Assembly (NCBI RefSeq): GCF_902652985.1 | Contig: NC_047022.1 | Location: forward strand, 30,595,465 to 30,659,464 | Source of the DNA: Pecten maximus | Lineage: Eukaryota | DNA: 64,000 bases | Direction: 5' to 3' | Shown: in pieces, positions 1-64,000 of the stretch | Numbering within the stretch: the stretch's first letter is position 1 | How the letters are laid out: every line of letters starts with the position of its first letter | Position numbers and translations under genes: made by a program | Notes under the pieces: model-generated | Database searches by the model: none | What the model was told of the DNA's origin: nothing | The model's input: only the letters and a program-made list of their open reading frames with translations

Positions 1-1460
1 AGAAATATATTTATTATTTTTAGATTTATTTAGTATTGTCGATCCACAAGTAATAAAGATACCAAAACCTAACCATACAAGTATTGAAAATACTATTAAA
101 TATTCTTTTCATTACATAATTACTTACTTATAAATTCCTCAAAATATCCCATACATCCAAAAACCATGATTGAAAATGCTTATACAGAAATGTAATACCA
201 AACTGACCAACTTGTATCAAGCTTCCGGACCAACTTGTATCAAGCTTTCTAATTGGTCTATTATGTAAAATGATCTGTGTTCTAGATTTCCATTGGGTCT
301 TGTCTGTAAAGACACCATTTTTTCTTTGCAGTGATAAATAGCATTTCCTGAATCAATATTTCACTATATTTTGCAAGAGATGTAATAAAATGCTGTACAT
401 TATCCTAATAGTGACATTTTCCCTGTCCACTCTTTTCCTACCCTCTATGATGTGGATGGAATTGACCAGTAATAAGTAAAGCAAACCAAAGCAATACCTA
501 CAAATGGTAATTATGCAATCATTATAACTACATATCAAGGCTACCTATCATCAAGGATATCATTTTCAAACTGGAACAGGTGCAAAAAAAAATAAAAAAA
601 ATAAAAAAAATAATGCATAACCACTATTAACCAATATCAACCTGTTTTCTAACTGTACCCCACATGTTTAAGAAGACCAACGTCCCAGGAGCACTGGAAG
701 GGACATTGGTAGCACACTCACACTTCCATCCGAACCAACGAGAGCAGTTAGTATATGAGATGATAAAATGTCTTTTACAATTGTTGTAAAATTAATAGAG
801 TGTATATGTATGTGTTTTAAATACTCTTACTGTAACAGTCCTTTTCACTTTCCCACACAAAATTTGATTATTTAACCATATACAAACAACTATTGAATAC
901 AACCAAACCTATATACATCTATATAATTACTGTATATGTACACACACACAAACAGGCCATCCCTGCTGTAGGATACAGTCATATACAAACACTGGAAAGA
1001 TGCAGCTGATTACAATACATACAATTAATATTACAGCTAAACCTTGTTAAAATTCAGGTTACAGTTAACAAAGTTGGACTGTATCAACATCCACAACAAG
1101 AGTTTAGTGGAACTAGAGATGCTGTAAGTAAATTTCCAAACCTGTGGTCATATTAGGACTCCATTCTTGTTCCCCAGTAGGTCCCCATACCCATGACCTC
1201 TGACCATCCTTGGACATGTGGTTATTCAGAGGAAGTTTATCTGAAACAACATATTAATTTAAACATAATGTGACAAAAGCTAAGTTATTCTGAAACAACA
1301 TATTAATTTAAACATAATGTGACAAAAGCTATCATCCTTGAAACAAAATTGGTCCAAATGTTTCATCCTCTGTCTTCTTGAACAAATTGGCCTGAATTTA
1401 ATGTTGGCCACAAATGATTACCTAATTAGCTGTCTGAATCCTGACAAGGTGATTGAAGCT

Positions 1461-2572
1461 GCTACATATACAGTCAAACCTGTCTACAAAGACCGCCCAA
1501 GGGGAGGCAGAAAAACGGTCACTATAGACAGATTGCCTTTATAGACAGGTCAAAATTATCGCACCAACCAATTTACGTGAAACTGCCATAAATAACTTGT
1601 CATTGAACAGGGCATTCAGAAGACCAGTCAGAAGTCAAATAAATGCATAAACTTTATATATATATATTTTTATAAATCTGAAGGGTTTAATCTTTAATGA
1701 TTTTGTGGACTCAAAGACAAAATATAACTCAAAACGGTCTTATGGATACTTTGAAAAAAAAAAATTTTGTTCTGAAATAATGCTAAATGTATTTATCAAA
1801 TTATCTCCCTTTCTTTCTTAAATAAAGAAGAAGAATACACAATAATTAATTAATTATATTTGTGTTACTACTAATTATTTTGTGATATACTCAAACTTCT
1901 TAAAACCAAAAGATTTTTTTTCTGACACAAATTGAAATCCAGATATTTGTGGCAGTTTACGACTTTTTATTAGTATTGACTAATTAAAGAGGGTGGCAGT
2001 ACAAAAGCTAGTACTGACAGCTACGATTAGGAAAGGCATTATTGGCTTTCATGTGAGTAAATCTTGTTGACAGATATGACCAGTGTTTGTTATTGAAGTG
2101 ATGTATCCTAGTTGTAATCACAAAATTAACTGACCGTGTCAAATGAAGCCACCTATGCACAGTTGTAATGTAATACCGACACGCATGGTGACCCGACTCC
2201 TCTCTCAGCAAGCCCCAGGTCAGGGCAGCTACAGTAATCATAGGATAACAAGTGGTAGGGGTTTTTTGTTTATATAATCAGGCCAGGGTTGGGGTGGTCC
2301 TTTGTTTGTATAATCAGGCCAGGGTCAGTGTGTCTGAATTTTCTGGGGGATTTTATGAGGGATGACTGCCGAGAGCAGAAGATGGCTGACAGAAATCGGT
2401 CGCTATAGAAAACAAATTAGCGACCGCCATTCCAAAATCACTGGTAATTAGTCACATTAGACAGGTAGTCATTATACAGAGGGTTGTTATATAGTAAAAT
2501 CTCATGGGGAATCTTAAAATCGGTCGTTATAGACAGGCAGTCGTTAGAGCAGGTTTGACTGTATATAGCTAC
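1461..2572. mobile_element. MITE-like non-autonomous DNA transposon with about 20-bp terminal inverted repeats (GCTAYATATACAGTCAAACCTG) and sub-terminal CGGTCNCTATAGACAG direct repeats
   Basis: Left end gctacatatacagtcaaacctg (1461-1482). Right end caggtttgactgtatatagc (2549-2570) is its reverse complement. No long ORF inside. Confidence 0.6.
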
Positions 2573-3245
2573 TATGTAGATTACAGAAAAAAATATCAAA
2601 AAACTGTTGATGGACTCCTCTTAAATATAATTATATCCACAATAATTCACTTGCAACCTACTGTGTTAAATATTGGGTCACTAAAACAACTTTGCTGTTC
2701 CGGTTATTATAAAATACGGAATGCAAATAAAACGGAAAACGTAGCGTAATATTTTCACAGCGTTTCGTTTGTTTCGTCTATTTCAACTCCATATTTGGAT
2801 AAACCGGAAATAACCTCGAGAGGTCACAATCAAAACAAGTATGGCGGTATATACAAATGGGACCTACGCTTAAACGACAAAAGAGGCTAATAATCACTGA
2901 TCTTTGATATAGATATGGACACATGTTGTGTGACTTTGTGTATTTATGATAGATAAATAGAATAAGGTAGGTCAGATCATATGAAATGTGAGTAAAGATA
3001 ACTTTTAAACGACTTTAATTAGGTGGGTCACAGCAACAGGTTTTATGTGCGGTGGTGATTAGAGGTTACATGACAGCCTGTCAAAAGTTTCCTGTCGTGT
3101 AAACCTCTAATATTATTGGAGTAATACTACACAGGACATTATACAGTATGTATACACATGTACTATATTACCAAACTGAGTTATTTCTGGGATATGTTGG
3201 ATTCTGACACCATATTTACTCATCGATGACATTATTTACACTTAC

Positions 3246-3355
3246 TGTAGTCCTGAAGGAACGAAGTGTTTGAGCCCAGTGAGGAGCACTGTTGGGACGT
3301 ATTGAAGGCTGCAGCAACATTCCCAGCTGATCCAATGGCAGACAACTGATCCGAA
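3246..3355 (-). CDS. DEPDC5: DEPDC5 exon S (SDQLSAIGSAGNVAAAFNTSQQCSSLGSNTSFLQDY). The gene continues beyond the window start.
   Basis: Acceptor ctctcattag|, donor ACTACA|gtaagtg. Phase agrees with exon R. Low-complexity Ser/Gly-rich segment. Confidence 0.55.
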
Positions 3356-3595
3356 CTAATGAGAGAAAATATATTTAGGTTTTAAAGAACAAATCAGTCA
3401 TTAGATATTCCTGTCATATTCTTTTATCAGTTGCATAATTTGGTCACCTTTATGCATCAACAGCAAGTTACTTCATTGACCTTGATCGTTAACTCTACAC
3501 TGATTAACTTGTTTTCTTTGACTTTTGATGTGGGTTTCCCAGACCCCTGACCTATTAGGTTTTCTCTGACCTCTGACCATTAATCTTGAGTTCCA

Positions 3596-4420
3596 TGACT
3601 CTTTGCATCTTACCTCGTGTTCTCTGACCTCTTACCTCGTGTTCTCTGACCTCTTACCTTGTGTTCTCTGACCCCTTACCTTGTGTTCTCTGACCTCTTA
3701 CCTCGTGTTCTCTGACCTCTGACCTCGTGTTCTCTGACCTCGTGTTCTCTGACCTCTTACCTCGTGTTCTCTGACCCCTTACCTCATGTTCTCTGACCTC
3801 TTACCTCGTGTTCTCTGACCTCTTACCTTGTGTTCTCTGACCCCTTACCTTGTGTTCTCTGACCTCTTACCTTGTGTTCTCTGACCTCTTACCTCGTGTT
3901 CTCTGACCTCGTGTTCTCTGACCTCTTACCTCGTGTTCTCTGACCTCTTACCTCGTGTTCTCTGACCCCTTACCTCGTGTTCTCTGACCCCTTACCTTGT
4001 GTTCTCTGACCCCTTACCTTGTTTTCTCTGACCTCTTACCTTGTGTTCTCTGACCTCTTACCTCGTGTTCTCTGACCTCTTACCTCGTGTTCTCTGACCT
4101 CTTACCTCGTGTTCTCTGACCCCTTACCTCGTGTTCTCTGACCCCTTACCTTGTGTTCTCTGACCCCTTACCTTGTTTTCTCTGACCCCTCTCCTTGTGT
4201 TCTCCGACCCCTTATCATGTGTTCTCCGTCTACTTCCCTTATTATATCCAACCCCTTACCATTTGTTCTCCAACACCTTACCTTGTGTTCTCCAACACCT
4301 TACCTTGTGTTCTTTGACCCGATCCCTTATGATATCTTACCCCTTATCTTGTGTTCTCTGACCCCTTTCCTTGTGTTCTCCATTACCTCACCTTGTGTTC
4401 TTTAACCCCATCCCTGATGA
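3596..4420. repeat. 22-bp minisatellite (unit ctcttacctcgtgttctctgac), about 37 copies, in the DEPDC5 R-S intron
   Basis: Visible periodicity. The ORFs at 4151-4405 are artefacts of this array. Confidence 0.95.
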
Positions 4421-4461
4421 TCTCTGACACTTGACCTGGTATTCTGACCCCTGACCTTTAC

Positions 4462-4541
4462 CTGGTGTGTTCAGATCCCTCGTTACTGTCCTGGTGTGTC
4501 AGTGAGCGTTGCTTTATTGCCTCCACGGTCAGGTAATTTGT
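4462..4541 (-). CDS. DEPDC5: DEPDC5 exon R (TNYLTVEAIKQRSLTHQDSNEGSEHT)
   Basis: Acceptor ttaatgcag|, donor ACCAG|gtaaag. Phases agree on both sides. Weak similarity to '[20 protein letters not shown]'. Confidence 0.6.
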
Positions 4542-5691
4542 CTGCATTAAACAATGTGATAAGAAATCAAAACTTATAATGAACTAGTTGTTGAAACAAG
4601 ACCTTAACTCTACAAAAGTAATATCACAAAGGGATTTTAACTGTAAAATTATCAATTGGGATACTGATAATCTAGAGGTTTTGTTTTTATATCTAATGTG
4701 TTATTGGCATCGTGTATCCTTGGACTCAGACAGATGAATGGACAGCCAAGAAGATTTTTAAAATCATGGTACCAGTATCTCCCTGCCCTATTATTATTTT
4801 TATACAGAGGAATCTGCTTATTTGCATACCACGGTATGCTTTTTCCAGTATGCAAATAGGTTGAGTTGGAGTTTGGCTCCTTCTATCGCCCAGTAGACAT
4901 GGAAATGTGCACTAGATACATAATAATGTATCAATCATTTGCAAGCAAAAAACAAATCAAAAGAATAATTTTGCAAGAATTAAAGTGTATATATAATATG
5001 ATCTGAAAAACAAATTAATTGTTATGCTCTTAAGAATGAATTGAATTGTTAACATCTTTACCAGGCCGATAACGTAAAGGATACACACATTGAATTTCGT
5101 TTGCTGTTAAATGTTTATATTGGAACAAGAACTATCGAAGGATCACACTATTCAGCCTAAATGACATCAGTATCAAAGTTTGCTTGCATTTGAAAATGGT
5201 GGCAACAGCTGTCAGAATTTATGTGTACGGTACTGAGTACATGCCAAACACACTGGTAAAATCTTTACTGTACATTATTAAGAATTTTAAACAAATATAC
5301 ATTTTACAATTAACATTACCAAATAAATAAATCTCCAGAATAAATATGCTTTTAAATACTTTGCTCTGCAATAGAGATATGTTGCTCCTGACTGAATCAG
5401 GACTAAACTGTATTTTTTGAAGTGCATGCCGATATAACCAGATTTCCAGTCAAAAGAAATATAAAAATTGATTAATGGTCCATCTTAAATTTTCATAATT
5501 TTCTATGCAAGTAAGTGGAGTTCAGTGTGAAAGTCTTTGCAAATACCTGAAGTTGAAATACAAAGAATGAAAAAAATCTGGAGCTGAGAATATCATGCAA
5601 GTAACTGATATTCAATTATTAACAGGAGGATTTATCTACATCACATCAAATGGTATCTTTATGATTTGGTAGCTGATCCAAAGACTATTAC

Positions 5692-5783
5692 CTCTCTTGT
5701 GTGAAGATCAATGCTATCCTCCATTTCATCATGATCAGAAAATGTGCGGAAGTGATGAGTCTGAACGGCAGCACCCTGTGGAT
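5692..5783 (-). CDS. DEPDC5: DEPDC5 exon Q (PQGAAVQTHHFRTFSDHDEMEDSIDLHTRE)
   Basis: Acceptor ctttttgtag|, donor GAGAG|gtaata. Matches '[20 protein letters not shown]'. Confidence 0.8.
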
Positions 5784-6442
5784 CTACAAAAAGAAGACTT
5801 TTGAATTATTTTCAAACCTAAAATACTGCACATAACATTCCATCTAACGAAAAAGATGAATGTTACGATGGTATGGTACTTTTAATCTATTCACAATAAA
5901 ATATAGCTTAATAGTTGTAAGCAAAATTTAAACTGACTCATACTGTACAATTTGGCTTTGACCTTGGCCAAAACTCATTCACTGACAATATTTATCTGTT
6001 AATATCTAACAGCAACTCTTCTAAAACATGAAATAGTAACACACATTTTAAACAATTTGTTTTTTCATCAATGATTCTCAAATAATATACACCAACATGT
6101 ATTTTGAAATATTGTGATGCTTAATAGGGACAAATACAGATATAATATTATCATAAATTTAAATAGAAAAAATGAAGATGACGGAGGAAGCACGATGGCT
6201 ATAGGTCGTTCTGACCCTTTGGGTCAGATGACTGTCGACCCATAATCCTCCGAATGGACGTGTAAATTGACCAACCTCTGAAAGCCTATGCACAACACCA
6301 TGCCAGTATACAATATATACAGAGTAATGAATAACTCTTAGTTTAATACCAACTTTGTAATGATCATCAACTTTTCAGATTTCTTTTCCTGTACTCTTAC
6401 CTTTGCTATAAAAACATTTTTTTAAGAGGACAAGTAGGATAC

Positions 6443-6655
6443 CTGTAGGAAAAGCATGAATCCATCGCCGTCGATTCGATGTCATTTTGAAATGCATGGT
6501 TGATGGGGCAAATGGATTGATGAGAGCACGACGAGTTGTTATGGACGGAAGGTGCTTTGAGTGACAGTATGGAGACCCAGCACTTCCAACTATAGGGCGT
6601 ATGGATTCACCCTCCTCCTCAGACGTGTCTTCAAGGTCTCTTACATGACATTTGT
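6443..6655 (-). CDS. DEPDC5: DEPDC5 exon P (..[30 protein letters not shown])
   Basis: Acceptor tttgatttcag|, donor ACAG|gtatcc. Anchored to ORF 6375..6680. Matches the human motif '[30 protein letters not shown]'. Confidence 0.9.
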
Positions 6656-6994
6656 CTGAAATCAAATCAGTATACCTCAATGTTCAAGCCAATTCTTGTC
6701 ATAAAACACTCAAAAATTTATAACTCTGTATCAAATCTGTACCACTAGATAATGATTTATCAATTTAGATATTTCGTGACAATAAATATCTTCACTTGTA
6801 GATAAAATTATAAACATATTCTTTTAATATCAAATTATATTGCCTATCTTGATGGTATCTGAATAAAGTCACTGTCTGAAGCTAAGCAGAATGGATCAAA
6901 ATCATTTTCCTGCAATATAACTGAAGGGAAAACTTTTTCGAAAAAGTTTGCTAAATATTTCAATTGTTTTAAAACTTTTAGACTTCAGACTCAC

Positions 6995-7194
6995 CACTGG
7001 CTGGTACTGAGGAGGATATCTCATCCCCACTGCTTGACCGGACAGGGATGGTGATGGCCCCATCCATGCGGTCAGCCGTAAGTACTCTTTCCAGTAACAT
7101 GTCGTCTGATGACCGTCGTATTCTGCCCTTATGGGTTTTTTTCGCATCCATATATGTCTGTGGTTCTTTCTTTGCTTTCTTTTTCTTCATTCTA
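6995..7194 (-). CDS. DEPDC5: DEPDC5 exon O (RMKKKKAKKEPQTYMDAKKTHKGRIRRSSDDMLLERVLTADRMDGAITIPVRSSSGDEISSSVPAS)
   Basis: Acceptor cttcctttcag|, donor AGTG|gtgagt. Anchored to ORF 6978..7253. Low-complexity linker region of DEPDC5. Confidence 0.8.
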
Positions 7195-7834
7195 CTGAAA
7201 GGAAGCAGGTCACTCGATAATATGATAACACCAGGGGATCGATGGTAGTACATCTTATAATATAGGATTTGTTACAATAATTAAAGTAGTAAAATGTTGT
7301 GGGAAATCTAGTTATATTATACCGTGATTCGTCTCTGGGTTTTGCTTTCAATATATGAAGAGAAAATTTTGCTCAGTGAAATATCCGCCCTTTTAACTGT
7401 TAACCAAGTGCTGATTTCACCCACAAGTATTGGAAACTCAGCCTATGTATAGTACACTATGTATCCATATTCATCATCATCATCATAAATATTTCCCATT
7501 GTATACTAAAGAAATTTATTTTCATTACATTTTTACCAGTGAAATATAAAAGATTATTCATTCGATCAATTTGAAAGTGATATTTTTCACTAGTGAAAAT
7601 ATCACTTTTTCTGATTTGACCAATCAAAACACTGCTTACAAAATGACAATAGCTAGTATTTTGACATTTTTCACTCTTGCTGTGCACTCAAAATATTAGC
7701 CTCACTCATGGAATATACTTGGTATTATTGAAGACACTGTTAGATAAAATTATCCTCTAGGTATTTGGTATTATTGAAGACACTGTTAGATATCCTCTAT
7801 ATATACAAAATTAACAAATTCTTGACATATTTAC

Positions 7835-7980
7835 CCAGCAGGAGAGTAGTTGTGGTTGGGAAGTTTGAACACTTGGGCATCATACTCATCATAATCCACA
7901 AAGGGAAAGTTGTCATTGTCTGAAGCGGTAGTGCTGGTTGGATACACAGGAAAGCCTGCGACTAAGAGTATAGGAGTCGG
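7835..7980 (-). CDS. DEPDC5: DEPDC5 exon N (PTPILLVAGFPVYPTSTTASDNDNFPFVDYDEYDAQVFKLPNHNYSPA)
   Basis: Acceptor ggactatag| (in-frame TAG immediately upstream), donor GCTGG|gtaaat. Matches 'VDYDAYDAQVFRLPGP'. Confidence 0.8.
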
Positions 7981-8885
7981 CTATAGTCCACAGACTGTTA
8001 ATAGTGCTGCTGAGACACTCAGACAACATTACACATCAAACTTTTTCTACCAATTCACAGCTATTTAACCATCTGTCATACTCCAGATATTTTGTTAAAG
8101 TTTGCTTTCTGCTGACCTGGAATATGTCATGGCAAAATCAAAGGCATTGGATTGGCTATTTGATTGGTGCCAGGAAAAAAAACTGACAATCGATAAGCCG
8201 ACACATTTTTTTCTCTTTAAAAATGACATAGTAGAGAAAAAACCAAGCTCAAAGCCAGTCAATTAATGAAGCCAGTGAATGGTACGGTGACCTTGCTTCA
8301 ATCAAAATATTAAACTTGTCCTATCCACTAAATGGTGGCTAAACTTCAATTTTGTAAAAAAAAATCATGCATTATGAAACTGCAGAATATTTTGAATGAT
8401 GTCATTTATGTTTAATACCGTAATTAGGAAGTAATATTTAAACCAAGGACTGACCCAGCTGAAGACATAATCCAATATCTATCCTGAAAACGTATCTGGA
8501 AGCCCCCTACCCCAGGCTTCTGTGAAATAAGCTCAATATCTGGAATGATTGGAGTTTAAATTTATTCATGACATACTTAAAATTCATCTTTCATATACCA
8601 GTATTCATTTTGTTCTGCATCACAGTATAATTTAACTTTTACTTAAAGTGACACACTTGCAGTAACCTGCAGGTAGCTTTTTTTAGACTTTGTAGGTAAA
8701 CATTGTTGACATCATAAATCTTACCTCTGTCTATGGACTTGAATTTTTTTTCCTGTAAAAAAAAGTGAAGATATATTGAGTTATGAACAGTAAATAACTT
8801 TGCTTCTCTACAATCAGCTTACATCAGTGACAAATATCTCTAGTCCAAACACTTGAATACCAGCCTGTCATCTGTGATTGTACTG

Positions 8886-10262
8886 CGATAGTAAATATTA
8901 CACCACACAAAGATTTGTCAGGAAGGTACATACTATTACCTGTTTGTGAGAAAGAATATTACACCACACAAAGATTTGTCAGGAAGGTACATAACTATAC
9001 CTGTTTGTGAGAGTGAATATTACACCACATTAAGATTTGGTCAGGAAGGTACATTATTATACCTGTTTGTGAGAGTGAATATTACACCACACAAAGATTT
9101 GTCAGGAAGGTACATAACTATACCTGTTTGTGAGAGTGAATATTACACCACATTAAGATTTGGTCAGGAAGGTACATTATTATACCTGTTTGTGAGAGTG
9201 AATATTACACCACACAAAGATTTGTCAGGAAGGTACATAACTATACCTGTTTGTGAGAGTGAATATTACACCACACAAAGATTTGTCAGGAAGGTACATA
9301 ACTATACCTGTTTGTGAGAGTGAATATTACACCACATTAAGATTTGGTCAGGAAGGTACATTATTATACCTGTTTGTGAGAGTGAATATTACACCACACA
9401 AAGATTTGTCAGGAAGGTACATAACTATACCTGTTTGTGAGAGTGAATATTACACCACACAAAGATTTGTCAGGAAGGTACATAACTATACCTGTTTGTG
9501 AGAGTGAATATTACACCACACAAAGATTTGTCAGGAAGGTACATAACTATACCTGTTTGTGAGGGTGAATATTACACCACACAAAGATTTGTCAGGAAGG
9601 TACATAACTATACCTGTTTGTGAGGGTGAATATTACACCACACAAAGATTTGTCAGGAAGGTACATAACTATTACCTGTTTGTGAGAGTGAATATTACAC
9701 CACATTAAGATTTGTCAGGAAGGTACATAACTATACCTGTTTGTGAGGATAATTACACCACACAAAGATTTGTCAGGAAGGTACATAACTATTACCTGTT
9801 TGTGAGAGTGAATATTACTGTAACACCACATTAAGATTTGTCAGGAAGGTACATAACTATACCTGTTTGTGAGGGTAATTACACCACACAAAGATTTGTC
9901 AGGAAGGTACATAACTATTACCTGTTTGTGAGAGTGAATATTACTGTAACACCACACAAAGATTTGTCAGGAAGGTACATAACTATACCTGTTTGTGAGA
10001 GTGAATATTACACCACATTAAGATTTGTCAGGAAGGTACATAACTATACCTGTTTGTGAGAGTGAATATTACACCACATTAAGATTTGTCAGGAAGGTAC
10101 ATAACTATACCTGTTTGTGAGGGTGAATATTACACCACATTAAGATTTGGTCAGGAAGGTACATAACTATACCTGTTTGTGAGGGTGAATATTACACCAC
10201 ATTAAGATTTGGTCAGGAAGGTACATAACTATACCTGTTTGTGAGAGTGAATATTACACCTC
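8886..10262. repeat. 60/61-bp minisatellite (unit ..tattacaccacacaaagatttgtcaggaaggtacataactatacctgtttgtgagagtgaa), about 22 copies, in the DEPDC5 M-N intron
   Basis: Direct repeats with a variant sub-motif (cacattaagatttgg versus cacacaaagatttg). The ORFs at 8946-10059 are artefacts. Confidence 0.95.
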
Positions 10263-10288
10263 ACTAATACTACATCTTTCACACTTAC

Positions 10289-10441
10289 AGTTTGCTGTGG
10301 AGGTTTGATTCGTGGGATGAAGCTGCCGTGGAGATGAGCCTGAATCTGGTTCTTGGACAGATAAAAGCTGTGATTCATCCAGTGTGGAATGTTGTAGTCA
10401 TCACCAACCTGTAGAGTGGCCTTCAGATGGCGGTTGTGAAA
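10289..10441 (-). CDS. DEPDC5: DEPDC5 exon M ([51 protein letters not shown])
   Basis: Acceptor tttttgttcag|, donor AAACT|gtaagt. Anchored to ORF 10229..10555. Matches '[44 protein letters not shown]'. Confidence 0.9.
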
Positions 10442-10703
10442 CTGAACAAAAATAAACAAGTCACACAAGACTTCTTTTTTTCTTATATTGGAACAGAAGT
10501 GGTAATATATACTGTATGAGTGAAAATGAATGTCAACATCTGTACAGATACCCAAAGGATGAATAATGGTGGGTCAGAAATAAGTGCCCCATACAATTGC
10601 TCTTTGAAATTTTATGGAATATCCTTTTTGTACTTTGTTATTTTGGGGAACAATTATCCTGTATGTTTATAAAAGCAGCAAAGTTAATCTTACAGTTTCA
10701 TAC

Positions 10704-10765
10704 CTTAAATAGTGGAGCTGCATGGAGAGGTTGTTCTCCCATACACACCAGATCACTTCCTACAC
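10704..10765 (-). CDS. DEPDC5: DEPDC5 exon L ([20 protein letters not shown])
   Basis: Acceptor tattttacag|, donor TTTAAG|gtatga. Matches '[21 protein letters not shown]'. The K-L intron holds the 38-bp minisatellite. Confidence 0.88.
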
Positions 10766-10924
10766 CTGTAAAATATACTCGGTTAACAGAACCTTTATCT
10801 TCACAAGATACAAGTTCTGTTCTTAAAATAAACATTTAATGCACAATTTATAAAAGATTTGAGAGAATCATTTTTTTTATCTCTGCAGATTGCTGTCCTC
10901 AGAGCTGAAAGAATAGAATGAAAC

Positions 10925-12235
10925 TACGATTCTACAAGACCCCCATGTTCACCACTTATAACACAGCCTGTGATGACCCCCATGTTCATCCCTTATAGCA
11001 TGGCCTGTGATGACCCCCATGTTCACCCCTTATAACATGGCCTGTGATGACCCCCATGTTCCCCCTTATAACATGGCCTGTGATGACCCCAATGTTCACC
11101 CCTTATAACACGGCCTGTGATGACCCCAATGTTCACCCCTTATAACACGGCCTGTGATGACCCTCATGTTCACCCCTTATAACACGGCCTGTGATGACCC
11201 CAATGTTCACCCCTTATAACACGGCCTGTGATGACCCCAATGTTCACCCCTTATAACACGGCCTGTGATGACCCTCATGTTCACCCCTTATAACACGGCC
11301 TGTGATGACCCCAATGTTCACCCCTTATAACACGGCCTGTGATGACCCCATGTTCACCCCTTATAACATGGCCTGTGATGACCCCCATGTTCCCCCCTTA
11401 TAACACGGCCTGTGATGACCCCAATGTTCACCCCTTATAACACGGCCTGTGATGACCCCCATGTTCACCCCTTATAACACGGCCTGTGAAGACCTTAATG
11501 TTCACCCCTTATAACACGGCCTGTGATGACCCTCATGTTCACCCCTTATAACACGGCCTGTGATGACCCCCATGTCCCCCCTTATAACACGGCCTGTGAT
11601 GACCCCCATGTTCCCCCCTTATAACACGGCCTGTGATGACCCCGATGTTCACCCCTTATAGCATGGCCTGTGATGACCCCCATGTCCCCCTTATAACACG
11701 GCCTGTGATGACCCCCATGTTCCCCCCTTATAACACAGCCTGTGATGACCCCCATGTCCCCCCTTATAACACGGCCTGTGATGACCCCCATGTCCCCCCT
11801 CATAACACGGCCTGTGATGACCCCCATGTTCCCCCTTATAACATGGCCTGTGATGACCCCCATGTTCCCCCCTTATAACACGGCCTGTGATGACCCCCAT
11901 GTTACCCCCTTATAACATGACCTGTGATGACCCCCATGTTCCCCTCTTATAACACAACCTGTGATGACCCCCATGTTTACCCCTTATAACATGGCCTGTG
12001 ATGACCCCCATGTCCCCCCCTTATAACACGGCCTGTGATGACCCCCATGTTACCCCCTTATAACATGACCTGTGATGACCCCCATGTTCCCCTCTTATAA
12101 CACAACCTGTGATGACCCCCATGTTTACCCCTTATAACACGGCCTGTGATGACCCCCATGTTCCTTCCTCATAACACGGCCTGTGATGACCCCCATTGTT
12201 CACCCCTTATAACATGGCCTGTGATGCACATCAGC
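10925..12235. repeat. 38-bp minisatellite (unit ccccatgttcaccccttataacacggcctgtgatgac), about 34 copies, in the DEPDC5 K-L intron
   Basis: Visible periodicity. The ORFs at 11582-11900 are artefacts. Confidence 0.95.
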
Positions 12236-12332
12236 TCAGTCTTACTGATGATCAGGCAGTGCGATATATAATGCCAGACTATTTTACACTAGAACAACAG
12301 AGGATAAGTCCTGAGAAGTCGACTGTACATAC

Positions 12333-12467
12333 CACAATCAATAGTCCTCTGTTTGGTGATGTTGGTCAGCTCTCTGTCTACCTCAAATACACCTGGCCCA
12401 GGTGTGATAACCACAGCCACCTTACCTGTCCGGTCAAAATTTCTGTCCACATAGTACTTCTCCAACA
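12333..12467 (-). CDS. DEPDC5: DEPDC5 exon K ([44 protein letters not shown])
   Basis: Acceptor actgtttcag|, donor TGTG|gtatgt. Matches '[44 protein letters not shown]'. Confidence 0.88.
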
Positions 12468-12957
12468 CTGAAACAGTAGTAACATTTAATTATCAATTAA
12501 AGAGGTGTTGAAACTATTCAATTGATACTCAGCCTGGTATATGTAGCAAGTAACCCACTTAAACTATTCAGCCTACTGTACACACTTATTCCAAAACATC
12601 AACAGAGAATACCAACATTAAAAACAAAAGTGTAATTTTAACTCAAAATCAGTTAAAAGAAGGTAAACATAAACAATCAAGAGGCCCAGAGGGCCTGCAT
12701 TGCTCACCTGGATATTCAGTTATCATGGTAAATTACTCTCATTTAAGTTATATTACAAATGTTTTCCAACTTTTTGAGCTGCATCTCCCAACATTGGTAC
12801 AAACCAAATGTGTACCAAATCCTGTCATTCTTGCCTTACTACTTATAAGCAAAATGATGACTCAAACTTTGACTATTTCAGAATATTCAATATGTTATCA
12901 AATGTTTGATTACATGGTGGATAAATAATTTCCAGTTCTAGGCGAGTACAAACTTAC

Positions 12958-13145
12958 AGTTGAGGGACATGTTGAGTGTTTCCAGAAAGTTTCCCTGAGA
13001 GGCAGTGGAGTTCCAGGCCTTAGGCATTTTTTTACCTTTAACTTTGTGGTAGTGGAGGACACGTTGAGGATATTCATTAAAAAGTTTCCTCAATGTTTTG
13101 ATCGTTCTTGTCCAGTCATCATAACGCTCATTCTGAACCAACACC
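12958..13145 (-). CDS. DEPDC5: DEPDC5 exon J (VLVQNERYDDWTRTIKTLRKLFNEYPQRVLHYHKVKGKKMPKAWNSTASQGNFLETLNMSLN)
   Basis: Acceptor tttcttatag|, donor AACT|gtaagt. Anchored to ORF 12938..13144. Matches '[22 protein letters not shown]...NSTSAQGNYLEAINLSFN'. Confidence 0.9.
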
Positions 13146-14209
13146 CTATAAGAAACAGTGGCACACGTAAATAAATCTTGAGGATCACGCCACAGAGAGC
13201 TGTTACATAGGTACCATATCCAGACCTAACACTAATAAATATTATCATGTGTGAGTTAATAAGTAATATGACGTCGCACATATAATCTCCTCAGAAAAAC
13301 ATGAGAAAAATAAGAAGTGTGGCAAGATTCATGAAAATCTGTAGCTGCAGTCTGCAGAGCAAGGATAGCTAAAATTCTATTTATAGTAACAGTGAACACA
13401 TTACTGGGGTGATGGTAATGAGACGATAATCATTCCAATAAAGTTTGAATTATTCTGTAAGCTGTATTAATAAATATAAACCCTACCATATCCGCACCAG
13501 CACTGTAGTGATATATCTCGATTAAAGAAATTCACAATTTAGCACCTGAGGATCTTTCCATTCATTATGAGTAGCAATGAGACCTTAAATGAGTTGTCAT
13601 GTCATATGAGATTATGAAAATGAGTCTTAGAAGTTTTCAGTTTTGTGAGCCTCGGCAAGCAAAAATCAAAACTATGTGATGAGTTTCGTAAAAATTTCAT
13701 ATGAAAACAAATTTAAGATACGTTTTTATCATATCACTCATTACAAGAAAATGACATTTTAATAGGTTTTAAAGTCTGACTTGAAATGTGGTCGGAAAAG
13801 TCAAACGGAGACCATGATGTAACGTCATAAGAACATTATCTAATGACATCACACTCGATTTCTGACTGGTGCAGCCAATTAGATATGCTCCAGGGTATAC
13901 TACACCAGTGATATATATGTAAAAATATTACACTGGATAACAGGCAGATGATGTGATATTAGGATTAATGGGAATGAAAAAGTTGGAAGTTTCAGCAGAT
14001 ATATTTTAATTAGTCACACATGGCTATGTGTAGGAAACAATATAGTTTGTCTGTATTCCAGAAACCTTTTGAAAAATTCTACTGAAGCTGATTAGTCTTT
14101 GAAATAAAGTTAAAATATTGACTGTCTACATACACAAGACAAATGATGGACAAAAGGTGATCAACAAAGTTCACATGATTGTAAATTATCTGAGGCAACC
14201 TAACCATAC

Positions 14210-14282
14210 CTGTAAAAGTCCTCGTAGAAACGACCCTGGTAGTCCACCTGTATACAGTCTCTTACACCAGGTGGGAATTCCT
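14210..14282 (-). CDS. DEPDC5: DEPDC5 exon I ([23 protein letters not shown])
   Basis: Acceptor tttcacag| (first AG of an AGAG pair), donor TTACAG|gtatgg. Matches '[23 protein letters not shown]'. Confidence 0.85.
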
Positions 14283-15028
14283 CTGTGAAACAAAGTGTGT
14301 AAAGTAAATTACAGGTATAACCAAAGTATGCTATCAGGATCAGCTACATCCGGCACATTCCATCTTTTTACCTTTTTTTGTTTTTAAAAATGTCATTAAA
14401 AGTCATTTATAGGATCTATGATTATCTTACTTCAGAGCCATGTCTGCTAAATTTGAAAACTGAGGATCAGAGCAATGTGGTAATAATCGAAAAAAATTTC
14501 AGCGTCCTGTTTTACTTCTCGGGAGATATGGCTACTATATGCATATTACGTTTTAGGAAAACCTGAATGCATGATATTGTTGATCGACTACAATGTGTAC
14601 ACTGCTATTAGGGGTACGAGTCATCTTGCCCCAAACACAGGCATGTCGTGTCAGATTGGTGACAATGCCTACATTACTTCAGAAGATAGGAATATTGAAA
14701 TGATACTGCAACAATCAGGGAAGCCTCTATAAGATAGAGGGCGAGTAATTAAAGCCAATTAGATTTCAAATAATTTCATTTAATTCTGTCCAAAAAGTGA
14801 TCAAATATGGTAACATAACGGAAATAAATAAAGCCCACAAGCTTTCTGTAACTTCTAGTTCAAAGTCAATACATTACATTGTTTCTTTACATTTATCTCA
14901 CACATGTGCATTCGTACACATTTGGTTCATGGTCTTATGAATCAAAACAGCTTAATACTAGGTTTACAAAAGTGACATGTACATGTGGCCATAATGATTA
15001 TGTACAATTTTATGAAGTACAAGAATAC

Positions 15029-15098
15029 CTCTAGATGACGCTTTGTAGAAAGTCCTGGAGAACAGTACTATAGTAACATCATGTAGACAGTTCTGGGT
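15029..15098 (-). CDS. DEPDC5: DEPDC5 exon H ([23 protein letters not shown])
   Basis: Acceptor tttttattacag|, donor AGAG|gtattc (weak donor). Matches '[23 protein letters not shown]'. Phase 1 links it to exon I. Confidence 0.8.
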
Positions 15099-15811
15099 CT
15101 GTAATAAAAACAATGAAGGACTCATCTATTAATAGCCTGGGCATTGTTATTTTTAACTGACTTTTTAAGACTATCTGGAGAAACATTTATGCTATGAATA
15201 AATGTAAAAATACTTCATGGATGATGGTGAAAAATTAGTTTGATCATATTGTCAGCATTTCAAAAAGATCAAGGAAAAACAGGGTACTGTGCAAACGGGG
15301 AACATCATGGAAAAAGTGAAGACATCAAATCCATTGAGATGCCTGAGATGCCATACTACATTGATTACAAAAAGAATTTTTTCAAAATTATTAAAAAATA
15401 AAAAAGATAAAAATTAGTGAACTTTGACTCATCAGCGATGATCTTAATTTGACGTTTTTAGTAATATAATGTAATGGGGAAAAATTAGCACAAAAGGTTA
15501 TCTACAAATAATACACTTGCATGTACTCTGTAAAATCAATGATTTTTTAGTTAAGGGTGTTTAAAATTTTGACCTAAGACATCATAGCTGTCATATTGGA
15601 TTCATGATTGACTTAGAAATGCTGCTGAAACATCTTAAGACCTTGACCTATGACATACTTAAAAGACTATCAGCCTATCTTTTACCAATCAAAAGATAAA
15701 GATGTACGCCACTTAAATGGAAGAAGAATAACAAGAAACATTACAAACTATCATTAAAATATCTTGCTTCATTTTTTGCTCTAAGTTTACTAAACACGTT
15801 TACTATATTAC

Positions 15812-15952
15812 CTTCCATTTGGCAAATAAGTCGGTCAGAAATCCATTTACAGCTTTTTCAAAGTACAAGTCACCATTGATATCAAAGTCCCACATTTCAG
15901 AACTCATCTGAATGAAGATCTGGACAACTGCTGTTGATGATCTAAACACAAT
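15812..15952 (-). CDS. DEPDC5: DEPDC5 exon G ([47 protein letters not shown])
   Basis: Acceptor cttgttacag|, donor TGGAAG|gtaata. Near-identical to human '[47 protein letters not shown]'. Confidence 0.92.
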
Positions 15953-16724
15953 CTGTAACAAGGCATTACCATGACAACAACAGGAGGTAAGTAAGGTAAC
16001 ACAGCTATACTAACACACCATTCATATCTGGCAACTAGACAATGCAGCGAATTACAGTCCTCACCGAATGTGAAGTTGTATGCCAAGAATACACAGATGA
16101 ATATTTACTGTAAGGGTTGTCTTTTTACCATGAAGTTAGAACTGGAGCCACCTATTCATTATTTGATTGCATTTGGTGGTATGGATTTTAGTGATATTAC
16201 TAATTTTATATCAGAATTCAAATGTGAAAACAAAAAAAAATCAAAGAGGCGATGCGACTAATTTGATAAATGATAATGCCCATTATATGGTGTAAAATCA
16301 TTTGTGCTTGTTTGAACTGATAATATAACTTCAAATTTGGCAGTTTACCAATTTAATTGGTTAAATACTGAATTTGATACTGTTTCCTGAACTAGAAATA
16401 TTTGATACCTGAATCCACTAAATTGTATTTAAAAGGAAATATTACACCTTGTGTATACATACAGATGTATCAGGATCAGACTGTATGGAAACTAAATAAC
16501 TATGTCAATGTATTACAAACATACATGGAAGAAAGAATCTGGTTGGTTTTTTTCAATGCCCCAGGTATGAAGTGCCAGTGTTGAGAAGCATGGAAGATTA
16601 TTTTATGTAGGTCAAAGGTCAAAATGTGTTACCCAACACACCACTTTGTTTAAGAAAAGTGTAGGAGATAGAGCCAGGACAAGATGATGTGTGGACGGAC
16701 GGACACAACGTAAAACTATAGCCC

Positions 16725-16748
16725 CCCCCCCCCCCCCCCCCCCCCCCT
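16725..16748. repeat. Poly-C homopolymer (C24)
   Basis: Read directly from the sequence. Confidence 0.99.
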
Positions 16749-16826
16749 CAATCCCCTAACAAGGTGTCTCCAGTAATTATACCATCAGTTATATGGTCAC
16801 CACTAGCCAACATCTTAATAACTTAC

Positions 16827-16896
16827 CCTTGTGTCGTCAGTAATCATACCACATGTCACACGGTCACCTTTCGCCCAGAGCTCGTTAACCTGGGCC
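16827..16896 (-). CDS. DEPDC5: DEPDC5 exon F (AQVNELWAKGDRVTCGMITDDTR)
   Basis: Acceptor tttgcag|, donor ACAAGG|gtaagt. Matches '[23 protein letters not shown]'. Confidence 0.88.
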
Positions 16897-17507
16897 CTGC
16901 AAACAATATTTAATATGTTGAACATTTTGTTGATCAAAATAAAGAAATGAAACAAAAATACCTAAATAGTAAATGTCAAAAAAGTCAAATCTCATTATCT
17001 CCAAGTCTGTTTGGTCATGAAAAAGTTTCAAGATATCCCAAGTGAGTATATTTTATACAGAATTTTTACTGTCAGGGCTGAATTTTTACTGTTGGGACTG
17101 AATTCTTACTTTGAGTTAAGCTGAGTCTTTGAGTTATCAGAGTTCGTGACAACAAAATTTGACTTACAAATATAAATGGCCTGTCTCTTTCTGGTGAAAG
17201 TAGACAAGGATCAAGTTTAATTTCTAGAATACAAAGTTACCGGGTAATGATGAATTATTTACCAAATTTGATGTGTTGAACATCCAGATTAAAAAACAAG
17301 AAACAAAAAAACTTAGCTGCAGGCTACCTCTTGAAATGACTTTTTCAATCCAAAAATTGAACATTGTCATATCTGTTTTGTAAAAAACATGCAATTATTA
17401 ATGAATTTTAAAACATGTTTCTTTACATACCACTCCTTATTAATATCTGTTATAAAACCCTCAAAGGAATAGACAAATGTTAGACTTTGTATTAATGATA
17501 ACATCAC

Positions 17508-17641
17508 CTCATCTGAGCAGCTTCTATCTTCTTGGTAAGATAAGCACAGGTGTTGACAAGACCATGTCGAAGTCGCCACATGTCACTACGACTGAGGTAC
17601 TGGTCTTTAAACAGGAGCTCCACAAGATCAAGCGCAACATC
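17508..17641 (-). CDS. DEPDC5: DEPDC5 exon E ([44 protein letters not shown])
   Basis: Acceptor ccttgacag|, donor GATGAG|gtgatg. Frame anchored to the ORF-track entry 17367..17579. Matches '[45 protein letters not shown]'. Confidence 0.9.
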
Positions 17642-18198
17642 CTGTCAAGGTCAAATCAAGGTCATTAACATTTCTGTTGTATATGAATATTAGAGGTTTA
17701 ATGAATCAAGCAATATAATTATGTTGATGTTGTTAAAGTTTCCTTCTGTTGTCTATTGAGGCTACTCATACCTTGATGGAAATTCAGTAAGGGGGAGGGC
17801 TGGAGACACAATGTCCCAGAAGGTAGAGAATTGTAGCAATCCAGACAAATCTGCCGTGGATACAGGTGTATACATGAAGTCTCACCAAATTCCAGGTAAT
17901 GTATACGTAAAAACAGTGAGTCTAACACAAAGATTTATTCAATGGTCTGATTTATTGGAGAGTGAAAACATGAAAACAACACTCTCCAATAAATCTGACT
18001 TACTAAAAGTACATCACCCATTTCTTTTTGTATTTACAGTTAGTTCATTTTTCTGTTACATTTTTTTTTTTTATTAATCTTGATACCAACACACAACAAT
18101 GTTGTTTATGTGTTTTTCTACCACAATACCCTGTGTTATTCAACTCTCAGACCATCAGTTAATCATTACAGCTGTTGATTAACAATCTGTTTATACCA

Positions 18199-18350
18199 CA
18201 CGTGGTATAAACTCTGTACGCATTTTGATTGGCTAACACGGTGAACTTTGACCCAAGCTGCAATTGTTATTGACGTCATCAATAATCTAATGACGTCACA
18301 TCACCGGGTCCCGAACGTCACCGGTACACTTTATTTGCATACGCGAAATT
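18199..18350. promoter_or_regulatory. Dense cluster of transcription-factor motifs inside a DEPDC5 intron: a palindromic E-box CACGTG (18199-18204), inverted CCAAT (ATTGG 18228-18232), two CRE palindromes TGACGTCA (18271-18278 and 18291-18298), and the octamer ATTTGCAT (18343-18350)
   Basis: Read directly from the sequence. The region contains CpGs, unlike its AT-rich surroundings. Confidence 0.5.
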
Positions 18351-19019
18351 ATACTTGGCCACGTTTCCCTTTGATTCAAACCGATATTATTGTGGTAGAA
18401 ACAGGTCACACGACTCGAAATTGTTGGATATAGAATTTATTCCATATTCCATATCCAACAACCACTCGTTGTGTAACCTCTATATACATGGCTGTTGAGT
18501 AATACTGTTGTCTGGCTATACATTTAATACATCAAAATTTAAATAATAGAGTACATCTGGGCACTCCTATTGTTCTTTTGTAAGAACAAAGTGTTCTGGT
18601 TGGTGTGCTTATTAGGTCGAATATGGTACACGTTAGATACACAAAAAGGATACCCACAAGTAAACAAAACTAACTCTAACTCAACACCAATCAATTAGAG
18701 GCAAAATCAGAACAAAATATAGAATTACAATGAAAACAGTTGAAATAAGTCAAGAGTGCCCTGCATACCATGTGGTATCCTCCTGAGACCTAGAAGACAA
18801 ACTTTTTCCTAAACTACACTGAATGGACGTTGGTTCTTTGGGGATTTCCCCACTTTCATTTAAGTTTGAATAAGTGTTACCTAATGCTATTTTTTGACTC
18901 TTTGGTAAATAAGTTGACACAAATGCTTAATGAGTTTAAATAGGAAAGTGTATGATATGCTGAACAATGATTTTGGCTTAGAAGACAGAGATGACAACTG
19001 CCTATTAAGTCCTTAGCCA

Positions 19020-19560
19020 TAGAATGTTCCCCGAAGGCAGGGATGACAACTAAACTGCCTATTAAGTCCCAAGCCATACAACTAAACTACCTATTAAGTC
19101 CCTAGCCATACAACTAAACTACCTATTAAGTCCCTAGCCATACAACTAAACTACCTATTAAGTCCCTAGCCATACAACATTCTCTGATGGCAGGGATGGC
19201 AACTAAACTGTATACATGTATTAAGTTCATAGCCATACCTGCAGCCTCAAAAGGATAAGATGACATCTAAATAACATATGAAGGTCATAACCATACAACA
19301 TCTTCAAAAGACAGAGATGACAACTAAACTGTCTATTAAGTCTGATCTATAGCCATATGGCATCCTCAGAAGACAGGGATGACAACTGAACTGCCTTTTA
19401 AGGCCTTCACCATACAACAGTATCGAAAGGCAGAAGATGACAGCTTTATTACATATTAAGGTCATAGCCATACCACAGCTTCTGAATCACAAGGTAGAGA
19501 TGACAACTAAACTGCATATTAAGGTCATAGCCAGACAATGAATGACAACTAAACAGCCTA
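19020..19560. repeat. Imperfect minisatellite of about 31 bp (..aactaaactacctattaagtccctagccatac..), degenerate at its edges
   Basis: Repeated 'gatgacaactaaactgcctattaag.c..agccatac' blocks. Confidence 0.8.
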
Positions 19561-19613
19561 TTAAGGCCATAATGCAGACAAAGGCCTCAGTAGACTGTGA
19601 AGATATACCATAC

Positions 19614-19699
19614 CTTAGGGCTGACTTTACTGACATGGACTTCTTTGTAAGCTCGCAGCTGGAACTGTGTAGCTATTGACTGCTCTATACTTATGGTAT
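19614..19699 (-). CDS. DEPDC5: DEPDC5 exon D (TISIEQSIATQFQLRAYKEVHVSKVSPK)
   Basis: Acceptor attttgcag|, donor CCTAAG|gtatgg. Matches '[28 protein letters not shown]'. Confidence 0.85.
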
Positions 19700-19968
19700 C
19701 TGCAAAATCATCAATAAAATATACATATATAGGATGAAAACAAAAGATTTTTTTAGTGTAATGAAGTGATTATGGGCTTGTCTCTGATGATTTATTTTGC
19801 ACTCAAATAAAAAGTTATACTACTTTTTATTGTGAAAACAAATGCCTACAGTTTGCATTAATTATTTTTAACAGAATATACCTTAGACAATTTTAGGGAT
19901 CATTTGTAGCTCTTCCATTTATATATACATACAATGGGGAATTAAGAATATAACCAATAATAGATTAC

Positions 19969-20018
19969 CTTTCTGATTAAAGTCATCAGAGAGAGCAGTA
20001 ACTTGCAGCAACAGACGA
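19969..20018 (-). CDS. DEPDC5: DEPDC5 exon C (RLLLQVTALSDDFNQK)
   Basis: Acceptor cctttttcag|, donor AAAG|gtaatc. Matches 'PLLLQVKSLKEDLQKE'. Confidence 0.85.
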
Positions 20019-20217
20019 CTGAAAAAGGAAAACAAACAACAAAATAAACAAGACATCACAAATTATACTAAATCATCATGATTTGAAGTGCTTAGTACCT
20101 ACAAAATCTTTTTACCATGACCAGGGACTAAATAGCAGTTTATTTATCACTAGCCATATATAAATGTGAGTCTGTAGACCAAGGACTCCAAACTTCTACT
20201 TACTACTAACTTTGTAT

Positions 20218-20690
20218 AGTTATGGTAACCTTATTTTCAACATCATAAGGTTGATGATATGACCTTGTCAAAATCATAAGGTTGGTGATATGACCTTGTT
20301 AAAATCATAAGGTTGGTGATATGACCTTGTTAAAATCATAGGGTTGGTGATATGACCTTGTTAAAATCATAAGGTTGATGATATGACCTTGTCCACATCA
20401 TAAGGTTGATGATATGACCTTGTCCACCATCATAAGGTTGATGATATGACCTTGTTAAAATCATAGGGTTGGTGATATGACCTTGTCCACATCATAAGGT
20501 TGGTGATATGACCTTGTCCACATCATAAGGTTGATGATATGATCTTGTCCACATCATAAGGTTGATGATATGACCTTGTCCACATCATAAGGTTGATGAT
20601 ATGACCTTGTCCACATCATAAGGTTGGTGATATGACCTTGTCCACATCATAAGGTTGATGATATGACCTTGTCCACATCATAACGTTGAT
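20218..20690. repeat. 31-bp minisatellite (catcataaggttgatgatatgaccttgtcca), about 15 copies, in the DEPDC5 B-C intron
   Basis: Visible periodicity. Confidence 0.95.
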
Positions 20691-20804
20691 AATTTGCAAG
20701 ACTTAAGGTAACAATATACTGTAATTAAAGATCAACAAACTTCAACAACATACTAGTTAGCTATAAAACACTTGCACATGAATTGCAACTAGCTTTATGT
20801 TTAC

Positions 20805-20892
20805 CTGTATTCATCTTCAGGGTGGTAGATCTCTAAGACATCTCCTTTGATCACATTAGGGAAATCTTTAGGGTTGATAAGAATGTCATCAC
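20805..20892 (-). CDS. DEPDC5: DEPDC5 exon B (DDILINPKDFPNVIKGDVLEIYHPEDEY)
   Basis: Acceptor gatttcag|, donor TACAG|gtaaac. Matches human '[30 protein letters not shown]'. Confidence 0.85.
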
Positions 20893-21280
20893 CTGAAATC
20901 AGATGTAATCTGTCACTTCCACCTACTGCATGTTTGAGGAACAGCTTTCAATGCACATGTATACATGTACAATAAAGGTGGTGTTATAACAGGGGGACGA
21001 CTCTACCAATATACTGTATATGACTTAAGACCATGTTCATGGTTGGACCTGGATATTATTAATTCTTTTATGGGAATGCCCTATTCATTAGATACCAATA
21101 AGCTTTTCAGCATTCTATATGTTAACAAATTAATAAAAGAACTTTAACTTAAAGAGTTACAATTATTATCAAAAGTTATTTTTTTTTAAATCCTAATATA
21201 AATTTCATGATGTCTTAAGAAAACTATTTTTCATTACATTTTGTAAGGATACAGTCCTGGCACTTCTTAAAGAGGCTTAC

Positions 21281-21340
21281 CCGCAGAAGGACCGGTAAAC
21301 GGCACATCTCCGATCACTAAATAAACTTCAGTACACGTTT
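21281..21340 (-). CDS. DEPDC5: DEPDC5 coding exon A (..TCTEVYLVIGDVPFTGPSAG; matches human DEPDC5 'TTKVYKLVIHKKGFGGSDD'). No ATG in this exon; there is an in-frame stop 8 codons upstream, so an acceptor at ..tgtcacatag| is implied.
   Basis: Acceptor ..tgtcacatag|, donor GCGG|gtaagc. Phase agrees with exon B. Family-level similarity to the DEPDC5 N-terminus. Confidence 0.7.
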
Positions 21341-21555
21341 CTATGTGACAAAATTAGAGGCTTTCCGACTTTATTTCTTGAAAACAATTACAGAATATGT
21401 ATTTAAAAGACGTTTTAAAACTCAACCTGAGAGGGAAATGTATGGAATATAACGGCAAATCTTCTTTGTAAATCGCCGCTGCCTTTGAAGTTATCACTGT
21501 GCGGCACTGTGCACGTGCTTGTTTCTTTGATGTGTCAATCATAAATTAGACTCCA

Positions 21556-21563
21556 CTTTATAG
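21556..21563 (-). promoter_or_regulatory. TATAAAG box (minus strand) in a CpG-containing segment about 200 bp upstream of DEPDC5 exon A. This is the putative DEPDC5 core promoter.
   Basis: Minus-strand sequence ..ccgcgatccgcgataagtccccgcTATAAAGtggagtc. This is the only CpG-dense stretch near the 5'-most DEPDC5 exon. Confidence 0.45.
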
Positions 21564-22439
21564 CGGGGACTTATCGCGGATCGCGGAAAATGAAATGAAA
21601 AACTCAATAATTCCAACAATCAGTCATGTGTAAAAAATCTTTTTCTGATCTCTCTGCGGGCAAGCCTCTTTAACTATGATGGTTTTAGATTTGTTGAATT
21701 AATTACTTTAACATTTGAGCGTAACTTTTTTTTTCACTGCAATCATATATAAGGGTTATCACGTCATGATCACCTTTAGTAACTAGTTAAGACAACAATG
21801 ATTGTAAAGCTCATCAGCGGCAGCCACTGCAAAATGCATAATACTAAAATTTTGATAACTTATTAGGATATAAATTCTCAATGCCCAATTAATGCATCCA
21901 ATAAAAAAACATGTATATTTTTATGAACTTGATTAAAATTCTAAAAATAATCTCAACAAACTCAGATTTATCGCACAATTGAATTCAAATATGGGTAAAT
22001 TCAGGAAAAAATTCTAAATACTTCCAACACTCAATTGTCATTTTATCATACCTGGACATGTAATGAATAAATATACCAAATTAGAAGGGTATGGAATGTA
22101 TATTTATGAAACTGGAAGCTTTTGAAAAACTTTAAAGATAGTTTTGATGCAAAAATAGGTTAACCAAATTATTTTGCCTTAACATCACTCCTAGACCTCT
22201 ATCTATCAGAATGTCTACCGGGTCAGACTGGTGTCAGGGCCAGAGGAAACTGTTTACATCATTCCTTGACCTCTAATAACTGTTATATACCAGATTGGTC
22301 AGGGTGTATAATCATGGACTTGGAGGCCTTCCAAAAACTCAATCCCAAGGGTGGGTAGCTGACATTGAGGCCTGGGCAACATAATTAGCTCATGGTAATT
22401 GTAACCAGTTAACTAAAAGCTGCAACTTTAAAATTGAGG

Positions 22440-22570
22440 GTATAAGGCCACTTTATTAGCTTTGGCTAGCAGGTATTTCCCTTTAGCTTAGTGGTAGGAT
22501 GTTAGTCTTGAGAGCAAGAGATTGCTGGTTGGAGGCCCACCCAAGTAGGGTATTTTTAATTACTCATTCC
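22440..22570 (+). mobile_element. tRNA-derived SINE-like element (A-box TAGCTTAGTGG, B-box-like GGTTGGAGGCCC)
   Basis: ..tagcttagtggtaggatg..ggttggaggcccaccc.. It does not fold as a canonical tRNA. Confidence 0.45.
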
Positions 22571-24184
22571 TATTACAGATTGGGTGCTGTTGACTACTCC
22601 AAGTGAAAGCTATATACTGTTTAAGAGATGGAGAGACATCCTCTGAGCCAAGAACCTTTGGGGGATGAGGACTTTGCGAAGGAAGGAATAGCTAGTGTAA
22701 AAGTGAAGAAGGTAAGGTCACCTTAACAGCTCAGGTTAGCAGAAATATAACCAAAACTGCTTATATAGCCTGTGTTCTCATTAAAACCTGGTTGTAGTCA
22801 AAAAGAAAAACAGCACGATATTCCTCGACTTGAAACCAGCTGTACTTTTCAGGATATGTACAGGCTAATTTTACACCAGCAATATACATTCAACCAGCTA
22901 CGTGTATTTTATAAAATATACCACCTGTTTAAAAACTTATTGAAAACACCAAACAGCCATACTTGCAGTACCTGTTAAAAGTCGCCTAAAGTTGATTATT
23001 TTAATTCGCACAGGCCAGGTATGAGAAAAATATTTTGATAACCATGGACAGTTGTAGGTCCCTCTGCTTGTCTATACATCATAATAGCTTAAAAACCCAG
23101 ACCTGGACGAAAAAGTAATAATAGGCTAGGGTTACATAATTGACTCGCATAAACTTATTTTGTTGCATGCTTCTATACTAGTTAGTTAGAGACCATGGTT
23201 GACTTAGATGAACGAGTGTAGCATATATTATGTATAGCTCTATACAGGTGTTTATCCACCCAAGATGCATCGCCGTGGCCTGAACTTGTCTTCGCCGATG
23301 TCAACTCGGTGATTCGGTGATTATTGGAGGTTTTGATGAGTTCAATGTGAATGAGGACCCAGCATTCACTTCTGAACTGTTAACATACCGGTGTCATTGT
23401 ATTTTCGGTTATGTACCCATAACTTCAATGTCCTCATCTTTGACTTGACTCAAAATGCAAATTATATTAAGCTCATTTTTGGATTTTTGAAGTGAACTTT
23501 GCAACACAGCAGACAAAATCATCACTGATCCACAGCTGATGGAACTTTTTCCATACACTCTTACACGAATTTTGATTGGACGACTTATATGTGCGAAGAG
23601 TTTTCATTGGGTAATGTGCATGGAATAACAGGGTCTTCCCTGCGCTTGTTGGACATATTACTCGGCAGGGAATTGTGATAAACACGGAAGCCTTACGTTA
23701 ACACAGAAGCAAACCAAAACACACGGGAGAATTTTGGCCGAGTTGAGTTCCAGAAAAAGTGAAACAATGAGCTTATGAAAACAAAACAGCGAAGTGTGGA
23801 AGGAAACAAAATCGACAATGATGCCAATTGCAGGTTAATCGATTTAATTTGTCACTGGGTAGTGGGTTTTGAAATTGTACTTGCCCGATAATATGAATGA
23901 AGGCAAAGCCTTAGAAAAGCGCACCGTTAATCAAGAAGGAAACACAGGGACCTGAGAATAACAGTCTAAGAACATGTAGGGGGGCCTACCACATTTTCAG
24001 ATATTTATTCAAAACAAATAAACAACAACAAAAATATATCGTATCACTATGTACACTATTTACAATTAAAACCTGCCCCGAACACACATTAACCGTGGTT
24101 TTATCCTCAACGAAGCCTCTCATTTACCTATAGCTAACTCCTTTCACTTGGAGTGGTCAACGGCACCAAATGTAACAGAAAAGC

Positions 24185-24262
24185 AAGTAGTGTGCTTCCA
24201 CCGGGATCGAACCCGCGACCCCCGGTTTTACTAGTCGGTCGCTTTTCAGACTGAGCAAAAGG
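24185..24262 (-). mobile_element. tRNA-like pseudogene or SINE head on the minus strand (A-box-like TGCTCAGTCTG, B-box GGTTCGATCCC)
   Basis: Minus-strand sequence ..ttgctcagtctgaaaagcgaccgactagtaaaaccgggggtcgcGGGTTCGATCCCggtggaagca. The acceptor and D stems do not pair, so it is not called as a tRNA gene. Confidence 0.4.
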
Positions 24263-25056
24263 GCTAGAAGGCAACCGTATTACTATATCAAGTTATTTAC
24301 AATTATCATTTATTTTATGCAAATATGTTATGGGTTTTGTTTTTGTTTTGTTTTTGAAGCACGGACATATATTAGTATGTATATCTAAGTCCGTGGTTGA
24401 AGTAACAAGAAGCAAAATTCCTCACTTAGACTATTATTTGAGATATACATGCATCAAGGTTTTTAATCTGAAGTGAGTGCGTATTGGACAAGTTGTGAAA
24501 AAAAGGCTTCATTTTCCACACAAAGAAACAAATGAGTAAGTCTGTTTTAGACGAAGAAATTTTGGTATACTTAACGTCCTCACTGTATGCTAAGATAATG
24601 AGAACTATAACGTGGAAGTTTGTAATAGAACAACACATAGATTTTGGAAAGTTAGACTAATACAAACAGAATGGAATCTCCTCATTCAAAAATGTTTTGA
24701 TACACACTGTTCAATGATAACTTGTGCTATATTTTTCATGATGCCTTGTTAATCATAATACATATATAATGTATCTAGTAATTTAATTAAGGTCAGGGTG
24801 TAAAGAGGTCGACACAGTAAGATTTTTTTAATTATGAAGTTTTATTAATAAAAGACAAGTTTTGATATTTTTTTAGGATAAATAAAATGGAACAGCTACT
24901 ACAGTTAATACAGTCTATATCCACTTAGAAAATACAGAAGATATTGAATTGTTTCCCTTAAATTATCACATATTTTACAGAAATCTGGACAACGAAAAAA
25001 ATATGTGCTGAGAAAGCGCGGGAATCAGTGGCAAAATCTTCGACGTTGAATTCTTA

Positions 25057-25064
25057 TGACGTCA
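25057..25064. promoter_or_regulatory. CRE palindrome TGACGTCA about 550 bp upstream of the INO80E ATG
   Basis: ..ttcttaTGACGTCAcgcttgacg.. Confidence 0.4.
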
Positions 25065-25608
25065 CGCTTGACGACAATACAGTACCATTCTGAATGGGGT
25101 GTTCAATTCAGTAATATTTCAGGGTTTTCGGTTGTAACATGGAAAGTTGTGTTAACAATGCTGTTATCTAATGATAATACAATTAAAAATTGTTCTATGT
25201 AACGCACATATGCAGCAAAATAACCTCTTATTCTACTCTCGCATCCAATTTGATCAGCACCGAAACAGGGAGGGTTCCGATTTAGGTAACCAACGAAATA
25301 TCTCAATATGATCATATGTTGAATGTTTAAGTTTGAAATTTGCTATAATGATATGTTGCAATCTAGTCAGTGATTGCTTGGTTTTGTGAAATTGCTTTGC
25401 TGTGATTCAATTTTGTGTCTGTGATATGTCTTATTTATATGCCTTTTACCCGAATAAACATAATAATGATAACTAGCAACCTCTCGCTGTCAAGGCAGCT
25501 GGCAGGTTGTACTTCCTCATCAACATGTATCATCATTCTGATTAGCTGGACAAAAACAAAAAAAACTTGTTTACGAAGATGTGTTGGTGATACATTTCAG
25601 ATAATCAA

Positions 25609-25689
25609 ATGCCACAACCAGAACAACATCAAGTGGACTACAAACAAAAATACAAGGCTTTGAAGAAAAAACTTAAGTTTCTTGTTTAT
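25609..25689 (+). CDS. INO80E: INO80E exon 1 (MPQPEQHQVDYKQKYKALKKKLKFLVY)
   Basis: ATG at 25609, anchored to ORF 25415..25663. Donor TAT|gtaagt. Matches human INO80E 'VDYKKKYRNLKRKLKFLIY'. Confidence 0.88.
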
Positions 25690-26125
25690 GTAAGTACATT
25701 GTATACATTTAATTGTTATTTGTGCTTGTGGTGAAAACCATTTCACATTTGGAGATACATTCACTTGATGTTTTCTATAAGGATTTCATTAAATATCATG
25801 TGTACGTACTGTTAGATGGATAGAAAATATGGACTTTCATTGATCACCATGCAGTGACAAGATTTGTTATGTTTTTTTATAGTCTGTTACAAATTGGATT
25901 TGAAAGTTGAGATAATCTGTATCGTCTATCTTTAAATATTATTTGGGTATATCTAAAAAAGTATACTGTATATCCATTTTTTTTTTCCTTATTTCATCTG
26001 TCTTAAATAAATAGCTATTTTTAATATTTGCAAACAAATATTGTTTTTAAAAACATGTCTATAAGTAAGAATTCATTTGTACTTAAATGATTTTTAATTA
26101 ATTCATAATCATGTTTATTTTTCAG

Positions 26126-26196
26126 GAACAAGAATGCTTTCTTGAGGAGCTGAGAAAAGCTCAGAGAAAATTATTGAAGATATCTAGAGATAGAAG
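26126..26196 (+). CDS. INO80E: INO80E exon 2 ([23 protein letters not shown])
   Basis: Acceptor tttttcag|, donor AGAAG|gtaata. Near-identical to '[23 protein letters not shown]'. Confidence 0.9.
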
Positions 26197-26682
26197 GTAA
26201 TACTGCTGTGCTGGGTAAAACTGATGTAAATCATTTAGTGTACCAGATAATACAGGTCCATAATAAATGAATTTGTTCATTTATTTCAGTTACACCAAAA
26301 TTGGATGTTATTGATTAACTTAAATCATGGAAAGGTAAAACATTGAAATATAGTTTTGAAAAAAGTTATAAAGTATCTGGAAATAAATTTGAAATTTGAT
26401 CAAGAAACCTTGTTTATGCATTGCCTGACTCCTGAACAGAGAGGTTAAGGCAAAATATGTTTAAATTTCTTTTGTTGTTAGCTTGAGTGTAGCCATGGTT
26501 GATCTAAAGAATTTAGTTCATCATAAGACAACTATAAGGCATATTTGTTTTCCTTATATTTTCCTCATGACCAAGCTTTGTTATTTTTATATTTCCTCCT
26601 ATCTTACATTTAGTTTCAATTCTATCATATGCCCATCATGGAATGTTATTTGCCAGGTTTTGATGTTTTATGTTGGCTGCAG

Positions 26683-26790
26683 TTTTCTGTTGGACCGACT
26701 CATACAGCATGAGAAAATAGATGAATCTTCAGGGGACTCCGACGCAACAGCCTCAAGTGATAGTGAGGTTGAAAGTCAAAGTTCAAGAAA
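26683..26790 (+). CDS. INO80E: INO80E exon 3 ([36 protein letters not shown])
   Basis: Acceptor gctgcag|, donor AGAAA|gtaaga. Anchored to ORF 26483..26794. Matches '[30 protein letters not shown]'. Confidence 0.9.
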
Positions 26791-26830
26791 GTAAGAACAA
26801 GTAACTTTTTGATACAGTTTCATATTTGAA

Positions 26831-26932
26831 TCAAAAACCTTCCACCTCAAGGTTTTCTGGGGCTGCGGTGGCCGAGAGGTTCAGGTGTCCCGACACTTTA
26901 TCACTAGGCCTCCACCTCTAGGTTTTCTGGCT
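26831..26932 (+). mobile_element. Small tRNA-like insertion (gctgcggtggccgagaggttcaggtgtcc) flanked by 18-bp direct repeats (cctccacctc[at]aggttttctgg), in INO80E intron 3
   Basis: The direct repeats at 26831-26850 and 26913-26932 bracket a ~65-bp tRNA-Ser/Leu-like fragment. Confidence 0.4.
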
Positions 26933-27293
26933 CTGCCGTTTGGACTTAAACCAAGAGTGCAGCACACTAAGATGTCTGATTTACTTTTGATTGGAATAAA
27001 TATTTGATCCCAACACAATTTTCATATTCGAACAATTTGTCTGCAAACCATAAAACCTTAAAGAAATGTTTGGATTTTTAAAAGAAAATGGAAAATCTCA
27101 ACAGAGATGTATTGAATCAAACTATAGTTGAACTGCATGTAGTTTGAATGTTTTTGGTAAGATAAATGTCAGTCACAGCTAGGTTTATGAAAACTGATCT
27201 GCTGGAATGCATGGCCATGTAGATAAAACATGATCCATTCAAAAAACAAAATAGGACATGCACATTATCCTTACATGTCAATTGATTTTGTAG

Positions 27294-27405
27294 AAGGAAA
27301 GCTGGCCTGAGTCCAGGTCAGGGTGCCCAGTATAGTGGGGACCCTGCAGCAATATTAGGGAGCCATGGGACACCAGGAACTCCTTCTGGGGCGTCTAGTC
27401 TGTTG
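27294..27405 (+). CDS. INO80E: INO80E exon 4 (KRKAGLSPGQGAQYSGDPAAILGSHGTPGTPSGASSLL)
   Basis: Acceptor ttgattttgtag|, donor TTG|gtatgt. Phase agrees with exons 3 and 5. Pro/Gly/Ser-rich, like the INO80E middle region. Confidence 0.7.
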
Positions 27406-28044
27406 GTATGTCTTCAGTTTTAATTATCAAGTCATCCTCCTTGTTTCTGATAATTTTTGAGTTTATAGCCATGGAACATTTACTATAATATGTAGTCCCT
27501 ACATAGTAAATTTGCAACAAAGTTATATTGTTATAATGTAGCACAATATGTAATCTTTGCCTAAAAAGCTCTGTCAATAATATACCGACTACATCAGGGC
27601 TGTATGTTTACATTTCCTTAATTATCCATTACTGACATGGTGTTCATTTAGAATAGCCATTTTGACAGCAAAGGATTTCCGTCTTCATTATTATGTTGCA
27701 AGGGCACAAGCGGATGACATTTAGCCTTTAAATCACAATCACACTTCTTTCATGTGAATTCGTTTCATGGCACTGCAAGGCCTGAACAACATATGAGAGG
27801 TTGTCACATTCAGAGCAATTAGGGTAAAGTGTAGTGTCTTGCCCAAAGAAACAACCATATCAGCATGAACCAGTCCATTTCCTAGCTTTCCATTGCTAGA
27901 GAGCGTCAAACCACACACCTCCACTCGAGGTGACATGAATGATACTCTAACCAACTGTGCTATTACAGCCCCTTTAATTTTTTGTTAATATGACATCATT
28001 GTAGTTATGACTGAGTTAACATTAGTTACTATTGGTTGTGATAG

Positions 28045-28111
28045 ATGGCAGCAGAGCCAGCCAAGAAGAAGTCTAAATCAAGCGCAAAGAAAGGAGTGCT
28101 GTCTAAAGGAG
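28045..28111 (+). CDS. INO80E: INO80E exon 5 (MAAEPAKKKSKSSAKKGVLSKG)
   Basis: Acceptor ttgtgatag|, donor GGAG|gtgaga. Phase-consistent basic segment. Confidence 0.65.
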
Positions 28112-28461
28112 GTGAGACACCAGCTTGTGTTGTCCGAGGCTGTATGTGCCAGATCTAGATATCACGTATAATATTTTATAGATTGGCTGATGTGATTATC
28201 TTGAGGTTAGTACTAAGCCTAAGATCTGGGACATGACTTTGTTATTTTCTCAGCTCTGCTGTACAGAAGAAGCAAACATGTTTTGTTGTTTTATTAATCA
28301 AAGGATAAGGTCACTGTATGTAACTCTTTGGATGATAACTTGAGCAATTATTCAACTGCTTTTCCCAACTGCCTTTGAAAAAAATCTTTTGATTGCAATG
28401 GCTGGTGGCTGTAACGACAGACAAGAGTGTGGGGGTAGTAATTAACCATGCATTATTACAG

Positions 28462-28618
28462 GTAAGGTACCTCAAGGTAAGGAGAAAGTAGCAAGTCACA
28501 TGACCAGAGAAGAGCTTGAGCGTCACCTAGAATCACGACAGAATGTGTTTGGTATAGAAAAAGCCCCCATGATGTTGCCAATGGAAATCTTCAGTAATGA
28601 CAACTCAAATCCAGACAG
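28462..28618 (+). CDS. INO80E: INO80E exon 6 (GKVPQGKEKVASHMTREELERHLESRQNVFGIEKAPMMLPMEIFSNDNSNPD)
   Basis: Acceptor cattattacag|, donor GACAG|gtaggt. Phase-consistent. Confidence 0.65.
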
Positions 28619-29237
28619 GTAGGTTACAAAAAAAAGTCAAGGTCATTAAAAGATTGTTTTCAAGTGTTCAAGTACTGAATTAGTTGGTAATGGACACCCA
28701 AACCTCTGGTCCTCTTTGCTCCGCTTAAAGGCCTAATTGAACTTTACCATCTTATGCTATTGCTCATTTATTTGACCATCCATCTTCAATTGTTCCTTCA
28801 AAACACAACTTGTCCAGAAAAGCTAAGCTGATTGTTTCAATTTCTTCTAGGGCATTACTATTTTAAAGATAAGACAATGTGTACTGTTTTATTTTTTGGG
28901 GTCGAACATTTGATATTCTATATATCCTGTTTTGAAGTTAGCCTGTTACATGATAATAATTTCTTGAATAGCTTAGAAGTAGTAGGGGTTTGATACAGAC
29001 CCTGTTGACCTCCTTTATATAGATACCTATTATCATACTGTGTGCTCAGTTTTCATATTCTGGTACATATACAGGAGAAGTAAATTTAAAATTGATGTTC
29101 TTAATAATCATACAGAATTCATAAGTGAAAACTCTGTATTAATGAAAGACTCAATATACAAAATGTGTAAGCCTTGATTTGATGTTAAATTGTTATTTTT
29201 TGATACTTCAAGATATGTTTGGTTGATACATTTTCAG

Positions 29238-29304
29238 TGAATCAGCACTGGAAAACCTGAAAGAAGAAGATGATTGTGATTTAATTGTGGATTCCGGACA
29301 GTGA
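29238..29304 (+). CDS. INO80E: INO80E terminal exon (SESALENLKEEDDCDLIVDSGQ*)
   Basis: Acceptor ttttcag|, stop TGA at 29302-29304. Resembles the human C-terminus 'DDALDGDDDLVIDIPE*'. AATAAA at about 29413. Confidence 0.8.
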
Positions 29305-32300
29305 ATATTAAGTAGTGATTTACAAAGTGAACACGTCACTGTGACAATATCATCATATGGATTGAAAAGTGGTCAGACTTTAGAATCTCACGGAGAATCA
29401 CTGGAGCCAAGTGAATAAAGATTCATAAATGACATGTATTCTATAAAACAAGTTGACCTATCTTAATACTAGTTTGGTTTCATCATTTGATGCCACTGTT
29501 ACATCTGTCTGAAGATCAGGGTCTTTGATGTCGTATTGGAGAAAGTGATGCGAGATTGGCTGTGTGTACTAGTATTGTTTACTTATAAATATGCATTTAA
29601 TTTGTGCTGTGTGATAAATGGAATAGTAAAATTGCAATATGCCGTTTGGCTGCGAGTATATATAGAAAATGTTTTTTTCTTCTTAATTTCATTCTCATGG
29701 ATGGCATACAGCCTTGACTCTAGTACATCTTGTATATGCTTTCCTTGAAAGAAAATCATGCATTTAGCATTTGACAAATTGCATAATGTTGTAAAAAGTG
29801 TTCAGAAGAAATTGTCTAGTTTTGATGGATTGTACGAGGTAATGTAACTGCGAATTAATTTTTTTCATCAGTCATTTATATTCATTTTGTAATTGTCTTG
29901 AACTTTCATGTATAAAGGTTCTGATAAATACATGTAGGTACCGGGTATTGTTCTCAACTCTCAGAAATATTATCTCATGAATTATTTAAAAAGGAATTAC
30001 AGCAAATATCATCAATGGTTACATAAAGTAACTAATATTCCAATGTTTTACATGGAGTGTGTAAGTGGTGTGTTGATTGAAAGGTTGATGTACTGTACAA
30101 CAGATCGTTGTAGGTATGATGTGCCCAGTGTTGTGTATGTACTGTAAGGCATGTTATAACAACTGGTGTAACAATATAAGCGAATCAGTAGTAAAATATA
30201 TTGATGAAAATTACCCTGACATAGTATGCTTTATTTTGTCTGAATGAGTCTTAATTAGGTTACAAAATATATAATGGAACAGCAGATTTCTTTTCTTGAA
30301 AATATTGAAACATTTACAATTCAGTTAGCATCCTAAAGTACAGCTTGTTTTCAAGGCCAGTATAATACAAGAGGCCCAATTGACCTGTTACTGTATCGCT
30401 CATTGGCTACTGATACAAGTTTAAGTATGTCATTGATGTGGTTGCTTTTAAACTGAACACCTCATTTCAATATGAGGGGAAGCAAACTGTATTAATTTCA
30501 ACAAATTTTGTTGCCTTCAACCCAGTATGTTCTTGACCAATATCATTAGCCCAGTTCTTCTGCTAATTGAGACAAAACACCTTTGACCAGAAAGTAAGTT
30601 AAGGTTGCTTATTTAAACAACCTTGCAATTAATAGCCCTTCATCCCAGGATGCTACTGGCCAAATATCATGGGCCACTTTGTTATTGAGAAGTGATTTGA
30701 AAATGTTAACACATTTGACTCCTATGACTTTGAACAACCAACATCAATTACATTAATTGGAAGTTAAGAAAATTGACCCCTATTGTTTTTGAAAACAGGT
30801 CAAGGTCATTTCCATATTTGCAATCTTGGCCTAACTTTATTATGGAAACCTAGTAGCCAACTATCAAGATCTCTGCATTTCTGCTAACGAGACAAAGTCA
30901 TTTAAGTATAAAATTGACACCTTTGAGGATATGGGTCAAATTTTTTGGACTTCATCCCAGAGAGCTATTAAGCCAATATTATGATTCTAAGCCTCATGGC
31001 TCCTTGGAAGTCTTTGGAATGAAAGAGTGTACCAGCTGTATCGGATTGACAGAAGACAGATGCCACACTTTGTCATAGGCTCACTTGTCATTTGTGCAGG
31101 TGATCCAAGAAATCACATTTAGTTGATCTGAACATTACGATTCATCAACTGGTCTATAAACAGATCTTCGATCACATTCAAACTTGTATGTTATTGAATG
31201 CAAATCGGTCACATACATGTGAGATGAAAATTGTTTTTGATAAGCTGCACATCAATTATGTACAGTCATGTAGATGTTATTTCCTCATTAATGTGTTAAT
31301 GAATTGTCTGCATCATTGGAGTAGATAATATTCATGTCATCAAAATGTCTGCTATTAAACAACAGCCTGTCTGGTTTCAATACCAAGTAGTAACTCATCA
31401 GAGGCAATTATTATTAATAACAGGATTAGTGTCATCTATTACAGCCTTTCAGGTAAGAGGTAAAGTATACAGTCCTTTTGTGTAAGTGGTGCAGGGCAGT
31501 GCAAGCTGTGCCAATATTAATAACATGAGTGGTATTGTTGAAAGTGAAAAACAGTTTAAAGTTTATGTGTATTGTATTTAAAAAGAAAAGTGCTGGTTAC
31601 TGGGAGATGGAATGGATAAATTCTTCAAGTCGAGTTTTTTTATGAACTTACAGTGGAAAGTACATAGATGCACTTTATGGTCATGTGTAGAGGATGCGAG
31701 ATGTATGTGATCTTGATCTTTGATTTCGAACATAGGACCAAGACAATAAGATTAAAATCATATCCAAATGATATTACACTCCTGTAGCTGTATAGTGTCG
31801 TTTTCGAAACAGGGGCACAGATCAAGATATGGTTCTAATCAGATTGGGATCAAGAGGATCATGACAGGTGCACAAAATCATGGAAAGATAACAGTTTCTA
31901 TGAAATTTCAAAAACCATCCAGTTGATTTTATGAAAGAGTGACAAGAAAATTTGCAGTTGTACAATTAACAAGGACCAAAGGGGATTTGAAATATCTGTC
32001 CTGTACTGTCAAAGGACTTTTGATATAAATAACTGTTCTTATAATCAAGTGTAGAAGGTGATCAGATGGAAAGCCTATCTGTATCATATAAAGAAGAAAA
32101 TGAAGACTTTTGGAGGAGAAATTATTGGAAAGAACACCAACCCAATTATATGCAAAGTTTTATTGTCCAAAGATTCACAATAATCTAATAATTAACTATG
32201 ATAGTTTTAATTATTTATATGTTTGAAAGAAACATTTTCAATTACTATCAACAACTTGACATATACTCAAAATATGCATTCCTTTTCTTTCATGTCAAAT

Positions 32301-35089
32301 CAGTTTTCATTAAATTGAAATCATTGAACAATTCTGAACATACACAATGAACTTAACTTGAAGCTAACAATAACACTGACATATCAGGGTGGACCTGACC
32401 ATGAACATGTAACCTGTATACGGCTAGAATATGTTGGGAATGGCCAACTACACTTTTTATACGGCAATAAGCCCAGGCCTAGTATCTGGTTATCAGCCTG
32501 CTATTGCTGTTTTGTTAAAATTACCAACAAATTATAATTTCAATTTCTTATCACAATTAAGCCAAACCCTGACCGCATTTGCCCCTGAGCTTATTGCATG
32601 GTAAATATGATCAATTAGAATATATACCGATGATACAGACCCTGTAAAATGACTTGGACTGAATTGTTTCTGACATGAAATAGAATCTTATTGTTTCTAA
32701 CATTAAATAGAATCTTATTGTAAGATTGTCAGACATTTTTATGAAAGATGCAGATATGTTAAAATTGAACCAATAGATGTGATAAGGGAGAGTTACAGTT
32801 ATTTGGAAAACTGATTTTCAAGGAAATTTTAAGCTGCAATGAAAATTGTAGCTAAACTGTGTGGAGATGATGGCAAGAAATTGACTGGATCTTAAGACAC
32901 TGTTTAAAAGTTTGTATGCTCCAGGGCACATGTCTCCATTTGTAGATTTTAACACTTGACCACTGGTTCTAACATACAACATTTGGCAACTGCAAGTAAT
33001 ATACAGAAGTATTATGTCACAGGCAAATCACAAACTTAGGCTTACTGTTAACCATATTTTTTTTTATAAAATGTGGTTCAACATATGATTTTACACCATC
33101 CCACAAGGTACAAGTAGCTGTATTTTTAATGTAGTAATCTGTTGATCTTGGTAACGTTATACATTTTCACACAGCTACATATTTTCAAATTGACACTTTT
33201 GGACATGACAGTTTTTTTATAGACTCGGATTTGAACCATATTTATATGGCACACAAGAGAAATTACAGGACAAAGAATTCCATGCAAAAATTATTATGAA
33301 ATTCACAAAAAGTATTTCTTGGATAAAACAAATGCCACACTAGTACTGCAGTTCAATAACTGGGACATTAACTTCTGCACTGAAACAGCAATACTTCTTA
33401 GCCATATAACAATTAAGATTAACTCAAGAACGCAAGATAACAATTTAATTATATTATCTCAATTTCATACGGCATAGGAATGGATTTTAGAAAATTTACA
33501 CTGAATTGGTGTAACTAACATTGTGAGGAAACTCGCATTAATTACTGGTCAATTGCAATTGGTTTTAAAACTATTCTTAGAAGTTTATTTTTATTTATGG
33601 TTTTAAGAATGCATTATCATTATTAGTTTTTCAAAAAGTTTCTACTCTATATGCTACTAAGGATTTTACATTGAAAGTATGAATTAGTAGGACACACAGA
33701 AGTGTGAAACAATTCAAATTTTTGAAGTTTTTTTTTAATTGTGAAAATTATATAATTCCTGACTGAATCTTTCTGAGTTCATGGTGACAGGATCTTCCAA
33801 CAGACAGCCAGTATTTGTGTGAAGGTACAGAAAGAGAAGAACTTTGGAACTGTTGAATATCGACACAAAAGTCTTACCAGTCATGCACCAAGAGCTTGAC
33901 AGATTACATGAACACTTGAAAATGTCTGTACCACATAACCTATCAACACTTTGGGGGGAATCACACCTTCTCCCTCGCCACATTGTTTCAAATTTCCAAC
34001 CCAGATATATAGGCTAATCCAGTTCATTTTTATGCTAGTTGCTACAAACCGTCACTCTTCAGGACAACTGCATATTTGTTCTAGGTCTAAAACACAAAAT
34101 TGAATTATCATTTTAAGATTACTTATTCAGGAAGTCTAAGCTGAGTAGAAGACATTTCACGTTTCTGAACTTTAAGGGTCTAGTGGAAATCCATTTTCTT
34201 ACAAAAAAACCCCCAAAAATCAAGAACATAATTTAATAGATTTTGAATTTACACTTCTGTAAATCAAAATCAATGTAGAAGAATTTTATGACATTTAAAG
34301 TTTTAAAGTCATTGTGAGCTTAAAGATGGACTTGGGAACTATAAAACTTTTAAAATAATTACGTGCCTGTAGATAAAATAGATGAAATTTAACAAAATCA
34401 AAAAACATTTCAAAATTAGAAGAAAAGGACACGAAATATAATTTGACTATGTACACAACTTCGATCGTAAAACTCCTGTCAGAAAAACTTTTAAGTGAAA
34501 TACCATTATCCTACCACTATCGATATTTATTTACGTGTAACTCTTACTTTGCAAAACTTCTTCATAACCTAATTTGTGATGGATAAAAGGAAGAGCAAAA
34601 GGTAACACTATTCTACTAAATGGCTTGGACGATTTCATAGCAATAGAATAAGAAGAATTAAATAATTTATTGTATGATGTAGACTTCTCCTCCCTCTATT
34701 GAGATGCTATGGTGTAGTAACGAGGAGATGCTATGGTGTAGTACGAGATCTATGATAAATAAATAATGCCTAAATAAAATGTAATAACATACATGTCCAT
34801 GTAAGGTACTTTTCACATGGTTTTTCAGCACATCATCAGTATTTAAATATTGGATCATGGAATATCTAAGACATTTCTTCATTGAAATTATATCAATGAC
34901 ACACAAACCTTGACATGCAAAATGTATGTATTACTACACAAAAGATGAGGACATTTAGACAACTTAATATGAACTTGATGCACTTTAAATGTCTTTGATA
35001 TTCCATGATCAGAAGTTTAAACATATTATAAATATATGAGTTTATAACAACAAATGGAAGATTTTGAATGATGGGTACAAGATGGTCTA

Positions 35090-35839
35090 TCAGCAAGGTT
35101 TTTGTCGTTTGGCATCTGGTTCGCCACAAGCATCACCCTTATTGACTATTGACATGGGTTGCACTATCTGTGATGCATCATAATTGTCAAGAACTTTGAA
35201 TGTGTTTTCCACAGGTGTCAGTGTAACATCTGAGGGGTACTCTATACACACCACTAGAGGGTTGTTTTTTGGGTCCGTTTTTCCATCAGATTCCCCTGCC
35301 ACACAGTACGAGTACCCTTCCCCACCAAGTTGGAAGCTCAGATTTCCACGTTGAGTGCTATCTAAATTTGACAAAATGCTGTCATGGAGGGCTTTACTGA
35401 CATCACTATGACTATCTGACATTGCAGTATCCTCAACATTCCCCTGTAGAGATGATTCCTCGCCTGTGTCCATCACTGCCCTTGGGCTTTCGGCTTCGTT
35501 GTCGGGATCTAAGTCACTTGGTTTGGCTGGGTCATCCAATTCATCGGCTGTTGGATCAGAGTCTTGGTCTTGATTACATTCGATAATATATCGCTGTATG
35601 TTGCAGTTGGTCTTGGGTGAGGGTTTGAGCTGTCCATCCATCACAACATTTGAAAGCAGTGTCTGTGGTTTGTACTCGCGCTTGATTACGAGTAGTTGTT
35701 GGTGGAGTAGATCCCGATGCTGAGTTTCCATGTTCTTTAATAGTGTTTCGATGTTACGGTCCAGTGGAACGCTGACCTGCTCCAGTAGCTCTTCTTCTCG
35801 CTTCTGGTAAGAAAGTACTTCTTTTCCAAGGGTCTCCAC
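35090..35839 (-). CDS. C2H2-ZnF/coiled-coil gene, terminal exon (VETLGKEVLSYQKREEELLEQ...acidic Ser/Asp-rich tail...KRQKPC*)
   Basis: Acceptor tattcatag|. Long ORF 35090..35839 from the track. Coiled-coil region followed by an acidic low-complexity tail. Confidence 0.8.
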   Translation of the reverse strand: METLGKEVLSYQKREEELLEQVSVPLDRNIETLLKNMETQHRDLLHQQLLVIKREYKPQTLLSNVVMDGQLKPSPKTNCNIQRYIIECNQDQDSDPTADELDDPAKPSDLDPDNEAESPRAVMDTGEESSLQGNVEDTAMSDSHSDVSKALHDSILSNLDSTQRGNLSFQLGGEGYSYCVAGESDGKTDPKNNPLVVCIEYPSDVTLTPVENTFKVLDNYDASQIVQPMSIVNKGDACGEPDAKRQKPC

Positions 35840-38349
35840 CTATGAATATAAAAAAATACTTTAAAACTAAATATACAAATGCAATCAATGATTGCGAAAG
35901 CTCACCAGCGGCAACAATCACTATGAACTCATTCTTTATGCATGTATAAGCATGTCATTTTGAAATTGTATGTCACATACTATCGCTCCTAGACCTCTTA
36001 TTGACTTATAAACCAAATAAGAAGGGTGTGGACTTACAAGCTTTTCAAAACTAACCCCAAAATGTTTAAAGCGGGTTTCAGTGCCAAAAAAGTTAAGTCC
36101 CCAAAACGGTAATTTGTATAATGCGAAAAAAATCACAATTTTTTTCTGCATGATTTTGCCATAACATCACTCCTAGACCTCTAATGCATGTATAAACCAA
36201 ATAAAAAACGGTTGAGGTGTACACTTTTGGACTTACAAGCTTTCAAAAAACTTACCCCCAAAACTTTAAAGTGGGGTGCCTATGCCGGGGGTACAGCATT
36301 AGCTCACTGTTACTCGTAACTGGTGAGCTAATAATACTACTTCGGAGTACTTCTATTGTCAAACTACATCATATATATATATGTACATATCAACTCCATC
36401 GTTAAACAAGATATTAAAGGGACAATTTAGTCAAGTTTGTTTACTTTTTTATCATTTCACAAATTATTTCATGAAAGTGTACTTCAGTTCTCCTTATGAA
36501 CTATCCTTGGTCATATATTGATACAAGTTTATGTTTTCAATGCGTTTTTTAATTAATTGTAAGGGGGATCATAATTGTATAACCATACGATTTATATGCA
36601 AATGAGCAAGTCGTCTCTACACACTTTGTATACATGTGTGCAAGCACAGTCCCGTCTCGTGACTGTAAACAACATTGGTTTGCATTTGAAGCTGTTAGCG
36701 GATATTTTAACTACATTATACATAGGTTGCGGGTCTCGTACCAAACGTAGACAGTGAATGGATAAACAAAATATATGGAGAATTACTGTTAGGACATGAA
36801 TATAACAGATGTGAGTTTTTCGAACGGTTGCGACAACAATGAAGAAGTTAATACAGTTGCGAGCGAGTTTGCCGAGACTTGACCTAGAGCAGCCTACGGA
36901 GTAATGTTGAGGTGCGATATTTTTGTTCTGTACAACTTTCATCATCATAATTCCATTCGTACTTGTTATAAGTATTGTTATGATTACATCATGGATGAAA
37001 TAAATCACCTAGGTGGATGTTAGCGTTTGTTTGCATTCGTACACAAATGAAAATGCAATCTTCTTCTGCATTTGTATCGGCCATATACATACATGTGTGT
37101 ACACAATTACATGAACACGAATTCCCGTTTGGTGACCCTGGAATAAACCTGTGTTTGGTCGATTTGAATTGTCAAAACAATAAATCATCATTGAATCTAT
37201 CAATTATGATACATGTTACAACTGTATGCCACACATGTTGTTAAATCGAAATCCAAAGAAATAAGTACATTTTTTTGTATACGTGAGATCTACCGTGTCG
37301 TCACTCACAACCAACTCTCTTGAATTAAATTATTATTTCTTATTTTTTTAACTGATGAAGATGAGGCATTTACTGTTGGTTGATCATTTTATTCTCAATG
37401 CCATTTACTTATTAGTCATTTGAGCTGTACATACAGAACTTCATTCACCCTTTAGGAAATGCAGGATTGCATGCAAAAACTCTTACCTAATTTTGAACTA
37501 ATAAATATCAGTAAACTATTTGAGACCTACATTCTCTTGCATGTTCCAATAGTATGCAGTTCTTAAAGTGTGACAATGACTCACTGTCTTGATGAGTGAC
37601 ATCTATTTTATGTAAATTAGTTATTCTTGTTCATTAAATTTTGAACGTGAATAACAGAAAAGATTTCCAACAGGAGTTTCAATTAAGGAAAAATGTGAGA
37701 GAAAAAAATAACATCTTCAGGATGCATAAAACAATTCTTAATTCTTGGAAGGAAATTCTTCTGTCCACACCGTGTTGAAATAAGACAGTTCTCTTTGATT
37801 GGAGAATCAATGATATTTATGTAGTACCTTCAATTGATCATTCTTGACCACATCCTCAAAGTAGGGAAATATTCTATGAACCCACATTTTAATATATAAA
37901 ATGTTTATATTCTGTACAGTTGTTCAATAATGTATTATCAATCAACTAACTTTTGCTTTCTTGTCTGGTAGCAGGGACTGAAACAGGGATGCCTGCTTTA
38001 CAAGTAAGACATAAGTGAAGTATGTAAATTATGTATTGTTTGTGTCCCCTAACTGTACTTTTAATACTTCATAAGTACTTCAATATCTGTCCTCAAACTG
38101 TGTAACCAACTTTTCAATTCTCAACTTCTCAATATCCTTGCTTCAATATAATATACTTTAAATTGTAAATCACCTAAATTCCTATGTTGATATTAACTTT
38201 GTTGATTCATAGAAAAACCAGAATGTGTCAGAATGCCTTCATAGGATTCCAAAGAGGAGGGCATAAAAACTCTGCAAAGCAACATGTTTTTAACCTGCAT
38301 GGTGACATTAAATCTATGATTACTTCCACCAATGAATTTTTCTACAAAC

Positions 38350-38502
38350 CTGTGACTTTAGAGACAGAATTTCTGTTCTCAGTATACGTTCCGTCTCATC
38401 TTTCTCTGCCTCCAGCTGTTGATATTTTTGCTGCAGCTCCTCTAATTTGTTGGCAGCATTTTGATGGTTAGGCTGCTCCTTTTCCTCAACCATTCTCACA
38501 TC
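38350..38502 (-). CDS. C2H2-ZnF/coiled-coil gene, exon 6 (DVRMVEEKEQPNHQNAANKLEELQQKYQQLEAEKDETERILRTEILSLKSQ)
   Basis: Acceptor ggttgtag|, donor CACAG|gtttgt. Heptad-like coiled-coil composition. Confidence 0.75.
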
Positions 38503-38837
38503 CTACAACCATAATTCATATCTATTATCATTTAGACCATTCTCAGGTTCTACTTTCAAGATACCTACCAAGTTAGACCATTCCCACAAAGGACCCTACA
38601 AGTTTGTGTAGAGTTGAATAAGCAGTAATACCTCACTGTTATACATTGTATTAGTTTCATTCTTTGGAACAAAATCATATCCTTTCTTACAAAAATCATT
38701 TTTTGTTCTTAATCCTTTCATTTCCCCCGAATTTTATATCCTGCAATTAATTTGTTTCAACCAAATCAGCAAAATACAAACCTTGTTTATGACAGAAAAT
38801 ATATTATTATATCAATGTTGCTCCCTAGCGACAGTAC

Positions 38838-39028
38838 CTCACTGGTGATAATCTGGGTGGTGTAAGAATTGCTGTTGTTTTCTATTGGCTCCTCCTGTAT
38901 GATCATAATGTGATGTGTTTGCCCATCTGATGTGTCCACAGTCTCATTGGCTGCTACAGATACATGGACAGAGCCCTCTGGTACCTTACCATTGGCCACG
39001 GACACCTGCTGAGGCTGGGTCATTAAAC
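38838..39028 (-). CDS. C2H2-ZnF/coiled-coil gene, exon 5 (GLMTQPQQVSVANGKVPEGSVHVSVAANETVDTSDGQTHHIMIIQEEPIENNSNSYTTQIITSE)
   Basis: Acceptor gttgcacag|, donor AGTGAG|gtactg. Anchored to ORF 38787..39044. Confidence 0.75.
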
Positions 39029-39649
39029 CTGTGCAACAATTCAATCACAAGATGTCAATCACAAGATGTTAGTTATGTATTTCCAGTTGAAATTGATTGT
39101 AAGTAAAATATGCAAGAACAATAATATATTTATTGTTATTTCTACCTTTTCAGTGAGTAATCTAAATCCATTTTCGTCACAATACAATTCATTTTTGTCC
39201 TACTATTTATATCCATATACTCCAAGATCTATTTGTATACTACACTTGATTGTTGTAATACTTGGGGCTATTCCATAATCATGTGTGTGGGAGGGGTGGG
39301 AGGCACTTGTAAGCCCTATTTTTGTAGTATTCCTTATACAATTTGTATATATGTTTTAATATCTGATGGATGGTGGGGTCTCTGATAAAATGCCTTTCAC
39401 CCCTCCACCATGAATAATTTTAGAACAGCCATTATCTTTTCTTAGAAAATGATCTAAATGTATTAAATGCTACAAAAATAATTTTTGGTGTGTATAAATG
39501 TATAATATTGTGGGTCCATGTGTCCCATAAAATACTATCACATAATCAAAAATCAGTTGTTCACTGCCTCAGTAAGGTTAGGGTGTGTAAGTTTGTACAG
39601 CTGTTTATAACTTTCATTATCCCTTGGTCAGACTTGATGACATAACAAC

Positions 39650-40610
39650 CTCTGTAGAGTATACTGTTTCCTGAACTACATTTGGTAAATATAAAGAGTA
39701 TAACCTACCCGTTTCCTGGCCAGACCCAATGACATAACAGCCTCTACGAGGGTTGTGTAGGAGTATAACCTACCTGTTTCCTGGGCCAGACTTGATGACA
39801 TGACAGCCTCTGTGAGGGTTGTGTATATAGGAGTATAACCTACCTGTTTCCTGGGCCAGACCCAATGACATAACAGCCTCTACGAGGGTTGTGTAGGAGT
39901 ATAACCTACCTGTTTCCTGGGCCAGACTTGATGACATGACAGCCTCTGTGAGGGTTGTGTATATAGGAGTATAACCTACCCGTTTCCTGGGCCAGACTTG
40001 ATGACATGACAGCCTCTGTGAGGGTTGTGTATATAGGGGTATAACCTACCTGTTTCCTGTGTCAGACTTGATGACATGACAGCCTCTGTGAGGGTTGTGT
40101 ATATAGGGGTATAACCTACCCGTTTCCTGGGCCAGATTTGATGACATGACAGCCTCTGTGAGGGTTGTGTATATAGGGGTATAACCTACCTGTTTCCTGG
40201 GCCAGACTTGATGACATGACAGCCTCTGTGAGGGTTGTGTATATAGGGGTATAACCTACCTGTTTCCTGTGCCAGACTTGATGACATGACAGTCTCTGTG
40301 AGGGTTGTGTATATAGGAGTATAACCTACCTGTTTCCTGTGCCAGACTTGATGACATGACAGCCTCTGTGAGGGTTGTGTATATAGGGGTATAACCTACC
40401 TGTTTCCTGTTCCAGACTTGATGACATGACAGCCTCTGTGAGGGTTGTGTATATAGGGTTATAACCTACCTGTTTCCTGTGCCAGACTTGATGACATGAC
40501 AGCCTCTGTGAGGGTTGTGTATATAGGGGTATAACCTACCTGCTTCCTGTGCCAGACTTGATGACATGACAGCCTCTGTGAGGGCTGGGTGTATTGATAT
40601 TCCTCCCTGG
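39650..40610. repeat. 70-bp tandem array, about 13 copies (unit ataacctacctgtttcctgggccagacttgatgacatgacagcctctgtgagggttgtgtatataggggt)
   Basis: Period 70 confirmed from line offsets. The unit is a copy of the last ~31 nt of the adjacent coding exon (40540-40660) plus its GT donor. Confidence 0.95.
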
Positions 40611-40660
40611 TCTAAAGTTGCTGTACTATCACAGTAGCCAGAGTTAGGGTTGTTCACCTC
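40540..40660 (-). CDS. C2H2-ZnF/coiled-coil gene, exon 4 (EVNNPNSGYCDSTATLDQGGISIHPALTEAVMSSSLAQEA)
   Basis: Acceptor ttattccag|, donor GCAG|gtaggt. Anchored to ORF 40466..40705. The 3' part of this exon plus its donor is the founder unit of the adjacent 70-bp tandem array. Confidence 0.75.
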
Positions 40661-41270
40661 CTGGAATAAAGATACAAAACATGAATCCTGAAAATGTTTG
40701 AACAAAACAAAATACTATAGTCATTCAATAGTCTGTCCTCATATTTACAAAAAAAAATTAAAAAAAACCCAAAAAAACACAACTGCTTTTAAAATAGAAA
40801 AAGGACCAAAAAATGATAAGGCATGAGATGCAATTTCAGTGAATGACATGTTGTCATCCCAATGACAATTATTTACAAGTATAAACCTATTCTACATGTA
40901 CATTGTACTCTTATATTCAACTATCCTACCTGTAATATATGTTGTACCTGTTTTACCTGTGTTTCACACACACACACACCTGTTCTACATGTATTTCACA
41001 ACAACATACTTTTATTCTTACTATCTAAGAGATACTTTTGTTTTACACCCCTCTATTCTATATTACACACCCTTGGCTTTACACATACATGTATCACCTA
41101 TTCTAACTGTATTTTACACATACTTATATTCCTGTAAATACATCATAAACACCTGCTTCAAATACTTCAATTTTACACACATACAGTCTTCATCTCTTTC
41201 GCACACATATGTTCTATCTTTATTGTATATTATCTATTCATTAGAATTTGATGATACACACCTGTGCTAC

Positions 41271-41452
41271 CTGAATCTGAAAAGTTGTCTGTGGATTTCG
41301 GAAGTGGGTTTTGTAATGTTTGATGGCCTCATCTCTCCTATTGAATCCATTTCTGCACCTGTAGCAATGCCAGTGCGCTCCTTTGAACTTCTTTTCACCT
41401 TTGATTACACCAACTATGTCGCAGTGATCACAACATCGGAGAATCTTTAGAC
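41271..41452 (-). CDS. C2H2-ZnF/coiled-coil gene, exon 3 (GLKILRCCDHCDIVGVIKGEKKFKGAHWHCYRCRNGFNRRDEAIKHYKTHFRNPQTTFQIQ)
   Basis: Acceptor tgatacag|, donor ATTCAG|gtagca. Anchored to ORF 41241..41516. Second C2H2 finger, CYRC-x12-H-x4-H. Confidence 0.8.
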
Positions 41453-41753
41453 CTGTATCAATAAGTAAACTTTCAAAAAACTTGTTTGGCAGATGTGGTA
41501 CATGTATGTGGTACATTTACATACAAGAATGTATTTCGAAAATTTTACATGGTCTCGAAGTTGGTCCAGTGTATTTTCCTGAACTCTTCATTCATACATA
41601 TACAAATAAACGTAAACTTGATCTATTTTACAACAAAAGCAAAATTATTTATCCCGACCATATTTAAATGATCCTTTAATTTTTCCTTAACCCTTAATAT
41701 ATTAAGCTAAACAGATGACATTACTGTAACTTGAAATATGGAGATATATTTAC

Positions 41754-41946
41754 CAGCAAAGTCTATGCCTTTGTCCACATGTTTAACTCTGTAATGTGCT
41801 TTTAATATGACAGGGTCCTGGTAGATGTCAGACTTAACACAGAATGGACAGTGCATATGTGCACTCTTGTTGGAACACATCTGGTCATAGCATGGAGCAG
41901 GGTTGTAGTTGTTTTCTGTTCCTTTAATTCGGACACTGGCATGAGT
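41754..41946 (-). CDS. C2H2-ZnF/coiled-coil gene, exon 2 (THASVRIKGTENNYNPAPCYDQMCSNKSAHMHCPFCVKSDIYQDPVILKAHYRVKHVDKGIDFA)
   Basis: Acceptor ttttgtag|, donor GCTG|gtaaat. Contains a C2H2 finger, CPFC-x12-H-x4-H. Confidence 0.75.
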
Positions 41947-42701
41947 CTACAAAATTATCAAATAAAATTCAAGTCAATTTCATTCAAATCTTAACTTCAT
42001 ATTTAATGCTACTAATAAAAGTATTTATAGGTTTGAAGGTAACTACTGATTAAAGTGTGATTATTATGTGTTAACCACCAGTTAAGTACAAATCATTATT
42101 GTCAATGTACAGTACATATTAATATTTTACCTTTTATACTGTGTCAGGAAATGAAAAAAAAAATCCAATAGTAATCCTTTTCTATCCAAGAAATATGCAT
42201 GTAAAATACAGTTTGACAGTGGGATTATTTTTACTTCAAGGAACCATGTTATATATGTTGTGTACATATAATTGTTATTTCTTTACTGAAATGGATTTGA
42301 GAGAATTACTTGTTTGTACCTTGCTAATATTTTGACAGAGATCTTGAGACCTTAGTCATTTTAATGTCGGGTGTTTGGCAAATCAATTTTCTGTCAAACA
42401 GGCTGGGAACACCACAAGAAAAGTAAAAAAGACACATGTTGAGGGAGCAAATTCGGGCTTATAATAAAATGGTAATAGGGTTAAATATTGAACATCATTT
42501 ATTAATCTAACAAAAGTTTTGATCCATCCATATATTCACGGACAATTCATTGACAGTTGCCACTTAAAACGCATGCATAATGTAAACAAATGTCGTGTGC
42601 TAGCCGTATCGTACTGTCAATCTCCTTATATGCACTTTATAACATGCTCCGACATTTTGTACGGACATTGAACAACATAGAGACGTTGTTTACATACTTA
42701 C

Positions 42702-42716
42702 CACAAATGTATTCAT
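42702..42716 (-). CDS. C2H2-ZnF/coiled-coil gene, exon 1 (MNTFV). ATG at 42716-42714.
   Basis: ATG preceded by an in-frame TAG. Donor GTG|gtaagt. Phase 0 joins to the next exon. Confidence 0.6.
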
Positions 42717-42739
42717 CTTCACACGAATCAGCGTAATAT

Positions 42740-44082
<1,343 letters not shown>

Positions 44083-44771
44083 ACAAAAAGCTCCATTATC
44101 TTTTATTTTTCAATTTTCCTTTTCTTTTTTCCCCCACAAAATTACACATTTTATCGAAAGTTATTTAAGCAATCTTCTAGGCGATAAGTTTGAGATGGAC
44201 ATTTTGAAAATTGCTCCAGTGTAATAAAAAGAACAAAGAAAAATGCACAATCTGCATTAAAAAAATTACATTACTTTGTAGATTATGATTTCCTGGGACT
44301 CCGAAAATATTTGCAAAACAAAATGATGTGAAAAGATAATTCATCCTGCTTCGACAACTTCATCTCAGTATTTAAGTGACAAGAAGTTATGAAATTTAAC
44401 GTTTAGTGGAAGGACTTCAGGAAAAGGTAATTTTCTAGTTGCATGCTATACTTTTAATTTTACTGATTGTGAATTTGTTGACATAGAAAGAATTTTTTAT
44501 AGGAAGATTATAGAAGTAATGATCATGTGTGTATTTATTTTGAAACATTTATTTTATGTTATTCAGTTTGAGGATTGGTAAACTTAATGTAATTGTCACT
44601 TGTCGGTTATTTCCCTGACTTGAATATTTTCAGGTAAAATATGGTCACCTGGATGCTGGAAGTGATGCACTAATTTCAGGTGTGTGTGCAAAGTGAAGAT
44701 TAATCATTGATTTGTGGACGAGAAAGGATTGCTTCAAAATTGTTATTTGGTGTGGAAATATTCTCATCACC

Positions 44772-45118
44772 ATGACAACCAAAATATTTCAAAGACAAGT
44801 ATTGCAAATATGGAAACCAGGACGATTGCAAAATATACATAAATCAGCATTGTGTTTTACATCAAGGCAAAATTCAAGTCTCACAGCTAACACACAAACT
44901 TGCCAAGGCCAGAGTTTTTCTCCTGATTCCCAGGTGAGGGGGTACTCCTCCTCAACTGGAAGACAGAAGTTAGTGATCCTAGGGTCAGGATGGGGCAGTT
45001 ATTCTGTCCTTAAAACCATTGACAAGAAAAAGTTTGATGTTGTGGTTGTTAGTCCACGGAACCACTTCCTGTTCACGCCTCTCTTGGCAAGTACCACTGT
45101 TGGGACATTGGAGTTCAG
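44772..45118 (+). CDS. NDH-2 (NDI1-like alternative NADH dehydrogenase), exon 1: N-terminal presequence plus first dinucleotide-binding motif ([51 protein letters not shown])
   Basis: ATG at 44772, in frame with ORF 44712..45167. Donor TTCAG|gtacaa. Matches yeast NDI1 '[47 protein letters not shown]'. Confidence 0.88.
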
Positions 45119-45531
45119 GTACAAATTAACGCAAAAAGTACATTCTAAGTTAAATATTTTGAACTAATTCTCTCAAAAATAGATATTTTAAGTTCAGATA
45201 ATACATTCATACTGTAGTATTGTAAATTGATTGACTTTGAAAAGCAAATATTTTCTATCAAATTTTCTGTCAATCCTAATTTATTTCAGTGAGTCAGGTT
45301 TACATCCAATACTGAGGAAGAGGCTAGATGAAGCCTAGATTGTTCATGTTTCACCAAGTTATGTAATGTTGTGAGATTCACATATTACAATACATGCATC
45401 AGATGTTAAAATTCTATTGTGATGAAATTTTCAATATTTCAGCAAAAATTGAGGTCATAATTTACAATGAGCATTGGAAGTTTAGACACTTTGTATGATA
45501 ATTAATTGATTACACAATTATATATTATTAG

Positions 45532-45757
45532 ATCTATAATTGAGCCGGTGAGGAACACAGGATTCAGACAGACAGATCATTTCCATCTGTCCTATGCTGA
45601 GAGTTTAGATATGAAGAAGAAGTTAATAAGATGTGAGAGTGTCCTGGACTCCAGTATCAAGTATGACCTGGAGTATGACAAACTTGTCATTGGTGTCGGA
45701 GCGCTTAGCAACACATTTAACATACCAGGGGTCAGGGAAAATTCTTTCTTCCTCAAG
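45532..45757 (+). CDS. NDH-2 exon 2 (SIIEPVRNTGF..YDKLVIGVGALSNTFNIPGVRENSFFLK)
   Basis: Acceptor ttattag|, donor CTCAAG|gtatat. Anchored to ORF 45506..45823. Matches NDI1 '[34 protein letters not shown]'. Confidence 0.9.
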
Positions 45758-46891
45758 GTATATCTGCTTCTTGATTTTTTTGGTTTTTTAGTTAACATCC
45801 TATTAACAGCCAGGGTCATTTAAGGACGAGCCAGGATTTCTCCTTTGTCTTCTGTCCAGGAGTCATTTGAAAGCACAAGAAAAAGGCCCACTGTTATTAT
45901 ATAAGCCTGTATCCCACTGCATGTTGATTAGAAGGTGACTAAAAGTGGGCCCACTAATTCGGGGAATTTTCCATGTCTTCTTTTTAGGGGACATTGAAGA
46001 GACCAAAATGGATCCTCTGCCCCCATTGCAATACATGGGATCTTAAATCTTGCCTTACTGTTCTCTTTCTGTATTACATTTCTTTGTCTCCTTGGCACAC
46101 GTCCTCATATGACCCTGACTGTTGGGAGGATGTTAAACAACTAAAAAAAAAAAAAAAATGCTTCACACAATTACAGTGTAGTTCTTAAGACATGAGCCAT
46201 CTGTCCTAATTGAATGGTGTCTTATATGTATCAAATAAGTTACAGTACATTTATGAACATCTTTAATTCTTTTGTAGACTGTTGAAGATAACTTGCTGTC
46301 TTATAATATGTCCTTGAAGGAGTGATAAAACCTAAGGAGATATATAGTGTCATGTTTAATTTTTAGATTAATAACAAAATAGTGTATGATCTATTCTCTA
46401 CTCCCTGATAAGATCCATGTTAGCTTTAGAAGATCTCTTAGGAAGTTGATAGTAATCAATGTTCGATTAAGTTGCTTCATATTTCATGATTTGAAATCTA
46501 TGTACATGTATTAGTCCATAGTGTGTTGAGATTAGGAACAGTCCATCACTGTAAGTTTAGAAAGCTTAAGTCAATGTTTGAGATTTAGAGACCCTATTAT
46601 TTGGGTCCAGAATTAGTCAAAATAATTTTCTATACAGTACAAATATTTTGATTTCTTCTATTTCTTTAATCTATAAAGTCATTGAAATGACATTATTTCC
46701 TTTACAAGAGTCCTATTACATGCATTTATTGTTATTTACAGTACATTTGTTATATTTTACTTTTGTTTAACTTTCCATCATTTTATCAATATCTATTTCA
46801 GTATGTAATTTAAAAGTACTAACTTTGAAAATAAATTATATTTGCAAAATGACCTTGTTAAGAAATATGTACATATTTTTGTATTACAAAG

Positions 46892-47062
46892 GAAGTGGCA
46901 GATGCCAGAAAGATACGGAACCGGATTCTGTCGAACTTCGAGTTGTCTATACAACCTGGTATTACTTATGAGGAGGCTAAGAGACTTTTACACTTCGTTA
47001 TTGTTGGAGGTGGACCAACTGGGGTGGAGTTTGGAGCAGAGTTGTATGACTTTGTGGAACAG
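46892..47062 (+). CDS. NDH-2 exon 3 (EVADARKIRNRILSNFELSIQPGITYEEAKRLLHFVIVGGGPTGVEFGAELYDFVEQ), second Rossmann GxGxxG motif
   Basis: Acceptor ttacaaag|, donor GAACAG|gtaagt. Matches NDI1 'LSFVVVGGGPTGVEFAAEL'. Confidence 0.9.
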
Positions 47063-47465
47063 GTAAGTTTTTTTTTTTTTAATTATATTTATTTTTCATA
47101 GAAATATAATACAATTTTTCTTCTAAATTTTTCTATTTAATGACTGATTTAAAGATAGGTAAAAGTTAAAATAAGTTTTATCAAACACATTTAATTTATA
47201 TATCATGACATAATTGTCAGAGGCCCGTTTAACAAAGTTGTTAGTTCCACTGTTATCAGAACTAGCCGGGTAAACTAAAAATCATGAATCTTGTAGAACT
47301 TGAAAACTTGAGGTATATCTAAATTATGAAATGCAAGCAGATACTTATGCTGTCAAGATTGATAAAACATCTTTTGACAAAGGCACTTTCAAAATAGTTA
47401 AAGAAGTTTTTTAGGAGTGAATAGCGGAGAAGAAGTAATGAGTGAGCAGTCTTTCTGGTTTTTAG

Positions 47466-47625
47466 GATGTGTCTAGACTGTACAAACAGAAGCAGTATGA
47501 GGTTAGGGTCACACTCATTGAATCCAACCAGATCCTTGGCTCTTTTGATGAACGTCTCAGAAATTATGCAGAAAAGAAGATTAGAGAGCGAAACAGGTTT
47601 ACCCTGTTACAGTCCGCTGTCACTG
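47466..47625 (+). CDS. NDH-2 exon 4 (DVSRLYKQKQYEVRVTLIESNQILGSFDERLRNYAEKKIRERNRFTLLQSAVT)
   Basis: Acceptor tttttag|, donor CACTG|gtaaat. Phase-consistent. Confidence 0.8.
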
Positions 47626-48015
47626 GTAAATCTTCAGGTTGAATCAGGAATTGGCACAACCCTAACTTCTTTTGAATGTTGGAACATGCATTTATTTAAC
47701 CATATTGTTCTAGAACAACTTTAAGAGGATTTATACAATTTTGCAGTCACAATATCATTTTATTACATAACATAACGTAATTTTAGAATGTACAATGTAT
47801 ACGTATATATACATTGTGTTAGTATGTTACTAACCTTGAGGACCCCTTGGGAGATAAGCTAAAGACTAAATGAAGTTTTACATCCCCAATAAATAAAGTT
47901 TATTATGATTATTGTTATTAGAAAACCCTGGTATACTTTGTATGATTTTGGGGAAAATGTAGCAAAAATTATTGAAATGTACCAGTTGATAGCTATGAAA
48001 TGATATGATTTACAG

Positions 48016-48146
48016 AGGTTAAGTCAGACCGGGTGGTCCTGAAGGATGGTAGTACTCTGCCATGTGGTTTGGTGGTTTGGAGCACGGGCGTGGCTCCTAG
48101 ACCTTTTGTAAAGTCGCTGGATGTCCCTAAAAATAAACAGGGACAG
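48016..48146 (+). CDS. NDH-2 exon 5 (EVKSDRVVLKDGSTLPCGLVVWSTGVAPRPFVKSLDVPKNKQGQ)
   Basis: Acceptor gatttacag|, donor GACAG|gtaagt. Matches NDI1 'IPYGVLVWATGNAPREV'. Confidence 0.85.
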
Positions 48147-48491
48147 GTAAGTTTTTCAGAGTTCAGTCATTTATGTTCTTTATTACATAGCATTTATAGT
48201 TAATAGCTGATAAGTTTAAATTAAGATTCAATAATACATATTTTTTGCAAATACTGCATGAGGATTATTTTTAATAGTTAAAAAGTTCATTTTTAGATTA
48301 ATTTATTACATAGGATGGTAAATGAGGAATCAAGTGTAAAAAACTGTCTGTCTTGACACTTTTATGATTATGATCTGGAAACTAAAGACAGAGATCAATA
48401 ATAACATACTTCTGGGGGTGTACATTTCATATCTAATTCATATACAAAGTAATGTTTCAGCTTGAAAGAAGTATCATGTATCATTGGATAG

Positions 48492-48599
48492 ATTCTGACG
48501 GACGAGTACCTGAATGTATTGGGTGATTCCACTGGGAGTGTGTTTGCCCTAGGTGACTGTGCTGATATAGAAACAATGCCCCTCCCGTGTACAGCACAG
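48492..48599 (+). CDS. NDH-2 exon 6 (ILTDEYLNVLGDSTGSVFALGDCADIETMPLPCTAQ)
   Basis: Acceptor ttggatag|, donor ACAG|gtaatt. Position fixed using the antisense ORF 48395..48619 as an anchor. Matches NDI1 '[23 protein letters not shown]'. Confidence 0.85.
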
Positions 48600-49022
48600 G
48601 TAATTTGAAAATTTGACAACCAAGATATTCATAAAATTTTTCAATACTCCAGATGTAAAACCGAGAGACAAACTACACTTTTCCAGATTTATCTGTTTAT
48701 ACTTTGCTAACATTGTTGTTCCGTTGCTATTTTCATTTTGTTATTTGAAAATAACCATGAAATTTTATGCAAGTTTCAATTAAAGCAAATATATGATGAA
48801 TGTGTAAACCCGTGTCATTTCTGAATTAAGTTATTAGAACTCAATGAACAATAATTAATTTTTCTTTGTTTTCATGGTAAATACTCAAATGTGAAATGAA
48901 AGTGAAATCAGCACCACTGATTTATCATATATTAAACCTATTTTCACATGACCAAGATATTTATAAGATGGACAGGGATACATGTGTATGCATTAGTCAG
49001 CTTTATTTTAAACATATTGAAG

Positions 49023-49170
49023 GTTGCTGAGAGGGAAGGAAGATACCTAGCTAAACAGCTAATTACAGGAGATCCCAAATCTGAGCCTTTCAAGTTCCAG
49101 AGCATGGGAATGCTGGCGTATATTGGTCGGTACCAAGGTCTGACAGATGTCCCACAGGTCAAGATGCAAG
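49023..49170 (+). CDS. NDH-2 exon 7 (VAEREGRYLAKQLITGDPKSEPFKFQSMGMLAYIGRYQGLTDVPQVKMQ)
   Basis: Anchored to ORF 48948..49271. Donor CAAG|gtaaga. Matches NDI1 'VAHQEGEYLAQ..KGALAYIG'. Confidence 0.88.
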
Positions 49171-50233
49171 GTAAGATAAGTATAAAATATATATGTAGTA
49201 TAAAGTCCAGGGGAACTATCACTATACTCCCTGCGTTGATGAAAAGTGATCTCCTGTTCATTTGTTGGTAACAAATTCAAATATTAAGTAAGAAGCTTGA
49301 TTTATTATAAACCAATGAAATTCAATTAATTTTTGTTTTTCTTGATTGGAAGTCAAAACGTGTAGAGGGTATATTTAGAGTTAAAGTTTAGAGCAATCTT
49401 ATTAAGATAAGACTTGCAATTTCTGCTCCTCTACGATACACTGCATTATACAAGGTCTAACAATACCCCATAGGTCATCTCAGCAGTGACCTTTGATCTC
49501 AGCCAATAAGTGTGCCTCCTACGATATTGTCAGTGTGATTTCATTCTTCGGAAGTATAAATACGAGGTGTTCCGATGGTTGATAGCAACGGTACACAATA
49601 TGGCTTTGCCCATGGTATCACCGAGAACATCTGAACGAATCTGTAGTTTAACAAACGTTTGCTGCCTGTGTGGTTTTTCCTTCATCATACTAGAGATATA
49701 CAGTGAAGGCAACAAAATCTATAATAATATCAAGTTTGAAAGGGAATAACATGTACGGTAGCAATTTTCCAAATCCAGTTGGTGATACAATCTATCTCGT
49801 CAACAAGATATTGTATAATCCTTTTCAGTTCTTCTTTTAATGTAATGTCCAAAAGATTAGCAACTTTTTTTATGACTGTGGCCATTAAGATTGTCCACAA
49901 ATAATGTTTGTGAAATTTTGCGTATTTCAAATCAAGGGCTTGTTCGTAAATACTAAAGAGATGCAACCGAAGGTTTGTATTAAACTCTTTTTCATTGGTT
50001 GACTAATGACATCATTGACCAGTTTTCATTGGCTTATATTTGAAGCTGAAAGGTCATGTTGAAATGACCTACAGCAGGATATTCTTAGATATTGCATTGC
50101 TGTGTATGGTAGAGGAGCAGGAAATTACAAGTCTAATTTTAATTATATTGAAGTTTAGAGCTTTCTACTGTGAATTTATAGAATGATGTACATTTACCTG
50201 GAAAAAACACTGTAAAATCTTATCATTTTTCAG

Positions 50234-50364
50234 GATTCACTTCCTGGTTACTTTGGCGCTCTGCCTATCTCACTCGTCTGGGAAGCTGGAGGCTGAGGAT
50301 GCAGGTACCACTGGATTGGTTAAAAACCATTCTGTATGGACGGGATGTGTCTCGATTCGAGTGA
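50234..50364 (+). CDS. NDH-2 terminal exon (GFTSWLLWRSAYLTRLGSWRLRMQVPLDWLKTILYGRDVSRFE*)
   Basis: Acceptor catttttcag|, stop TGA at 50362-50364. Matches the NDI1 C-terminus '[40 protein letters not shown]'. Confidence 0.88.
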
Positions 50365-50640
50365 ATATTTCAAGTTCTATTGAAAGCCATCAGGAATGTA
50401 TGGATGAAATGTCTCTTGAATCTCATGAAAATTTCTCATTCAGTAGAAAGTCAGCAATTCTTTATGGATGGGATATGTCTTGATTGGAATGAACATTAAT
50501 TTCTAATTCTTAAAAAAAGCTGTCATGAATGTATGGACAGAATGCATCCCAGTTTGAATGAACATTTCTCGTTCAATAGAAAGACCTTCAATTCTTTATG
50601 GAGGGGATGTGTCTTGATTCAAGTGAGAACTTTTGAAACG
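50300..50640. repeat. Tandem triplication of about 130 bp, covering the end of the NDH-2 terminal exon, its stop codon and proximal 3'UTR
   Basis: Three copies of ..attctttatgga[tg]gggat[ag]tgtcttgatt[cg][ag]a[ag]tga.. at about 50320, 50455 and 50588. Confidence 0.8.
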
Positions 50641-52934
50641 GATTGCTGTACAGTAGAAATATCATGGATTAGAATTCCTTAGAGTTTTTCTGTGAACACA
50701 GTGAATCAGATATATTCACAGCTCGTTGTGTTGAACATACCTCTGTAACTGTACCTGGTAGCTATCATAACTATAATTATTAATGAACCAAGTTCATGTA
50801 ATTTGAAAAATCATTCAAGTTGATTCAAGGGTCTTTTTTTAAGGGATTTGGATCCATTAATATTCGGAATATTGTGATGTTGTAAAGTGTTTCAGGGTGT
50901 AAAGCAGAGTTAATGGCTGATGTTCCCAGTGTGAATGATCAAAAGTGTGTGTAGTAGGTAGTCCTCAGGAATATTAATATTTGAGTCTCTGATTTTTTTC
51001 TATACCAAAATATGTTTTTCATGTCTCTATATAATAATTCATGGATAATATGAAATTATGAGTTCACTCAAAATATAAGTGCTTGTTATTTATGCAATGA
51101 TGTCGTATCCATTGTTGTTTTTTGTCAACATTTCCTTACAATAATTGTTTCTACAGAACCACAATACCAAGGACCATGATATTGTTTGTTGTAGCATTTT
51201 CTAACTCCTTTAGATAATTATGCAAGAAAAAGAAGGAATAAATTGTAAGATTAAAATTGTAAACCTACTTACATATTACTAAGGAGGGGAGAGGAGCCAA
51301 CGTCAGATGGAAATCAGTGGGTCTTCTAAGTGTGGAAATTCGCGTTGAGTATGGATACCTTAAAAGGTATGCTGGACAGTTCAAGCAAATAGACTAATTA
51401 TAAACAAGGGAAAATAACCGCAACATACTCACGCTTAACCGATAAGTGGAGATTTTATTGGACTACTAGTTTCGACCCTATCGCAGGGTCTTCATCAGGA
51501 CAATTTTTTCATAAAAGTTTCCCAATATTCGATTGTTAAATATGATGTAATACTAATAGTAAATAAAGGGCAGATAATTGCCTTATGTTTATACCTTTAA
51601 CCAGTCTTTGAATGTAATTAAAATTAATTAACAGTGTTCATTTGTTTTTCCAATGGTTCATTCCTTCTCATCCGGACAGATAGTATGTGTACTTACATAT
51701 AAATTGTATGTATTAATTTTTTACATTGTCAAGTACAGTGTAATGAATTTATAAATTTGTTAAACTTTTCTCATATTTACAGTTATATTACTCTCTAAAG
51801 AGTTTGAAGTAGACAATTCAAACACTTTCATCAAATCAAGTGCCTTGCAATGAGTAAAGGTGTAGATTCATGACATAGGAGAAATGTTACCATTAATATG
51901 ACATGCATATTTTTATGAAGTCCAATTTGATCATATTATAGCAAACATTTTTTCCATAAGTGCTTCATGTTGCATCTCATTATTTAATTTGCTTCTCTAT
52001 AGTTTAATATTGGAAATATGAATGTAATGATCTAGGGCCTGTTCGTTTATGCGGACAAACTGGTTCGTCTGTTTTTAAATGTAATATTTCAAACATATAT
52101 CTTGACGGACCTGCAAATGTTAATACAGGCCTTGGGAGTCTTTGTCAAGGCTCGTCTGAAAACAATAAAAAATCAACAGGTCCGGTTTATTTCTTAAACA
52201 AACAACATCAGTCCAAGTGGTCTAACCGTTTGGACCGCAAAAACGAAAACGGCCCTAATGACAAAGTTCTTGATTACCTCCCCTGGAAACGTGAACTTGT
52301 TCACCTTGTTCTCACAGGAGGTTGTAGTTAACCTCTGTTTGAATGTGATTTGTATGTTAATGTTTTTCTCAAGTAAGATACTATAAAGGTAAGAATTGTA
52401 TAATTCAAATTATAATGCATACTGTTCAAAGGAATCCCCTACAAAATGTTGAGCATTATACATCTTGTATGCTTTCTTTTCACCCGGTGATTTCCTTGAT
52501 CAATACAAATGAATTCCAAAATTACGGGTTCTTTCTATTTAGAATTTTACACAACATATAAATATGTTTAATCAAATCAACAAGATTGATGTATTTGATT
52601 TCAAATACCCATAATGGTATTTCTTTATTATTGTATTTATTTACTAAAAGGTTTATTTTTATCAACTTGTCTGTGTTTTATCATGTTAATGGACTTTATG
52701 ATTATCAGCATATGTAAATTATGATAGTAATTTACAAATATTTATCCAAATAGAAACCACTTTAAATGTTTCAAATGAGGATCATTAAAATATTTATAGA
52801 ATTTTATTTAGTTTTCCCTTGCTTTTTTTTTTTTACAGAAATACATAATTCTTTAATCCTCAATAGCCTTCCTTGTGTCTAGAGAAACAAATACCTGGTT
52901 ATTATTGGAAGATAATATAGAATATATTTTTGTC

Positions 52935-54020
52935 TATAGATATACATGTTACGTACGAGAATCCTAAATCACTTTCCCTTATGTCTACAGAAATACATGT
53001 TACTGGAATCTTCCATCATCTTCCCTTATGTCTACAGAAATGCATGTTAATGGAATCCTCATTCAACTTCAATCATGTCTACAGAAATACACATGAGTGG
53101 AATCTTTTCAACCACCTCCCCTTATGTCTACAGAAATACACATTACTGGAATCTTCAATCCCCTTCCCTTGTGTCTACAGAAATACACATTACTGGAATC
53201 TTCAATCCCCTTCCCTTGTGTCTACAGAAATACACATTACTGGAATCTTCAATCCCCTTCCCTTGTGTCTACTGAAATACACATTACTGGAATCTTCAAT
53301 CGCCTTCCCTTGTGTCTACTGAAATACACATTACTGGAATCTTCAATCGCCTTCCCTTATGTCTACAGAAATACACATTACTGGAATCTTCAATCCCCTT
53401 CCCTTGTGTCTACTGAAATACACATTACTGGAATCTTCAATCCCCTTCCCTTGTGTCTACTGAAATACACATTACTGGAATCTTCAATCGCCTTTCCTTG
53501 TGTCTACAGAAATGCATGTTAATGGAATCCTCATTCAACTTCAATCATGTCTACAGAAATACACATGACTGGAATCTTTTCAACCACCTCCCCTTATGTC
53601 TACAGAAATACACATTACTGGAATCTTCAATCCCCTTCCCTTATGTCTACAGAAATACACATTACTGGAATCTTCAATCCCCTTCCCTTGTGTCTACAGA
53701 AATACATATTACTGGAATCTTCAATCCCCTTCCCTTGTGTCTACTGAAATACACATTACTGGAATCTTCAATCGCCTTCCCTTGTGTCTACAGAAATACA
53801 CATTACTGGAATCTTCAATCCCCTTCCCTTGTGTCTACAGAAATACACATTACTGGAATCTTCAATCGCCTTCCCTTGTGTCTACAGAAATACACATTAC
53901 TGGAATCTTCAATCCCCTTCCCTTGTGTCTACTGAAATACACATTACTGGAATCTTCAATCGCCTTCCCTTGTGTCTACAGAAATACACATTACTGGAAT
54001 CTTCAATCCCCTTCCCTAGG
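52935..54020. repeat. 47-bp minisatellite (ccttcccttgtgtctacagaaatacacattactggaatcttcaatcc), about 23 copies
   Basis: Visible periodicity. The ORFs at 52930-54126 are artefacts. Confidence 0.95.
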
Positions 54021-54900
54021 TGGAGGGCTAGTGATAAAGTGCCGGACACCTTGGCCTCTCTGGCAGCGCCCCCCCCCCCCCCAATTTCAAACAGATAACA
54101 AAAAGGCAGCCCAAATAAGGTGTTGAAAATATGAACAATTTTATAATAAAATAGTGTAGCGCGAAAATCCCCGGCGAACTCAACAACCGTGTCACAGTTC
54201 CGGAGTCACTCGGCAATGCCCTCAGTGGTAGCGTCGGGCACTCGCTACAATGTCCGAGTTTTGGATAATTTAGTATACGTGGGCTGTCGAGAACATCACA
54301 AAACAACACCGTCTCCCGGTTTCAGACTCTTGTATTCAGTATCGGCAACATGTACAACAGTTACACAGTTTGAGGTAAATCCCTCTCAAACATATCCAGC
54401 ACAATCCAACATAGCAACACCTAGGCACCTCGAATCCGAACTCCCTGAGCTCTCTCTCACTCTTCCTTATATACTCCAGTCTGTCGGGCAACGATTGCCC
54501 GATCGGGCAAACGTGTCCTGAACTGACCTTCTGACATAACTTGACCAAATCCTGTCGGAGCAGTCGGGCAAACTGCCGGAGCAGTCGGCAAACTGTCGGA
54601 GCAGGCGGTCCGTTGACCTAGATATGTGGATACACATACACGTAAACATTTAGATGGTAATTAGGGATGAGTATATGATGACCATAGGTAATATAGACAG
54701 AGGACCTATAAAGAACCCACAGAGTGATCTCCCGAAGCCATGGGGCAATAAATCTCAAACAGTGTCAAACGTAGACCAGTAGCCACGGATCAAGGTAATT
54801 AAAACGTTATCAGTGAATGACCGGTGTATTATGCTGCCTAAAATCTCACGGTCCGCATGTACATAATTAAGTCGGGCAATGTAGGGCAAATAGGGCACCC
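54020..54900. other. CpG/GC-rich island of about 0.9 kb with nested palindromes (TTGCCCGATCGGGCAA) and about 20-bp tandem GAGCAGTCGG(G)CAAACTG repeats, preceded by a C13 tract
   Basis: Its composition departs sharply from the flanking AT-rich satellite DNA. It contains no recognisable ORF. Confidence 0.6.
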
Positions 54901-55016
54901 CATCTAATTACTCATGGTCAACATAAACCTGAACTACTAAAACTACTAACACTAACATTTCTAACTAAATATAATAGAATAACGAAATATACTACACTAG
55001 ATAATTATGAATAACA

Positions 55017-55050
55017 CAACCTTCACACACACACACATGCACACACACAC
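55017..55050. repeat. (CA)n microsatellite
   Basis: cacacacacacatgcacacacacac. Confidence 0.9.
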
Positions 55051-55934
55051 TTGCAGATAATTATTATTAGAGATCACAGATTTTTTTATTAAGGCAGCTA
55101 GCACTGCCCTCACATTACATTGATTGGAAATATTAGTATCTTGACACGGGGTGTAATAAAAATGAAAGTTAAGCAAAGATTAAACAAAAAAAAATAAACA
55201 AACAAAAAATAACCACATGATACTATATCATATTATAGTCATATTTGATTAAAAAAAACACCTCTAAAATGAACAAATTCATGGCCATATACACAAAGGG
55301 GTATATATAGAACAAATCTGCAAAAAAGAAAATAAGCAAAAACAGGATACAATACAGTTTAATCCTGATGGCACTATTATGTGGTATGTAAAAGCTTAAT
55401 GTTGCATTTCTTTAAGGTAAAAATAAGAAATACCCATATCAGAGCCACTTGGCAACATCAAATCATCCTTTTAATACAACCTACCAGGGGAATGATTCTT
55501 TCATCTATCATTTTTACAATTCTTATTTATAACATTTGAAAAGGTATTACAAATTACCTCCAGTTGCATGGTCACACCAAGTTAACTTGTATTAAAATAT
55601 CATTTTTTTCCTGAACAAATCATCCCCAGAAGGAATGATAATCTTTCTGTTGTATATATATTTCAACCTAATTCCATTAACAAAATTATTTATTACTTTA
55701 AATGACATTTGCAAAGTTATTCCAAATCGCATTGATGTGAACATGCAACTCGACTCAATATGCAATAACTTTACATTTTCATCTGACTTGATTTTATTCC
55801 TAGATGACAGCATTTTCAGCCATAATCAAGTTCTTACTATCAAGGCATGACTATGTATATTTTTTCTCCAATCAACATTTGACATCTAACTCAGTCTGTA
55901 AACAAAATCTAACATTTTCAGGTGAAGTTGCCTA

Positions 55935-56296
55935 CTAGTAGGTGCTGACTGGCTTTTCATTCAGAGCACAGAAAAGGTACCAAGTAGCTGTGTGAAGGGA
56001 ATGCCCTAGTTCTAGTTGCCTGCAGAGCCGCTCATGTTCCCTGCGATTTTGTAGTAACCACTGATGTACGTCCTGCAGTTCCTTGTTATTTGTTCTCTGT
56101 CCCTGTGGCGTGTCCAACTTGACAGACATGACATCACCACTGAGTAAATTCCAGTTGGTCGATTCCAAACATGCAAACCCCTCTTTGTTCAACTTCATTT
56201 TCCCCCCGTTCTTCTGTTGGTAGATGACCTGTACTATCTTGAAGAAGGCAAGATAGGTGGCAATCATTTTCTCCCCTGATGATGCAGCTTGGTTCC
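55935..56296 (-). CDS. Gene X terminal exon (GNQAASSGEKMIATYLAFFKIVQVIYQQKNGG...WYLFCALNEKPVSTY*)
   Basis: Acceptor aatgttgtag|. Anchored to ORF 55935..56267. Stop TAG at 55937-55935. I could not assign a protein family from memory. Confidence 0.65.
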
Positions 56297-56614
56297 CTAC
56301 AACATTTTATTTTTTTCAAATCACTATCTATGAGACATCAATTACTATATCCACAACAAAAGTAGAATTATATCAAGAATAAAGGAAACAGACTGATTTC
56401 TGAGATTTGTTTTTACTGAATTGTCCCTGTAGCCATGTTCACACTATTGGGCAAGGCCCAAACATATTTAAACAAGCTTATTTATACAGGCTTATGTCAA
56501 TGGATATACTGCAAATCTTTCTATGGCTATGTGTGTCTACATATTATGCATACATACCTAAGGAATACAAGCCTTGCAGCTTCAGTAGGTTAGTGATTTT
56601 AATGTAGAAAACAC

Positions 56615-56657
56615 CTAGTGTTTTACACAGCTCTGGAGTCAGTTCCCAGTAACATCC
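56615..56657 (-). CDS. Gene X exon 4 (GCYWELTPELCKTL)
   Basis: Acceptor gtgttgtgcag|, donor CTAG|gtgttt. Phase 1 joins the terminal exon exactly. Confidence 0.6.
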
Positions 56658-57029
56658 CTGCACAACACAAAAATGAACACAATTACCCAACAAGATGATG
56701 AAAGTGAAGATTTCTAAGACTGAAAAGTTTTCTGCATTAAATATCTTTGAAGAAAATCCGAAAGCATAATGTCATTAGGTCACTGGACTGAAAAGATGAG
56801 ATAATAATTGTGAAACACAAATTAGTGGGATGCACTGTACCTCCCTGACAAGTGTGATAAACTATTTCTCAATGTATCTCACTGAGAAGCTTATCATGTT
56901 TATCTGCATTAAAGCTCTGTCCCACAAATATGTCCCTTTCTGTATCTTTGCAGAATCATCAATTTTATTAAGTGGTTCATAAATAAGCTCTCCTCAAGTT
57001 TTAATAATTTTTACACTAGGTTTACTTGA

Positions 57030-57790
57030 GGGTAAATATGGTACTAAAATTGTTCATTAGGGGAGGGGGATTATTTGAGGATAAATATGGTACTAAAATT
57101 GTTCATTAGGGGAGGGGGATTATTTGAGGGTAAATATGGTACTAAAATTGTTCATTAGGGGAGGGGGATTATTTGAGGGTAAATATGGTACTAAAATTGT
57201 TCATTAGGGGAGGGGGATTATTTGAGGGTAAATATGGTACTAAAATTGTTCATTAGGGGAGGGGGATCATTTGAGGGTAAATATGGTACTAAAATTGTTC
57301 ATTAGGGGAGGGGGATCATTTGAGGGTAAATATGGTACTAAAATTGTTCATTAGGGGAGGGGGATTATTTGAGGGTAAATATGGTACTAAAATTGTTCAT
57401 TAGGGGAGGGGGATCATTTGAGGGTAAATATGGTACTAAAATTGTTCATTAGGGGAGGGGGATTATTTGAGGGTAAATATGGTACTAAAATTGTTCATTA
57501 GGGGAGGGGGATTATTTAGGGTAAATATGGTACTAAAATTGTACATTAGAGGAAAGGGGTTATTTGAGGATAAATAGATACAAAAATTGTACATTTTGAA
57601 GAGTTTATTTAAGGATTAATAGGGTACAGAAATTGTACACTGGAAGGGGGGGGGGGGGGGGGGGTGTTATTCGAGGATAAATAGGGTACAAAAATTGTAC
57701 ACTAATGGAGGGGGGTAATTTGAGGATAAATAAGTACAAAAATAGTACACTTTGAAGTGTTTATTTGAGGATTGATAGGGTACACAAATT
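57030..57790. repeat. Minisatellite of about 50 bp (ggggagggggattatttgagggtaaatatggtactaaaattgttcatta), about 11 copies, plus divergent transition copies
   Basis: Same repeat family as the following 48-bp array but a distinct variant. Confidence 0.9.
57646..57663. repeat. Poly-G homopolymer (G18)
   Basis: Read directly from the sequence. Confidence 0.99.
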
Positions 57791-60405
57791 GTACTCAAGA
57801 GGAGGGGGAGTTATTTGAGGATAAATATGGAACTAAAATTGTACTCTAGAGGAGAGAGTTATTTGAGGATAAATATGGAACTAAACTTGTATTCTAGAGG
57901 AGGGGTTTATTTGAGGATAAATATGGAACTAAAATTGTATTCTAGAGGAGGGGTTTATTTGAGGATAAATATGGAACTAAAATTGTACTCTAGAGGAGGG
58001 GTTTATTTGAGGATAAATATGGAACTAAAATTGTACTCAAGAGGAGGGAGTTATTTGAGGATAAATATGGAACTAAAATTGTACTCAAGAGGAGGGGGAG
58101 TTATTTGAGGATAAATATGGAACTAAAATTGTACTCTAGAGGAGAGAGTTATTTGAGGATAAATATGGAACTAAACTTGTACTCAAGAGGAGGGGTTTAT
58201 TTGAGGATAAATATGGAACTAAAATTGTATTCTAGAGGAGGGGTTTATTTGAGGATAAATATGGAACTAAAATTGTATTCTAGAGGAGGGAGTTATTTGA
58301 GGATAAATATGGAACTAAAATTGTACTCAAGAGGAGGGGTTTATTTGAGGATAAATATGGAACTAAAATTGTACTCAAGAGGAGGGAGTTATTTGAGGAT
58401 AAATATGGAACTAAAATTGTATTCTAGAGGAGGGGTTTATTTGAGGATAAATATGGAACTAAAATTGTATTCTAGAGGAGGGGTTTATTTGAGGATAAAT
58501 ATGGAACTAAAATTGTACTCTAGAGGAGGGGTTTATTTGAGGATAAATATGGAACTAAAATTGTACTCAAGAGGAGGGAGTTATTTGAGGATAAATATGG
58601 AACTAAAATTGTACTCAAGAGGAGGGGGAGTTATTTGAGGATAAATATGGAACTAAAATTGTACTCTAGAGGAGAGAGTTATTTGAGGATAAATATGGAA
58701 CTAAACTTGTATTCTAGAGGAGGGGTTTATTTGAGGATAAATATGGAACTAAAATTGTATTCTAGAGGAGGGGTTTATTTGAGGATAAATATGGAACTAA
58801 AATTGTACTCTAGAGGAGGGGTTTATTTGAGGATAAATATGGAACTAAAATTGTACTCAAGAGGAGGGAGTTATTTGAGGATAAATATGGAACTAAAATT
58901 GTACTCAAGAGGAGGGGTTTATTTGAGGATAAATATGGAACTTAAATTGTACTCAAGAGGAGGGAGTTATTTGAGGATAAATATGGAACTAAAATTGTAT
59001 TCTAGAGGAGGGGTTTATTTGAGGATAAATATGGAACTAAAATTGTATTCTAGAGGAGGGGTTTATTTGAGGATAAATATGGAACTAAAATTGTACTCTA
59101 GAGGAGGGGTTTATTTGAGGATAAATATGGAACTAAAATTGTACTCAAGAGGAGGGAGTTATTTGAGGATAAATATGGAACTAAAATTGTACTCAAGAGG
59201 AGGGGTTTATTTGAGAATAAATATGGAACTAAAATTGTACTCAAGAGGAGGGGTTTATTTGAGGATAAATATGGAACTAAAATTGTACTCCAGAGGAGGG
59301 GTTTATTTGAGGATAAATATGGAACTAAAATTGTACTCAAGAGGAGGGGTTTATTTGAGAATAAATATGGAACTAAAATTGTATTCTAGAGGAGGGGGAG
59401 TTATTGGAGGATAAATATGGAACTAAAATTGTACTCAAGAGGAGGGGATTATTTGAGGATAAATATAGAACTAAAATTGTACTCTAGAGGAGGGGTTTAT
59501 TTGAGGATAAATATGGAACTAAAATTGTACTCTGGAGGAGGGGTTTATTTGAGGATAAATATGGAACTAAAATTGTACTCTAGAGGAGGGGATTATTTGA
59601 GGATAAATATGGAACTAAAATTGTACTCAAGAGGAGGGAGTTATTTGAGGATAAATATGGAACTAAAATTGTACTCAAGAAGAGGGAGTTATTTGAGGAT
59701 AAATATGGAACTAAAATTGTATTCTAGAGGAGGGGTTTATTTGAGGATAAATATGGAACTAAAATTGTACTCAAGAGGAGGGGTTTATTTGAGGATAAAT
59801 ATGGAACTAAAATTGTACTCAAGAGGAGGGGGAGTTATTTGAGGATAAATATGGAACTAAAATTGTACTCTAGAGGAGGGGATTATTTGAGGATAAATAT
59901 GGAACTAAAATTGTACTCTAGAGGAGGGGTTTATTTGAGGATAAATATGGAACTAAAATTGTACTCTAGAGGAAGGGGAGTTATTTTAGGATAAATATGG
60001 AACTAAAATTGTACTCTAGAGGAGGGGTTTATTTTAGGATAAATATGGAACTTAAATTGTACTCTAGAGGAGGGGTTTATTTGAGGATAAATATGGAACT
60101 AAAATTGTACTCTAGAGGAGGGGTTTATTTGAGGATAAATACGGAACTAAAGTTGTACACGTTTGGAGGGGATTATTTGAGGATAAAATACGGAGCTAAA
60201 ATTGTACACTATTGGAGTGGATTATTTGAGGATAAATATGGAACTAAAATTGTACTCTAGAGGAGGGGATTATTTGAGGATAAATATGGAACTAAAATTG
60301 TACTCTAGAGGAGGGGATTATTTGAGGATAAATATGGAACTAAAATTGTACACTATGGGAGGAGATTATTTGAAAGTAAATATGTTAGGTGTGATAAATT
60401 ATTTC
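57790..60405. repeat. 48-bp minisatellite (ggaggggtttatttgaggataaatatggaactaaaattgtactctaga), about 54 copies and 2.6 kb, in the gene X intron
   Basis: The 48-bp unit is a multiple of 3, which creates the long artefactual ORFs at 57815-60420. Confidence 0.95.
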
Positions 60406-60771
60406 TCACTGACCAGTTAGTTAGTTTTTAAATGTAATATTTTAAACGTATATCTTGATGGACCTGCAAATGTTGATACAGGCCTTTGGAGTCTTTGTCA
60501 AGGCTTGTCTGAAAACAATATAAAATCACCAGGTCCGCCTTTATTTCATTAACGAACAACAAAAACACGACCCAGACAAATCTGCTGTGATTGCATACAG
60601 GAGGTCTCACCAAAAATCCAGGTAATATATGTGCAAAAACAGTGAGCCCAACATGAAGATTCATTAAATGGTCTGATTGATTAGAGAGCGTTGTCTACAT
60701 GTTAAGGTTAACCGTTTTTACGCATATATTTGTCAATTTCTCTAACTGATAAGTGTGATAAACACATGTAC

Positions 60772-60859
60772 CTCACTGATGTGTTGGAGAACATCCTTAG
60801 TATTTAGATGATTGGAGATCTTGCGTACAATTCCTTTCCAGATGCCGCTATCCTCACCA
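60772..60859 (-). CDS. Gene X exon 3 (GEDSGIWKGIVRKISNHLNTKDVLQHISE)
   Basis: Acceptor tattttttcag|, donor AGTGAG|gtacat. Confidence 0.6.
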
Positions 60860-61326
60860 CTGAAAAAATAATTTTGTTTATCATTATTAAATGTGTAATA
60901 AATGAATACTGTAATTAGATGCTTCCATTAATTTACACACTTGTTACAACAAAATGCATTTAAATACTGGAACAGATACCCAGGTAACATGTTTTACACA
61001 ATACAAAGTTAACAATATAAGGTAGAAAAACAAAACAATGCAATATTTGCATATAATTATGCAGCACTATTACAGTATCAATATTATTTCATTTTCTTCT
61101 CATCATTTCTACTAAGTAAGTGTCAACAAAATAAATTATTATAATCTTCATTTCTCATACCCGTATTATTCTGTTAGAGCATTGCCCCCATTTCTAAAAT
61201 GATTCAATAAATACACTGTCATCATTACCCAGATATATCAGTTAAATAATTATATTGTCATTATTTCTCAGATATGTGAGTTTGATATATTTTTATACAT
61301 TCATCATTAAAAGCTCTTACACTTAC

Positions 61327-61357
61327 ATTTCTGGAGCTGAAGAAGTTCCTCCTTCAC
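61327..61357 (-). CDS. Gene X exon 2 (EGGTSSAPE)
   Basis: Acceptor ctgtttacag|, donor AAAT|gtaagt. Phases agree on both sides. Confidence 0.5.
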
Positions 61358-62187
61358 CTGTAAACAGATGAAAACATGCCATTTGGTAAATTATACACAA
61401 AACAGTGATAGTTGATGTGACCCATTTTATTTTAATGATCGATCCTTTAGGTTGTACTAAATTACATATGCTTCTGAAAATTTTAAGATGATTTTGTCAA
61501 CAACATCCAACTTGTCCGTTAAAATCAAATTAATCTGAAAGATTTTATACCTTCTCTAAAAAGAGTTGTTTGAAAGATGAATTAAAAAGATTTCAACAGA
61601 AAATAGGAAGATAACAGCATCCTTAACTTAGGGACAAGTGGGAGTCAAAAACTAGTGATCATTCAGTCTGGTACAAGGAGCTCCCATTACAGGCTAAGAT
61701 ACATCGATCTTTCCTCTTACACACTACCCAGAAGACTGAACAGGAATAATAAACAAGAGGCTGAACCGGCCTGAATCGCTCACCTGCTTCTAGAGCAACT
61801 TTGACTAGGTCATATCATCTGTAGATACTAACTAGTGTCAATCACCAATTTATTAAATTATCAGAGTAGGCTAGCTAGGTAAGTAAATTTTGTAAGCCTT
61901 TATTCCAGCATACTATTGGCCCATATATATCGGGTCTCGGGAGATTTTAACAAATTTGACCCTGTGACTGTGACTGTAGGTCAAGGTAATTCATTTGAAC
62001 AAACTTAGTAGCCCTTCACCAAAGAATGCTACATGCACAATAGTAAGTCCCTGAACCTCTTAGCTATTGAGAAGAAGTCATTTAAAGAGTTTAGCCATTT
62101 GACCCCTGTGACCCTGAATGTAAGTCAAGGTCATTCATTTGAACAAACTTGATAGCTATTAGAGAGGTTAAACAACCTTACATGTAC

Positions 62188-62251
62188 CTGTACTTGTGTA
62201 AACGGGGGATTCCCCTTTTCTTATGTGTATGACGTCATCATTTTCTGTCAT
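62188..62251 (-). CDS. Gene X (unidentified), exon 1 (MTENDDVIHIRKGESPVYTST)
   Basis: ATG at 62251-62249, overlapping the TGACGTCA palindrome. Donor ACAG|gtacat. Phase 1 joins exon 2. Confidence 0.5.
62230..62237. promoter_or_regulatory. CRE palindrome TGACGTCA in the divergent promoter region between gene X (minus) and the MSANTD4-like gene (plus). A GTAAGT donor at about 62301 marks a probable non-coding first exon of the plus-strand gene.
   Basis: ..gtgtaTGACGTCAtcatt.. The only ATGs upstream of the donor are terminated in frame. Confidence 0.4.
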
Positions 62252-62782
62252 CGAGCACCGTCTACACATTGGCAGTAACTAGTGAGGCAGACTTACAAGT
62301 AAGTACAAAATGTGTAGCTTTCTATGATATATTTATTTACTTCATCAATGAAAAGTTATCAGCACATGAATTTTAAGATATTTCTTCACCCTGTTCAATG
62401 GATTAAATACTGTAATTTTGGATTTTAATTTTGAAAACAAGCTGACAAAGTTGCATAGGTCATTTGGTTGCAATTCTGTACTACTCCGTTCAACAAAAAG
62501 ACATACAAACAACAATGTTGTTTTATTTTCTATTACCACAGTGTCAGTGTAGAACTGTTTATTTTCATTTCAAACTCGTCACAATGTCTTTGATATTTAG
62601 AGAGTTTAAATGTGACACAAATAGGTCTTTTTTACATACCACATTTCACGGTATTTCTTTGTTGTCTACACATAACTTATAGGCTCTAGATTATAATTAT
62701 ATTGTTAAATCGATTTTGTGTGGAATTTTGTTATGATCTGTATGATCGTTATTTTTGAATATATTTTAATTTGTGTATTCCC

Positions 62783-62805
62783 CCCCCCCCCCCCCCCCCC
62801 CCCAG
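62783..62805. repeat. Poly-C homopolymer (C23) that also serves as the polypyrimidine tract of the MSANTD4-like exon acceptor
   Basis: ..ccccccccccccccccccccccag|ATTATAGAC. Confidence 0.9.
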
Positions 62806-62955
62806 ATTATAGACAGTCGGAAAAAACAGGACAGATTCAGTGACCAGGACAACATGCTCCTACTGCATGAAGTCCTATCACGGAACCCATTTAAAAATAA
62901 GTCAAGATGGGGAGAAATTGTAGCTGTTCTTCCCCTTGATGTTGACATCCGCAGG
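62806..62955 (+). CDS. MSANTD4-like gene, Myb/SANT-like DNA-binding domain exon (IIDSRKKQDRFSDQDNMLLLHEVLSRNPFKNKSRWGEIVAVLPLDVDIRR)
   Basis: The acceptor is the C23 tract plus AG (cccccag|). Donor CGCAGG|gtttgg. Anchored to ORF 62773..63000. Resembles the MSANTD4 N-terminus '[27 protein letters not shown]...WEEIAQCV'. The start codon is unresolved (an internal ATG sits at 62854). Confidence 0.65.
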
Positions 62956-63035
62956 GTTTGGGAGCAAACCCATCTTCTTCTGTCTCAAATTAAGAAATAA
63001 GACCGAAGTTCAATAGCCAAGTATGTATTATTGTG

Positions 63036-63520
63036 GTTATTTTTTGTTTCTTTTTTTGTCAATCATATATGCTAAAATCTTTGAACGACTTCTTCTTGAT
63101 AACCAAAAGGCCCAGAGACCTAATATTGGGCCTGTAGCATGCTGGGATGAACGGCTACCAAGTTTGTTCAAATGGATGACCTTGACCTTCATTCAAGGTC
63201 AAAGGGGTCAAATATGAAAAAAATATTTGAACGACTTCTTCTTGATAACCAAAACGCCCAGAGACCCAATATTATATCTGTAGCATGCTGGGATGAAGGG
63301 CTACTAAGTTTGCTCAAATGGATGACCTTGACCTTCATTCAAGGTCACATGGGTCAAATATGCTAAAATCTTTAAATGACTTCTTCTTAATAACCAAAAG
63401 GTGCAGAGACCTGATATTGGGTCTGTAGCATGATGGGATGAAGGGCTACCAAGTTTGTTCGAATGAATGACCTTGACCTACATTCAAGGTCAAAGGGGTC
63501 AAATATGCTAAAATACATCA
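63036..63520. repeat. Tandem repeat of about 155 bp, 3 copies (..gaacgacttcttcttgataaccaaaaggcccagagacc..gatgaccttgaccttcattcaaggtcaaaggggtcaaatat..)
   Basis: Three diverged copies. Related 'tgacc..gtcaaggtcat' segments occur at 61960-62150 and 30540-30960. Confidence 0.85.
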
Positions 63521-63883
63521 AAACTCAGGTGACCGTTAAGGCCCATGGGCCTCTTGGTTACCAAGTTCTGGAAATGAAGAACAGGACGGAGAAAAGGAAA
63601 TATTATTACAAGAAATCAGTGATCTACATGAGGAGGACAGGTTACCCGAGGAAAAAATCAAAAAGTAGAGAAGCATGAGAAAACTAGGAAAACATACGTA
63701 AAAGGGCAATGGAGAATCTGACTACACAGAAAAGTAAATGAATACACAATTTTGAAAAAATACTTTATGCTCTTTTAAGGTGACCGAGAGAAATAATTTT
63801 GTTTAATTACCATGAGAAAAGAAGAATCGTGTTTCCTGAACATTTGTATATCTTCTGTTTAAGGTGACGAAGAGAATAGCACC

Positions 63884-64000
63884 ATGAGCTACTTCCGAGA
63901 GAAGATGGATACAGAAAATGAAATAAAGGAACAGGAGTTGGAAATGAGAAAACAAGAGTTACAGCTCCAGAAGGAGATATTTGAACTGGAGAAGCATGAC
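63884..64000 (+). CDS. MSANTD4-like gene, coiled-coil ORF running off the window end (MSYFREKMDTENEIKEQELEMRKQELQLQKEIFELEKHD...)
   Basis: Open to the window edge. Resembles the ELEKRRL/ERLQ-repeat coiled coil of MSANTD4. The frame link to the 62806 exon is not established; an intervening exon is likely. Confidence 0.45.
   Translation, partial: MSYFREKMDTENEIKEQELEMRKQELQLQKEIFELEKHD

Follow-up and report, generated by a model that had tools for sequence, protein, structure and literature searches.

A promoter-like motif block with a hairpin end in DEPDC5 intron 4 of Pecten maximus is best explained as a lineage-specific dispersed repeat

Introduction

The closest described systems for the site reported here are the HINEs, non-autonomous members of the Helentrons (rolling-circle elements), examples of which are DINE-1 of Drosophila, the HINEs of mites and Culex and Cg_HINE of the oyster (PMC4067079, PMC7492417). 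These elements are common in bivalve genomes and introns, occur in many copies and have their termini in common with an autonomous Rep/helicase element (PMC4067079, PMC7492417). They carry a pair of 11-15-bp subterminal inverted repeats, of which the 5' one lies 2-4 nt from the terminus, at a T run, and the 3' one is followed by a short palindrome with a stem of 5-10 bp; the element ends 8-35 bp past this palindrome and 38-60 bp past the 3' subterminal repeat (PMC4067079, PMC7492417). At 1-22 bp downstream of the 5' subterminal repeat there is a further short stretch that is its inverted complement, and insertion takes place within TT without target-site duplication (PMC4067079, PMC7492417). 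Helentrons carrying histone genes or fragments of them have been reported in Culex (PMC4067079).

The site considered here lies in a 64-kb stretch of Pecten maximus DNA, referred to in the following as the window. A first-pass annotation of this DNA had described an intronic cluster of promoter-like motifs, a fragment resembling U1 snRNA and a perfect hairpin, and had considered a promoter, a decayed snRNA gene or an enhancer as possible explanations. Combinations of octamer and CRE occur in the distal elements of vertebrate snRNA genes. Promoters of the snRNA type also have a proximal sequence element, located about 55 bp upstream of the RNA start, and a 3' box or T-run terminator; for molluscs no consensus of the proximal element is known to us. 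U1 has four stem-loops, and its 5' end, ATACTTACCTG, pairs with 5' splice sites. The analysis reported here indicates that an ordinary repeat, lineage-specific and with a dense promoter-like module, is the best explanation of the site.

The Host Gene and Its Intron

The DEPDC5 exons were placed in the window by tblastn with a human sequence as query. The coding exons upstream and downstream of the site are the following.

23437-23387, minus strand: DEPDC5 coding exon 1
20896-20807, minus strand: DEPDC5 coding exon 2
20023-19970, minus strand: DEPDC5 coding exon 3
19712-19614, minus strand: DEPDC5 coding exon 4, with 89-92% nucleotide identity to the three other scallop loci introduced below
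17641-17507, minus strand: DEPDC5 coding exon 5, with the acceptor ...gacag / GAT GTT GCG in phase 0

The composite of the exons matches human DEPDC5 (chain 6CES_D) with E=7.5e-152, and the closest full-length protein matches to the DEPDC5 query are from scallops. Each of these exons is 96-100% identical to the corresponding part of the Pecten maximus DEPDC5 protein, for which the protein clustering with that of Ylistrum was taken as reference. With exons mapped on both sides, the motif block is hosted by intron 4 (about 1970 bp in the window) of a DEPDC5 gene on the minus strand, and the setting in a DEPDC5 intron, as first proposed, is therefore well founded.

The Motif Block

All the motifs listed in the first-pass annotation sit where they had been placed. 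The features of the block are given below; the second copy mentioned there is a metagenome contig described in a later section.

18189-18212, no strand: 24-bp palindrome GTTTATACCAC-AC-GTGGTATAAAC, matching its own reverse complement at 22 of 24 positions and identical in the second copy
18199-18204: E-box CACGTG, inside the 24-bp palindrome
18228-18232, minus strand: CCAAT box (ATTGG on the plus strand), with the minus-strand reading AGCCAATCA
18271-18278 and 18291-18298, no strand: two full palindromic CREs, TGACGTCA, with starts 20 bp apart, identical in the second copy
18333-18340, plus strand: octamer ATTTGCAT, followed 6 bp later by a TATA-like box
18347-18354, plus strand: the TATA-like box, AATTATAC
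18351-18360: string ATACTTGGCC, earlier likened to the 5' end of U1
18386-18398: string ATTATTGTGGTAG, earlier likened to the 3' region of U1
18199-18470, no strand: CpG-rich patch, CpG observed/expected 1.3-1.5, GC about 41%

The clustering of these motifs is more than chance. The CRE is found four times in the window against 0.5 expected, with two of the four occurrences in the block, while neither the octamer (9 in the window vs 5.3 expected) nor CACGTG is enriched in the window when taken alone. Five motif types were counted (CRE, octamer, E-box, CCAAT and TATA), a set picked after the site had been seen, and the block, in which all five are present, is the sole 180-bp stretch of the 64-kb window with at least four of them. 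For the same post hoc set, four types were present together in 2 of 200 dinucleotide-preserving shuffles and all five in none of the 200. The cluster is thus non-random, as earlier supposed, on account of the CRE excess, of its being the only stretch with at least four types and of its rarity in shuffles. CpG observed/expected, which in the block reaches the values given above, is 0.35 for the whole window, and in CpG density the block ranks second-highest in the window.

Judged from its motifs, the block has the appearance of a compact promoter module of the Pol II type, whose activity and direction are predictions; to this extent the promoter-like character first ascribed to it holds, as that of a candidate. 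Read along the minus strand, the motifs follow one another as octamer, CRE, CRE, AGCCAATCA, E-box and TATAAA (18195 to 18190). The 24-bp palindrome provides TATAAA on both strands, that on the plus strand being at 18206-18211, and the CCAAT box, which we take to fit the NF-Y consensus, is located about 35 bp upstream of the minus-strand TATAAA. The motif order fits the minus strand best, with a predicted start at about 18165 that would be sense to DEPDC5. A weaker pair, made up of the octamer and the TATA-like AATTATAC on the plus strand, would face the hairpin.

The block may resemble histone promoters of the H2B type, or divergent H2A/H2B ones, in its CCAAT box, in the octamer that precedes a TATA-like box by a few bp, and in the outward TATA elements on both sides within about 160 bp. 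Unlike a histone locus, the site has no histone ORF and no histone 3' stem-loop on either side.

The Inverted Repeat and the Terminal Palindrome

The block is associated with an inverted repeat and a long palindrome, as follows.

18115-18128, no strand: left arm of a perfect 14-nt inverted repeat, TTTCTACCACAATA, with a T5 run directly before it
18388-18401, no strand: right arm of the same repeat, TATTGTGGTAGAAA, with the long palindrome directly after it
18395-18487, no strand: long imperfect palindrome of about 93 nt, with 42-nt arms that are 74% complementary

The 14-nt inverted repeat is the best local alignment, with a score of 28 against 17.8 +/- 2.5 in shuffles, that is about 4 sd above them. 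The arms of the palindrome are 18395-18436 and 18446-18487, and the 37-nt near-palindrome at 18423-18459 is its tip. The hairpin earlier called perfect is accordingly present as a near-palindrome at this place, but it is not perfect, consisting of a stem of 10/11 bp inside arms that are 74% complementary. Folded as DNA, the palindrome of the window has a z of -2.9. Its counterpart in the second copy is longer by about 94 bases at the tip and forms a nearly perfect hairpin of about 170 nt, which as DNA folds at -59 kcal/mol with a z of -14.6. Relative to it, the palindrome in the window is a worn copy.

A Second Copy in a Gill Metagenome

When metagenome contigs were scanned for exact matches to the CRE pair, one contig was found. 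This contig, NSIT01000203.1 (L004; 6678 bp), belongs to a deposit (NSIT01) obtained from the gill metagenome of P. maximus infected by an Endozoicomonas-like organism, the annotated sequence of which is mostly host. Since the DEPDC5 exons of the window are 96-100% identical to those of P. maximus, the genome of origin is the same, or nearly so, for both copies. Contig positions 6356-6678 match the window from 18444 down to 18129, with 95.4% identity over 323 bp and up to the end of the contig, and positions 6221-6261 match it from 18486 down to 18446 (95%). In the core, from 18433 down to 18129, the identity is 97.4% over 305 columns, and all the motifs and 15 of 15 core CpGs are common to both copies. 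The right arm of the 14-nt repeat has one mismatch in the contig; the left arm is located just beyond its coverage, the contig ending at the equivalent of 18129. The alignment defines the following unit.

18129-18486, no strand: minimum shared repeat unit of about 360 bp, comprising the motif block and the terminal palindrome

The other 6.2 kb of the contig are unrelated to the window. The similarity stops sharply at the outer end of the palindrome (18486/7 in the window, 6221 in the contig), as expected for the terminus of an element. The composition of the contig is scallop-like, and it has small repeats in common with two of the other scallop loci (L001 and L003). No recognisable protein domains were found in it, and a Pfam search of its longest ORFs gave no transposon domains. 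A mitochondrial origin of the contig, by which the block would be a nuclear mitochondrial insertion, was rejected, as there is no strand skew and there are no long ORFs under the invertebrate mitochondrial code.

Some indication of copy number comes from the rules of the deposit, which holds only contigs with more than 3x coverage and longer than 1 kb, assembled from 2x300 reads that amounted to no more than about 1.4 Gb and were nearly all of host origin. For a host genome that we take to be about 0.9-1 Gb in size, single-copy DNA would be covered about 1.4x. The contig is therefore probably multi-copy; it could also be an assembly chimera, or the locus from which a plain segmental duplication was derived. 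The copies seen are two: self-BLAST of the window gave no further copy of the block, and independent copies of the palindrome were not found. A 61-aa pseudo-ORF from the block, used to find gene calls on further copies, had no match, and the same is true of exact-pattern scans of viral contigs and prokaryote genomes.

Absence From Other Scallops

The window was compared with 209 kb of DNA holding the orthologous DEPDC5 loci of three other scallops, namely Argopecten irradians (L001), Ylistrum balloti (L002) and Mizuhopecten yessoensis (L003). The DEPDC5 exons have 83-93% nucleotide identity to these loci, and the DEPDC5/INO80E 5' promoter region aligns at 71-78% across the scallop loci. The orthologous intron 4 measures 860 bp in Argopecten, 1246 bp in Ylistrum and 797 bp in Mizuhopecten vs the nearly 2 kb of the window, and window intron 4, with its block, hairpin and minisatellite, has no detectable similarity anywhere in the 209 kb. 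Conservation of the motifs in orthologous introns, by which an intronic regulatory element might have been recognised, is thus lacking in three scallop genera, and from this lack of similarity it follows that, at the level of these comparisons, the block is lineage-specific. The introns are too diverged to tell formally a gain in Pecten from a loss in the other three genera. The block is neither a conserved host regulatory element nor a decayed snRNA gene, and is part of a repeat with a second locus.

Comparison With Helentron-Type Elements

It is held with good confidence that the block belongs to a dispersed repeat or mobile segment, the mobility of which is presumed. The fuller reading appears to us reasonably probable, namely that block and hairpin are one copy of a dispersed, multi-copy repeat that is lineage-specific and has a promoter-like interior, and that this is most likely a non-autonomous DNA transposon, or part of one, laid out like a Helentron or HINE. 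The Helentron type is put forward only as the best-fitting class, by analogy with the described layout. By this reading the repeat would have been inserted into intron 4 of DEPDC5 once the Pecten lineage had separated from Ylistrum, Mizuhopecten and Argopecten. On the plus strand it would consist of a T run, a 14-nt subterminal inverted repeat, an interior of about 260 bp, the matching repeat and a long terminal palindrome, with the end at about 18486. The compact promoter module of Pol II type in the interior would either belong to the element itself or have been captured. At the tip, the palindromes of the two copies differ by about 94 bp, deleted in one or inserted in the other, as happens to long palindromic ends.

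In its layout the site resembles HINEs in part. The perfect 14-nt pair at 18115-18128 and 18388-18401 corresponds to the subterminal inverted repeats, and the order of repeat, palindrome and end is as in HINEs, though with greater lengths: the right repeat is followed by the palindrome, extending to about 18480-18487, and the homology ends at 18486. At the putative 5' boundary the T5 run abuts the left arm, and the 5' end of the element would lie beyond the part covered by the contig, which stops at 18129. The shared unit has no coding capacity, as in HINEs.

In other respects the site is unlike them. The palindrome is 5-10 times longer than in HINEs, with arms of 42-85 nt, and the distance from the right repeat to the end is about 85 bp in the window and about 180 bp in the contig. 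On inspection, 18129-18160 did not contain the short complement of the 5' subterminal repeat that follows it in HINEs, and no tandem repeat or microsatellite occupies the centre between the two arms. Past the palindrome, the first base of the flank is T in the window but A in the contig, and insertion within TT is not apparent from this. Moreover, the interior is a promoter-like motif block, which is no described feature of HINEs.

Other classes of elements fit less. Foldback or palindromic MITEs are similar in the nearly perfect palindrome of about 170 nt seen in the contig, in the deletion-prone tip and in the lack of coding capacity; they differ in that the palindrome here is only one end of the unit, that no independent palindrome copies were found and that the whole unit is not enclosed by terminal inverted repeats with a target-site duplication. 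A MITE bounded by the 14-nt repeat was rejected, the flanks of the two arms being different (TATGTGTT vs CAGGTCAC) and the homology with the contig running about 85 bp past the right arm. A parse of the palindrome as a Tc1/mariner-like element with TA duplications was also discarded, as the copies share the junction of palindrome and block and not the outer flank. A likeness to adenovirus or parvovirus termini (CATCAATAAT; a hairpin beside CREs) was set aside in view of the lack of viral ORFs nearby and of viral matches. A tRNA-derived SINE is ruled out, no tRNA being found by ARAGORN.

Alternative Explanations

A plain segmental duplication is unlikely. According to it, the contig would hold a true gene promoter, and a fragment of about 400 bp would have been copied into DEPDC5 intron 4; the promoted gene would be located beyond the end of the contig, and one breakpoint would fall at the fragile palindrome. 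Palindromes are known breakpoints. This favours the duplication, together with the fact that only two copies are known, that the block resembles a complete gene promoter and that there is no evident target-site duplication and no coding capacity; but the rules of the deposit imply more than single-copy coverage for the contig, an inverted repeat combined with a terminal palindrome is a layout unexpected for a random duplication, and nothing downstream in the window is recognisable as the continuation of an exon.

Quite unlikely is a working host regulatory element, in the form of a promoter or enhancer within the gene. It may have arisen from the repeat by exaptation, and is compatible with a repeat origin. 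Its product could be a DEPDC5 transcript truncated at the N-terminus or a non-coding RNA from the intron. In line with this, the CpG-rich patch is found within a CpG-depleted gene body, the minus-strand order from CCAAT to TATAAA is sense to DEPDC5, and downstream an ATG is followed at about 18006 by a GTAAGT donor that fits the exon 5 acceptor in phase 0. The 15 CpGs kept in both copies point the same way, as about 3 losses would be expected, by a rough estimate, at 2.6% divergence if they were methylated; their retention fits protection from methylation or young age, and young age explains it equally well. Against a host function, four short upstream ORFs precede the ATG, and the block is not conserved in the three scallop genera, while the true promoter sequence is; a conserved cis-regulatory element would not be expected to leave intron 4 of Argopecten, Ylistrum and Mizuhopecten without similarity.

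A bolder combination, which we regard as decidedly improbable, would have a hairpin-ended mobile element of Pecten, with a complete unmethylated Pol II promoter, plant start sites in genes, including one that truncates DEPDC5. The promoter would be made up of the octamer, the two CREs, the NF-Y box, the E-box and the TATA box. Transcription would start in the sense direction at about 18165, the ATG and the GTAAGT donor at about 18024-18001 would be used, and splicing in frame to exon 5 would give a DEPDC5 (GATOR1) protein without its first 91 residues.

A solo LTR or LTR fragment in minus orientation, with the enhancer motifs and the TATA box as U3 and with R/U5 running towards AATAAA and an A-run (18080-18063), is very unlikely. 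In this orientation the unit begins with TGTAT... at the hairpin end, and the order from enhancer to TATA is followed about 90-110 nt later by AATAAA; a dense cluster of enhancer and core-promoter motifs on a repeat is indeed what LTR (U3) promoters look like. Yet on inspection the TG has no matching ...CA end with a 4-6-bp target-site duplication, and for this reason the LTR was rejected. Furthermore, there is no polypurine tract upstream of the unit in the contig, a palindrome of 90-170 nt at the start of an LTR is unusual, and neither the window nor the contig contains a second, paired LTR or a remnant of reverse transcriptase, integrase or other internal retroelement sequence.

The palindrome might also give rise to a hairpin RNA or microRNA precursor in the intron, which is most improbable. 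The strand that is sense to DEPDC5, the minus strand, does fold like a pre-miRNA (-40.5 kcal/mol, z -4.8), and better than the plus strand (-35.3 kcal/mol, z -3.9) because of G-U pairs. In a search of 17900-19000 on both strands with Rfam, using permissive filters and E<=10, the only matches were those of generic miRNA-hairpin models to the palindrome; they are weak, the best one being to a plant family with 33.9 bits against a gathering score of 80. In addition, the hairpin is not conserved, the two copies differ in it by about 94 bases, and any palindrome would fold in this manner.

The same search with permissive filters gave no U1 and no other snRNA. At the gathering score, Rfam had no match at all in the whole 64-kb window or in the contig, nor did it detect a small-RNA gene downstream of the block in either direction. 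The U1-like fragment, having no match to RF00003 at either threshold, is consequently unsupported, and its two pieces have other explanations. The string likened to the U1 3' region, ATTATTGTGGTAG, belongs instead to one arm of the 14-nt inverted repeat. At the place of the supposed 5' end, the window reads ATACTTGGCCACG (18351-18363), which shares only ATACTT with ATACTTACCTG, and ATACTTGGCC is without the ACCTG of U1. Like the distal sequence elements of snRNA genes, the block has an octamer beside CRE-type sites; unlike snRNA genes, it has no body detectable by covariance models, no identifiable proximal element or 3' box, and no conservation. A decayed U1 snRNA gene, or an snRNA-type promoter with its gene body deleted, has next to no probability and is effectively refuted, as the short matches ATACTT and ATT.TTGTGGTAG and the pairing of octamer and CRE, known in general from vertebrate snRNA distal elements, are set against the Rfam results, the assignment of the 3' piece to a repeat arm and the lack of the block at the orthologous position.

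Concluding Remarks

The main gain of the comparison is that a false lead can be dropped. Both the U1-like fragment and the 'perfect hairpin' result from the inverted repeats of a dispersed element, and the interpretation as an snRNA, without support from Rfam, was wrong. If the element is mobile and transcriptionally active, it would be a bivalve transposon that spreads ready-made promoters into host genes, the host gene in the present case being the nutrient-sensing (GATOR1) DEPDC5.

Gene context

The 5' region of DEPDC5 is aligned at 71-78% with all three of the other scallop loci (Argopecten irradians, Ylistrum balloti and Mizuhopecten yessoensis) and contains a CpG patch with a CRE at 25057. 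The segments noted here are 23376-23845, 24990-25080 and 25594-25695. The last of these segments, conserved at 93%, is probably an exon of INO80E, a gene that in Argopecten and Mizuhopecten is the head-to-head neighbor of DEPDC5. Elsewhere, two further open reading frames were noted in the window (43558-44082 and 44712-45167). One is intronless and encodes a tRNA adenosine deaminase ADAT2-like protein of 174 aa, for which an exact look-up gave no record, while the other resembles an alternative NADH dehydrogenase of the NDH2/NDI1 type, both likenesses being recognized by eye only.

Tandem and inverted repeats

Minisatellites are abundant in the introns of DEPDC5 and in the adjoining sequence. 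GC skew is extreme (~0.65) in the 48-bp array at 57-60 kb, which gives rise to spurious long open reading frames.

Minisatellites of the window (position, unit length)
3609-4458, 22 bp
8890-10264, 61 bp
10938-12226, 37 bp
19046-19178, 32 bp
20240-20690, 31 bp
39698-40584, 70 bp
52959-54017, 47 bp
57019-60384, 48 bp

A tandem array of ~92-bp period also lies in the Argopecten irradians locus (L001, 9901-11764), in the intron that follows the DEPDC5 exon equivalent to 16898-16818 of the window. In every unit of this array, the 3' end of that exon recurs as a 26-nt copy of 96% identity. The P. maximus gill-metagenome contig NSIT01000203.1, in which the second copy of the block resides, holds two more long palindromes besides the one belonging to that copy. 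It also contains a direct duplication, now diverged, whose period is ~1.87 kb; each of its two repeats includes a signal-peptide-like open reading frame (…AILSEGCLAEASG… and …AILSGGCLTEVSG…).

Other repeats of NSIT01000203.1 (contig positions)
391-911, palindrome
1715-1879, palindrome
1976-2224 / 3844-4101, direct duplication
2469-2590 / 4345-4462, direct duplication

Hairpin and promoter-like sequences

Intron 4 of DEPDC5, which hosts the block, has another strong hairpin at 17945-17999, with a 20-bp stem of 95% complementarity, a 15-nt loop and CCAATAAA in each arm. Folded as RNA it reaches -29.3 kcal/mol (z -5.7), and it may be a further small palindromic repeat. The fourth TGACGTCA of the window, a motif also present in the block, lies at 62230 and is followed by a GTAAGT donor, so that 62220-62310 looks like a promoter with a first exon. 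Nearby, 62503-62545 is similar to 18089-18128 (81% over 37 nt), and the similar stretch takes in the left arm of the block's 14-nt inverted repeat; from this likeness, the sequence immediately left of the block may be part of a separate small repeat, or the match may be due to chance. Finally, a CpG-rich patch with a TATAAA in intron 1 (21300-21560) comprises, at 21512, the only CACGTG of the window other than that of the block. The absence of any alignment of this patch to the other scallop loci suggests that it may be another promoter-like insert, specific to the lineage.

Follow-up and report, generated by a model that had tools for sequence, protein, structure and literature searches.

The window analysed here is a 64,000-nt stretch of Pecten maximus DNA (assembly GCF_902652985.1, NC_047022.1, positions 30,595,465-30,659,464, forward strand). 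Its composition is eukaryotic (about 35% G+C), and it is rich in minisatellites: seven arrays of 0.45-3.4 kb, with periods of 22, 61, 37, 31, 70, 47 and 48 nt, occupy about 9.4 kb, that is 15% of the window. Four of the large arrays (22-, 61-, 37- and 31-nt) lie in introns of DEPDC5, the gene to the left, encoded by the minus strand. The 70-nt array lies in an intron of another minus-strand gene. Five exons of this gene join in one open frame, with canonical AG/GT borders throughout, and the five-exon frame aligns with orthologs along its whole length. The gene is made up as follows.

41754..41946, minus strand: exon 2, the first coding exon seen (reading frame, ortholog alignment, tblastn)
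41262..41452, minus strand: exon 3, which encodes the protein's conserved core, rich in Cys and His (reading frame, ortholog alignment, tblastn)
40540..40660, minus strand: exon 4, 121 nt, encoding EVNNPNSGYCDSTATLDQGGISIHPALTEAVMSSSLAQEA(G) and ending in phase 1 (reading frame, orthologs, tblastn)
40529..40542, minus strand: authentic 5' splice site of exon 4, CAG/GTAGGTTATAC, with its GT at 40539-40538 (gene model)
39029..40539, minus strand: intron 4, in phase 1; the array makes up about 60% of its 1511 nt, the other 590 nt being unique
38838..39028, minus strand: exon 5, with the acceptor ttgcacag/GT (reading frame, tblastn)
38350..38502, minus strand: downstream coding exon of the same frame, joining exon 5 in frame
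near 35839-35435, minus strand: a further 3' exon (tblastn)

The product is the ortholog of an uncharacterised, widely conserved protein known as zgc:193801 or 'C2H2-type domain-containing protein'. Its best protein matches come from Lingula, Patella, Ostrea, Batillaria and Dreissena (49-62% identity in the search and 52-65% in the alignment, E down to 8e-83), and short matches of high identity are confined to the conserved exon 3 or to exon 2. When the protein was searched against Pfam, no domain scored above threshold. Finger-like motifs sit in exons 2-3 and exon 4 is without a zinc finger, and the description of the repeat source as a 'C2H2-ZnF coding exon' in the initial annotation has to be dropped. 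Exon 4 ends in ...GCA CAG GAA GCA G/GTAGGTTATAC and exon 5 starts with GT TTA ATG, a glycine codon being split between the last G of exon 4 and the GT that opens exon 5. Among the five donors mapped in the gene, that of exon 4 is the best match to MAG/GTRAGT (8 of 9 positions). The same annotation had placed this donor at 40540; the site is the right one, 40540 being the last exon base and the GT the two nucleotides that follow it.

As a separate observation, exon 3 has two in-frame donors 9 nt apart (41253-41279, minus strand), CAG/GTAGCA with the exon end at 41271 and CAG/GTGTGT with the exon end at 41262. The orthologs (QIQVAQ / QIQITQ) favour the distal one, and the two sites may form a small alternative 5' splice-site pair.

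The 70-nt array and the exon 4/intron 4 junction

Tandem Repeats Finder (TRF) reports an array at 39698-40584 with a period of 70, 12.8 copies, 93% matches, 1% indels and a score of 1487. A 24-mer of the 70-bp unit has 12 matches in the 64-kb window, all of them at the array locus, vs none in 100 shuffles, and the array is thus a minisatellite in the sense of a head-to-tail unit of 10-100 bp repeated far beyond chance. A scan of metagenomes with a 25-mer of the unit gave no match. The 11-mer GGTAGGTTATA occurs 13 times on the minus strand, with no mismatch. One of these occurrences is the authentic donor of exon 4 and 12 lie within intron 4; the G that matches the last exon base is found at 40540, 40470, 40400, 40330, 40260, 40190, 40120, 40050, 39980, 39910, 39844, 39774 and 39709. 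The array announced in the initial annotation is therefore real, with 12 intact extra donors in the intron instead of about 13, a copy number taken from one assembly. Cut at the donor motif, it is organised in the following parts.

39698..40528, minus strand: twelve intronic units, u1-u12 (u0 being the exon copy)
39698..39968, minus strand: distal higher-order part, u9-u12, two dimers of 136 and 135 nt, each a standard unit plus a variant unit
39620..39697, minus strand: degenerate distal tail, about 1.5 old units without a working donor (unit alignment)

Each of the units u1-u12 consists of an exon-derived segment followed by GTAGGTTATAC, the sense consensus being CCCTATATACACAACCCTCACAGAGGCTGTCATGTCATCAAGTCTGGCCCAGGAAACAG/GTAGGTTATAC. 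Ten of them are 70 nt long, whereas u10 has 66 nt and u12 has 65. Identity to the consensus is 96-100% except for these two, which represent a shared 66/65-nt variant with 11-13 differences from the consensus; the other ten are 0-3 nt away from it, and the amplification, called recent by the initial annotation, does look recent or homogenised. Units u1, u3 and u4 carry the GGCACAGG of the exon, while u5, u6 and u8-u11 carry GGCCCAGG; all units read GAAACAG where exon 4 reads GAAGCAG. The motif GTAGGTTATA is intact in the 12 units and exact in all 13 copies when the exon is counted, and the pseudo-donors read CAG/GTAGGT in nine units and CGG/GTAGGT in three. In the tail, one donor has been deleted (CAGGAAACAG------TATAC) and the other is mutated (GGGATAATGAAAGTTATAA); a match to the 24-mer of the unit with three mismatches (39628-39651) falls inside this tail. 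Near-identical units, a degenerate edge and proximal units with the exon variant are what is usually seen when an array is young or homogenised and its edges are older, and we read the units in this way.

Alignment of exon 4 with the unit gives an ungapped match of 54 nt with 5 mismatches. Its score of 83 compares with 13.3 +/- 2.3 for shuffled sequences, none of 2000 shuffles scoring as high. The last 45 nt of the exon together with the first 11 nt of the intron are identical to u3 at 55 of 56 positions. The units thus contain at least 45 nt of near-identical exon sequence, 54-59 nt of exon sequence in all, plus 11 nt of intron, in the same order, on the same strand and contiguous with the true junction, as a duplication spanning that junction should be. 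That the unit stems from the exon 4/intron 4 junction, donor included, is borne out by the exon alignment and by the exact donor motif in 13 copies, and the copied part of the exon is considerably longer than the 'last ~31 nt' proposed at the outset. The cyclic nature of the repeat leaves two possibilities for the founding segment, 59 nt of exon and 11 nt of intron, or 45 and 25 nt. The differences between exon and units are unevenly spread: all units share three first-codon-position changes within 10 nt (ATACACCCAG to ATATACACAA), vs two changes over the remaining 45 nt. One clean duplication of 70 bp does not account for this pattern, and the array may go back to a more complex event.

The copied exon end encodes IHPALTEAVMSSSLAQEAG, which is conserved across phyla. 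The orthologous peptide is IHPVLTQAVMSTSLAETG in Ostrea and IHPVLTEAVMTTT in Saccoglossus, and the stretch IHPALTEAV is conserved in molluscs as well as in a brachiopod, an annelid and a hemichordate. As the peptide is shared by different phyla, the exon predates the array, and in the proximal copy we have a true end of a coding exon, older than the repeat. Comparison with an orthologous locus, which the initial annotation had suggested as a way of dating the amplification, was run at one locus of a distant gastropod, Patella vulgata. The homologous exon of P. vulgata ends in TCA G/gtaaat, in phase 1, and is followed by an intron of 5.5 kb. No such array is found in that intron, whose tandem repeats are located in its middle and have other periods and consensus units. 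The intron of the same phase and the conserved exon end show that both are ancient and that the array was derived from them in this lineage. Taken together with the similarity of the units, this identifies the array as a lineage-specific, young or homogenised minisatellite.

A transposon-borne or dispersed satellite was also considered and discarded, since the array is not flanked by inverted repeats and the 64-kb window holds no further copy of the unit. The inverted repeats of intron 4 are all within 39266-39480, in its unique part. This unique part contains a MITE-like element at 39266-39430, with 43-nt arms that are 72% complementary and 79 nt apart, and a second inverted pair of 15 nt (39317-39331 / 39466-39480).

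Predicted splicing outcomes

We built in silico the transcript that would result from the use of each of the 13 donors. Among these simple shifts, the authentic donor alone keeps the frame open. Use of the u1 donor adds 70 nt and causes a frameshift with a stop in exon 5, and with any of the donors of u2-u12 the reading frame meets a TAG that the u1 donor itself creates (GG-TAG-G). The copies are consequently not the 'in-frame-capable pseudo-exon ends' that had been supposed. At least two introns lie downstream of the premature stops, for which reason the products of the extra donors should be targets of nonsense-mediated decay (NMD), and transcripts from any of these donors should be cleared by this pathway. 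In consensus quality the 12 pseudo-donors equal the real one; with extra donors as good as the genuine site, both donor competition and the production of NMD substrates from the array are plausible.

Recursive splicing at CAG/GTAGGT was rejected on sequence grounds as a further possibility: each site is preceded by 20 purine-rich nt that lack acceptor signals.

With respect to a possible role of the repeat RNA, an RNA consisting of exon 4 and three units folds less than its shuffles (z = +2.6), and a search of the repeat against Rfam retrieved no family. Nothing points to a role in RNA structure. At the level of the DNA, units differ from one another in 18 of the 70 columns. No variation is seen in the donor block (P ~0.03 when it is treated as a pre-specified block), and an equally long invariant block of 12 columns exists elsewhere in the unit. 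Conservation of the donors does not clearly exceed chance, and in units this young constraint cannot be told from recency.

Origin of the array and comparison with known systems

The reading that we consider likely is that of a passenger: an intronic minisatellite, specific to this lineage, that arose by tandem duplication straddling an existing exon-intron boundary. Some 70 bp, made up of 54-59 nt from the end of exon 4 and 11 nt from the start of intron 4, would have been duplicated head-to-tail. Replication slippage or unequal exchange would then have raised the number of extra units to 12, with duplication of a 136-nt dimer at the far end. The 5'-most copy, located 121 nt from the acceptor of the exon and transcribed first, would most likely still be chosen by exon definition; all sequence downstream of the first donor would then be removed as intron, and the protein would remain unchanged. 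A duplication of coding sequence could persist here because the first donor would still define the exon. The extra donors would probably divert some transcripts to NMD, and the array would probably be neutral to mildly costly, an element of splicing noise or of lowered expression whose effect changes with copy number, rather than a supplier of new protein isoforms. In experiments with duplicated identical 5' splice sites (Reed and Maniatis in 1986, Eperon et al. in 1993), the site nearest the 3' splice site was reportedly often favoured; such a preference would predict heavy mis-splicing here, which makes the word 'neutral' less certain.

Alternatively, the array could be a splicing-regulatory module, in which 12 strong U1 sites combined with weak acceptors would act as decoy exons, leading to detention or retention of intron 4 or to diversion of a tunable share of transcripts to NMD, or would guard the pre-mRNA against premature cleavage (telescripting), the copy number setting the output. 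The donor motifs intact in all units (with the full CAG/GTAGGT in nine of the 12), the premature stop in every mis-spliced product, the absence of RNA structure that could hide the donors and the presence in the window of a second donor-rich array adjoining another probable exon would all suit such a module. Against this, the invariance of the donor block does not clearly exceed chance, as seen above, the overall similarity of the units makes conservation indistinguishable from youth, and the array is absent at the P. vulgata locus, the one ortholog compared. We therefore regard a regulatory role as unlikely.

The units might also serve as a source of protein sequence. Within the unit, the acceptor-like CCCTCACAG/AG is followed after exactly 36 nt by the unit donor, and the resulting cassette is present in u1-u11, from the position 35 nt upstream of each matching G (G+35) down to that G. 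The example from the first unit is the following.

40470..40505, minus strand: hypothetical 36-nt in-frame cassette, cacag/AGGCTG...GAAACAG/gtaggt (read from the sequence)

Inclusion of one cassette, from any of u1-u11, would keep the frame open and add the hypothetical 12-residue peptide EAVMSSSLAQET. The segment has what a cassette exon needs (splice sites on both sides, a length divisible by 3 and no stop), with a weak acceptor, and these attributes say nothing on its actual use. Length-variable isoforms of what would be a disordered linker could be generated in this way, and the copied segment does correspond to a poorly conserved linker whose length varies among orthologs. The pyrimidine tract is nevertheless poor when compared with the real acceptors of the gene, and CACAG/AG is also present inside the genuine exon 4, where it goes unused. 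Each cassette acceptor lies 34 nt from the preceding donor, so that adjacent cassettes cannot both be spliced, and no such peptide repeat is seen in any aligned ortholog. A function as cassette exons is very improbable on these grounds.

Weaker still is the case for the reverse direction, an older intronic or dispersed repeat exonised into the 3' end of the exon, or for an expansion artefact of the assembly: unit boundaries are ambiguous by cyclic permutation and assemblies are error-prone at tandem arrays, but the exon-end peptide conserved across phyla and the same intron phase in Patella make the exon the older partner, the rest of the window holds no copy of the unit, and assembly stutter does not give units their own substitutions, a dimer of higher order or decay at the edge, which makes this alternative very improbable as well.

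The duplication of a junction proposed above belongs to a process class that is already known, that of duplicated splice motifs. In the model of Rogers, introns are gained by tandem duplication of a segment containing AGGT (reviewed in PMC3443670; Drosophila, PMC2891723; RdRp of potato, PMC4974935), and premature stops were present in all such introns studied in Drosophila (PMC2891723). Like in that model, a short tandem duplication multiplies a splice motif in P. maximus, the coding sequence is kept if the outermost sites are used, and copies left unspliced or spliced wrongly contain premature stops that expose them to NMD. Whereas the model deals with a purely exonic segment and a new intron, the Pecten array straddles an ancient phase-1 boundary and multiplies the donor side alone, with 12 extra copies. 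Intron gain itself does not apply to this locus: the homologous phase-1 intron is present in Patella and there is no new intron position. The locus differs from the model in that no intron has been gained, the donor side of an old intron having been multiplied. No paper with all the terms turned up in a full-text search for tandem repeats with an exon-intron boundary and a donor in every unit, a negative outcome that carries little weight.

Arrays with splice sites in each of their units were reportedly described by Zhuo et al. in PNAS in 2007, under the title 'Modern origin of numerous alternatively spliced human introns from tandem arrays'. As in those arrays, every unit of the Pecten repeat has a usable-looking 5' splice site together with a potential 3' one, offering many splicing choices. 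Unlike the human cases, in which new alternatively spliced introns reportedly appear in exons or UTRs, the Pecten array lies wholly downstream of the authentic donor, in an old intron, and its splice sites are putative. Intronic VNTRs or minisatellites have also been catalogued as splicing-associated tandem repeats in humans (PMC10078293). With these the Pecten array shares its position near a splice site, a likely variability in copy number and the potential to shift splicing. The splicing-associated VNTRs are generally not copies of exon ends and act via their length or via protein-binding motifs, whereas the Pecten unit is a complete copy of a junction.

Identical donors placed in series compete for one acceptor in cis-competition constructs, and intronic U1 sites can be non-productive decoys, as in decoy exons or U1 telescripting. 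Unlike the constructs, the Pecten array is a natural locus, with 13 donors that are each preceded by about 55 nt of the same upstream exon context. If the anatomy described here is right, the locus constitutes a natural experiment on the choice of 5' splice sites: thirteen identical or near-identical donors share the same upstream exon context of about 55 nt, how far they lie from the flanking acceptors is all that sets them apart, and protein comes from the first one only. Donor usage as a function of copy number would test the rules of exon definition and proximity in vivo, and measuring it would show how much NMD-coupled splicing noise is tolerated by a conserved gene. The locus also illustrates that a duplication of coding sequence can be harmless when the copy brings its own donor. 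It is a single locus, and arrays of this kind are to be expected now and then in a genome so rich in intronic minisatellites.

Other arrays and features of the window

The density of minisatellites in the window is unusual, and several arrays fill 55-83% of their introns. Those that bear on the relation between arrays and 5' splice junctions, and the two arrays located further to the right, are the following.

3609-4458, minus strand: 22-nt array of about 39 copies, sense unit GGGGTCAGAGAACACAAG/GTAAG[AG], starting 3 nt after a probable exon
4541-4462, minus strand: probable 80-nt linker exon of DEPDC5, donor CAG/GTAAAG, with phases that fit the neighbouring exons 5783-5692 and 3355-3246
8890-10441, minus strand: DEPDC5 exon 10441-10289, supported by homology, and a 61-nt array of 22 copies that begins 21 nt downstream of its donor
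52959-54017, plus strand: 47-nt array
57019-60384, plus strand: 48-nt array

A fragment of cuttlefish DEPDC5, the closest match to the DEPDC5 linker, has a segment of the same length at the place of the 80-nt exon. The 22-nt array contains about 29 strong donor-like sites of the form [AG]AG/GTAAG[AG]. Its unit is identical to the end of the exon at 17 of 22 positions, a weak similarity (shuffle P = 0.023). The 37- and 31-nt arrays begin about 100 nt after donors, and comparison of the 61-, 37- and 31-nt arrays with their upstream junctions revealed no similarity.

Two of the five intronic arrays, the 70- and the 22-nt ones, start in the last bases of an exon and have a strong sense donor in each unit, which suggested the idea that 5' splice junctions are preferred birthplaces of minisatellites in this genome, or sites at which they are retained. 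With random placement of the founder, at least one donor-spanning array among five would be expected with P ~0.38 and at least two with P ~0.067. The two junction-adjoining arrays out of five are not significant and represent a lead only, and we think the idea more probably wrong than right by a wide measure. Were it true, it would imply either a mutational mechanism linked to junctions or selection for multiple intronic U1 sites, and under such selection donor arrays of variable copy number would be heritable dials on productive splicing.

For the 47- and 48-nt arrays, neither exon context nor homology was seen, and both are probably non-coding. None of the three plus-strand frames of the 47-nt array contains a stop. 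In the 48-nt array, which has 69.5 copies and a strong G skew, one frame is open, with ORFs of up to 259 aa made of RINMELKLYSRGGVYL repeats.

Some other features of the window were recorded along the way. A run of 26 C occupies 16722-16747, within an intron of DEPDC5. An intronless ORF of 174 aa at 43558-44082 (plus strand) encodes an ADAT2-like cytidine/adenosine deaminase (Pfam dCMP_cyt_deam_1, E = 7e-22); it is arranged head-to-head with the zinc-finger-like gene described above, and an AIF/NDH-like gene is present from about 44700. Near the right end of the window, at 63063-63514, a 145-nt unit is repeated 3.1 times, with a similar short ORF (..FERLLLDNQ.AQRPNI..) in each copy.

Follow-up and report, generated by a model that had tools for sequence, protein, structure and literature searches.

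The window, a 64-kb stretch of the king scallop (Pecten maximus) genome, carries on its forward strand a gene for a single-subunit, "alternative" (type II) NADH dehydrogenase (NDH-2), an ADAT2 gene upstream of its coding exons and an array of diverged tandem repeats that begins at the end of the NDH-2 coding sequence (Table 1). Joining the eight coding exons (44772–50364) yielded a 1422-nt open reading frame (ORF) of 473 aa that ends in a TGA codon at 50362–50364, with AG acceptors and GT donors at all coding-exon boundaries. The translation is identical, residue for residue, to RefSeq protein XP_033748227.1 ("probable NADH dehydrogenase [Pecten maximus]"), and an Argopecten RNA-seq contig aligned to nucleotides 172–1422 of the coding sequence (CDS) as one ungapped 1251-nt HSP (84%) that crosses all seven junctions. 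The predicted splice junctions are thus supported by both the RefSeq protein and an orthologous transcript, including the junction between exons 4 and 5, which the first-pass annotation had queried. Its description of a complete eight-exon gene holds for the coding exons but misses at least two additional non-coding 5′ exons found in orthologous Argopecten transcripts, one of them upstream of ADAT2. The locus is an ordinary king-scallop gene that was already annotated and is not new.

Table 1. Features of the ADAT2/NDH-2 region in window coordinates
Feature	Position	Strand	Content or support
Candidate non-coding 5′ exon A	42885..42925	+	Homology to Argopecten spliced exon; maybe shared with ADAT2
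ADAT2 (tRNA-specific adenosine deaminase 2)	43558..44082	+	Single coding exon, 174 aa; between NDH-2 exons A and B
Candidate non-coding 5′ exon B of NDH-2	44282..44426	+	Homology to L003 3409–3528; AG acceptor and GT donor in Pecten
NDH-2 first coding exon	44634..45118	+	Acceptor 44633/44634, 138 nt of 5′ UTR, ATG at 44772
NDH-2 first coding exon, coding part	44772–45118	+	Presequence-like N terminus; first Rossmann motif GSGWGS
NDH-2 coding exon 2	45532..45757	+	ORF, RefSeq identity, Argopecten transcript
NDH-2 coding exon 3	46892..47062	+	Second Rossmann motif GGGPTG; ORF, Argopecten transcript
NDH-2 coding exon 4	47466..47625	+	ORF, Argopecten transcript
NDH-2 coding exon 5	48016..48146	+	ORF, Argopecten transcript
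NDH-2 coding exon 6	48492..48599	+	End falls in AQVAER motif region; ORF, Argopecten transcript
NDH-2 coding exon 7	49023..49170	+	ORF, Argopecten transcript
NDH-2 coding exon 8	50234..50364	+	NDH2_C membrane-anchor helix; conserved ...LYGRDVSRFE C terminus
Repeat unit 1	50324..50387	+	Last 41 nt of CDS including stop, first 23 nt of 3′ UTR
Repeat unit 2	50388..50451	+	62%–65% identical to unit 1
Repeat unit 3	50452..50520	+	72%–78% identical to unit 1; AILYGWDMS* in homologous frame
Repeat unit 4	50521..50585	+	Pairs with unit 2; 77% over 56 nt to Argopecten CDS end and proximal UTR
Repeat unit 5	50586..50650	+	84% over 44 nt to Mizuhopecten CDS end
First canonical polyA signals 3′ of NDH-2 stop	51237..51255	+	AATAAA 51237, ATTAAA 51250; by sequence inspection

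An animal type II NADH dehydrogenase

Both domains expected of an NDI1-type NDH-2, as the gene had been called, scored above their Pfam cut-offs: Pyr_redox_2 (PF07992; 157.4 bits against 26.1) at residues 66–387 and NDH2_C (PF22366; 54.4 bits against 27.7) at residues 410–468. The NDH2_C region aligns with residues 405–481 of yeast Ndi1. The best matches among solved structures were Ndi1 (E = 1.5e-64) and Plasmodium NDH2 (PfNDH2), both at E of about 1e-64. Bacterial NDH-2 enzymes followed at 1e-23 to 1e-40, and AIFM-type oxidoreductases, named by the first-pass annotation as the competing identity, reached only 3e-10 (AIFM2/FSP1); other classes (CoA-disulfide reductases, NADH oxidases) were at 1e-9 or weaker. 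No EF-hand, the mark of Ca2+-dependent external NDH-2 (plant NDB/fungal NDE), was found in a Pfam scan that returned only Pyr_redox_2, Pyr_redox and NDH2_C, and the alignment with Ndi1 has no insertion in the EF-hand region.

We aligned 16 animal sequences with 57%–88% identity to the Pecten protein. The dinucleotide-binding motifs, GSGWGS at 71–76 and GGGPTG at 230–235, are invariant or nearly so. The second is a GxGxxG Rossmann motif, as reported for both; the first is strictly GxGxxS (GSGWGA in Ndi1). Invariant motifs also include the C-terminal GRD.S and AQVAER, located at 380–385 in Pecten. The quinone-site motif of NDH-2 is AQxAxQ, and the Ndi1 counterpart reads AQVAHQ; all 16 animal sequences have the R, which points to AQVAER as a form typical of the animal clade rather than a flaw in the Pecten gene. 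In composition, the N terminus would fit a mitochondrial presequence, with 7 K/R, 1 D/E and 13 S/T in the first 58 aa, an amphipathic start (helical hydrophobic moment of 0.51 over the first 18 aa) and an R-x-Y|S pattern at residues 56–59. Judged by its homology to Ndi1, the protein would be an FAD flavoprotein of the monotopic kind, taken up by mitochondria and anchored to the inner membrane through an amphipathic domain at its C terminus. The same homology predicts its membrane side and its mechanism, the passage of electrons from NADH to ubiquinone with no proton pumping, which would make it a rotenone-insensitive bypass of complex I.

A homologue search returned 7015 sequences at E ≤ 1e-30, and the best 120 of the 7015 were almost all from invertebrate animals. 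Orthologues with 57%–88% identity to the Pecten protein come from molluscs, annelids, brachiopods, echinoderms, hemichordates, tunicates, cnidarians, placozoans, sponges, chelicerates and tardigrades. The Pecten, Mizuhopecten, Argopecten and Ylistrum proteins fall into one 90% cluster, and exon positions are common to Pecten and the three other scallops. The Pecten maximus gene is a single-copy orthologue of animal type II NADH dehydrogenase (NDX in Ciona). Presence of the gene had been proposed to be informative about taxon and respiratory physiology; it says little about either, since the search found NDH-2 in most non-vertebrate, non-insect animal phyla and P. maximus itself has been described as vulnerable to hypoxia (PMC12091870). 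Nothing in the identity of the gene is new, as animal NDH-2 has been described since 2011 (Matus-Ortega et al. 2011, cited in PMC7056681).

The ADAT2 neighbor and candidate non-coding 5′ exons

Directly upstream of NDH-2, on the same strand, ADAT2 is present in molluscs and a brachiopod. The Pecten ORF matches the TadA family and human ADAT2 (3dh1; E = 1.8e-64), and tblastn placed ADAT2 in the same position at seven other lophotrochozoan loci. Bivalves, an abalone and a brachiopod share this head-to-tail arrangement of the two genes.

In Argopecten RNA-seq contig L005, the homologue of exon A (L003, about 998–1044, donor GTAATG) is spliced to exon B, and the exon B homologue is joined to the first coding exon in contigs L004, L005 and L006. 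Around exon A, Argopecten and the window agree at 78% over 321 nt, with the GTAATG donor kept in Pecten, and a block of ∼68 nt containing ACGTCACTTCCG just upstream of exon A is conserved in four scallops. Positions 44257–44337 are conserved in all three other scallops, whereas the introns are not. AATAAA (44223) and ATTAAA (44256) lie shortly before exon B. A possible but doubtful reading is that NDH-2 is not free-standing in these animals but belongs, as the downstream half, to one compound transcription unit with ADAT2. One promoter and first exon upstream of ADAT2 would then serve both genes, with exon A spliced either to the ADAT2 exon, which comes with polyA signals of its own, or past that exon to those of NDH-2. 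Were this so, the pairing would, judging by its spread, date back to the base of Lophotrochozoa or earlier.

A repeat array across the stop codon

Five head-to-tail units of 64–69 nt, 62%–78% identical, occupy 50324–50650; in a repeat search the five copies, found from 50333 to 50648, were spaced by 64, 64, 69 and 65 nt. Eight of the 10 unit pairs aligned far better than shuffled sequence (z = 4.3–12.2); units 3 and 4 gave z = 3.0, and the alignment of units 4 and 5 failed (z = −1.0). A 23-nt core, searched with up to three mismatches, occurs three times in the window, every time within the array, against none expected. TRF at score 30 did not report the array, because its units are too diverged. 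Units 1, 3 and 5 resemble each other, as do units 2 and 4, which creates a higher-order period of ∼129–134 nt at ∼75% identity. This dimer period of ∼130 nt accounts for the first-pass description of a triplication of the last ∼45 nt of the CDS, the stop codon and UTR at 50300–50640: the repeat is real and derives from the CDS end, but it comprises five degenerate units and 41 nt of CDS. The sequences AATAAA and ATTAAA are absent in and between the copies, and if the first ones downstream (51237 and 51250) are used, the entire array would lie within a predicted 3′ UTR of ∼0.9 kb.

Repeats derived from the CDS end also follow the stop codon in Mizuhopecten, Ylistrum and Argopecten, and so in all four scallop genera examined. 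In Mizuhopecten a 51-nt unit recurs 9.3 times (94% matches), followed by one more, diverged copy; with the copy in the CDS this makes ∼11, and the array has a uniform center and diverged edges. Ylistrum has one extra copy (two with the CDS copy). Argopecten has approximately two (∼3 with the CDS copy), all transcribed in the 3′ UTR; one is split by a MITE-like insertion, and its uninterrupted form was seen in another RNA-seq run. The NDH-2 genes of the pearl oyster Pinctada and the flat oyster Ostrea lack such a repeat, Ostrea having an unrelated 38-nt array instead. The Mizuhopecten repeats keep GGACGGGATGTGTCT, as in the Pecten CDS, where the Mizuhopecten CDS itself now has GGGCGCGATGTGTCT, suggesting that the duplication is older than those synonymous changes.

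Introns of NDH-2 are not alignable between scallop genera and four-fold sites are ∼50% diverged (p = 0.49, Jukes–Cantor (JC) distance 0.8 for Pecten and Argopecten). Despite this, Ylistrum TAGAATGTCATCAAGACTATTCTGT and Mizuhopecten TAGAATGTCATCAGGACTATTCTGT are identical at 24 of 25 positions, and the post-stop half of Pecten unit 2 resembles the Argopecten proximal 3′ UTR at ∼21 of 25, both being hand counts over short stretches picked by eye. Such non-coding similarity hints at constraint on the proximal 3′ UTR, or at ongoing conversion and turnover, and not at plain decay.

The array has the features by which minisatellites are recognized: head-to-tail units of 10–100 nt, above-chance similarity and a copy number that differs among relatives. 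Scallop genomes very commonly contain minisatellites of this kind; the present one has five copies and has decayed. About 15% of the 64-kb window consists of nine large minisatellite arrays, whose periods run from 22 to 145 nt, and Ylistrum NDH-2 has a second array (58 nt × 14.7 copies) whose seed straddles the boundary of exon 5 and intron 5.

Origin of the array and comparison with known systems

We are fairly confident that the locus combines a known animal NDH-2 gene with a degenerate, probably neutral minisatellite after its stop codon. A unit of ∼64 nt (41 nt of CDS end including the stop and ∼23 nt of UTR) would have been tandemly duplicated in a scallop ancestor, and the units would later have been expanded, homogenized or lost to decay lineage by lineage, with replication slippage or unequal exchange as the presumed cause. 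Protein-level constraint would act on copy 1 alone, the others most likely being neutral passengers in the 3′ UTR. The identity of the copies to the constrained copy 1 (62%–78%) is the neutral-decay expectation for ∼0.3–0.45 substitutions per site, the same order as half the Pecten–Argopecten four-fold distance.

The units might instead form a cis-regulatory element in several copies that selection has maintained across the scallop family and that could offer reiterated sites for RNA-binding proteins or small RNAs acting on mRNA stability, translation or targeting to the mitochondrial surface. We consider this improbable. Its appeal lies in the persistence of copies 3′ of the stop in all four genera, in their transcription in Argopecten and in the intergeneric similarity of parts of the non-coding half against the background of unalignable introns. 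However, copy number (two to 11), unit length (51 nt versus 64–69 nt) and sequence vary widely between genera, and the alignment of the units has no column beyond the CDS-derived part that is conserved in all of them. One Argopecten copy exists both with and without its MITE-like insertion. The array has no excess of RNA structure (fold z-score −0.99) and no Rfam match, and the abundance of minisatellites, including the second one in Ylistrum NDH-2, also argues against a selected element.

It is much less probable still that the downstream copies are coding, as alternative terminal exons or through stop read-through, and give rise to C-terminal variants of NDH-2. Past the TGA, the frame is free of stops over 44 codons in Pecten (a run this long or longer has a probability of ∼0.03 at the intron stop-codon frequency), 181 in Mizuhopecten, whose unit of 51 nt is divisible by three, and 49 in Ylistrum, but in Argopecten a stop follows after eight codons, and the reading frame past the stop is not conserved between species. 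The shared CATCAGGA junction is read in different frames in Pecten and Mizuhopecten, so there is no conserved peptide, and the Pecten units (64, 64, 69 and 65 nt) are not multiples of three. Since the duplicated segment begins only 41 nt before the stop, an exon made of one copy would be without the invariant membrane-anchor helix. The RefSeq protein goes no further than the first stop codon, and this reading is largely refuted already.

Next to no weight remains for the gene being an AIF/AIFM2(FSP1)-type or other pyridine-nucleotide-disulfide oxidoreductase, a pseudogene or a contaminant: the Pyr_redox_2 fold family is common to NDH-2 and AIF/FSP1-type enzymes, but Ndi1 scored 222 bits against 43 for FSP1 and the NDH2_C domain is present, the ORF is intact with canonical introns, eight lophotrochozoan genomes share the exon structure and the synteny, and the orthologue is transcribed in Argopecten. 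An AIF/FSP1-type identity was rejected on Pfam domains and structure-database scores, and contamination is ruled out by the spliceosomal introns together with the conserved ADAT2 synteny.

Among known enzymes, FSP1/AIFM2 and AIF belong to the same superfamily of flavoproteins with two dinucleotide-binding domains, FSP1/AIFM2 being a distant and partial match; we know of no NDH2_C domain in either. Several animal orthologues carry the automatic name "internal alternative NAD(P)H-ubiquinone oxidoreductase", which derives from similarity to plant NDA1/NDA2 only; the NDA type, like the Pecten protein, has no EF-hand domain. Saccharomyces cerevisiae Ndi1 (PDB 4G6G and related entries) aligns over residues 64–469, a stretch that takes in the two Rossmann motifs and the membrane-anchor domain at the C terminus, and differs in having insertions absent from Pecten, as well as in the AQVAHQ and GSGWGA variants. 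Ciona intestinalis NDX belongs to the same orthologous group (58% identity in the 16-sequence alignment) and shares the domain order, AQVAER and the ...GRD.SRF C terminus, whereas it comes from another phylum and its presequence region is not alignable. It is the animal member whose function has been tested, through its expression in Drosophila (Gospodaryov et al. 2014, cited in PMC7056681).

The proposed shared first exon of ADAT2 and NDH-2 can be likened to the ChAT/VAChT cholinergic locus. The array resembles ordinary bivalve minisatellites (10–100 nt) in its head-to-tail units of 51–69 nt, its variable copy number between relatives and the unrelated arrays nearby. Unlike them, its seed unit spans a stop codon, so that protein-level selection holds copy 1 in place and leaves the other copies to drift freely.

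Gene structure and the ADAT2-linked 5' end

We placed the ends of the NDH-2 exons by splice sites and reading frame, which recovered the same eight coding exons as the first-pass annotation. All have AG acceptors and GT donors, and they join into an open reading frame of 1422 nt (473 aa) whose product is identical end to end to the RefSeq protein XP_033748227.1 ("probable NADH dehydrogenase [Pecten maximus]") in an exact-sequence look-up, confirming the coding model. The window is thus king-scallop DNA, and Pecten NDH-2 is already annotated with exactly this product; at 90%, the protein falls into a single cluster with its counterparts in Mizuhopecten yessoensis, Argopecten irradians and Ylistrum balloti. 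The exon 4–5 junction, doubted earlier, is crossed along with the other junctions (seven in all) by a single ungapped 1251-nt HSP (84% identity) between CDS nt 172–1422 and an Argopecten RNA-seq contig (L004). Across the window, tblastn matched the eight exons only, so a further NDH-2 copy or pseudo-exons can be dismissed.

Features of the NDH-2 locus and large tandem arrays (window positions)
Feature	Position	Strand	Remark
Exon A (inferred)	42885-42925	+	homology to Argopecten; lies behind the ~68-nt conserved block
ADAT2	43558-44082	+	AG acceptor just before ATG; polyA signals 44223, 44256
Exon B (inferred)	44282-44426	+	homology to Argopecten RNA contigs
First coding exon (exon C) start	44634	+	
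NDH-2 coding exon 1	44772-45118	+	splice sites and frame
NDH-2 coding exon 2	45532-45757	+	splice sites and frame
NDH-2 coding exon 3	46892-47062	+	splice sites and frame
NDH-2 coding exon 4	47466-47625	+	splice sites and frame
NDH-2 coding exon 5	48016-48146	+	splice sites and frame
NDH-2 coding exon 6	48492-48599	+	splice sites and frame
NDH-2 coding exon 7	49023-49170	+	splice sites and frame
NDH-2 coding exon 8	50234-50364	+	splice sites and frame
Large array	3609-4458		period 22 nt
Large array	8890-10264		period 61 nt
Large array	10938-12226		period 37 nt
Large array	19046-19178		period 32 nt
Large array	20240-20690		period 31 nt
Large array	39698-40584		period 70 nt
Large array	52959-54017		period 47 nt
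Large array	57019-60384		period 48 nt, 69.5 copies
Large array	63063-63514		period 145 nt

The gene had been described as complete with eight exons, which holds for its coding part; overall it has more, as Argopecten RNA contigs add non-coding 5' exons. The exact-protein look-up gave no Pecten contig on record; for Pecten, the structure of both UTRs is therefore drawn by homology from Argopecten RNA-seq contigs. Exon B, which is non-coding, is spliced to the first coding exon in three out of three Argopecten contigs (L004, L005, L006), and exon A is spliced to exon B in L005; the GT-AG sites are canonical in the genome. Between exons A and B lies a complete gene for tRNA-specific adenosine deaminase 2 (ADAT2), with a single coding exon (E = 1.8e-64 to human ADAT2). 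A block of ~68 nt at 42820-42885 (CGTCATTGAAATTTGCCTACATAAAAGCCTTG..TACGTCACTTCCGTTCTTTACAGCGTTGC, including ACGTCACTTCCG) hardly varies among four scallop genera despite unalignable introns, and probably serves the ADAT2/NDH-2 unit, or a divergent neighbor, as core promoter. The block carries an ETS/GABP-like ACTTCCG.

ADAT2 is the immediate upstream neighbor of NDH-2, in the same orientation, in Mizuhopecten, Ylistrum, Argopecten, Pinctada, Ostrea, Haliotis and Lingula (L001, L002, L003, L007, L008, L009, L010), a pairing that spans five bivalve genera besides Pecten, one abalone and Lingula. The distance from the end of ADAT2 to the NDH-2 ATG is 231 nt in Ostrea, 334 in Haliotis, 374 in Pinctada, 639–785 in the three other scallops and 941 in Lingula; ADAT2 was not found within 8 kb of NDH-2 in Asterias or Nematostella. 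The splice in one Argopecten contig from exon A, upstream of ADAT2, into the NDH-2 5' UTR suggests that the two genes share a promoter and a first exon. We treat the shared transcription unit as a lead and not as a finding, since the A-to-B junction comes from a single contig (L005). Of the observations made here, only the pairing might merit a modest follow-up.

The locus lies in AT-rich sequence (31%–34% G+C across 44–52 kb of the window) with long introns, features that point to a eukaryote. Intron 2 holds a MITE-like element of ~380 nt (45775-46153), whose 54-nt inverted arms are 78% complementary and whose 3' end carries an A16 run. In intron 7, a 26-nt inverted repeat pair (88% complementary) surrounds ~650 nt (49420-50123), probably another nonautonomous DNA transposon. 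Nine large minisatellite or satellite arrays make up ~15% of the window, and the 48-nt array coincides with a strong G-over-C skew at 56–60 kb.

A tandem repeat over the stop codon

The 3' end of the gene had been reported as tandemly triplicated. The repeat is real, and a repeat search resolved it into five units, not three, starting at 50333, 50397, 50461, 50530 and 50595 (spacings of 64, 64, 69 and 65 nt). Units 1, 3 and 5 resemble one another, as do units 2 and 4, and the resulting two-unit blocks (~75% identical) recur with a period of ~129–134 nt, which explains why three copies were counted by eye. Unit 1 comprises the final 41 nt of the CDS, stop codon included, and a further 23 nt of UTR. 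Against shuffled sequences, eight out of 10 unit pairs scored z = 4.3–12.2 and units 3 and 4 scored z = 3.0, while the semi-global alignment of units 4 and 5 failed (z = −1.0). TRF did not report the array, which is too diverged for it. A polyA signal within the copies had been anticipated; neither AATAAA nor ATTAAA occurs in them, and the first AATAAA lies at 51237. A PUF/Puf3-type motif in the unit was set aside by inspection only: UGUAUGGA has just the UGUA core in common with UGUANAUA.

Two other origins were rejected. With 22%–38% difference between units, reads collapsed or duplicated during assembly do not account for the array. Nor is it derived from a dispersed repeat or transposon: across the 64 kb, the core pattern of the unit is confined to the array, and homology between the unit and the CDS end is clear.

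The repeat could be followed into other scallops, with every unit alignable to the other units and to four scallop CDS ends. Past its stop codon, Mizuhopecten carries 9.3 copies of a 51-nt unit (94% matches; L001 9242-9716) and then a diverged terminal copy, all homologous to the CDS end. Ylistrum has one recognizable extra copy, and Argopecten has about two, one of them split by a MITE-like insertion; RNA contigs show that the Argopecten copy region is transcribed as 3' UTR. Pinctada lacks the CDS-end repeat. The Mizuhopecten repeats have GGACGGGATGTGTCT like the Pecten CDS, with the Mizuhopecten CDS itself altered at two synonymous sites, and the noncoding junction CATCAGGA is common to three genera. 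On these shared sequences, the first duplication probably predates the divergence of these scallop genera, with copy number then changing independently in each lineage. Ostrea edulis carries approximately nine copies of a 38-nt minisatellite in its NDH-2 3' UTR, from ~30 nt past the stop codon (L008 10960-11350). This unit is unrelated to that of scallops, and NDH-2 3' UTRs have therefore gained tandem arrays independently in oysters and scallops.

Several side observations concern these loci. Each 51-nt copy in Mizuhopecten retains a TILSGRDVSVFE-stop pseudo-ORF. The Argopecten insertion has inverted ends (L003 8740-8845; L004 1604-1694; L005 1728-1790), and introns of that NDH-2 gene contain related elements on the opposite strand; an Argopecten RNA contig from another run is without it, which could reflect allelic or between-sample polymorphism. 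The NDH-2 gene of Ylistrum balloti holds 14.7 copies of a 58-nt unit (89% matches; L002 7913-8763) seeded over the exon 5/intron 5 boundary. This unit joins the final ~34 nt of exon 5 to the 5' splice site and the initial ~24 nt of intron 5, placing ~14 tandem donor-site copies at the locus.

We regard the 3' repeat as probably a neutral minisatellite, seeded over the stop codon and traceable through four genera. Copy-to-CDS identity is 62%–78%, and the Pecten–Argopecten distance at four-fold sites is p = 0.49; the copy identities fit neutral decay over about the per-lineage four-fold-site distance. The alternative, that the proximal 3' UTR is under constraint or that copies are still being converted from a constrained first copy, draws on two short noncoding stretches of the unit, chosen by eye, that remain 84%–96% identical between genera whose NDH-2 introns are unalignable. 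We consider it improbable, given that genera differ freely in copy number, unit length and sequence, that a transposon insertion is tolerated in one Argopecten copy, that structure is not in excess, that the background is very repeat-prone and that the Ylistrum gene bears a further array at exon 5/intron 5. A structured RNA element was rejected, as the fold of 50320-50655 has z = −0.99 (at least as good in 19 out of 100 shuffles) and Rfam at the gathering threshold gave no match over 43000-52000. Stop-codon read-through or an alternative C terminus was likewise rejected. Past the stop, three species keep the frame open (44, 181 and 49 codons; the 181 are in Mizuhopecten, through the array), and Argopecten does so for only eight; the junction frame differs between Pecten and Mizuhopecten, Pecten units are not multiples of three, and no reading frame is conserved past the stop codon across the species compared. 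Having weighed these options, we retain the neutral minisatellite as the most probable reading, with the caution that scallop genomes often contain tandem exon-end copies, which are not to be taken for gene duplication or alternative exons.

NDH-2 among animals and its known relatives

A homology search with the NDH-2 protein returned 7015 proteins at E ≤ 1e-30. Named matches among the best 120 of these came from molluscs, annelids, brachiopods, nemerteans, echinoderms, hemichordates and tunicates; from cnidarians, Trichoplax, one sponge, spiders, scorpions and one horseshoe crab; and from one tardigrade, flatworms and some nematodes. Vertebrates and insects were missing from these named matches, in agreement with the phyletic distribution proposed for the gene at first pass. 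Passages of PMC7056681 refer to the description of NDH-2 in animal taxa (Matus-Ortega et al. 2011), to a review of its proposed roles (McDonald and Gospodaryov 2019) and to the expression of Ciona NDX in Drosophila. The distribution in invertebrates is textbook for the field, documented since 2011, and there is nothing new about the gene. Its suggested value as a marker of hypoxia or sulfide tolerance is weak: outside vertebrates and insects almost all animals have NDH-2, and P. maximus has been described as a hypoxia-vulnerable species (PMC12091870). Animal NDH-2 and AOX attract applied interest as a way around defects of the respiratory chain (PMC7056681, PMC10671337). The scallop orthologue contributes nothing specific to such applications, and the result has little weight beyond housekeeping.

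The assignment as an animal NDI1-type enzyme is supported. In Pfam, the protein matched Pyr_redox_2 (157 bits), Pyr_redox and NDH2_C, the C-terminal domain specific to NDH-2 (54 bits against a cut-off of 27.7), and no EF-hand. The N-terminal 58 residues are basic, rich in hydroxyl residues and nearly without acidic ones, with an amphipathic start, a composition that would fit a mitochondrial presequence. Homology would make the protein a monotopic FAD enzyme at the mitochondrial inner membrane that oxidizes NADH and reduces ubiquinone without pumping protons; activity, localization and membrane side are predictions.

Yeast Ndi1 and Plasmodium NDH2 head the matches to solved structures (E ~1e-64), followed by bacterial NDH-2 enzymes. 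FSP1/AIFM2 matches weakly (E = 3e-10, partial coverage), so the best matches are not AIFM-type oxidoreductases. The dinucleotide-binding motifs are GSGWGS at 71–76 and GGGPTG at 230–235. In an alignment of Pecten with 15 other animal sequences (57%–88% identity), both Rossmann motifs are invariant or nearly so, and the C-terminal ...GRD.S and AQVAER are invariant, the last corresponding to AQVAHQ in Ndi1.

Follow-up and report, generated by a model that had tools for sequence, protein, structure and literature searches.

Make-up of the flagged interval

The analysed window comprises 64 kb of Pecten maximus (king scallop) DNA, within which an interval of 0.9 kb (54020–54900) had been flagged by a first-pass annotation. 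The block is located in a satellite-filled gap between genes; NDH2, the closest gene of annotated type, has its end at 50364 and is oriented in the direction of the block. The flagged 0.9 kb consists of four parts, namely a SINE-like head, a C14 tract, a spacer and a CpG-normal core, which are listed here together with repeats from their surroundings.

52034–52259: complete MITE with terminal inverted repeats (TIRs), CpG o/e 1.12
52959–54017, no strand: 47-bp satellite array, 22.4 copies (TRF), abutting the left edge from outside the island and cutting off the SINE-like head
54018–54068, minus strand: truncated head (about positions 7–50) of a dispersed tRNA-like repeat of SINE type (self-BLAST)
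54069–54082, plus strand: C14 homopolymer (read from the sequence)
54083–54154, no strand: AT-rich spacer of 72 bp, composed like the surrounding intergenic DNA (GC 0.25, no CpG)
54155–54900, no strand: CpG-normal, GC-rich, non-coding core (GC 0.479, 39 CpG, CpG o/e 0.92)
60416–60561: MITE fragment with CG-to-TG changes at aligned sites

With a GC content of 0.476 and a CpG o/e of 0.83, compared to 0.353 and 0.35 in the window, 54020–54900 does have the deviating composition which had been ascribed to it. The claim of a CpG-rich island of 0.9 kb, however, holds for 54155–54900 only, since the first 65 bp are made up of another repeat and the C tract while 54083–54154 is AT-rich and devoid of CpG. 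The edges are sharp with respect to CpG, which is absent from 54083–54154, dense from 54160 onwards and absent again past 54873. On both sides the GC content drops from about 0.48 in the core to 0.25–0.29 and the CpG o/e of the flanks amounts to 0–0.2. Since TpG is 1.04 in the core versus 1.29 in the window, i.e. not in excess, the core does not share the signature of deamination seen around it. Preserved CpGs alone are insufficient to account for the GC excess, as conversion of all 39 of them would, by simple arithmetic, still leave a GC content of about 0.43.

About 15 further CpG-normal patches (CpG o/e about 0.7 to 1.06) are present in the same 64 kb, so that the description of the island as “isolated” was overstated, and the CpG-normal state is common here and no hallmark of a promoter. 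Among these patches the flagged block ranks highest in GC content and CpG density. One other patch is the bidirectional promoter region of ADAT2, and CpG-normal patches thus need not be mobile elements. The placement “between two satellites” is accurate for the 47-bp array, which abuts at 54017, but not for the 48-bp array (57019–60384), which only begins 2.1 kb beyond the block. The two arrays are unrelated to each other; a foldback of both satellites, which show opposite skews, was considered and discarded (score 8 versus a shuffled mean of 9.3). Altogether, we regard this sharply bounded block of 0.75 kb as ordinary.

The first 65 bp of the flagged interval, comprising the SINE-like head and the C14 tract, are unrelated to the core. 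A second copy of the SINE-like repeat lies on the plus strand at 26859–26924, and self-BLAST of the window aligns 54018–54075 with 26917–26859 at 81%. Both copies align to the head of what we take to be a bivalve SINE (26868–26924 at 93%, 54060–54018 at 89%), the presumed tail of which also aligns at 45779–45839 and 46098–46140. At 54018–54068, to which this likeness to bivalve tRNA-derived SINEs is confined, body and tail are absent and the 47-bp satellite takes their place. Elements of this class are 200–700 nt long and combine a tRNA-related head, in which A and B boxes occur, with a body and a tail of microsatellite or poly-A type (PMC11481361), whereas only about 45–50 nt of head-like sequence were found at the 5′ edge. 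Since, in addition, neither Rfam nor ARAGORN calls a tRNA in this head, the 5′ edge represents a SINE-like fragment and not an element. SINEs are abundant in P. maximus, where 125,121 copies account for 2.19% of the genome (PMC7191990). The adjoining homopolymer, previously given as C13, in fact measures 14 nt; the 26.9-kb copy of the repeat has just CCCC at this site. Other long C or G runs of the window are a C26 at 16722, a G run at about 57646–57664 and a C24 at 62780.

Motif cluster, palindrome and promoter-like signals of the core

A single short motif recurs about twelve times in the core, once in inverted orientation. Eleven forward-strand copies conform to T[CA]GG(G)CA[ACT], while 0.42 are expected and at most four occurred in any of 2000 shuffles. 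TCGGGCA is found seven times in the 64 kb (1.29 expected), with six of the seven copies located inside the island. This clustering is unique within the window as well as within 64 kb of other scallop DNA. The motif sequence GTCGGGCAAA is a candidate target of a binding protein. When the literature was searched by sequence string, the sole match, probably due to chance, was to one of the motif strings and came from a Drosophila paper on another subject. The features of the core and its edges are as follows.

54150–54154, no strand: AATAG, left-hand member of a candidate target-site duplication of 5 bp, beside the first CpG at 54160; not significant alone
near 54446, minus strand: CTCAGGG, initiator-like, starting about 24 nt downstream of the TATA box, its A 27 nt from the first TATA T
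54466–54473, minus strand: TATATAAG, sole canonical TATA box (TATAWAAR) in the core (pattern scan)
54483–54511, no strand: nested palindrome GTCGGGCAA-CGA-TTGCCCGA-TCGGGCAAA, three motif copies in forward-reverse-forward order
54552–54608, plus strand: 20/21-bp tandem repeat CGGAGCAGTCGG(G)CAAACTG(C/T) (TRF: period 20, 2.8 copies, 86% matches)
54747–54752, plus strand: AATAAA, sole canonical poly(A) signal in the core, with none on the minus strand
54871–54900, plus strand: 10-bp periodic run GTCGGGCAAT / GTAGGGCAAA / TAGGGCACCC at the right edge of the core
54889–54893, no strand: AATAG, right-hand member of the candidate target-site duplication, embedded in the GGGCA run of 10-bp period and possibly internal to the element

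The perfect 16-bp palindrome TTGCCCGATCGGGCAA reported earlier is indeed present at 54495–54510, as are its alternating arms CGGGCAA (54485), TTGCCCG (54495) and CGGGCAA (54504) and the further motif GTCGGGCAATGTAGGGCAAATAGGGCA at 54871–54897. Of the three tandem units which had been described, two are complete (54558–54598) while the third diverges after about 10 nt. Palindromes of at least 16 bp arise in 14 of 2000 dinucleotide shuffles, and 54470–54615, taken as single-stranded DNA, folds at −26.9 kcal/mol (z = −2.3). RNA folding of the island gives no structure signal (z = −0.38 and +0.99). Larger internal duplications were not found in the core.

The majority of the motif copies reside upstream of the minus-strand TATA box, some downstream of it. 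The plus strand of the core offers only a weaker TATATAC instead of a canonical TATA box, and it is the only strand with an ATTAAA (54798). By the formal vertebrate definition (at least 200 bp, GC at least 0.5, CpG o/e at least 0.6) the segment 54156–54620 qualifies as a CpG island (465 bp, GC 0.514, o/e 1.0); the GC content of the whole core, 0.479, is slightly below this threshold.

Searches for coding or structured RNA sequence remained negative throughout. The core has no convincing ORF, Pfam found nothing on the longest frames, a concatenated six-frame bait matched none of 5.8 billion proteins, and exact look-ups of the island ORFs in the protein collection returned nothing. Rfam yielded nothing credible, either for the whole window (gathering threshold) or for the island (permissive threshold), and ARAGORN predicted no tRNA. 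A convergent gene considered at 55935–56293 on the minus strand was dropped, having neither a homologue nor a Pfam match. The orthologous regions of Argopecten, Ylistrum and Mizuhopecten share nothing with 50.4–64 kb, nor is there a counterpart of the block in any of these three scallop genera, within available flanks which reach only 3–4.5 kb past NDH2.

Origin of the core

Among the four origins proposed in the first-pass annotation, a transposon-derived one is the most likely. The reading which we regard as the best explanation, at somewhat less than an even chance, is that the core constitutes a relatively young non-coding remnant of a mobile element, possibly solo-LTR-like, with its own promoter and binding sites. 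A piece of a mobile element would have inserted into intergenic P. maximus DNA that was old, rich in AT and depleted of CpG; this piece could be a solo LTR or some other part with a promoter, drawn from the large “unclassified repeat” fraction of the genome. Its CpG-normal state would mean that it has either resided too briefly in a methylated germline or been too little methylated for CpG to be lost by deamination. The roughly 12 copies of GTCGGGCAA(A) in the same orientation would be putative binding sites of one sequence-specific protein, which may be a transcription factor acting on the promoter of the element or a transposase. The palindrome would then simply be three candidate binding sites set forward, reverse and forward.

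The neighbourhood is a mosaic of repeats comprising the two satellites, the MITE, the MITE fragment and SINE-like pieces. The intact MITE with its CpG o/e of 1.12 and the fragment with its CG-to-TG changes indicate that CpG-normal repeat copies do occur in this genome. The match between 52.06 kb and 60.42 kb was also examined as a pair of bracketing direct repeats (LTRs) and rejected, as it joins one complete MITE to one fragment. Unclassified interspersed repeats make up 16.7% of the P. maximus genome, LTR elements only 0.52% (PMC7191990).

Like a solo LTR, the block is non-coding, measures about 0.73 kb, shows a candidate TG...CA pair with a 5-bp direct repeat at its compositional edges, carries repeated enhancer-like motifs beside a TATA box and looks, being CpG-normal, younger than its surroundings. 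LTR elements end in 5′-TG...CA-3′ flanked by a target-site duplication of 4–6 bp. The one candidate for such ends, with AATAG on either side, would span 54155–54888 (734 bp), exactly at the compositional boundaries; about 0.3 such pairs are expected by chance in the zone scanned according to our own estimate, and the right AATAG falls inside the GGGCA run. Joining the flanks of this candidate insertion connects ...TTATAATAAAATAG on the left with GGCACCCCATCTAATT... on the right. The location of the right AATAG within the periodic run suggests that the element continues further. Unlike a solo LTR, the block has its TATA box on the minus strand and AATAAA and ATTAAA on the plus strand, so that the U3-R-U5 arrangement of a TATA box followed by a poly(A) signal on the same strand is not found in the core. 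Furthermore, neither a second copy of the block (self-BLAST of the 64-kb window) nor internal retrotransposon sequence is seen, and LTR elements are rare in this genome. Beyond TG/CA the ends of the core show no terminal inverted repeats, and longer flanking direct repeats or a long target-site duplication are at chance level (301 of 1000 shuffles).

The main rival, which we judge possible but unlikely, takes the block for a cis-regulatory island of the host, that is, the unmethylated TATA-box promoter or enhancer of an unannotated non-coding transcript which would extend along the minus strand in the direction of the SINE fragment and the 47-bp array, with the GTCGGGCAA cluster as a homotypic array of transcription factor sites. 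Such an origin would agree with the formal CpG-island properties of 54156–54620, with a single TATATAAG followed on the minus strand by a TCAG-type initiator about 27 nt downstream, with five to six motif copies within about 140 bp upstream of TATATAAG and with the uniqueness of the motif cluster; the ADAT2 region provides a precedent of a CpG-normal patch at a promoter. The block resembles vertebrate-type CpG-island or non-methylated-island promoters in having 465 bp of GC above 0.5 and o/e 1.0 in a CpG-depleted background and in combining a TATA box with an initiator-like sequence and clustered copies of a single motif, but differs from them in that no associated gene or conservation was found. 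Downstream there is neither gene nor ORF, the first ATG past the putative start opening only eight codons, and the island ORFs have no homologue in a protein collection which includes transcriptome-derived gene calls. The orthologous flanks show no conservation, although they cover only the 3–4.5 kb past NDH2; moreover, motif copies also occur downstream of the TATA box, and missing methylation alone cannot account for a GC excess of 20 points. The stronger version of this reading appears improbable to us. In it, a functional, unmethylated TATA-box promoter of the host would be driven by a homotypic cluster of some 12 copies of a hitherto undescribed motif, GTCGGGCAA(A), three of which, set forward, reverse and forward, would make up the palindrome, and its product would be a non-coding RNA that traverses the SINE fragment and the 47-bp array; this RNA would be, for example, a satellite transcript or a small-RNA precursor in the scallop.

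Another reading, that the block is the subterminal region of a hAT- or CACTA-like DNA transposon with the GTCGGGCAA motifs as putative transposase-binding sites, one terminus near 54900 and the other one lost, strikes us as decidedly improbable. Ac/hAT and En/Spm-CACTA elements carry subterminal repeat arrays in which a short motif recurs many times, both directly and inverted, over a few hundred bp. In a similar manner, the block exhibits around a dozen copies of a 9–10-bp motif, one of them inverted, and their spacing tightens to a period of 10 bp at its right edge (54871–54900). Unlike these elements, however, it reveals no transposase remnant, no terminal inverted repeat partner and no target-site duplication: the sole TIR-like pair is AT-rich (54143–54159 with 54992–55008, three mismatches in 14) and lacks a consistent duplication. 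The motifs, moreover, are spread over the entire 700 bp instead of being gathered at both ends. Oyster HINEs typically carry short satellite-like arrays and a right flank which ends in a palindrome (PMC7492417). In line with this, an array immediately precedes the island, in which a strong palindrome is found. This raises the idea that a Helitron/Helentron-type element (HINE) carries the 47-bp array and has the block as its right-hand module, with the palindrome serving as 3′ hairpin. The likeness to Cg_HINE of oysters (PMC7492417), a block beside a short satellite-like array in a bivalve with a palindrome able to form a stem-loop, ends there, and the hallmarks of a rolling-circle end, when tested, turned out to be absent. 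No subterminal inverted repeats pair the flanks of the array, where 54018–54095 and 51500–52960 share a single 11-mer with one mismatch (about 0.2 expected, maximum 2), and left of the array (52760–52960) there is a T13 run but no GTCY-type microsatellite. The palindrome is not terminal but sits in mid-block, 480 bp from the array, with CpG-rich sequence running on for another 390 bp; the 65 bp directly right of the array begin with the SINE-like head; and the CTRR-like tetramers CTGA and CTGG near the hairpin are followed by A and not by T. This reading is already largely refuted and we give it next to no credence.

A foreign or artefactual origin of the block is likewise very improbable, whether as contamination from bacteria or a vector, as horizontally transferred DNA, as a mitochondrial non-coding insertion (NUMT) or as a chimera created at the C14 tract during assembly. 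A GC content of about 0.48 with normal CpG does resemble bacterial or organellar DNA, one junction coincides with a homopolymer, and a mild G+T excess is seen on the minus strand. Plasmids, phages and E. coli genomes, however, yielded no match to distant-mode BLASTN, and the ten prokaryotic and metagenome contigs that contain the palindrome pattern share at most 35 bp with the block, restricted to the motif. Pattern scans of metagenome, prokaryote-genome and viral contigs returned either motif-only matches in GC-rich bacteria or nothing, so that the collections searched support neither contamination or bacterial transfer nor the horizontal acquisition envisaged in the first-pass annotation. 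The absence of any ORF under the mitochondrial code and of mt-tRNA-like structures counts against a NUMT, and 72 bp of host-like AT-rich DNA between the C14 tract and the core speak against a chimera.

Significance for scallop genomes

Beyond annotation the block matters little. If it belongs to a repeat family, it would enlarge the already sizeable set of unclassified repeats in scallop genomes by one entry and illustrate that CpG-normal patches may mark recent insertions in a CpG-depleted mollusc genome. If the host instead uses it as a promoter, the GTCGGGCAA cluster would provide a candidate transcription factor site and the block a possible start of satellite transcription, which would be of modest interest for gene regulation in molluscs.

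Composition and parts of the flagged interval

With a GC content of 0.353, a CpG observed/expected ratio (o/e) of 0.35 and numerous minisatellites, the window is eukaryotic DNA. The interval 54020-54900 (GC 0.476, CpG o/e 0.83) does differ from it in composition, as the first-pass annotation had claimed, but its CpG-rich part is restricted to 54155-54900, and the flagged 0.9 kb is a composite made of four parts rather than one entity:

54018-54068, minus strand: head of a dispersed repeat, matching 26859-26917 at 81%
54069-54082: C14 tract (only CCCC at the equivalent point of the repeat copy at 26.9 kb), previously given as C13
54083-54154: AT-rich spacer, GC 0.25, no CpG, resembling the surrounding DNA
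54155-54900: true island (core), GC- and CpG-rich, 746 bp

The core (GC 0.479) contains 39 CpGs (o/e 0.92), extending from 54160 to 54873, and displays no TpG excess (1.04 versus 1.29 in the window), while CpG o/e amounts to 0.2 in the kilobase following it. It had been described as isolated, but about 15 further patches of the window reach a CpG o/e of roughly 0.7-1.06, one of them spanning the interval that separates ADAT2 from the neighbour upstream of it, and a second one covering a complete MITE. Among these patches the island is the most GC-rich and CpG-dense and stands out in that only, being less unusual than had been claimed. As to its supposed position between two satellites, the left array (47-bp unit) is indeed adjacent, but the 48-bp array begins at 57019, 2.1 kb away.

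A putative bivalve tRNA-like SINE sequence matches the repeat head and its relatives, aligning with 26868-26924 at 93% and with 54060-54018 at 89%. Its tail matches 45779-45839 and 46098-46140, located in NDH2 introns in opposite orientations (84-88% identity), and a weak alignment is found in the Argopecten locus. Since this putative comparator matches at several sites, the SINE-like family is real and dispersed. At 54018-54068 only repeat positions ~7-50 remain, the 47-bp satellite starting at the break point, and neither Rfam nor ARAGORN scored a tRNA in this head. The second head copy (within 26839-26940) is bracketed by a 20-bp direct repeat, CCAGAAAACCT[A/T]GAGGTGGA, an arrangement which looks more like a 1.3-copy tandem of a ~67-70-bp unit than like a simple insertion. 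The C14 tract is one of four long C/G homopolymers of the window, the others being located at 16722-16747 (C26), ~57646-57664 (G run) and 62780-62803 (C24); their flanks are mutually unrelated, the host genome has 35% GC, and the four may reflect either genuine expansion or errors of long-read assembly.

Genes and further repeats of the window

ADAT2 is present as an intact single-exon ORF (43558-44082) whose product shows 100% identity with the Pecten maximus protein at NCBI, encoded on a 46-Mb chromosome, and 87-88% identity with those of three other scallops. Alignment to the Argopecten locus placed an NDH2-type gene on the plus strand, with 50364 as the end of its last exon, so that the flagged region lies ~3.7 kb downstream, in a long intergenic tract reaching at least the window end. 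The exon-like minus-strand ORF 55935-56293 was rejected as a gene because it has neither a homologue among 5.8 billion proteins nor a Pfam domain. Shortly after the end of NDH2 (50300-50632) follow two or three degenerate copies of the final ~45-65 bp of its coding exon, stop codon included; Mizuhopecten shows the same pattern (L013 16349-16790), suggestive of an ancient tandem duplication of the gene's 3' end.

Within the span of an uncharacterised minus-strand gene upstream of ADAT2 lies a 70-bp minisatellite (12.8 copies, 39696-40673). Argopecten irradians carries a ~86% identical array at the syntenic position (L001 3940-4704); for tandem repeats, this is unusually strong conservation across genera. 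A 145-bp tandem repeat (3.1 copies, 63063-63514) is 66-73% similar to a Ylistrum balloti repeat situated inside the NDH2 gene span (L012 15586-16208) and thus represents a repeat family common to scallops. The ORF 62773-63000, which begins in the C24 tract as a poly-proline run and continues ...RFSDQDNMLLLHEVLSRNPFKNKSRWGEIVAV..., resembles by eye a Myb/MADF-type DNA-binding domain; Pfam gave no match at E <=0.1.

The motif cluster of the core

The perfect 16-bp palindrome (54495-54510), its CGGGCAA/TTGCCCG arms and the GTCGGGCAATGTAGGGCAAATAGGGCA run are all present as first described. TCGGGCA occurs seven times in the window (1.29 expected), six of these within the island. The degenerate motif T[CA]GG(G)CA[ACT] has 11 forward-strand copies in the 746-bp core, where 0.42 would be expected and 2000 dinucleotide shuffles gave at most 4; the remaining 63 kb contain only three on that strand, and 64 kb of other scallop DNA contained no comparable cluster. 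Such clustering greatly exceeds chance. Taken by itself, the palindrome is modestly unusual, as 14 of 2000 shuffles yielded one of at least 16 bp, and is best seen as three motif copies arranged forward, reverse, forward; as single-stranded DNA its region folds slightly better than shuffles (z = -2.3). Of the three tandem units reported, two are full (20/21 bp), but the third degenerates after ~10 nt (TRF: 2.8 copies, 86% matches).

The island is neither a known RNA nor a coding sequence. Rfam returned no match for it, and neither strand displays an excess of RNA structure. Its reading frames lack Pfam domains, and all frames, used as bait against the protein collection, retrieved no relative, nor did exact look-up give a match. 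The mitochondrial code opened no frame, and no mt-tRNA-like structure was found.

Origin of the core

The block most likely derives from a transposon, and we tentatively favour, at somewhat less than even confidence, a young, non-coding mobile-element remnant. Its boundaries are sharp and its GC excess (~20 points) is too large, the loss of all 39 CpGs lowering GC only to ~0.43; for these reasons the block would be DNA of different origin inserted into old intergenic sequence rather than a product of mere methylation protection. The block lies amid a patchwork of repeats, including:

52034-52259: complete MITE-like element, ~226 bp, terminal inverted repeats TAGGGCCTGTTCGTTT...AAACGAAAACGGCCCTAA
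60416-60561: partial MITE copy, internal fragment, 89% identical, directly after the 48-bp satellite

The intact copy, by eye Tourist/PIF-like, is CpG-normal (o/e 1.12) and the fragment shows CG-to-TG changes at aligned sites; the genome thus does contain CpG-normal repeat copies. Exactly on the compositional boundaries (54155-54888), a TG...CA pair flanked by AATAG as a 5-bp direct repeat delimits a candidate 734-bp element. The block also holds repeated motifs together with one canonical TATATAAG, a layout like that of a solo LTR or similar promoter-bearing remnant. The right AATAG, however, sits within a 10-bp periodic GGGCA run, ~0.3 such boundary pairs are by our estimate expected by chance in the scanned zone, longer flanking duplications are at chance level, and the TATA box and the core's only AATAAA are on opposite strands. 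LTR elements are also rare in the P. maximus genome, making up 0.52% of it against 16.7% for unclassified repeats (PMC7191990). Since the case is weak in these several ways, we go no further than a mobile-element remnant.

The main rival reading, an unmethylated host promoter or enhancer (the orphan promoter among the options first proposed), is possible though unlikely. A minus-strand TATA box (54473 to 54466) is followed ~27 nt later by an initiator-like CTCAGGG and preceded by five or six motif copies within ~140 bp, and 54156-54620 satisfies formal CpG-island criteria; the predicted transcript would be non-coding and enter both the SINE fragment and the 47-bp satellite. Orthologous flanks of other scallops, covering only 3-4.5 kb past NDH2, have nothing in common with the island region. 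That the block is the subterminal region of a DNA transposon is distinctly improbable. A Helitron-type end is at best a very slight chance: the Helentron model for satellite-like arrays of oyster (PMC7492417) involves subterminal inverted repeats, a microsatellite in the left flank and a palindrome at the terminus, whereas the island palindrome lies mid-block, and every Helentron feature tested fails. Nor do the 47-bp and 48-bp satellites, unrelated to each other, make the island a foldback centre, and the apparent LTR-like bracketing match (52.06 kb/60.42 kb) consists of the MITE and its fragment.

Foreign or artefactual DNA, including the horizontal acquisition once suggested, is similarly remote, plasmids, phages and E. 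coli genomes showing nothing similar to the island. Prokaryotic and metagenome contigs carrying the palindrome pattern have <=35 bp in common with it, and a viral scan for the pattern gave no matches. The same TTGCCCGATCGGGCAA core is found in several bacterial contigs of soil-metagenome and Dyella sp. MAG origin (L003-L005, L010, L011), set within longer nested palindromes, e.g. CGGGCAATGGGTTGCCCGATCGGGCAACCCATTGCCCG, that recur next to a conserved TCAAGATGCTGATTTTATTGAAATCGGAC-type sequence. They resemble a repeated palindromic element of bacteria and are unrelated to the scallop locus.

The features first noted are thus real and the options reasonable, a transposon origin being the likeliest of them. 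On the evidence at hand, the island is nothing out of the ordinary for a repeat-rich intergenic region of a bivalve.
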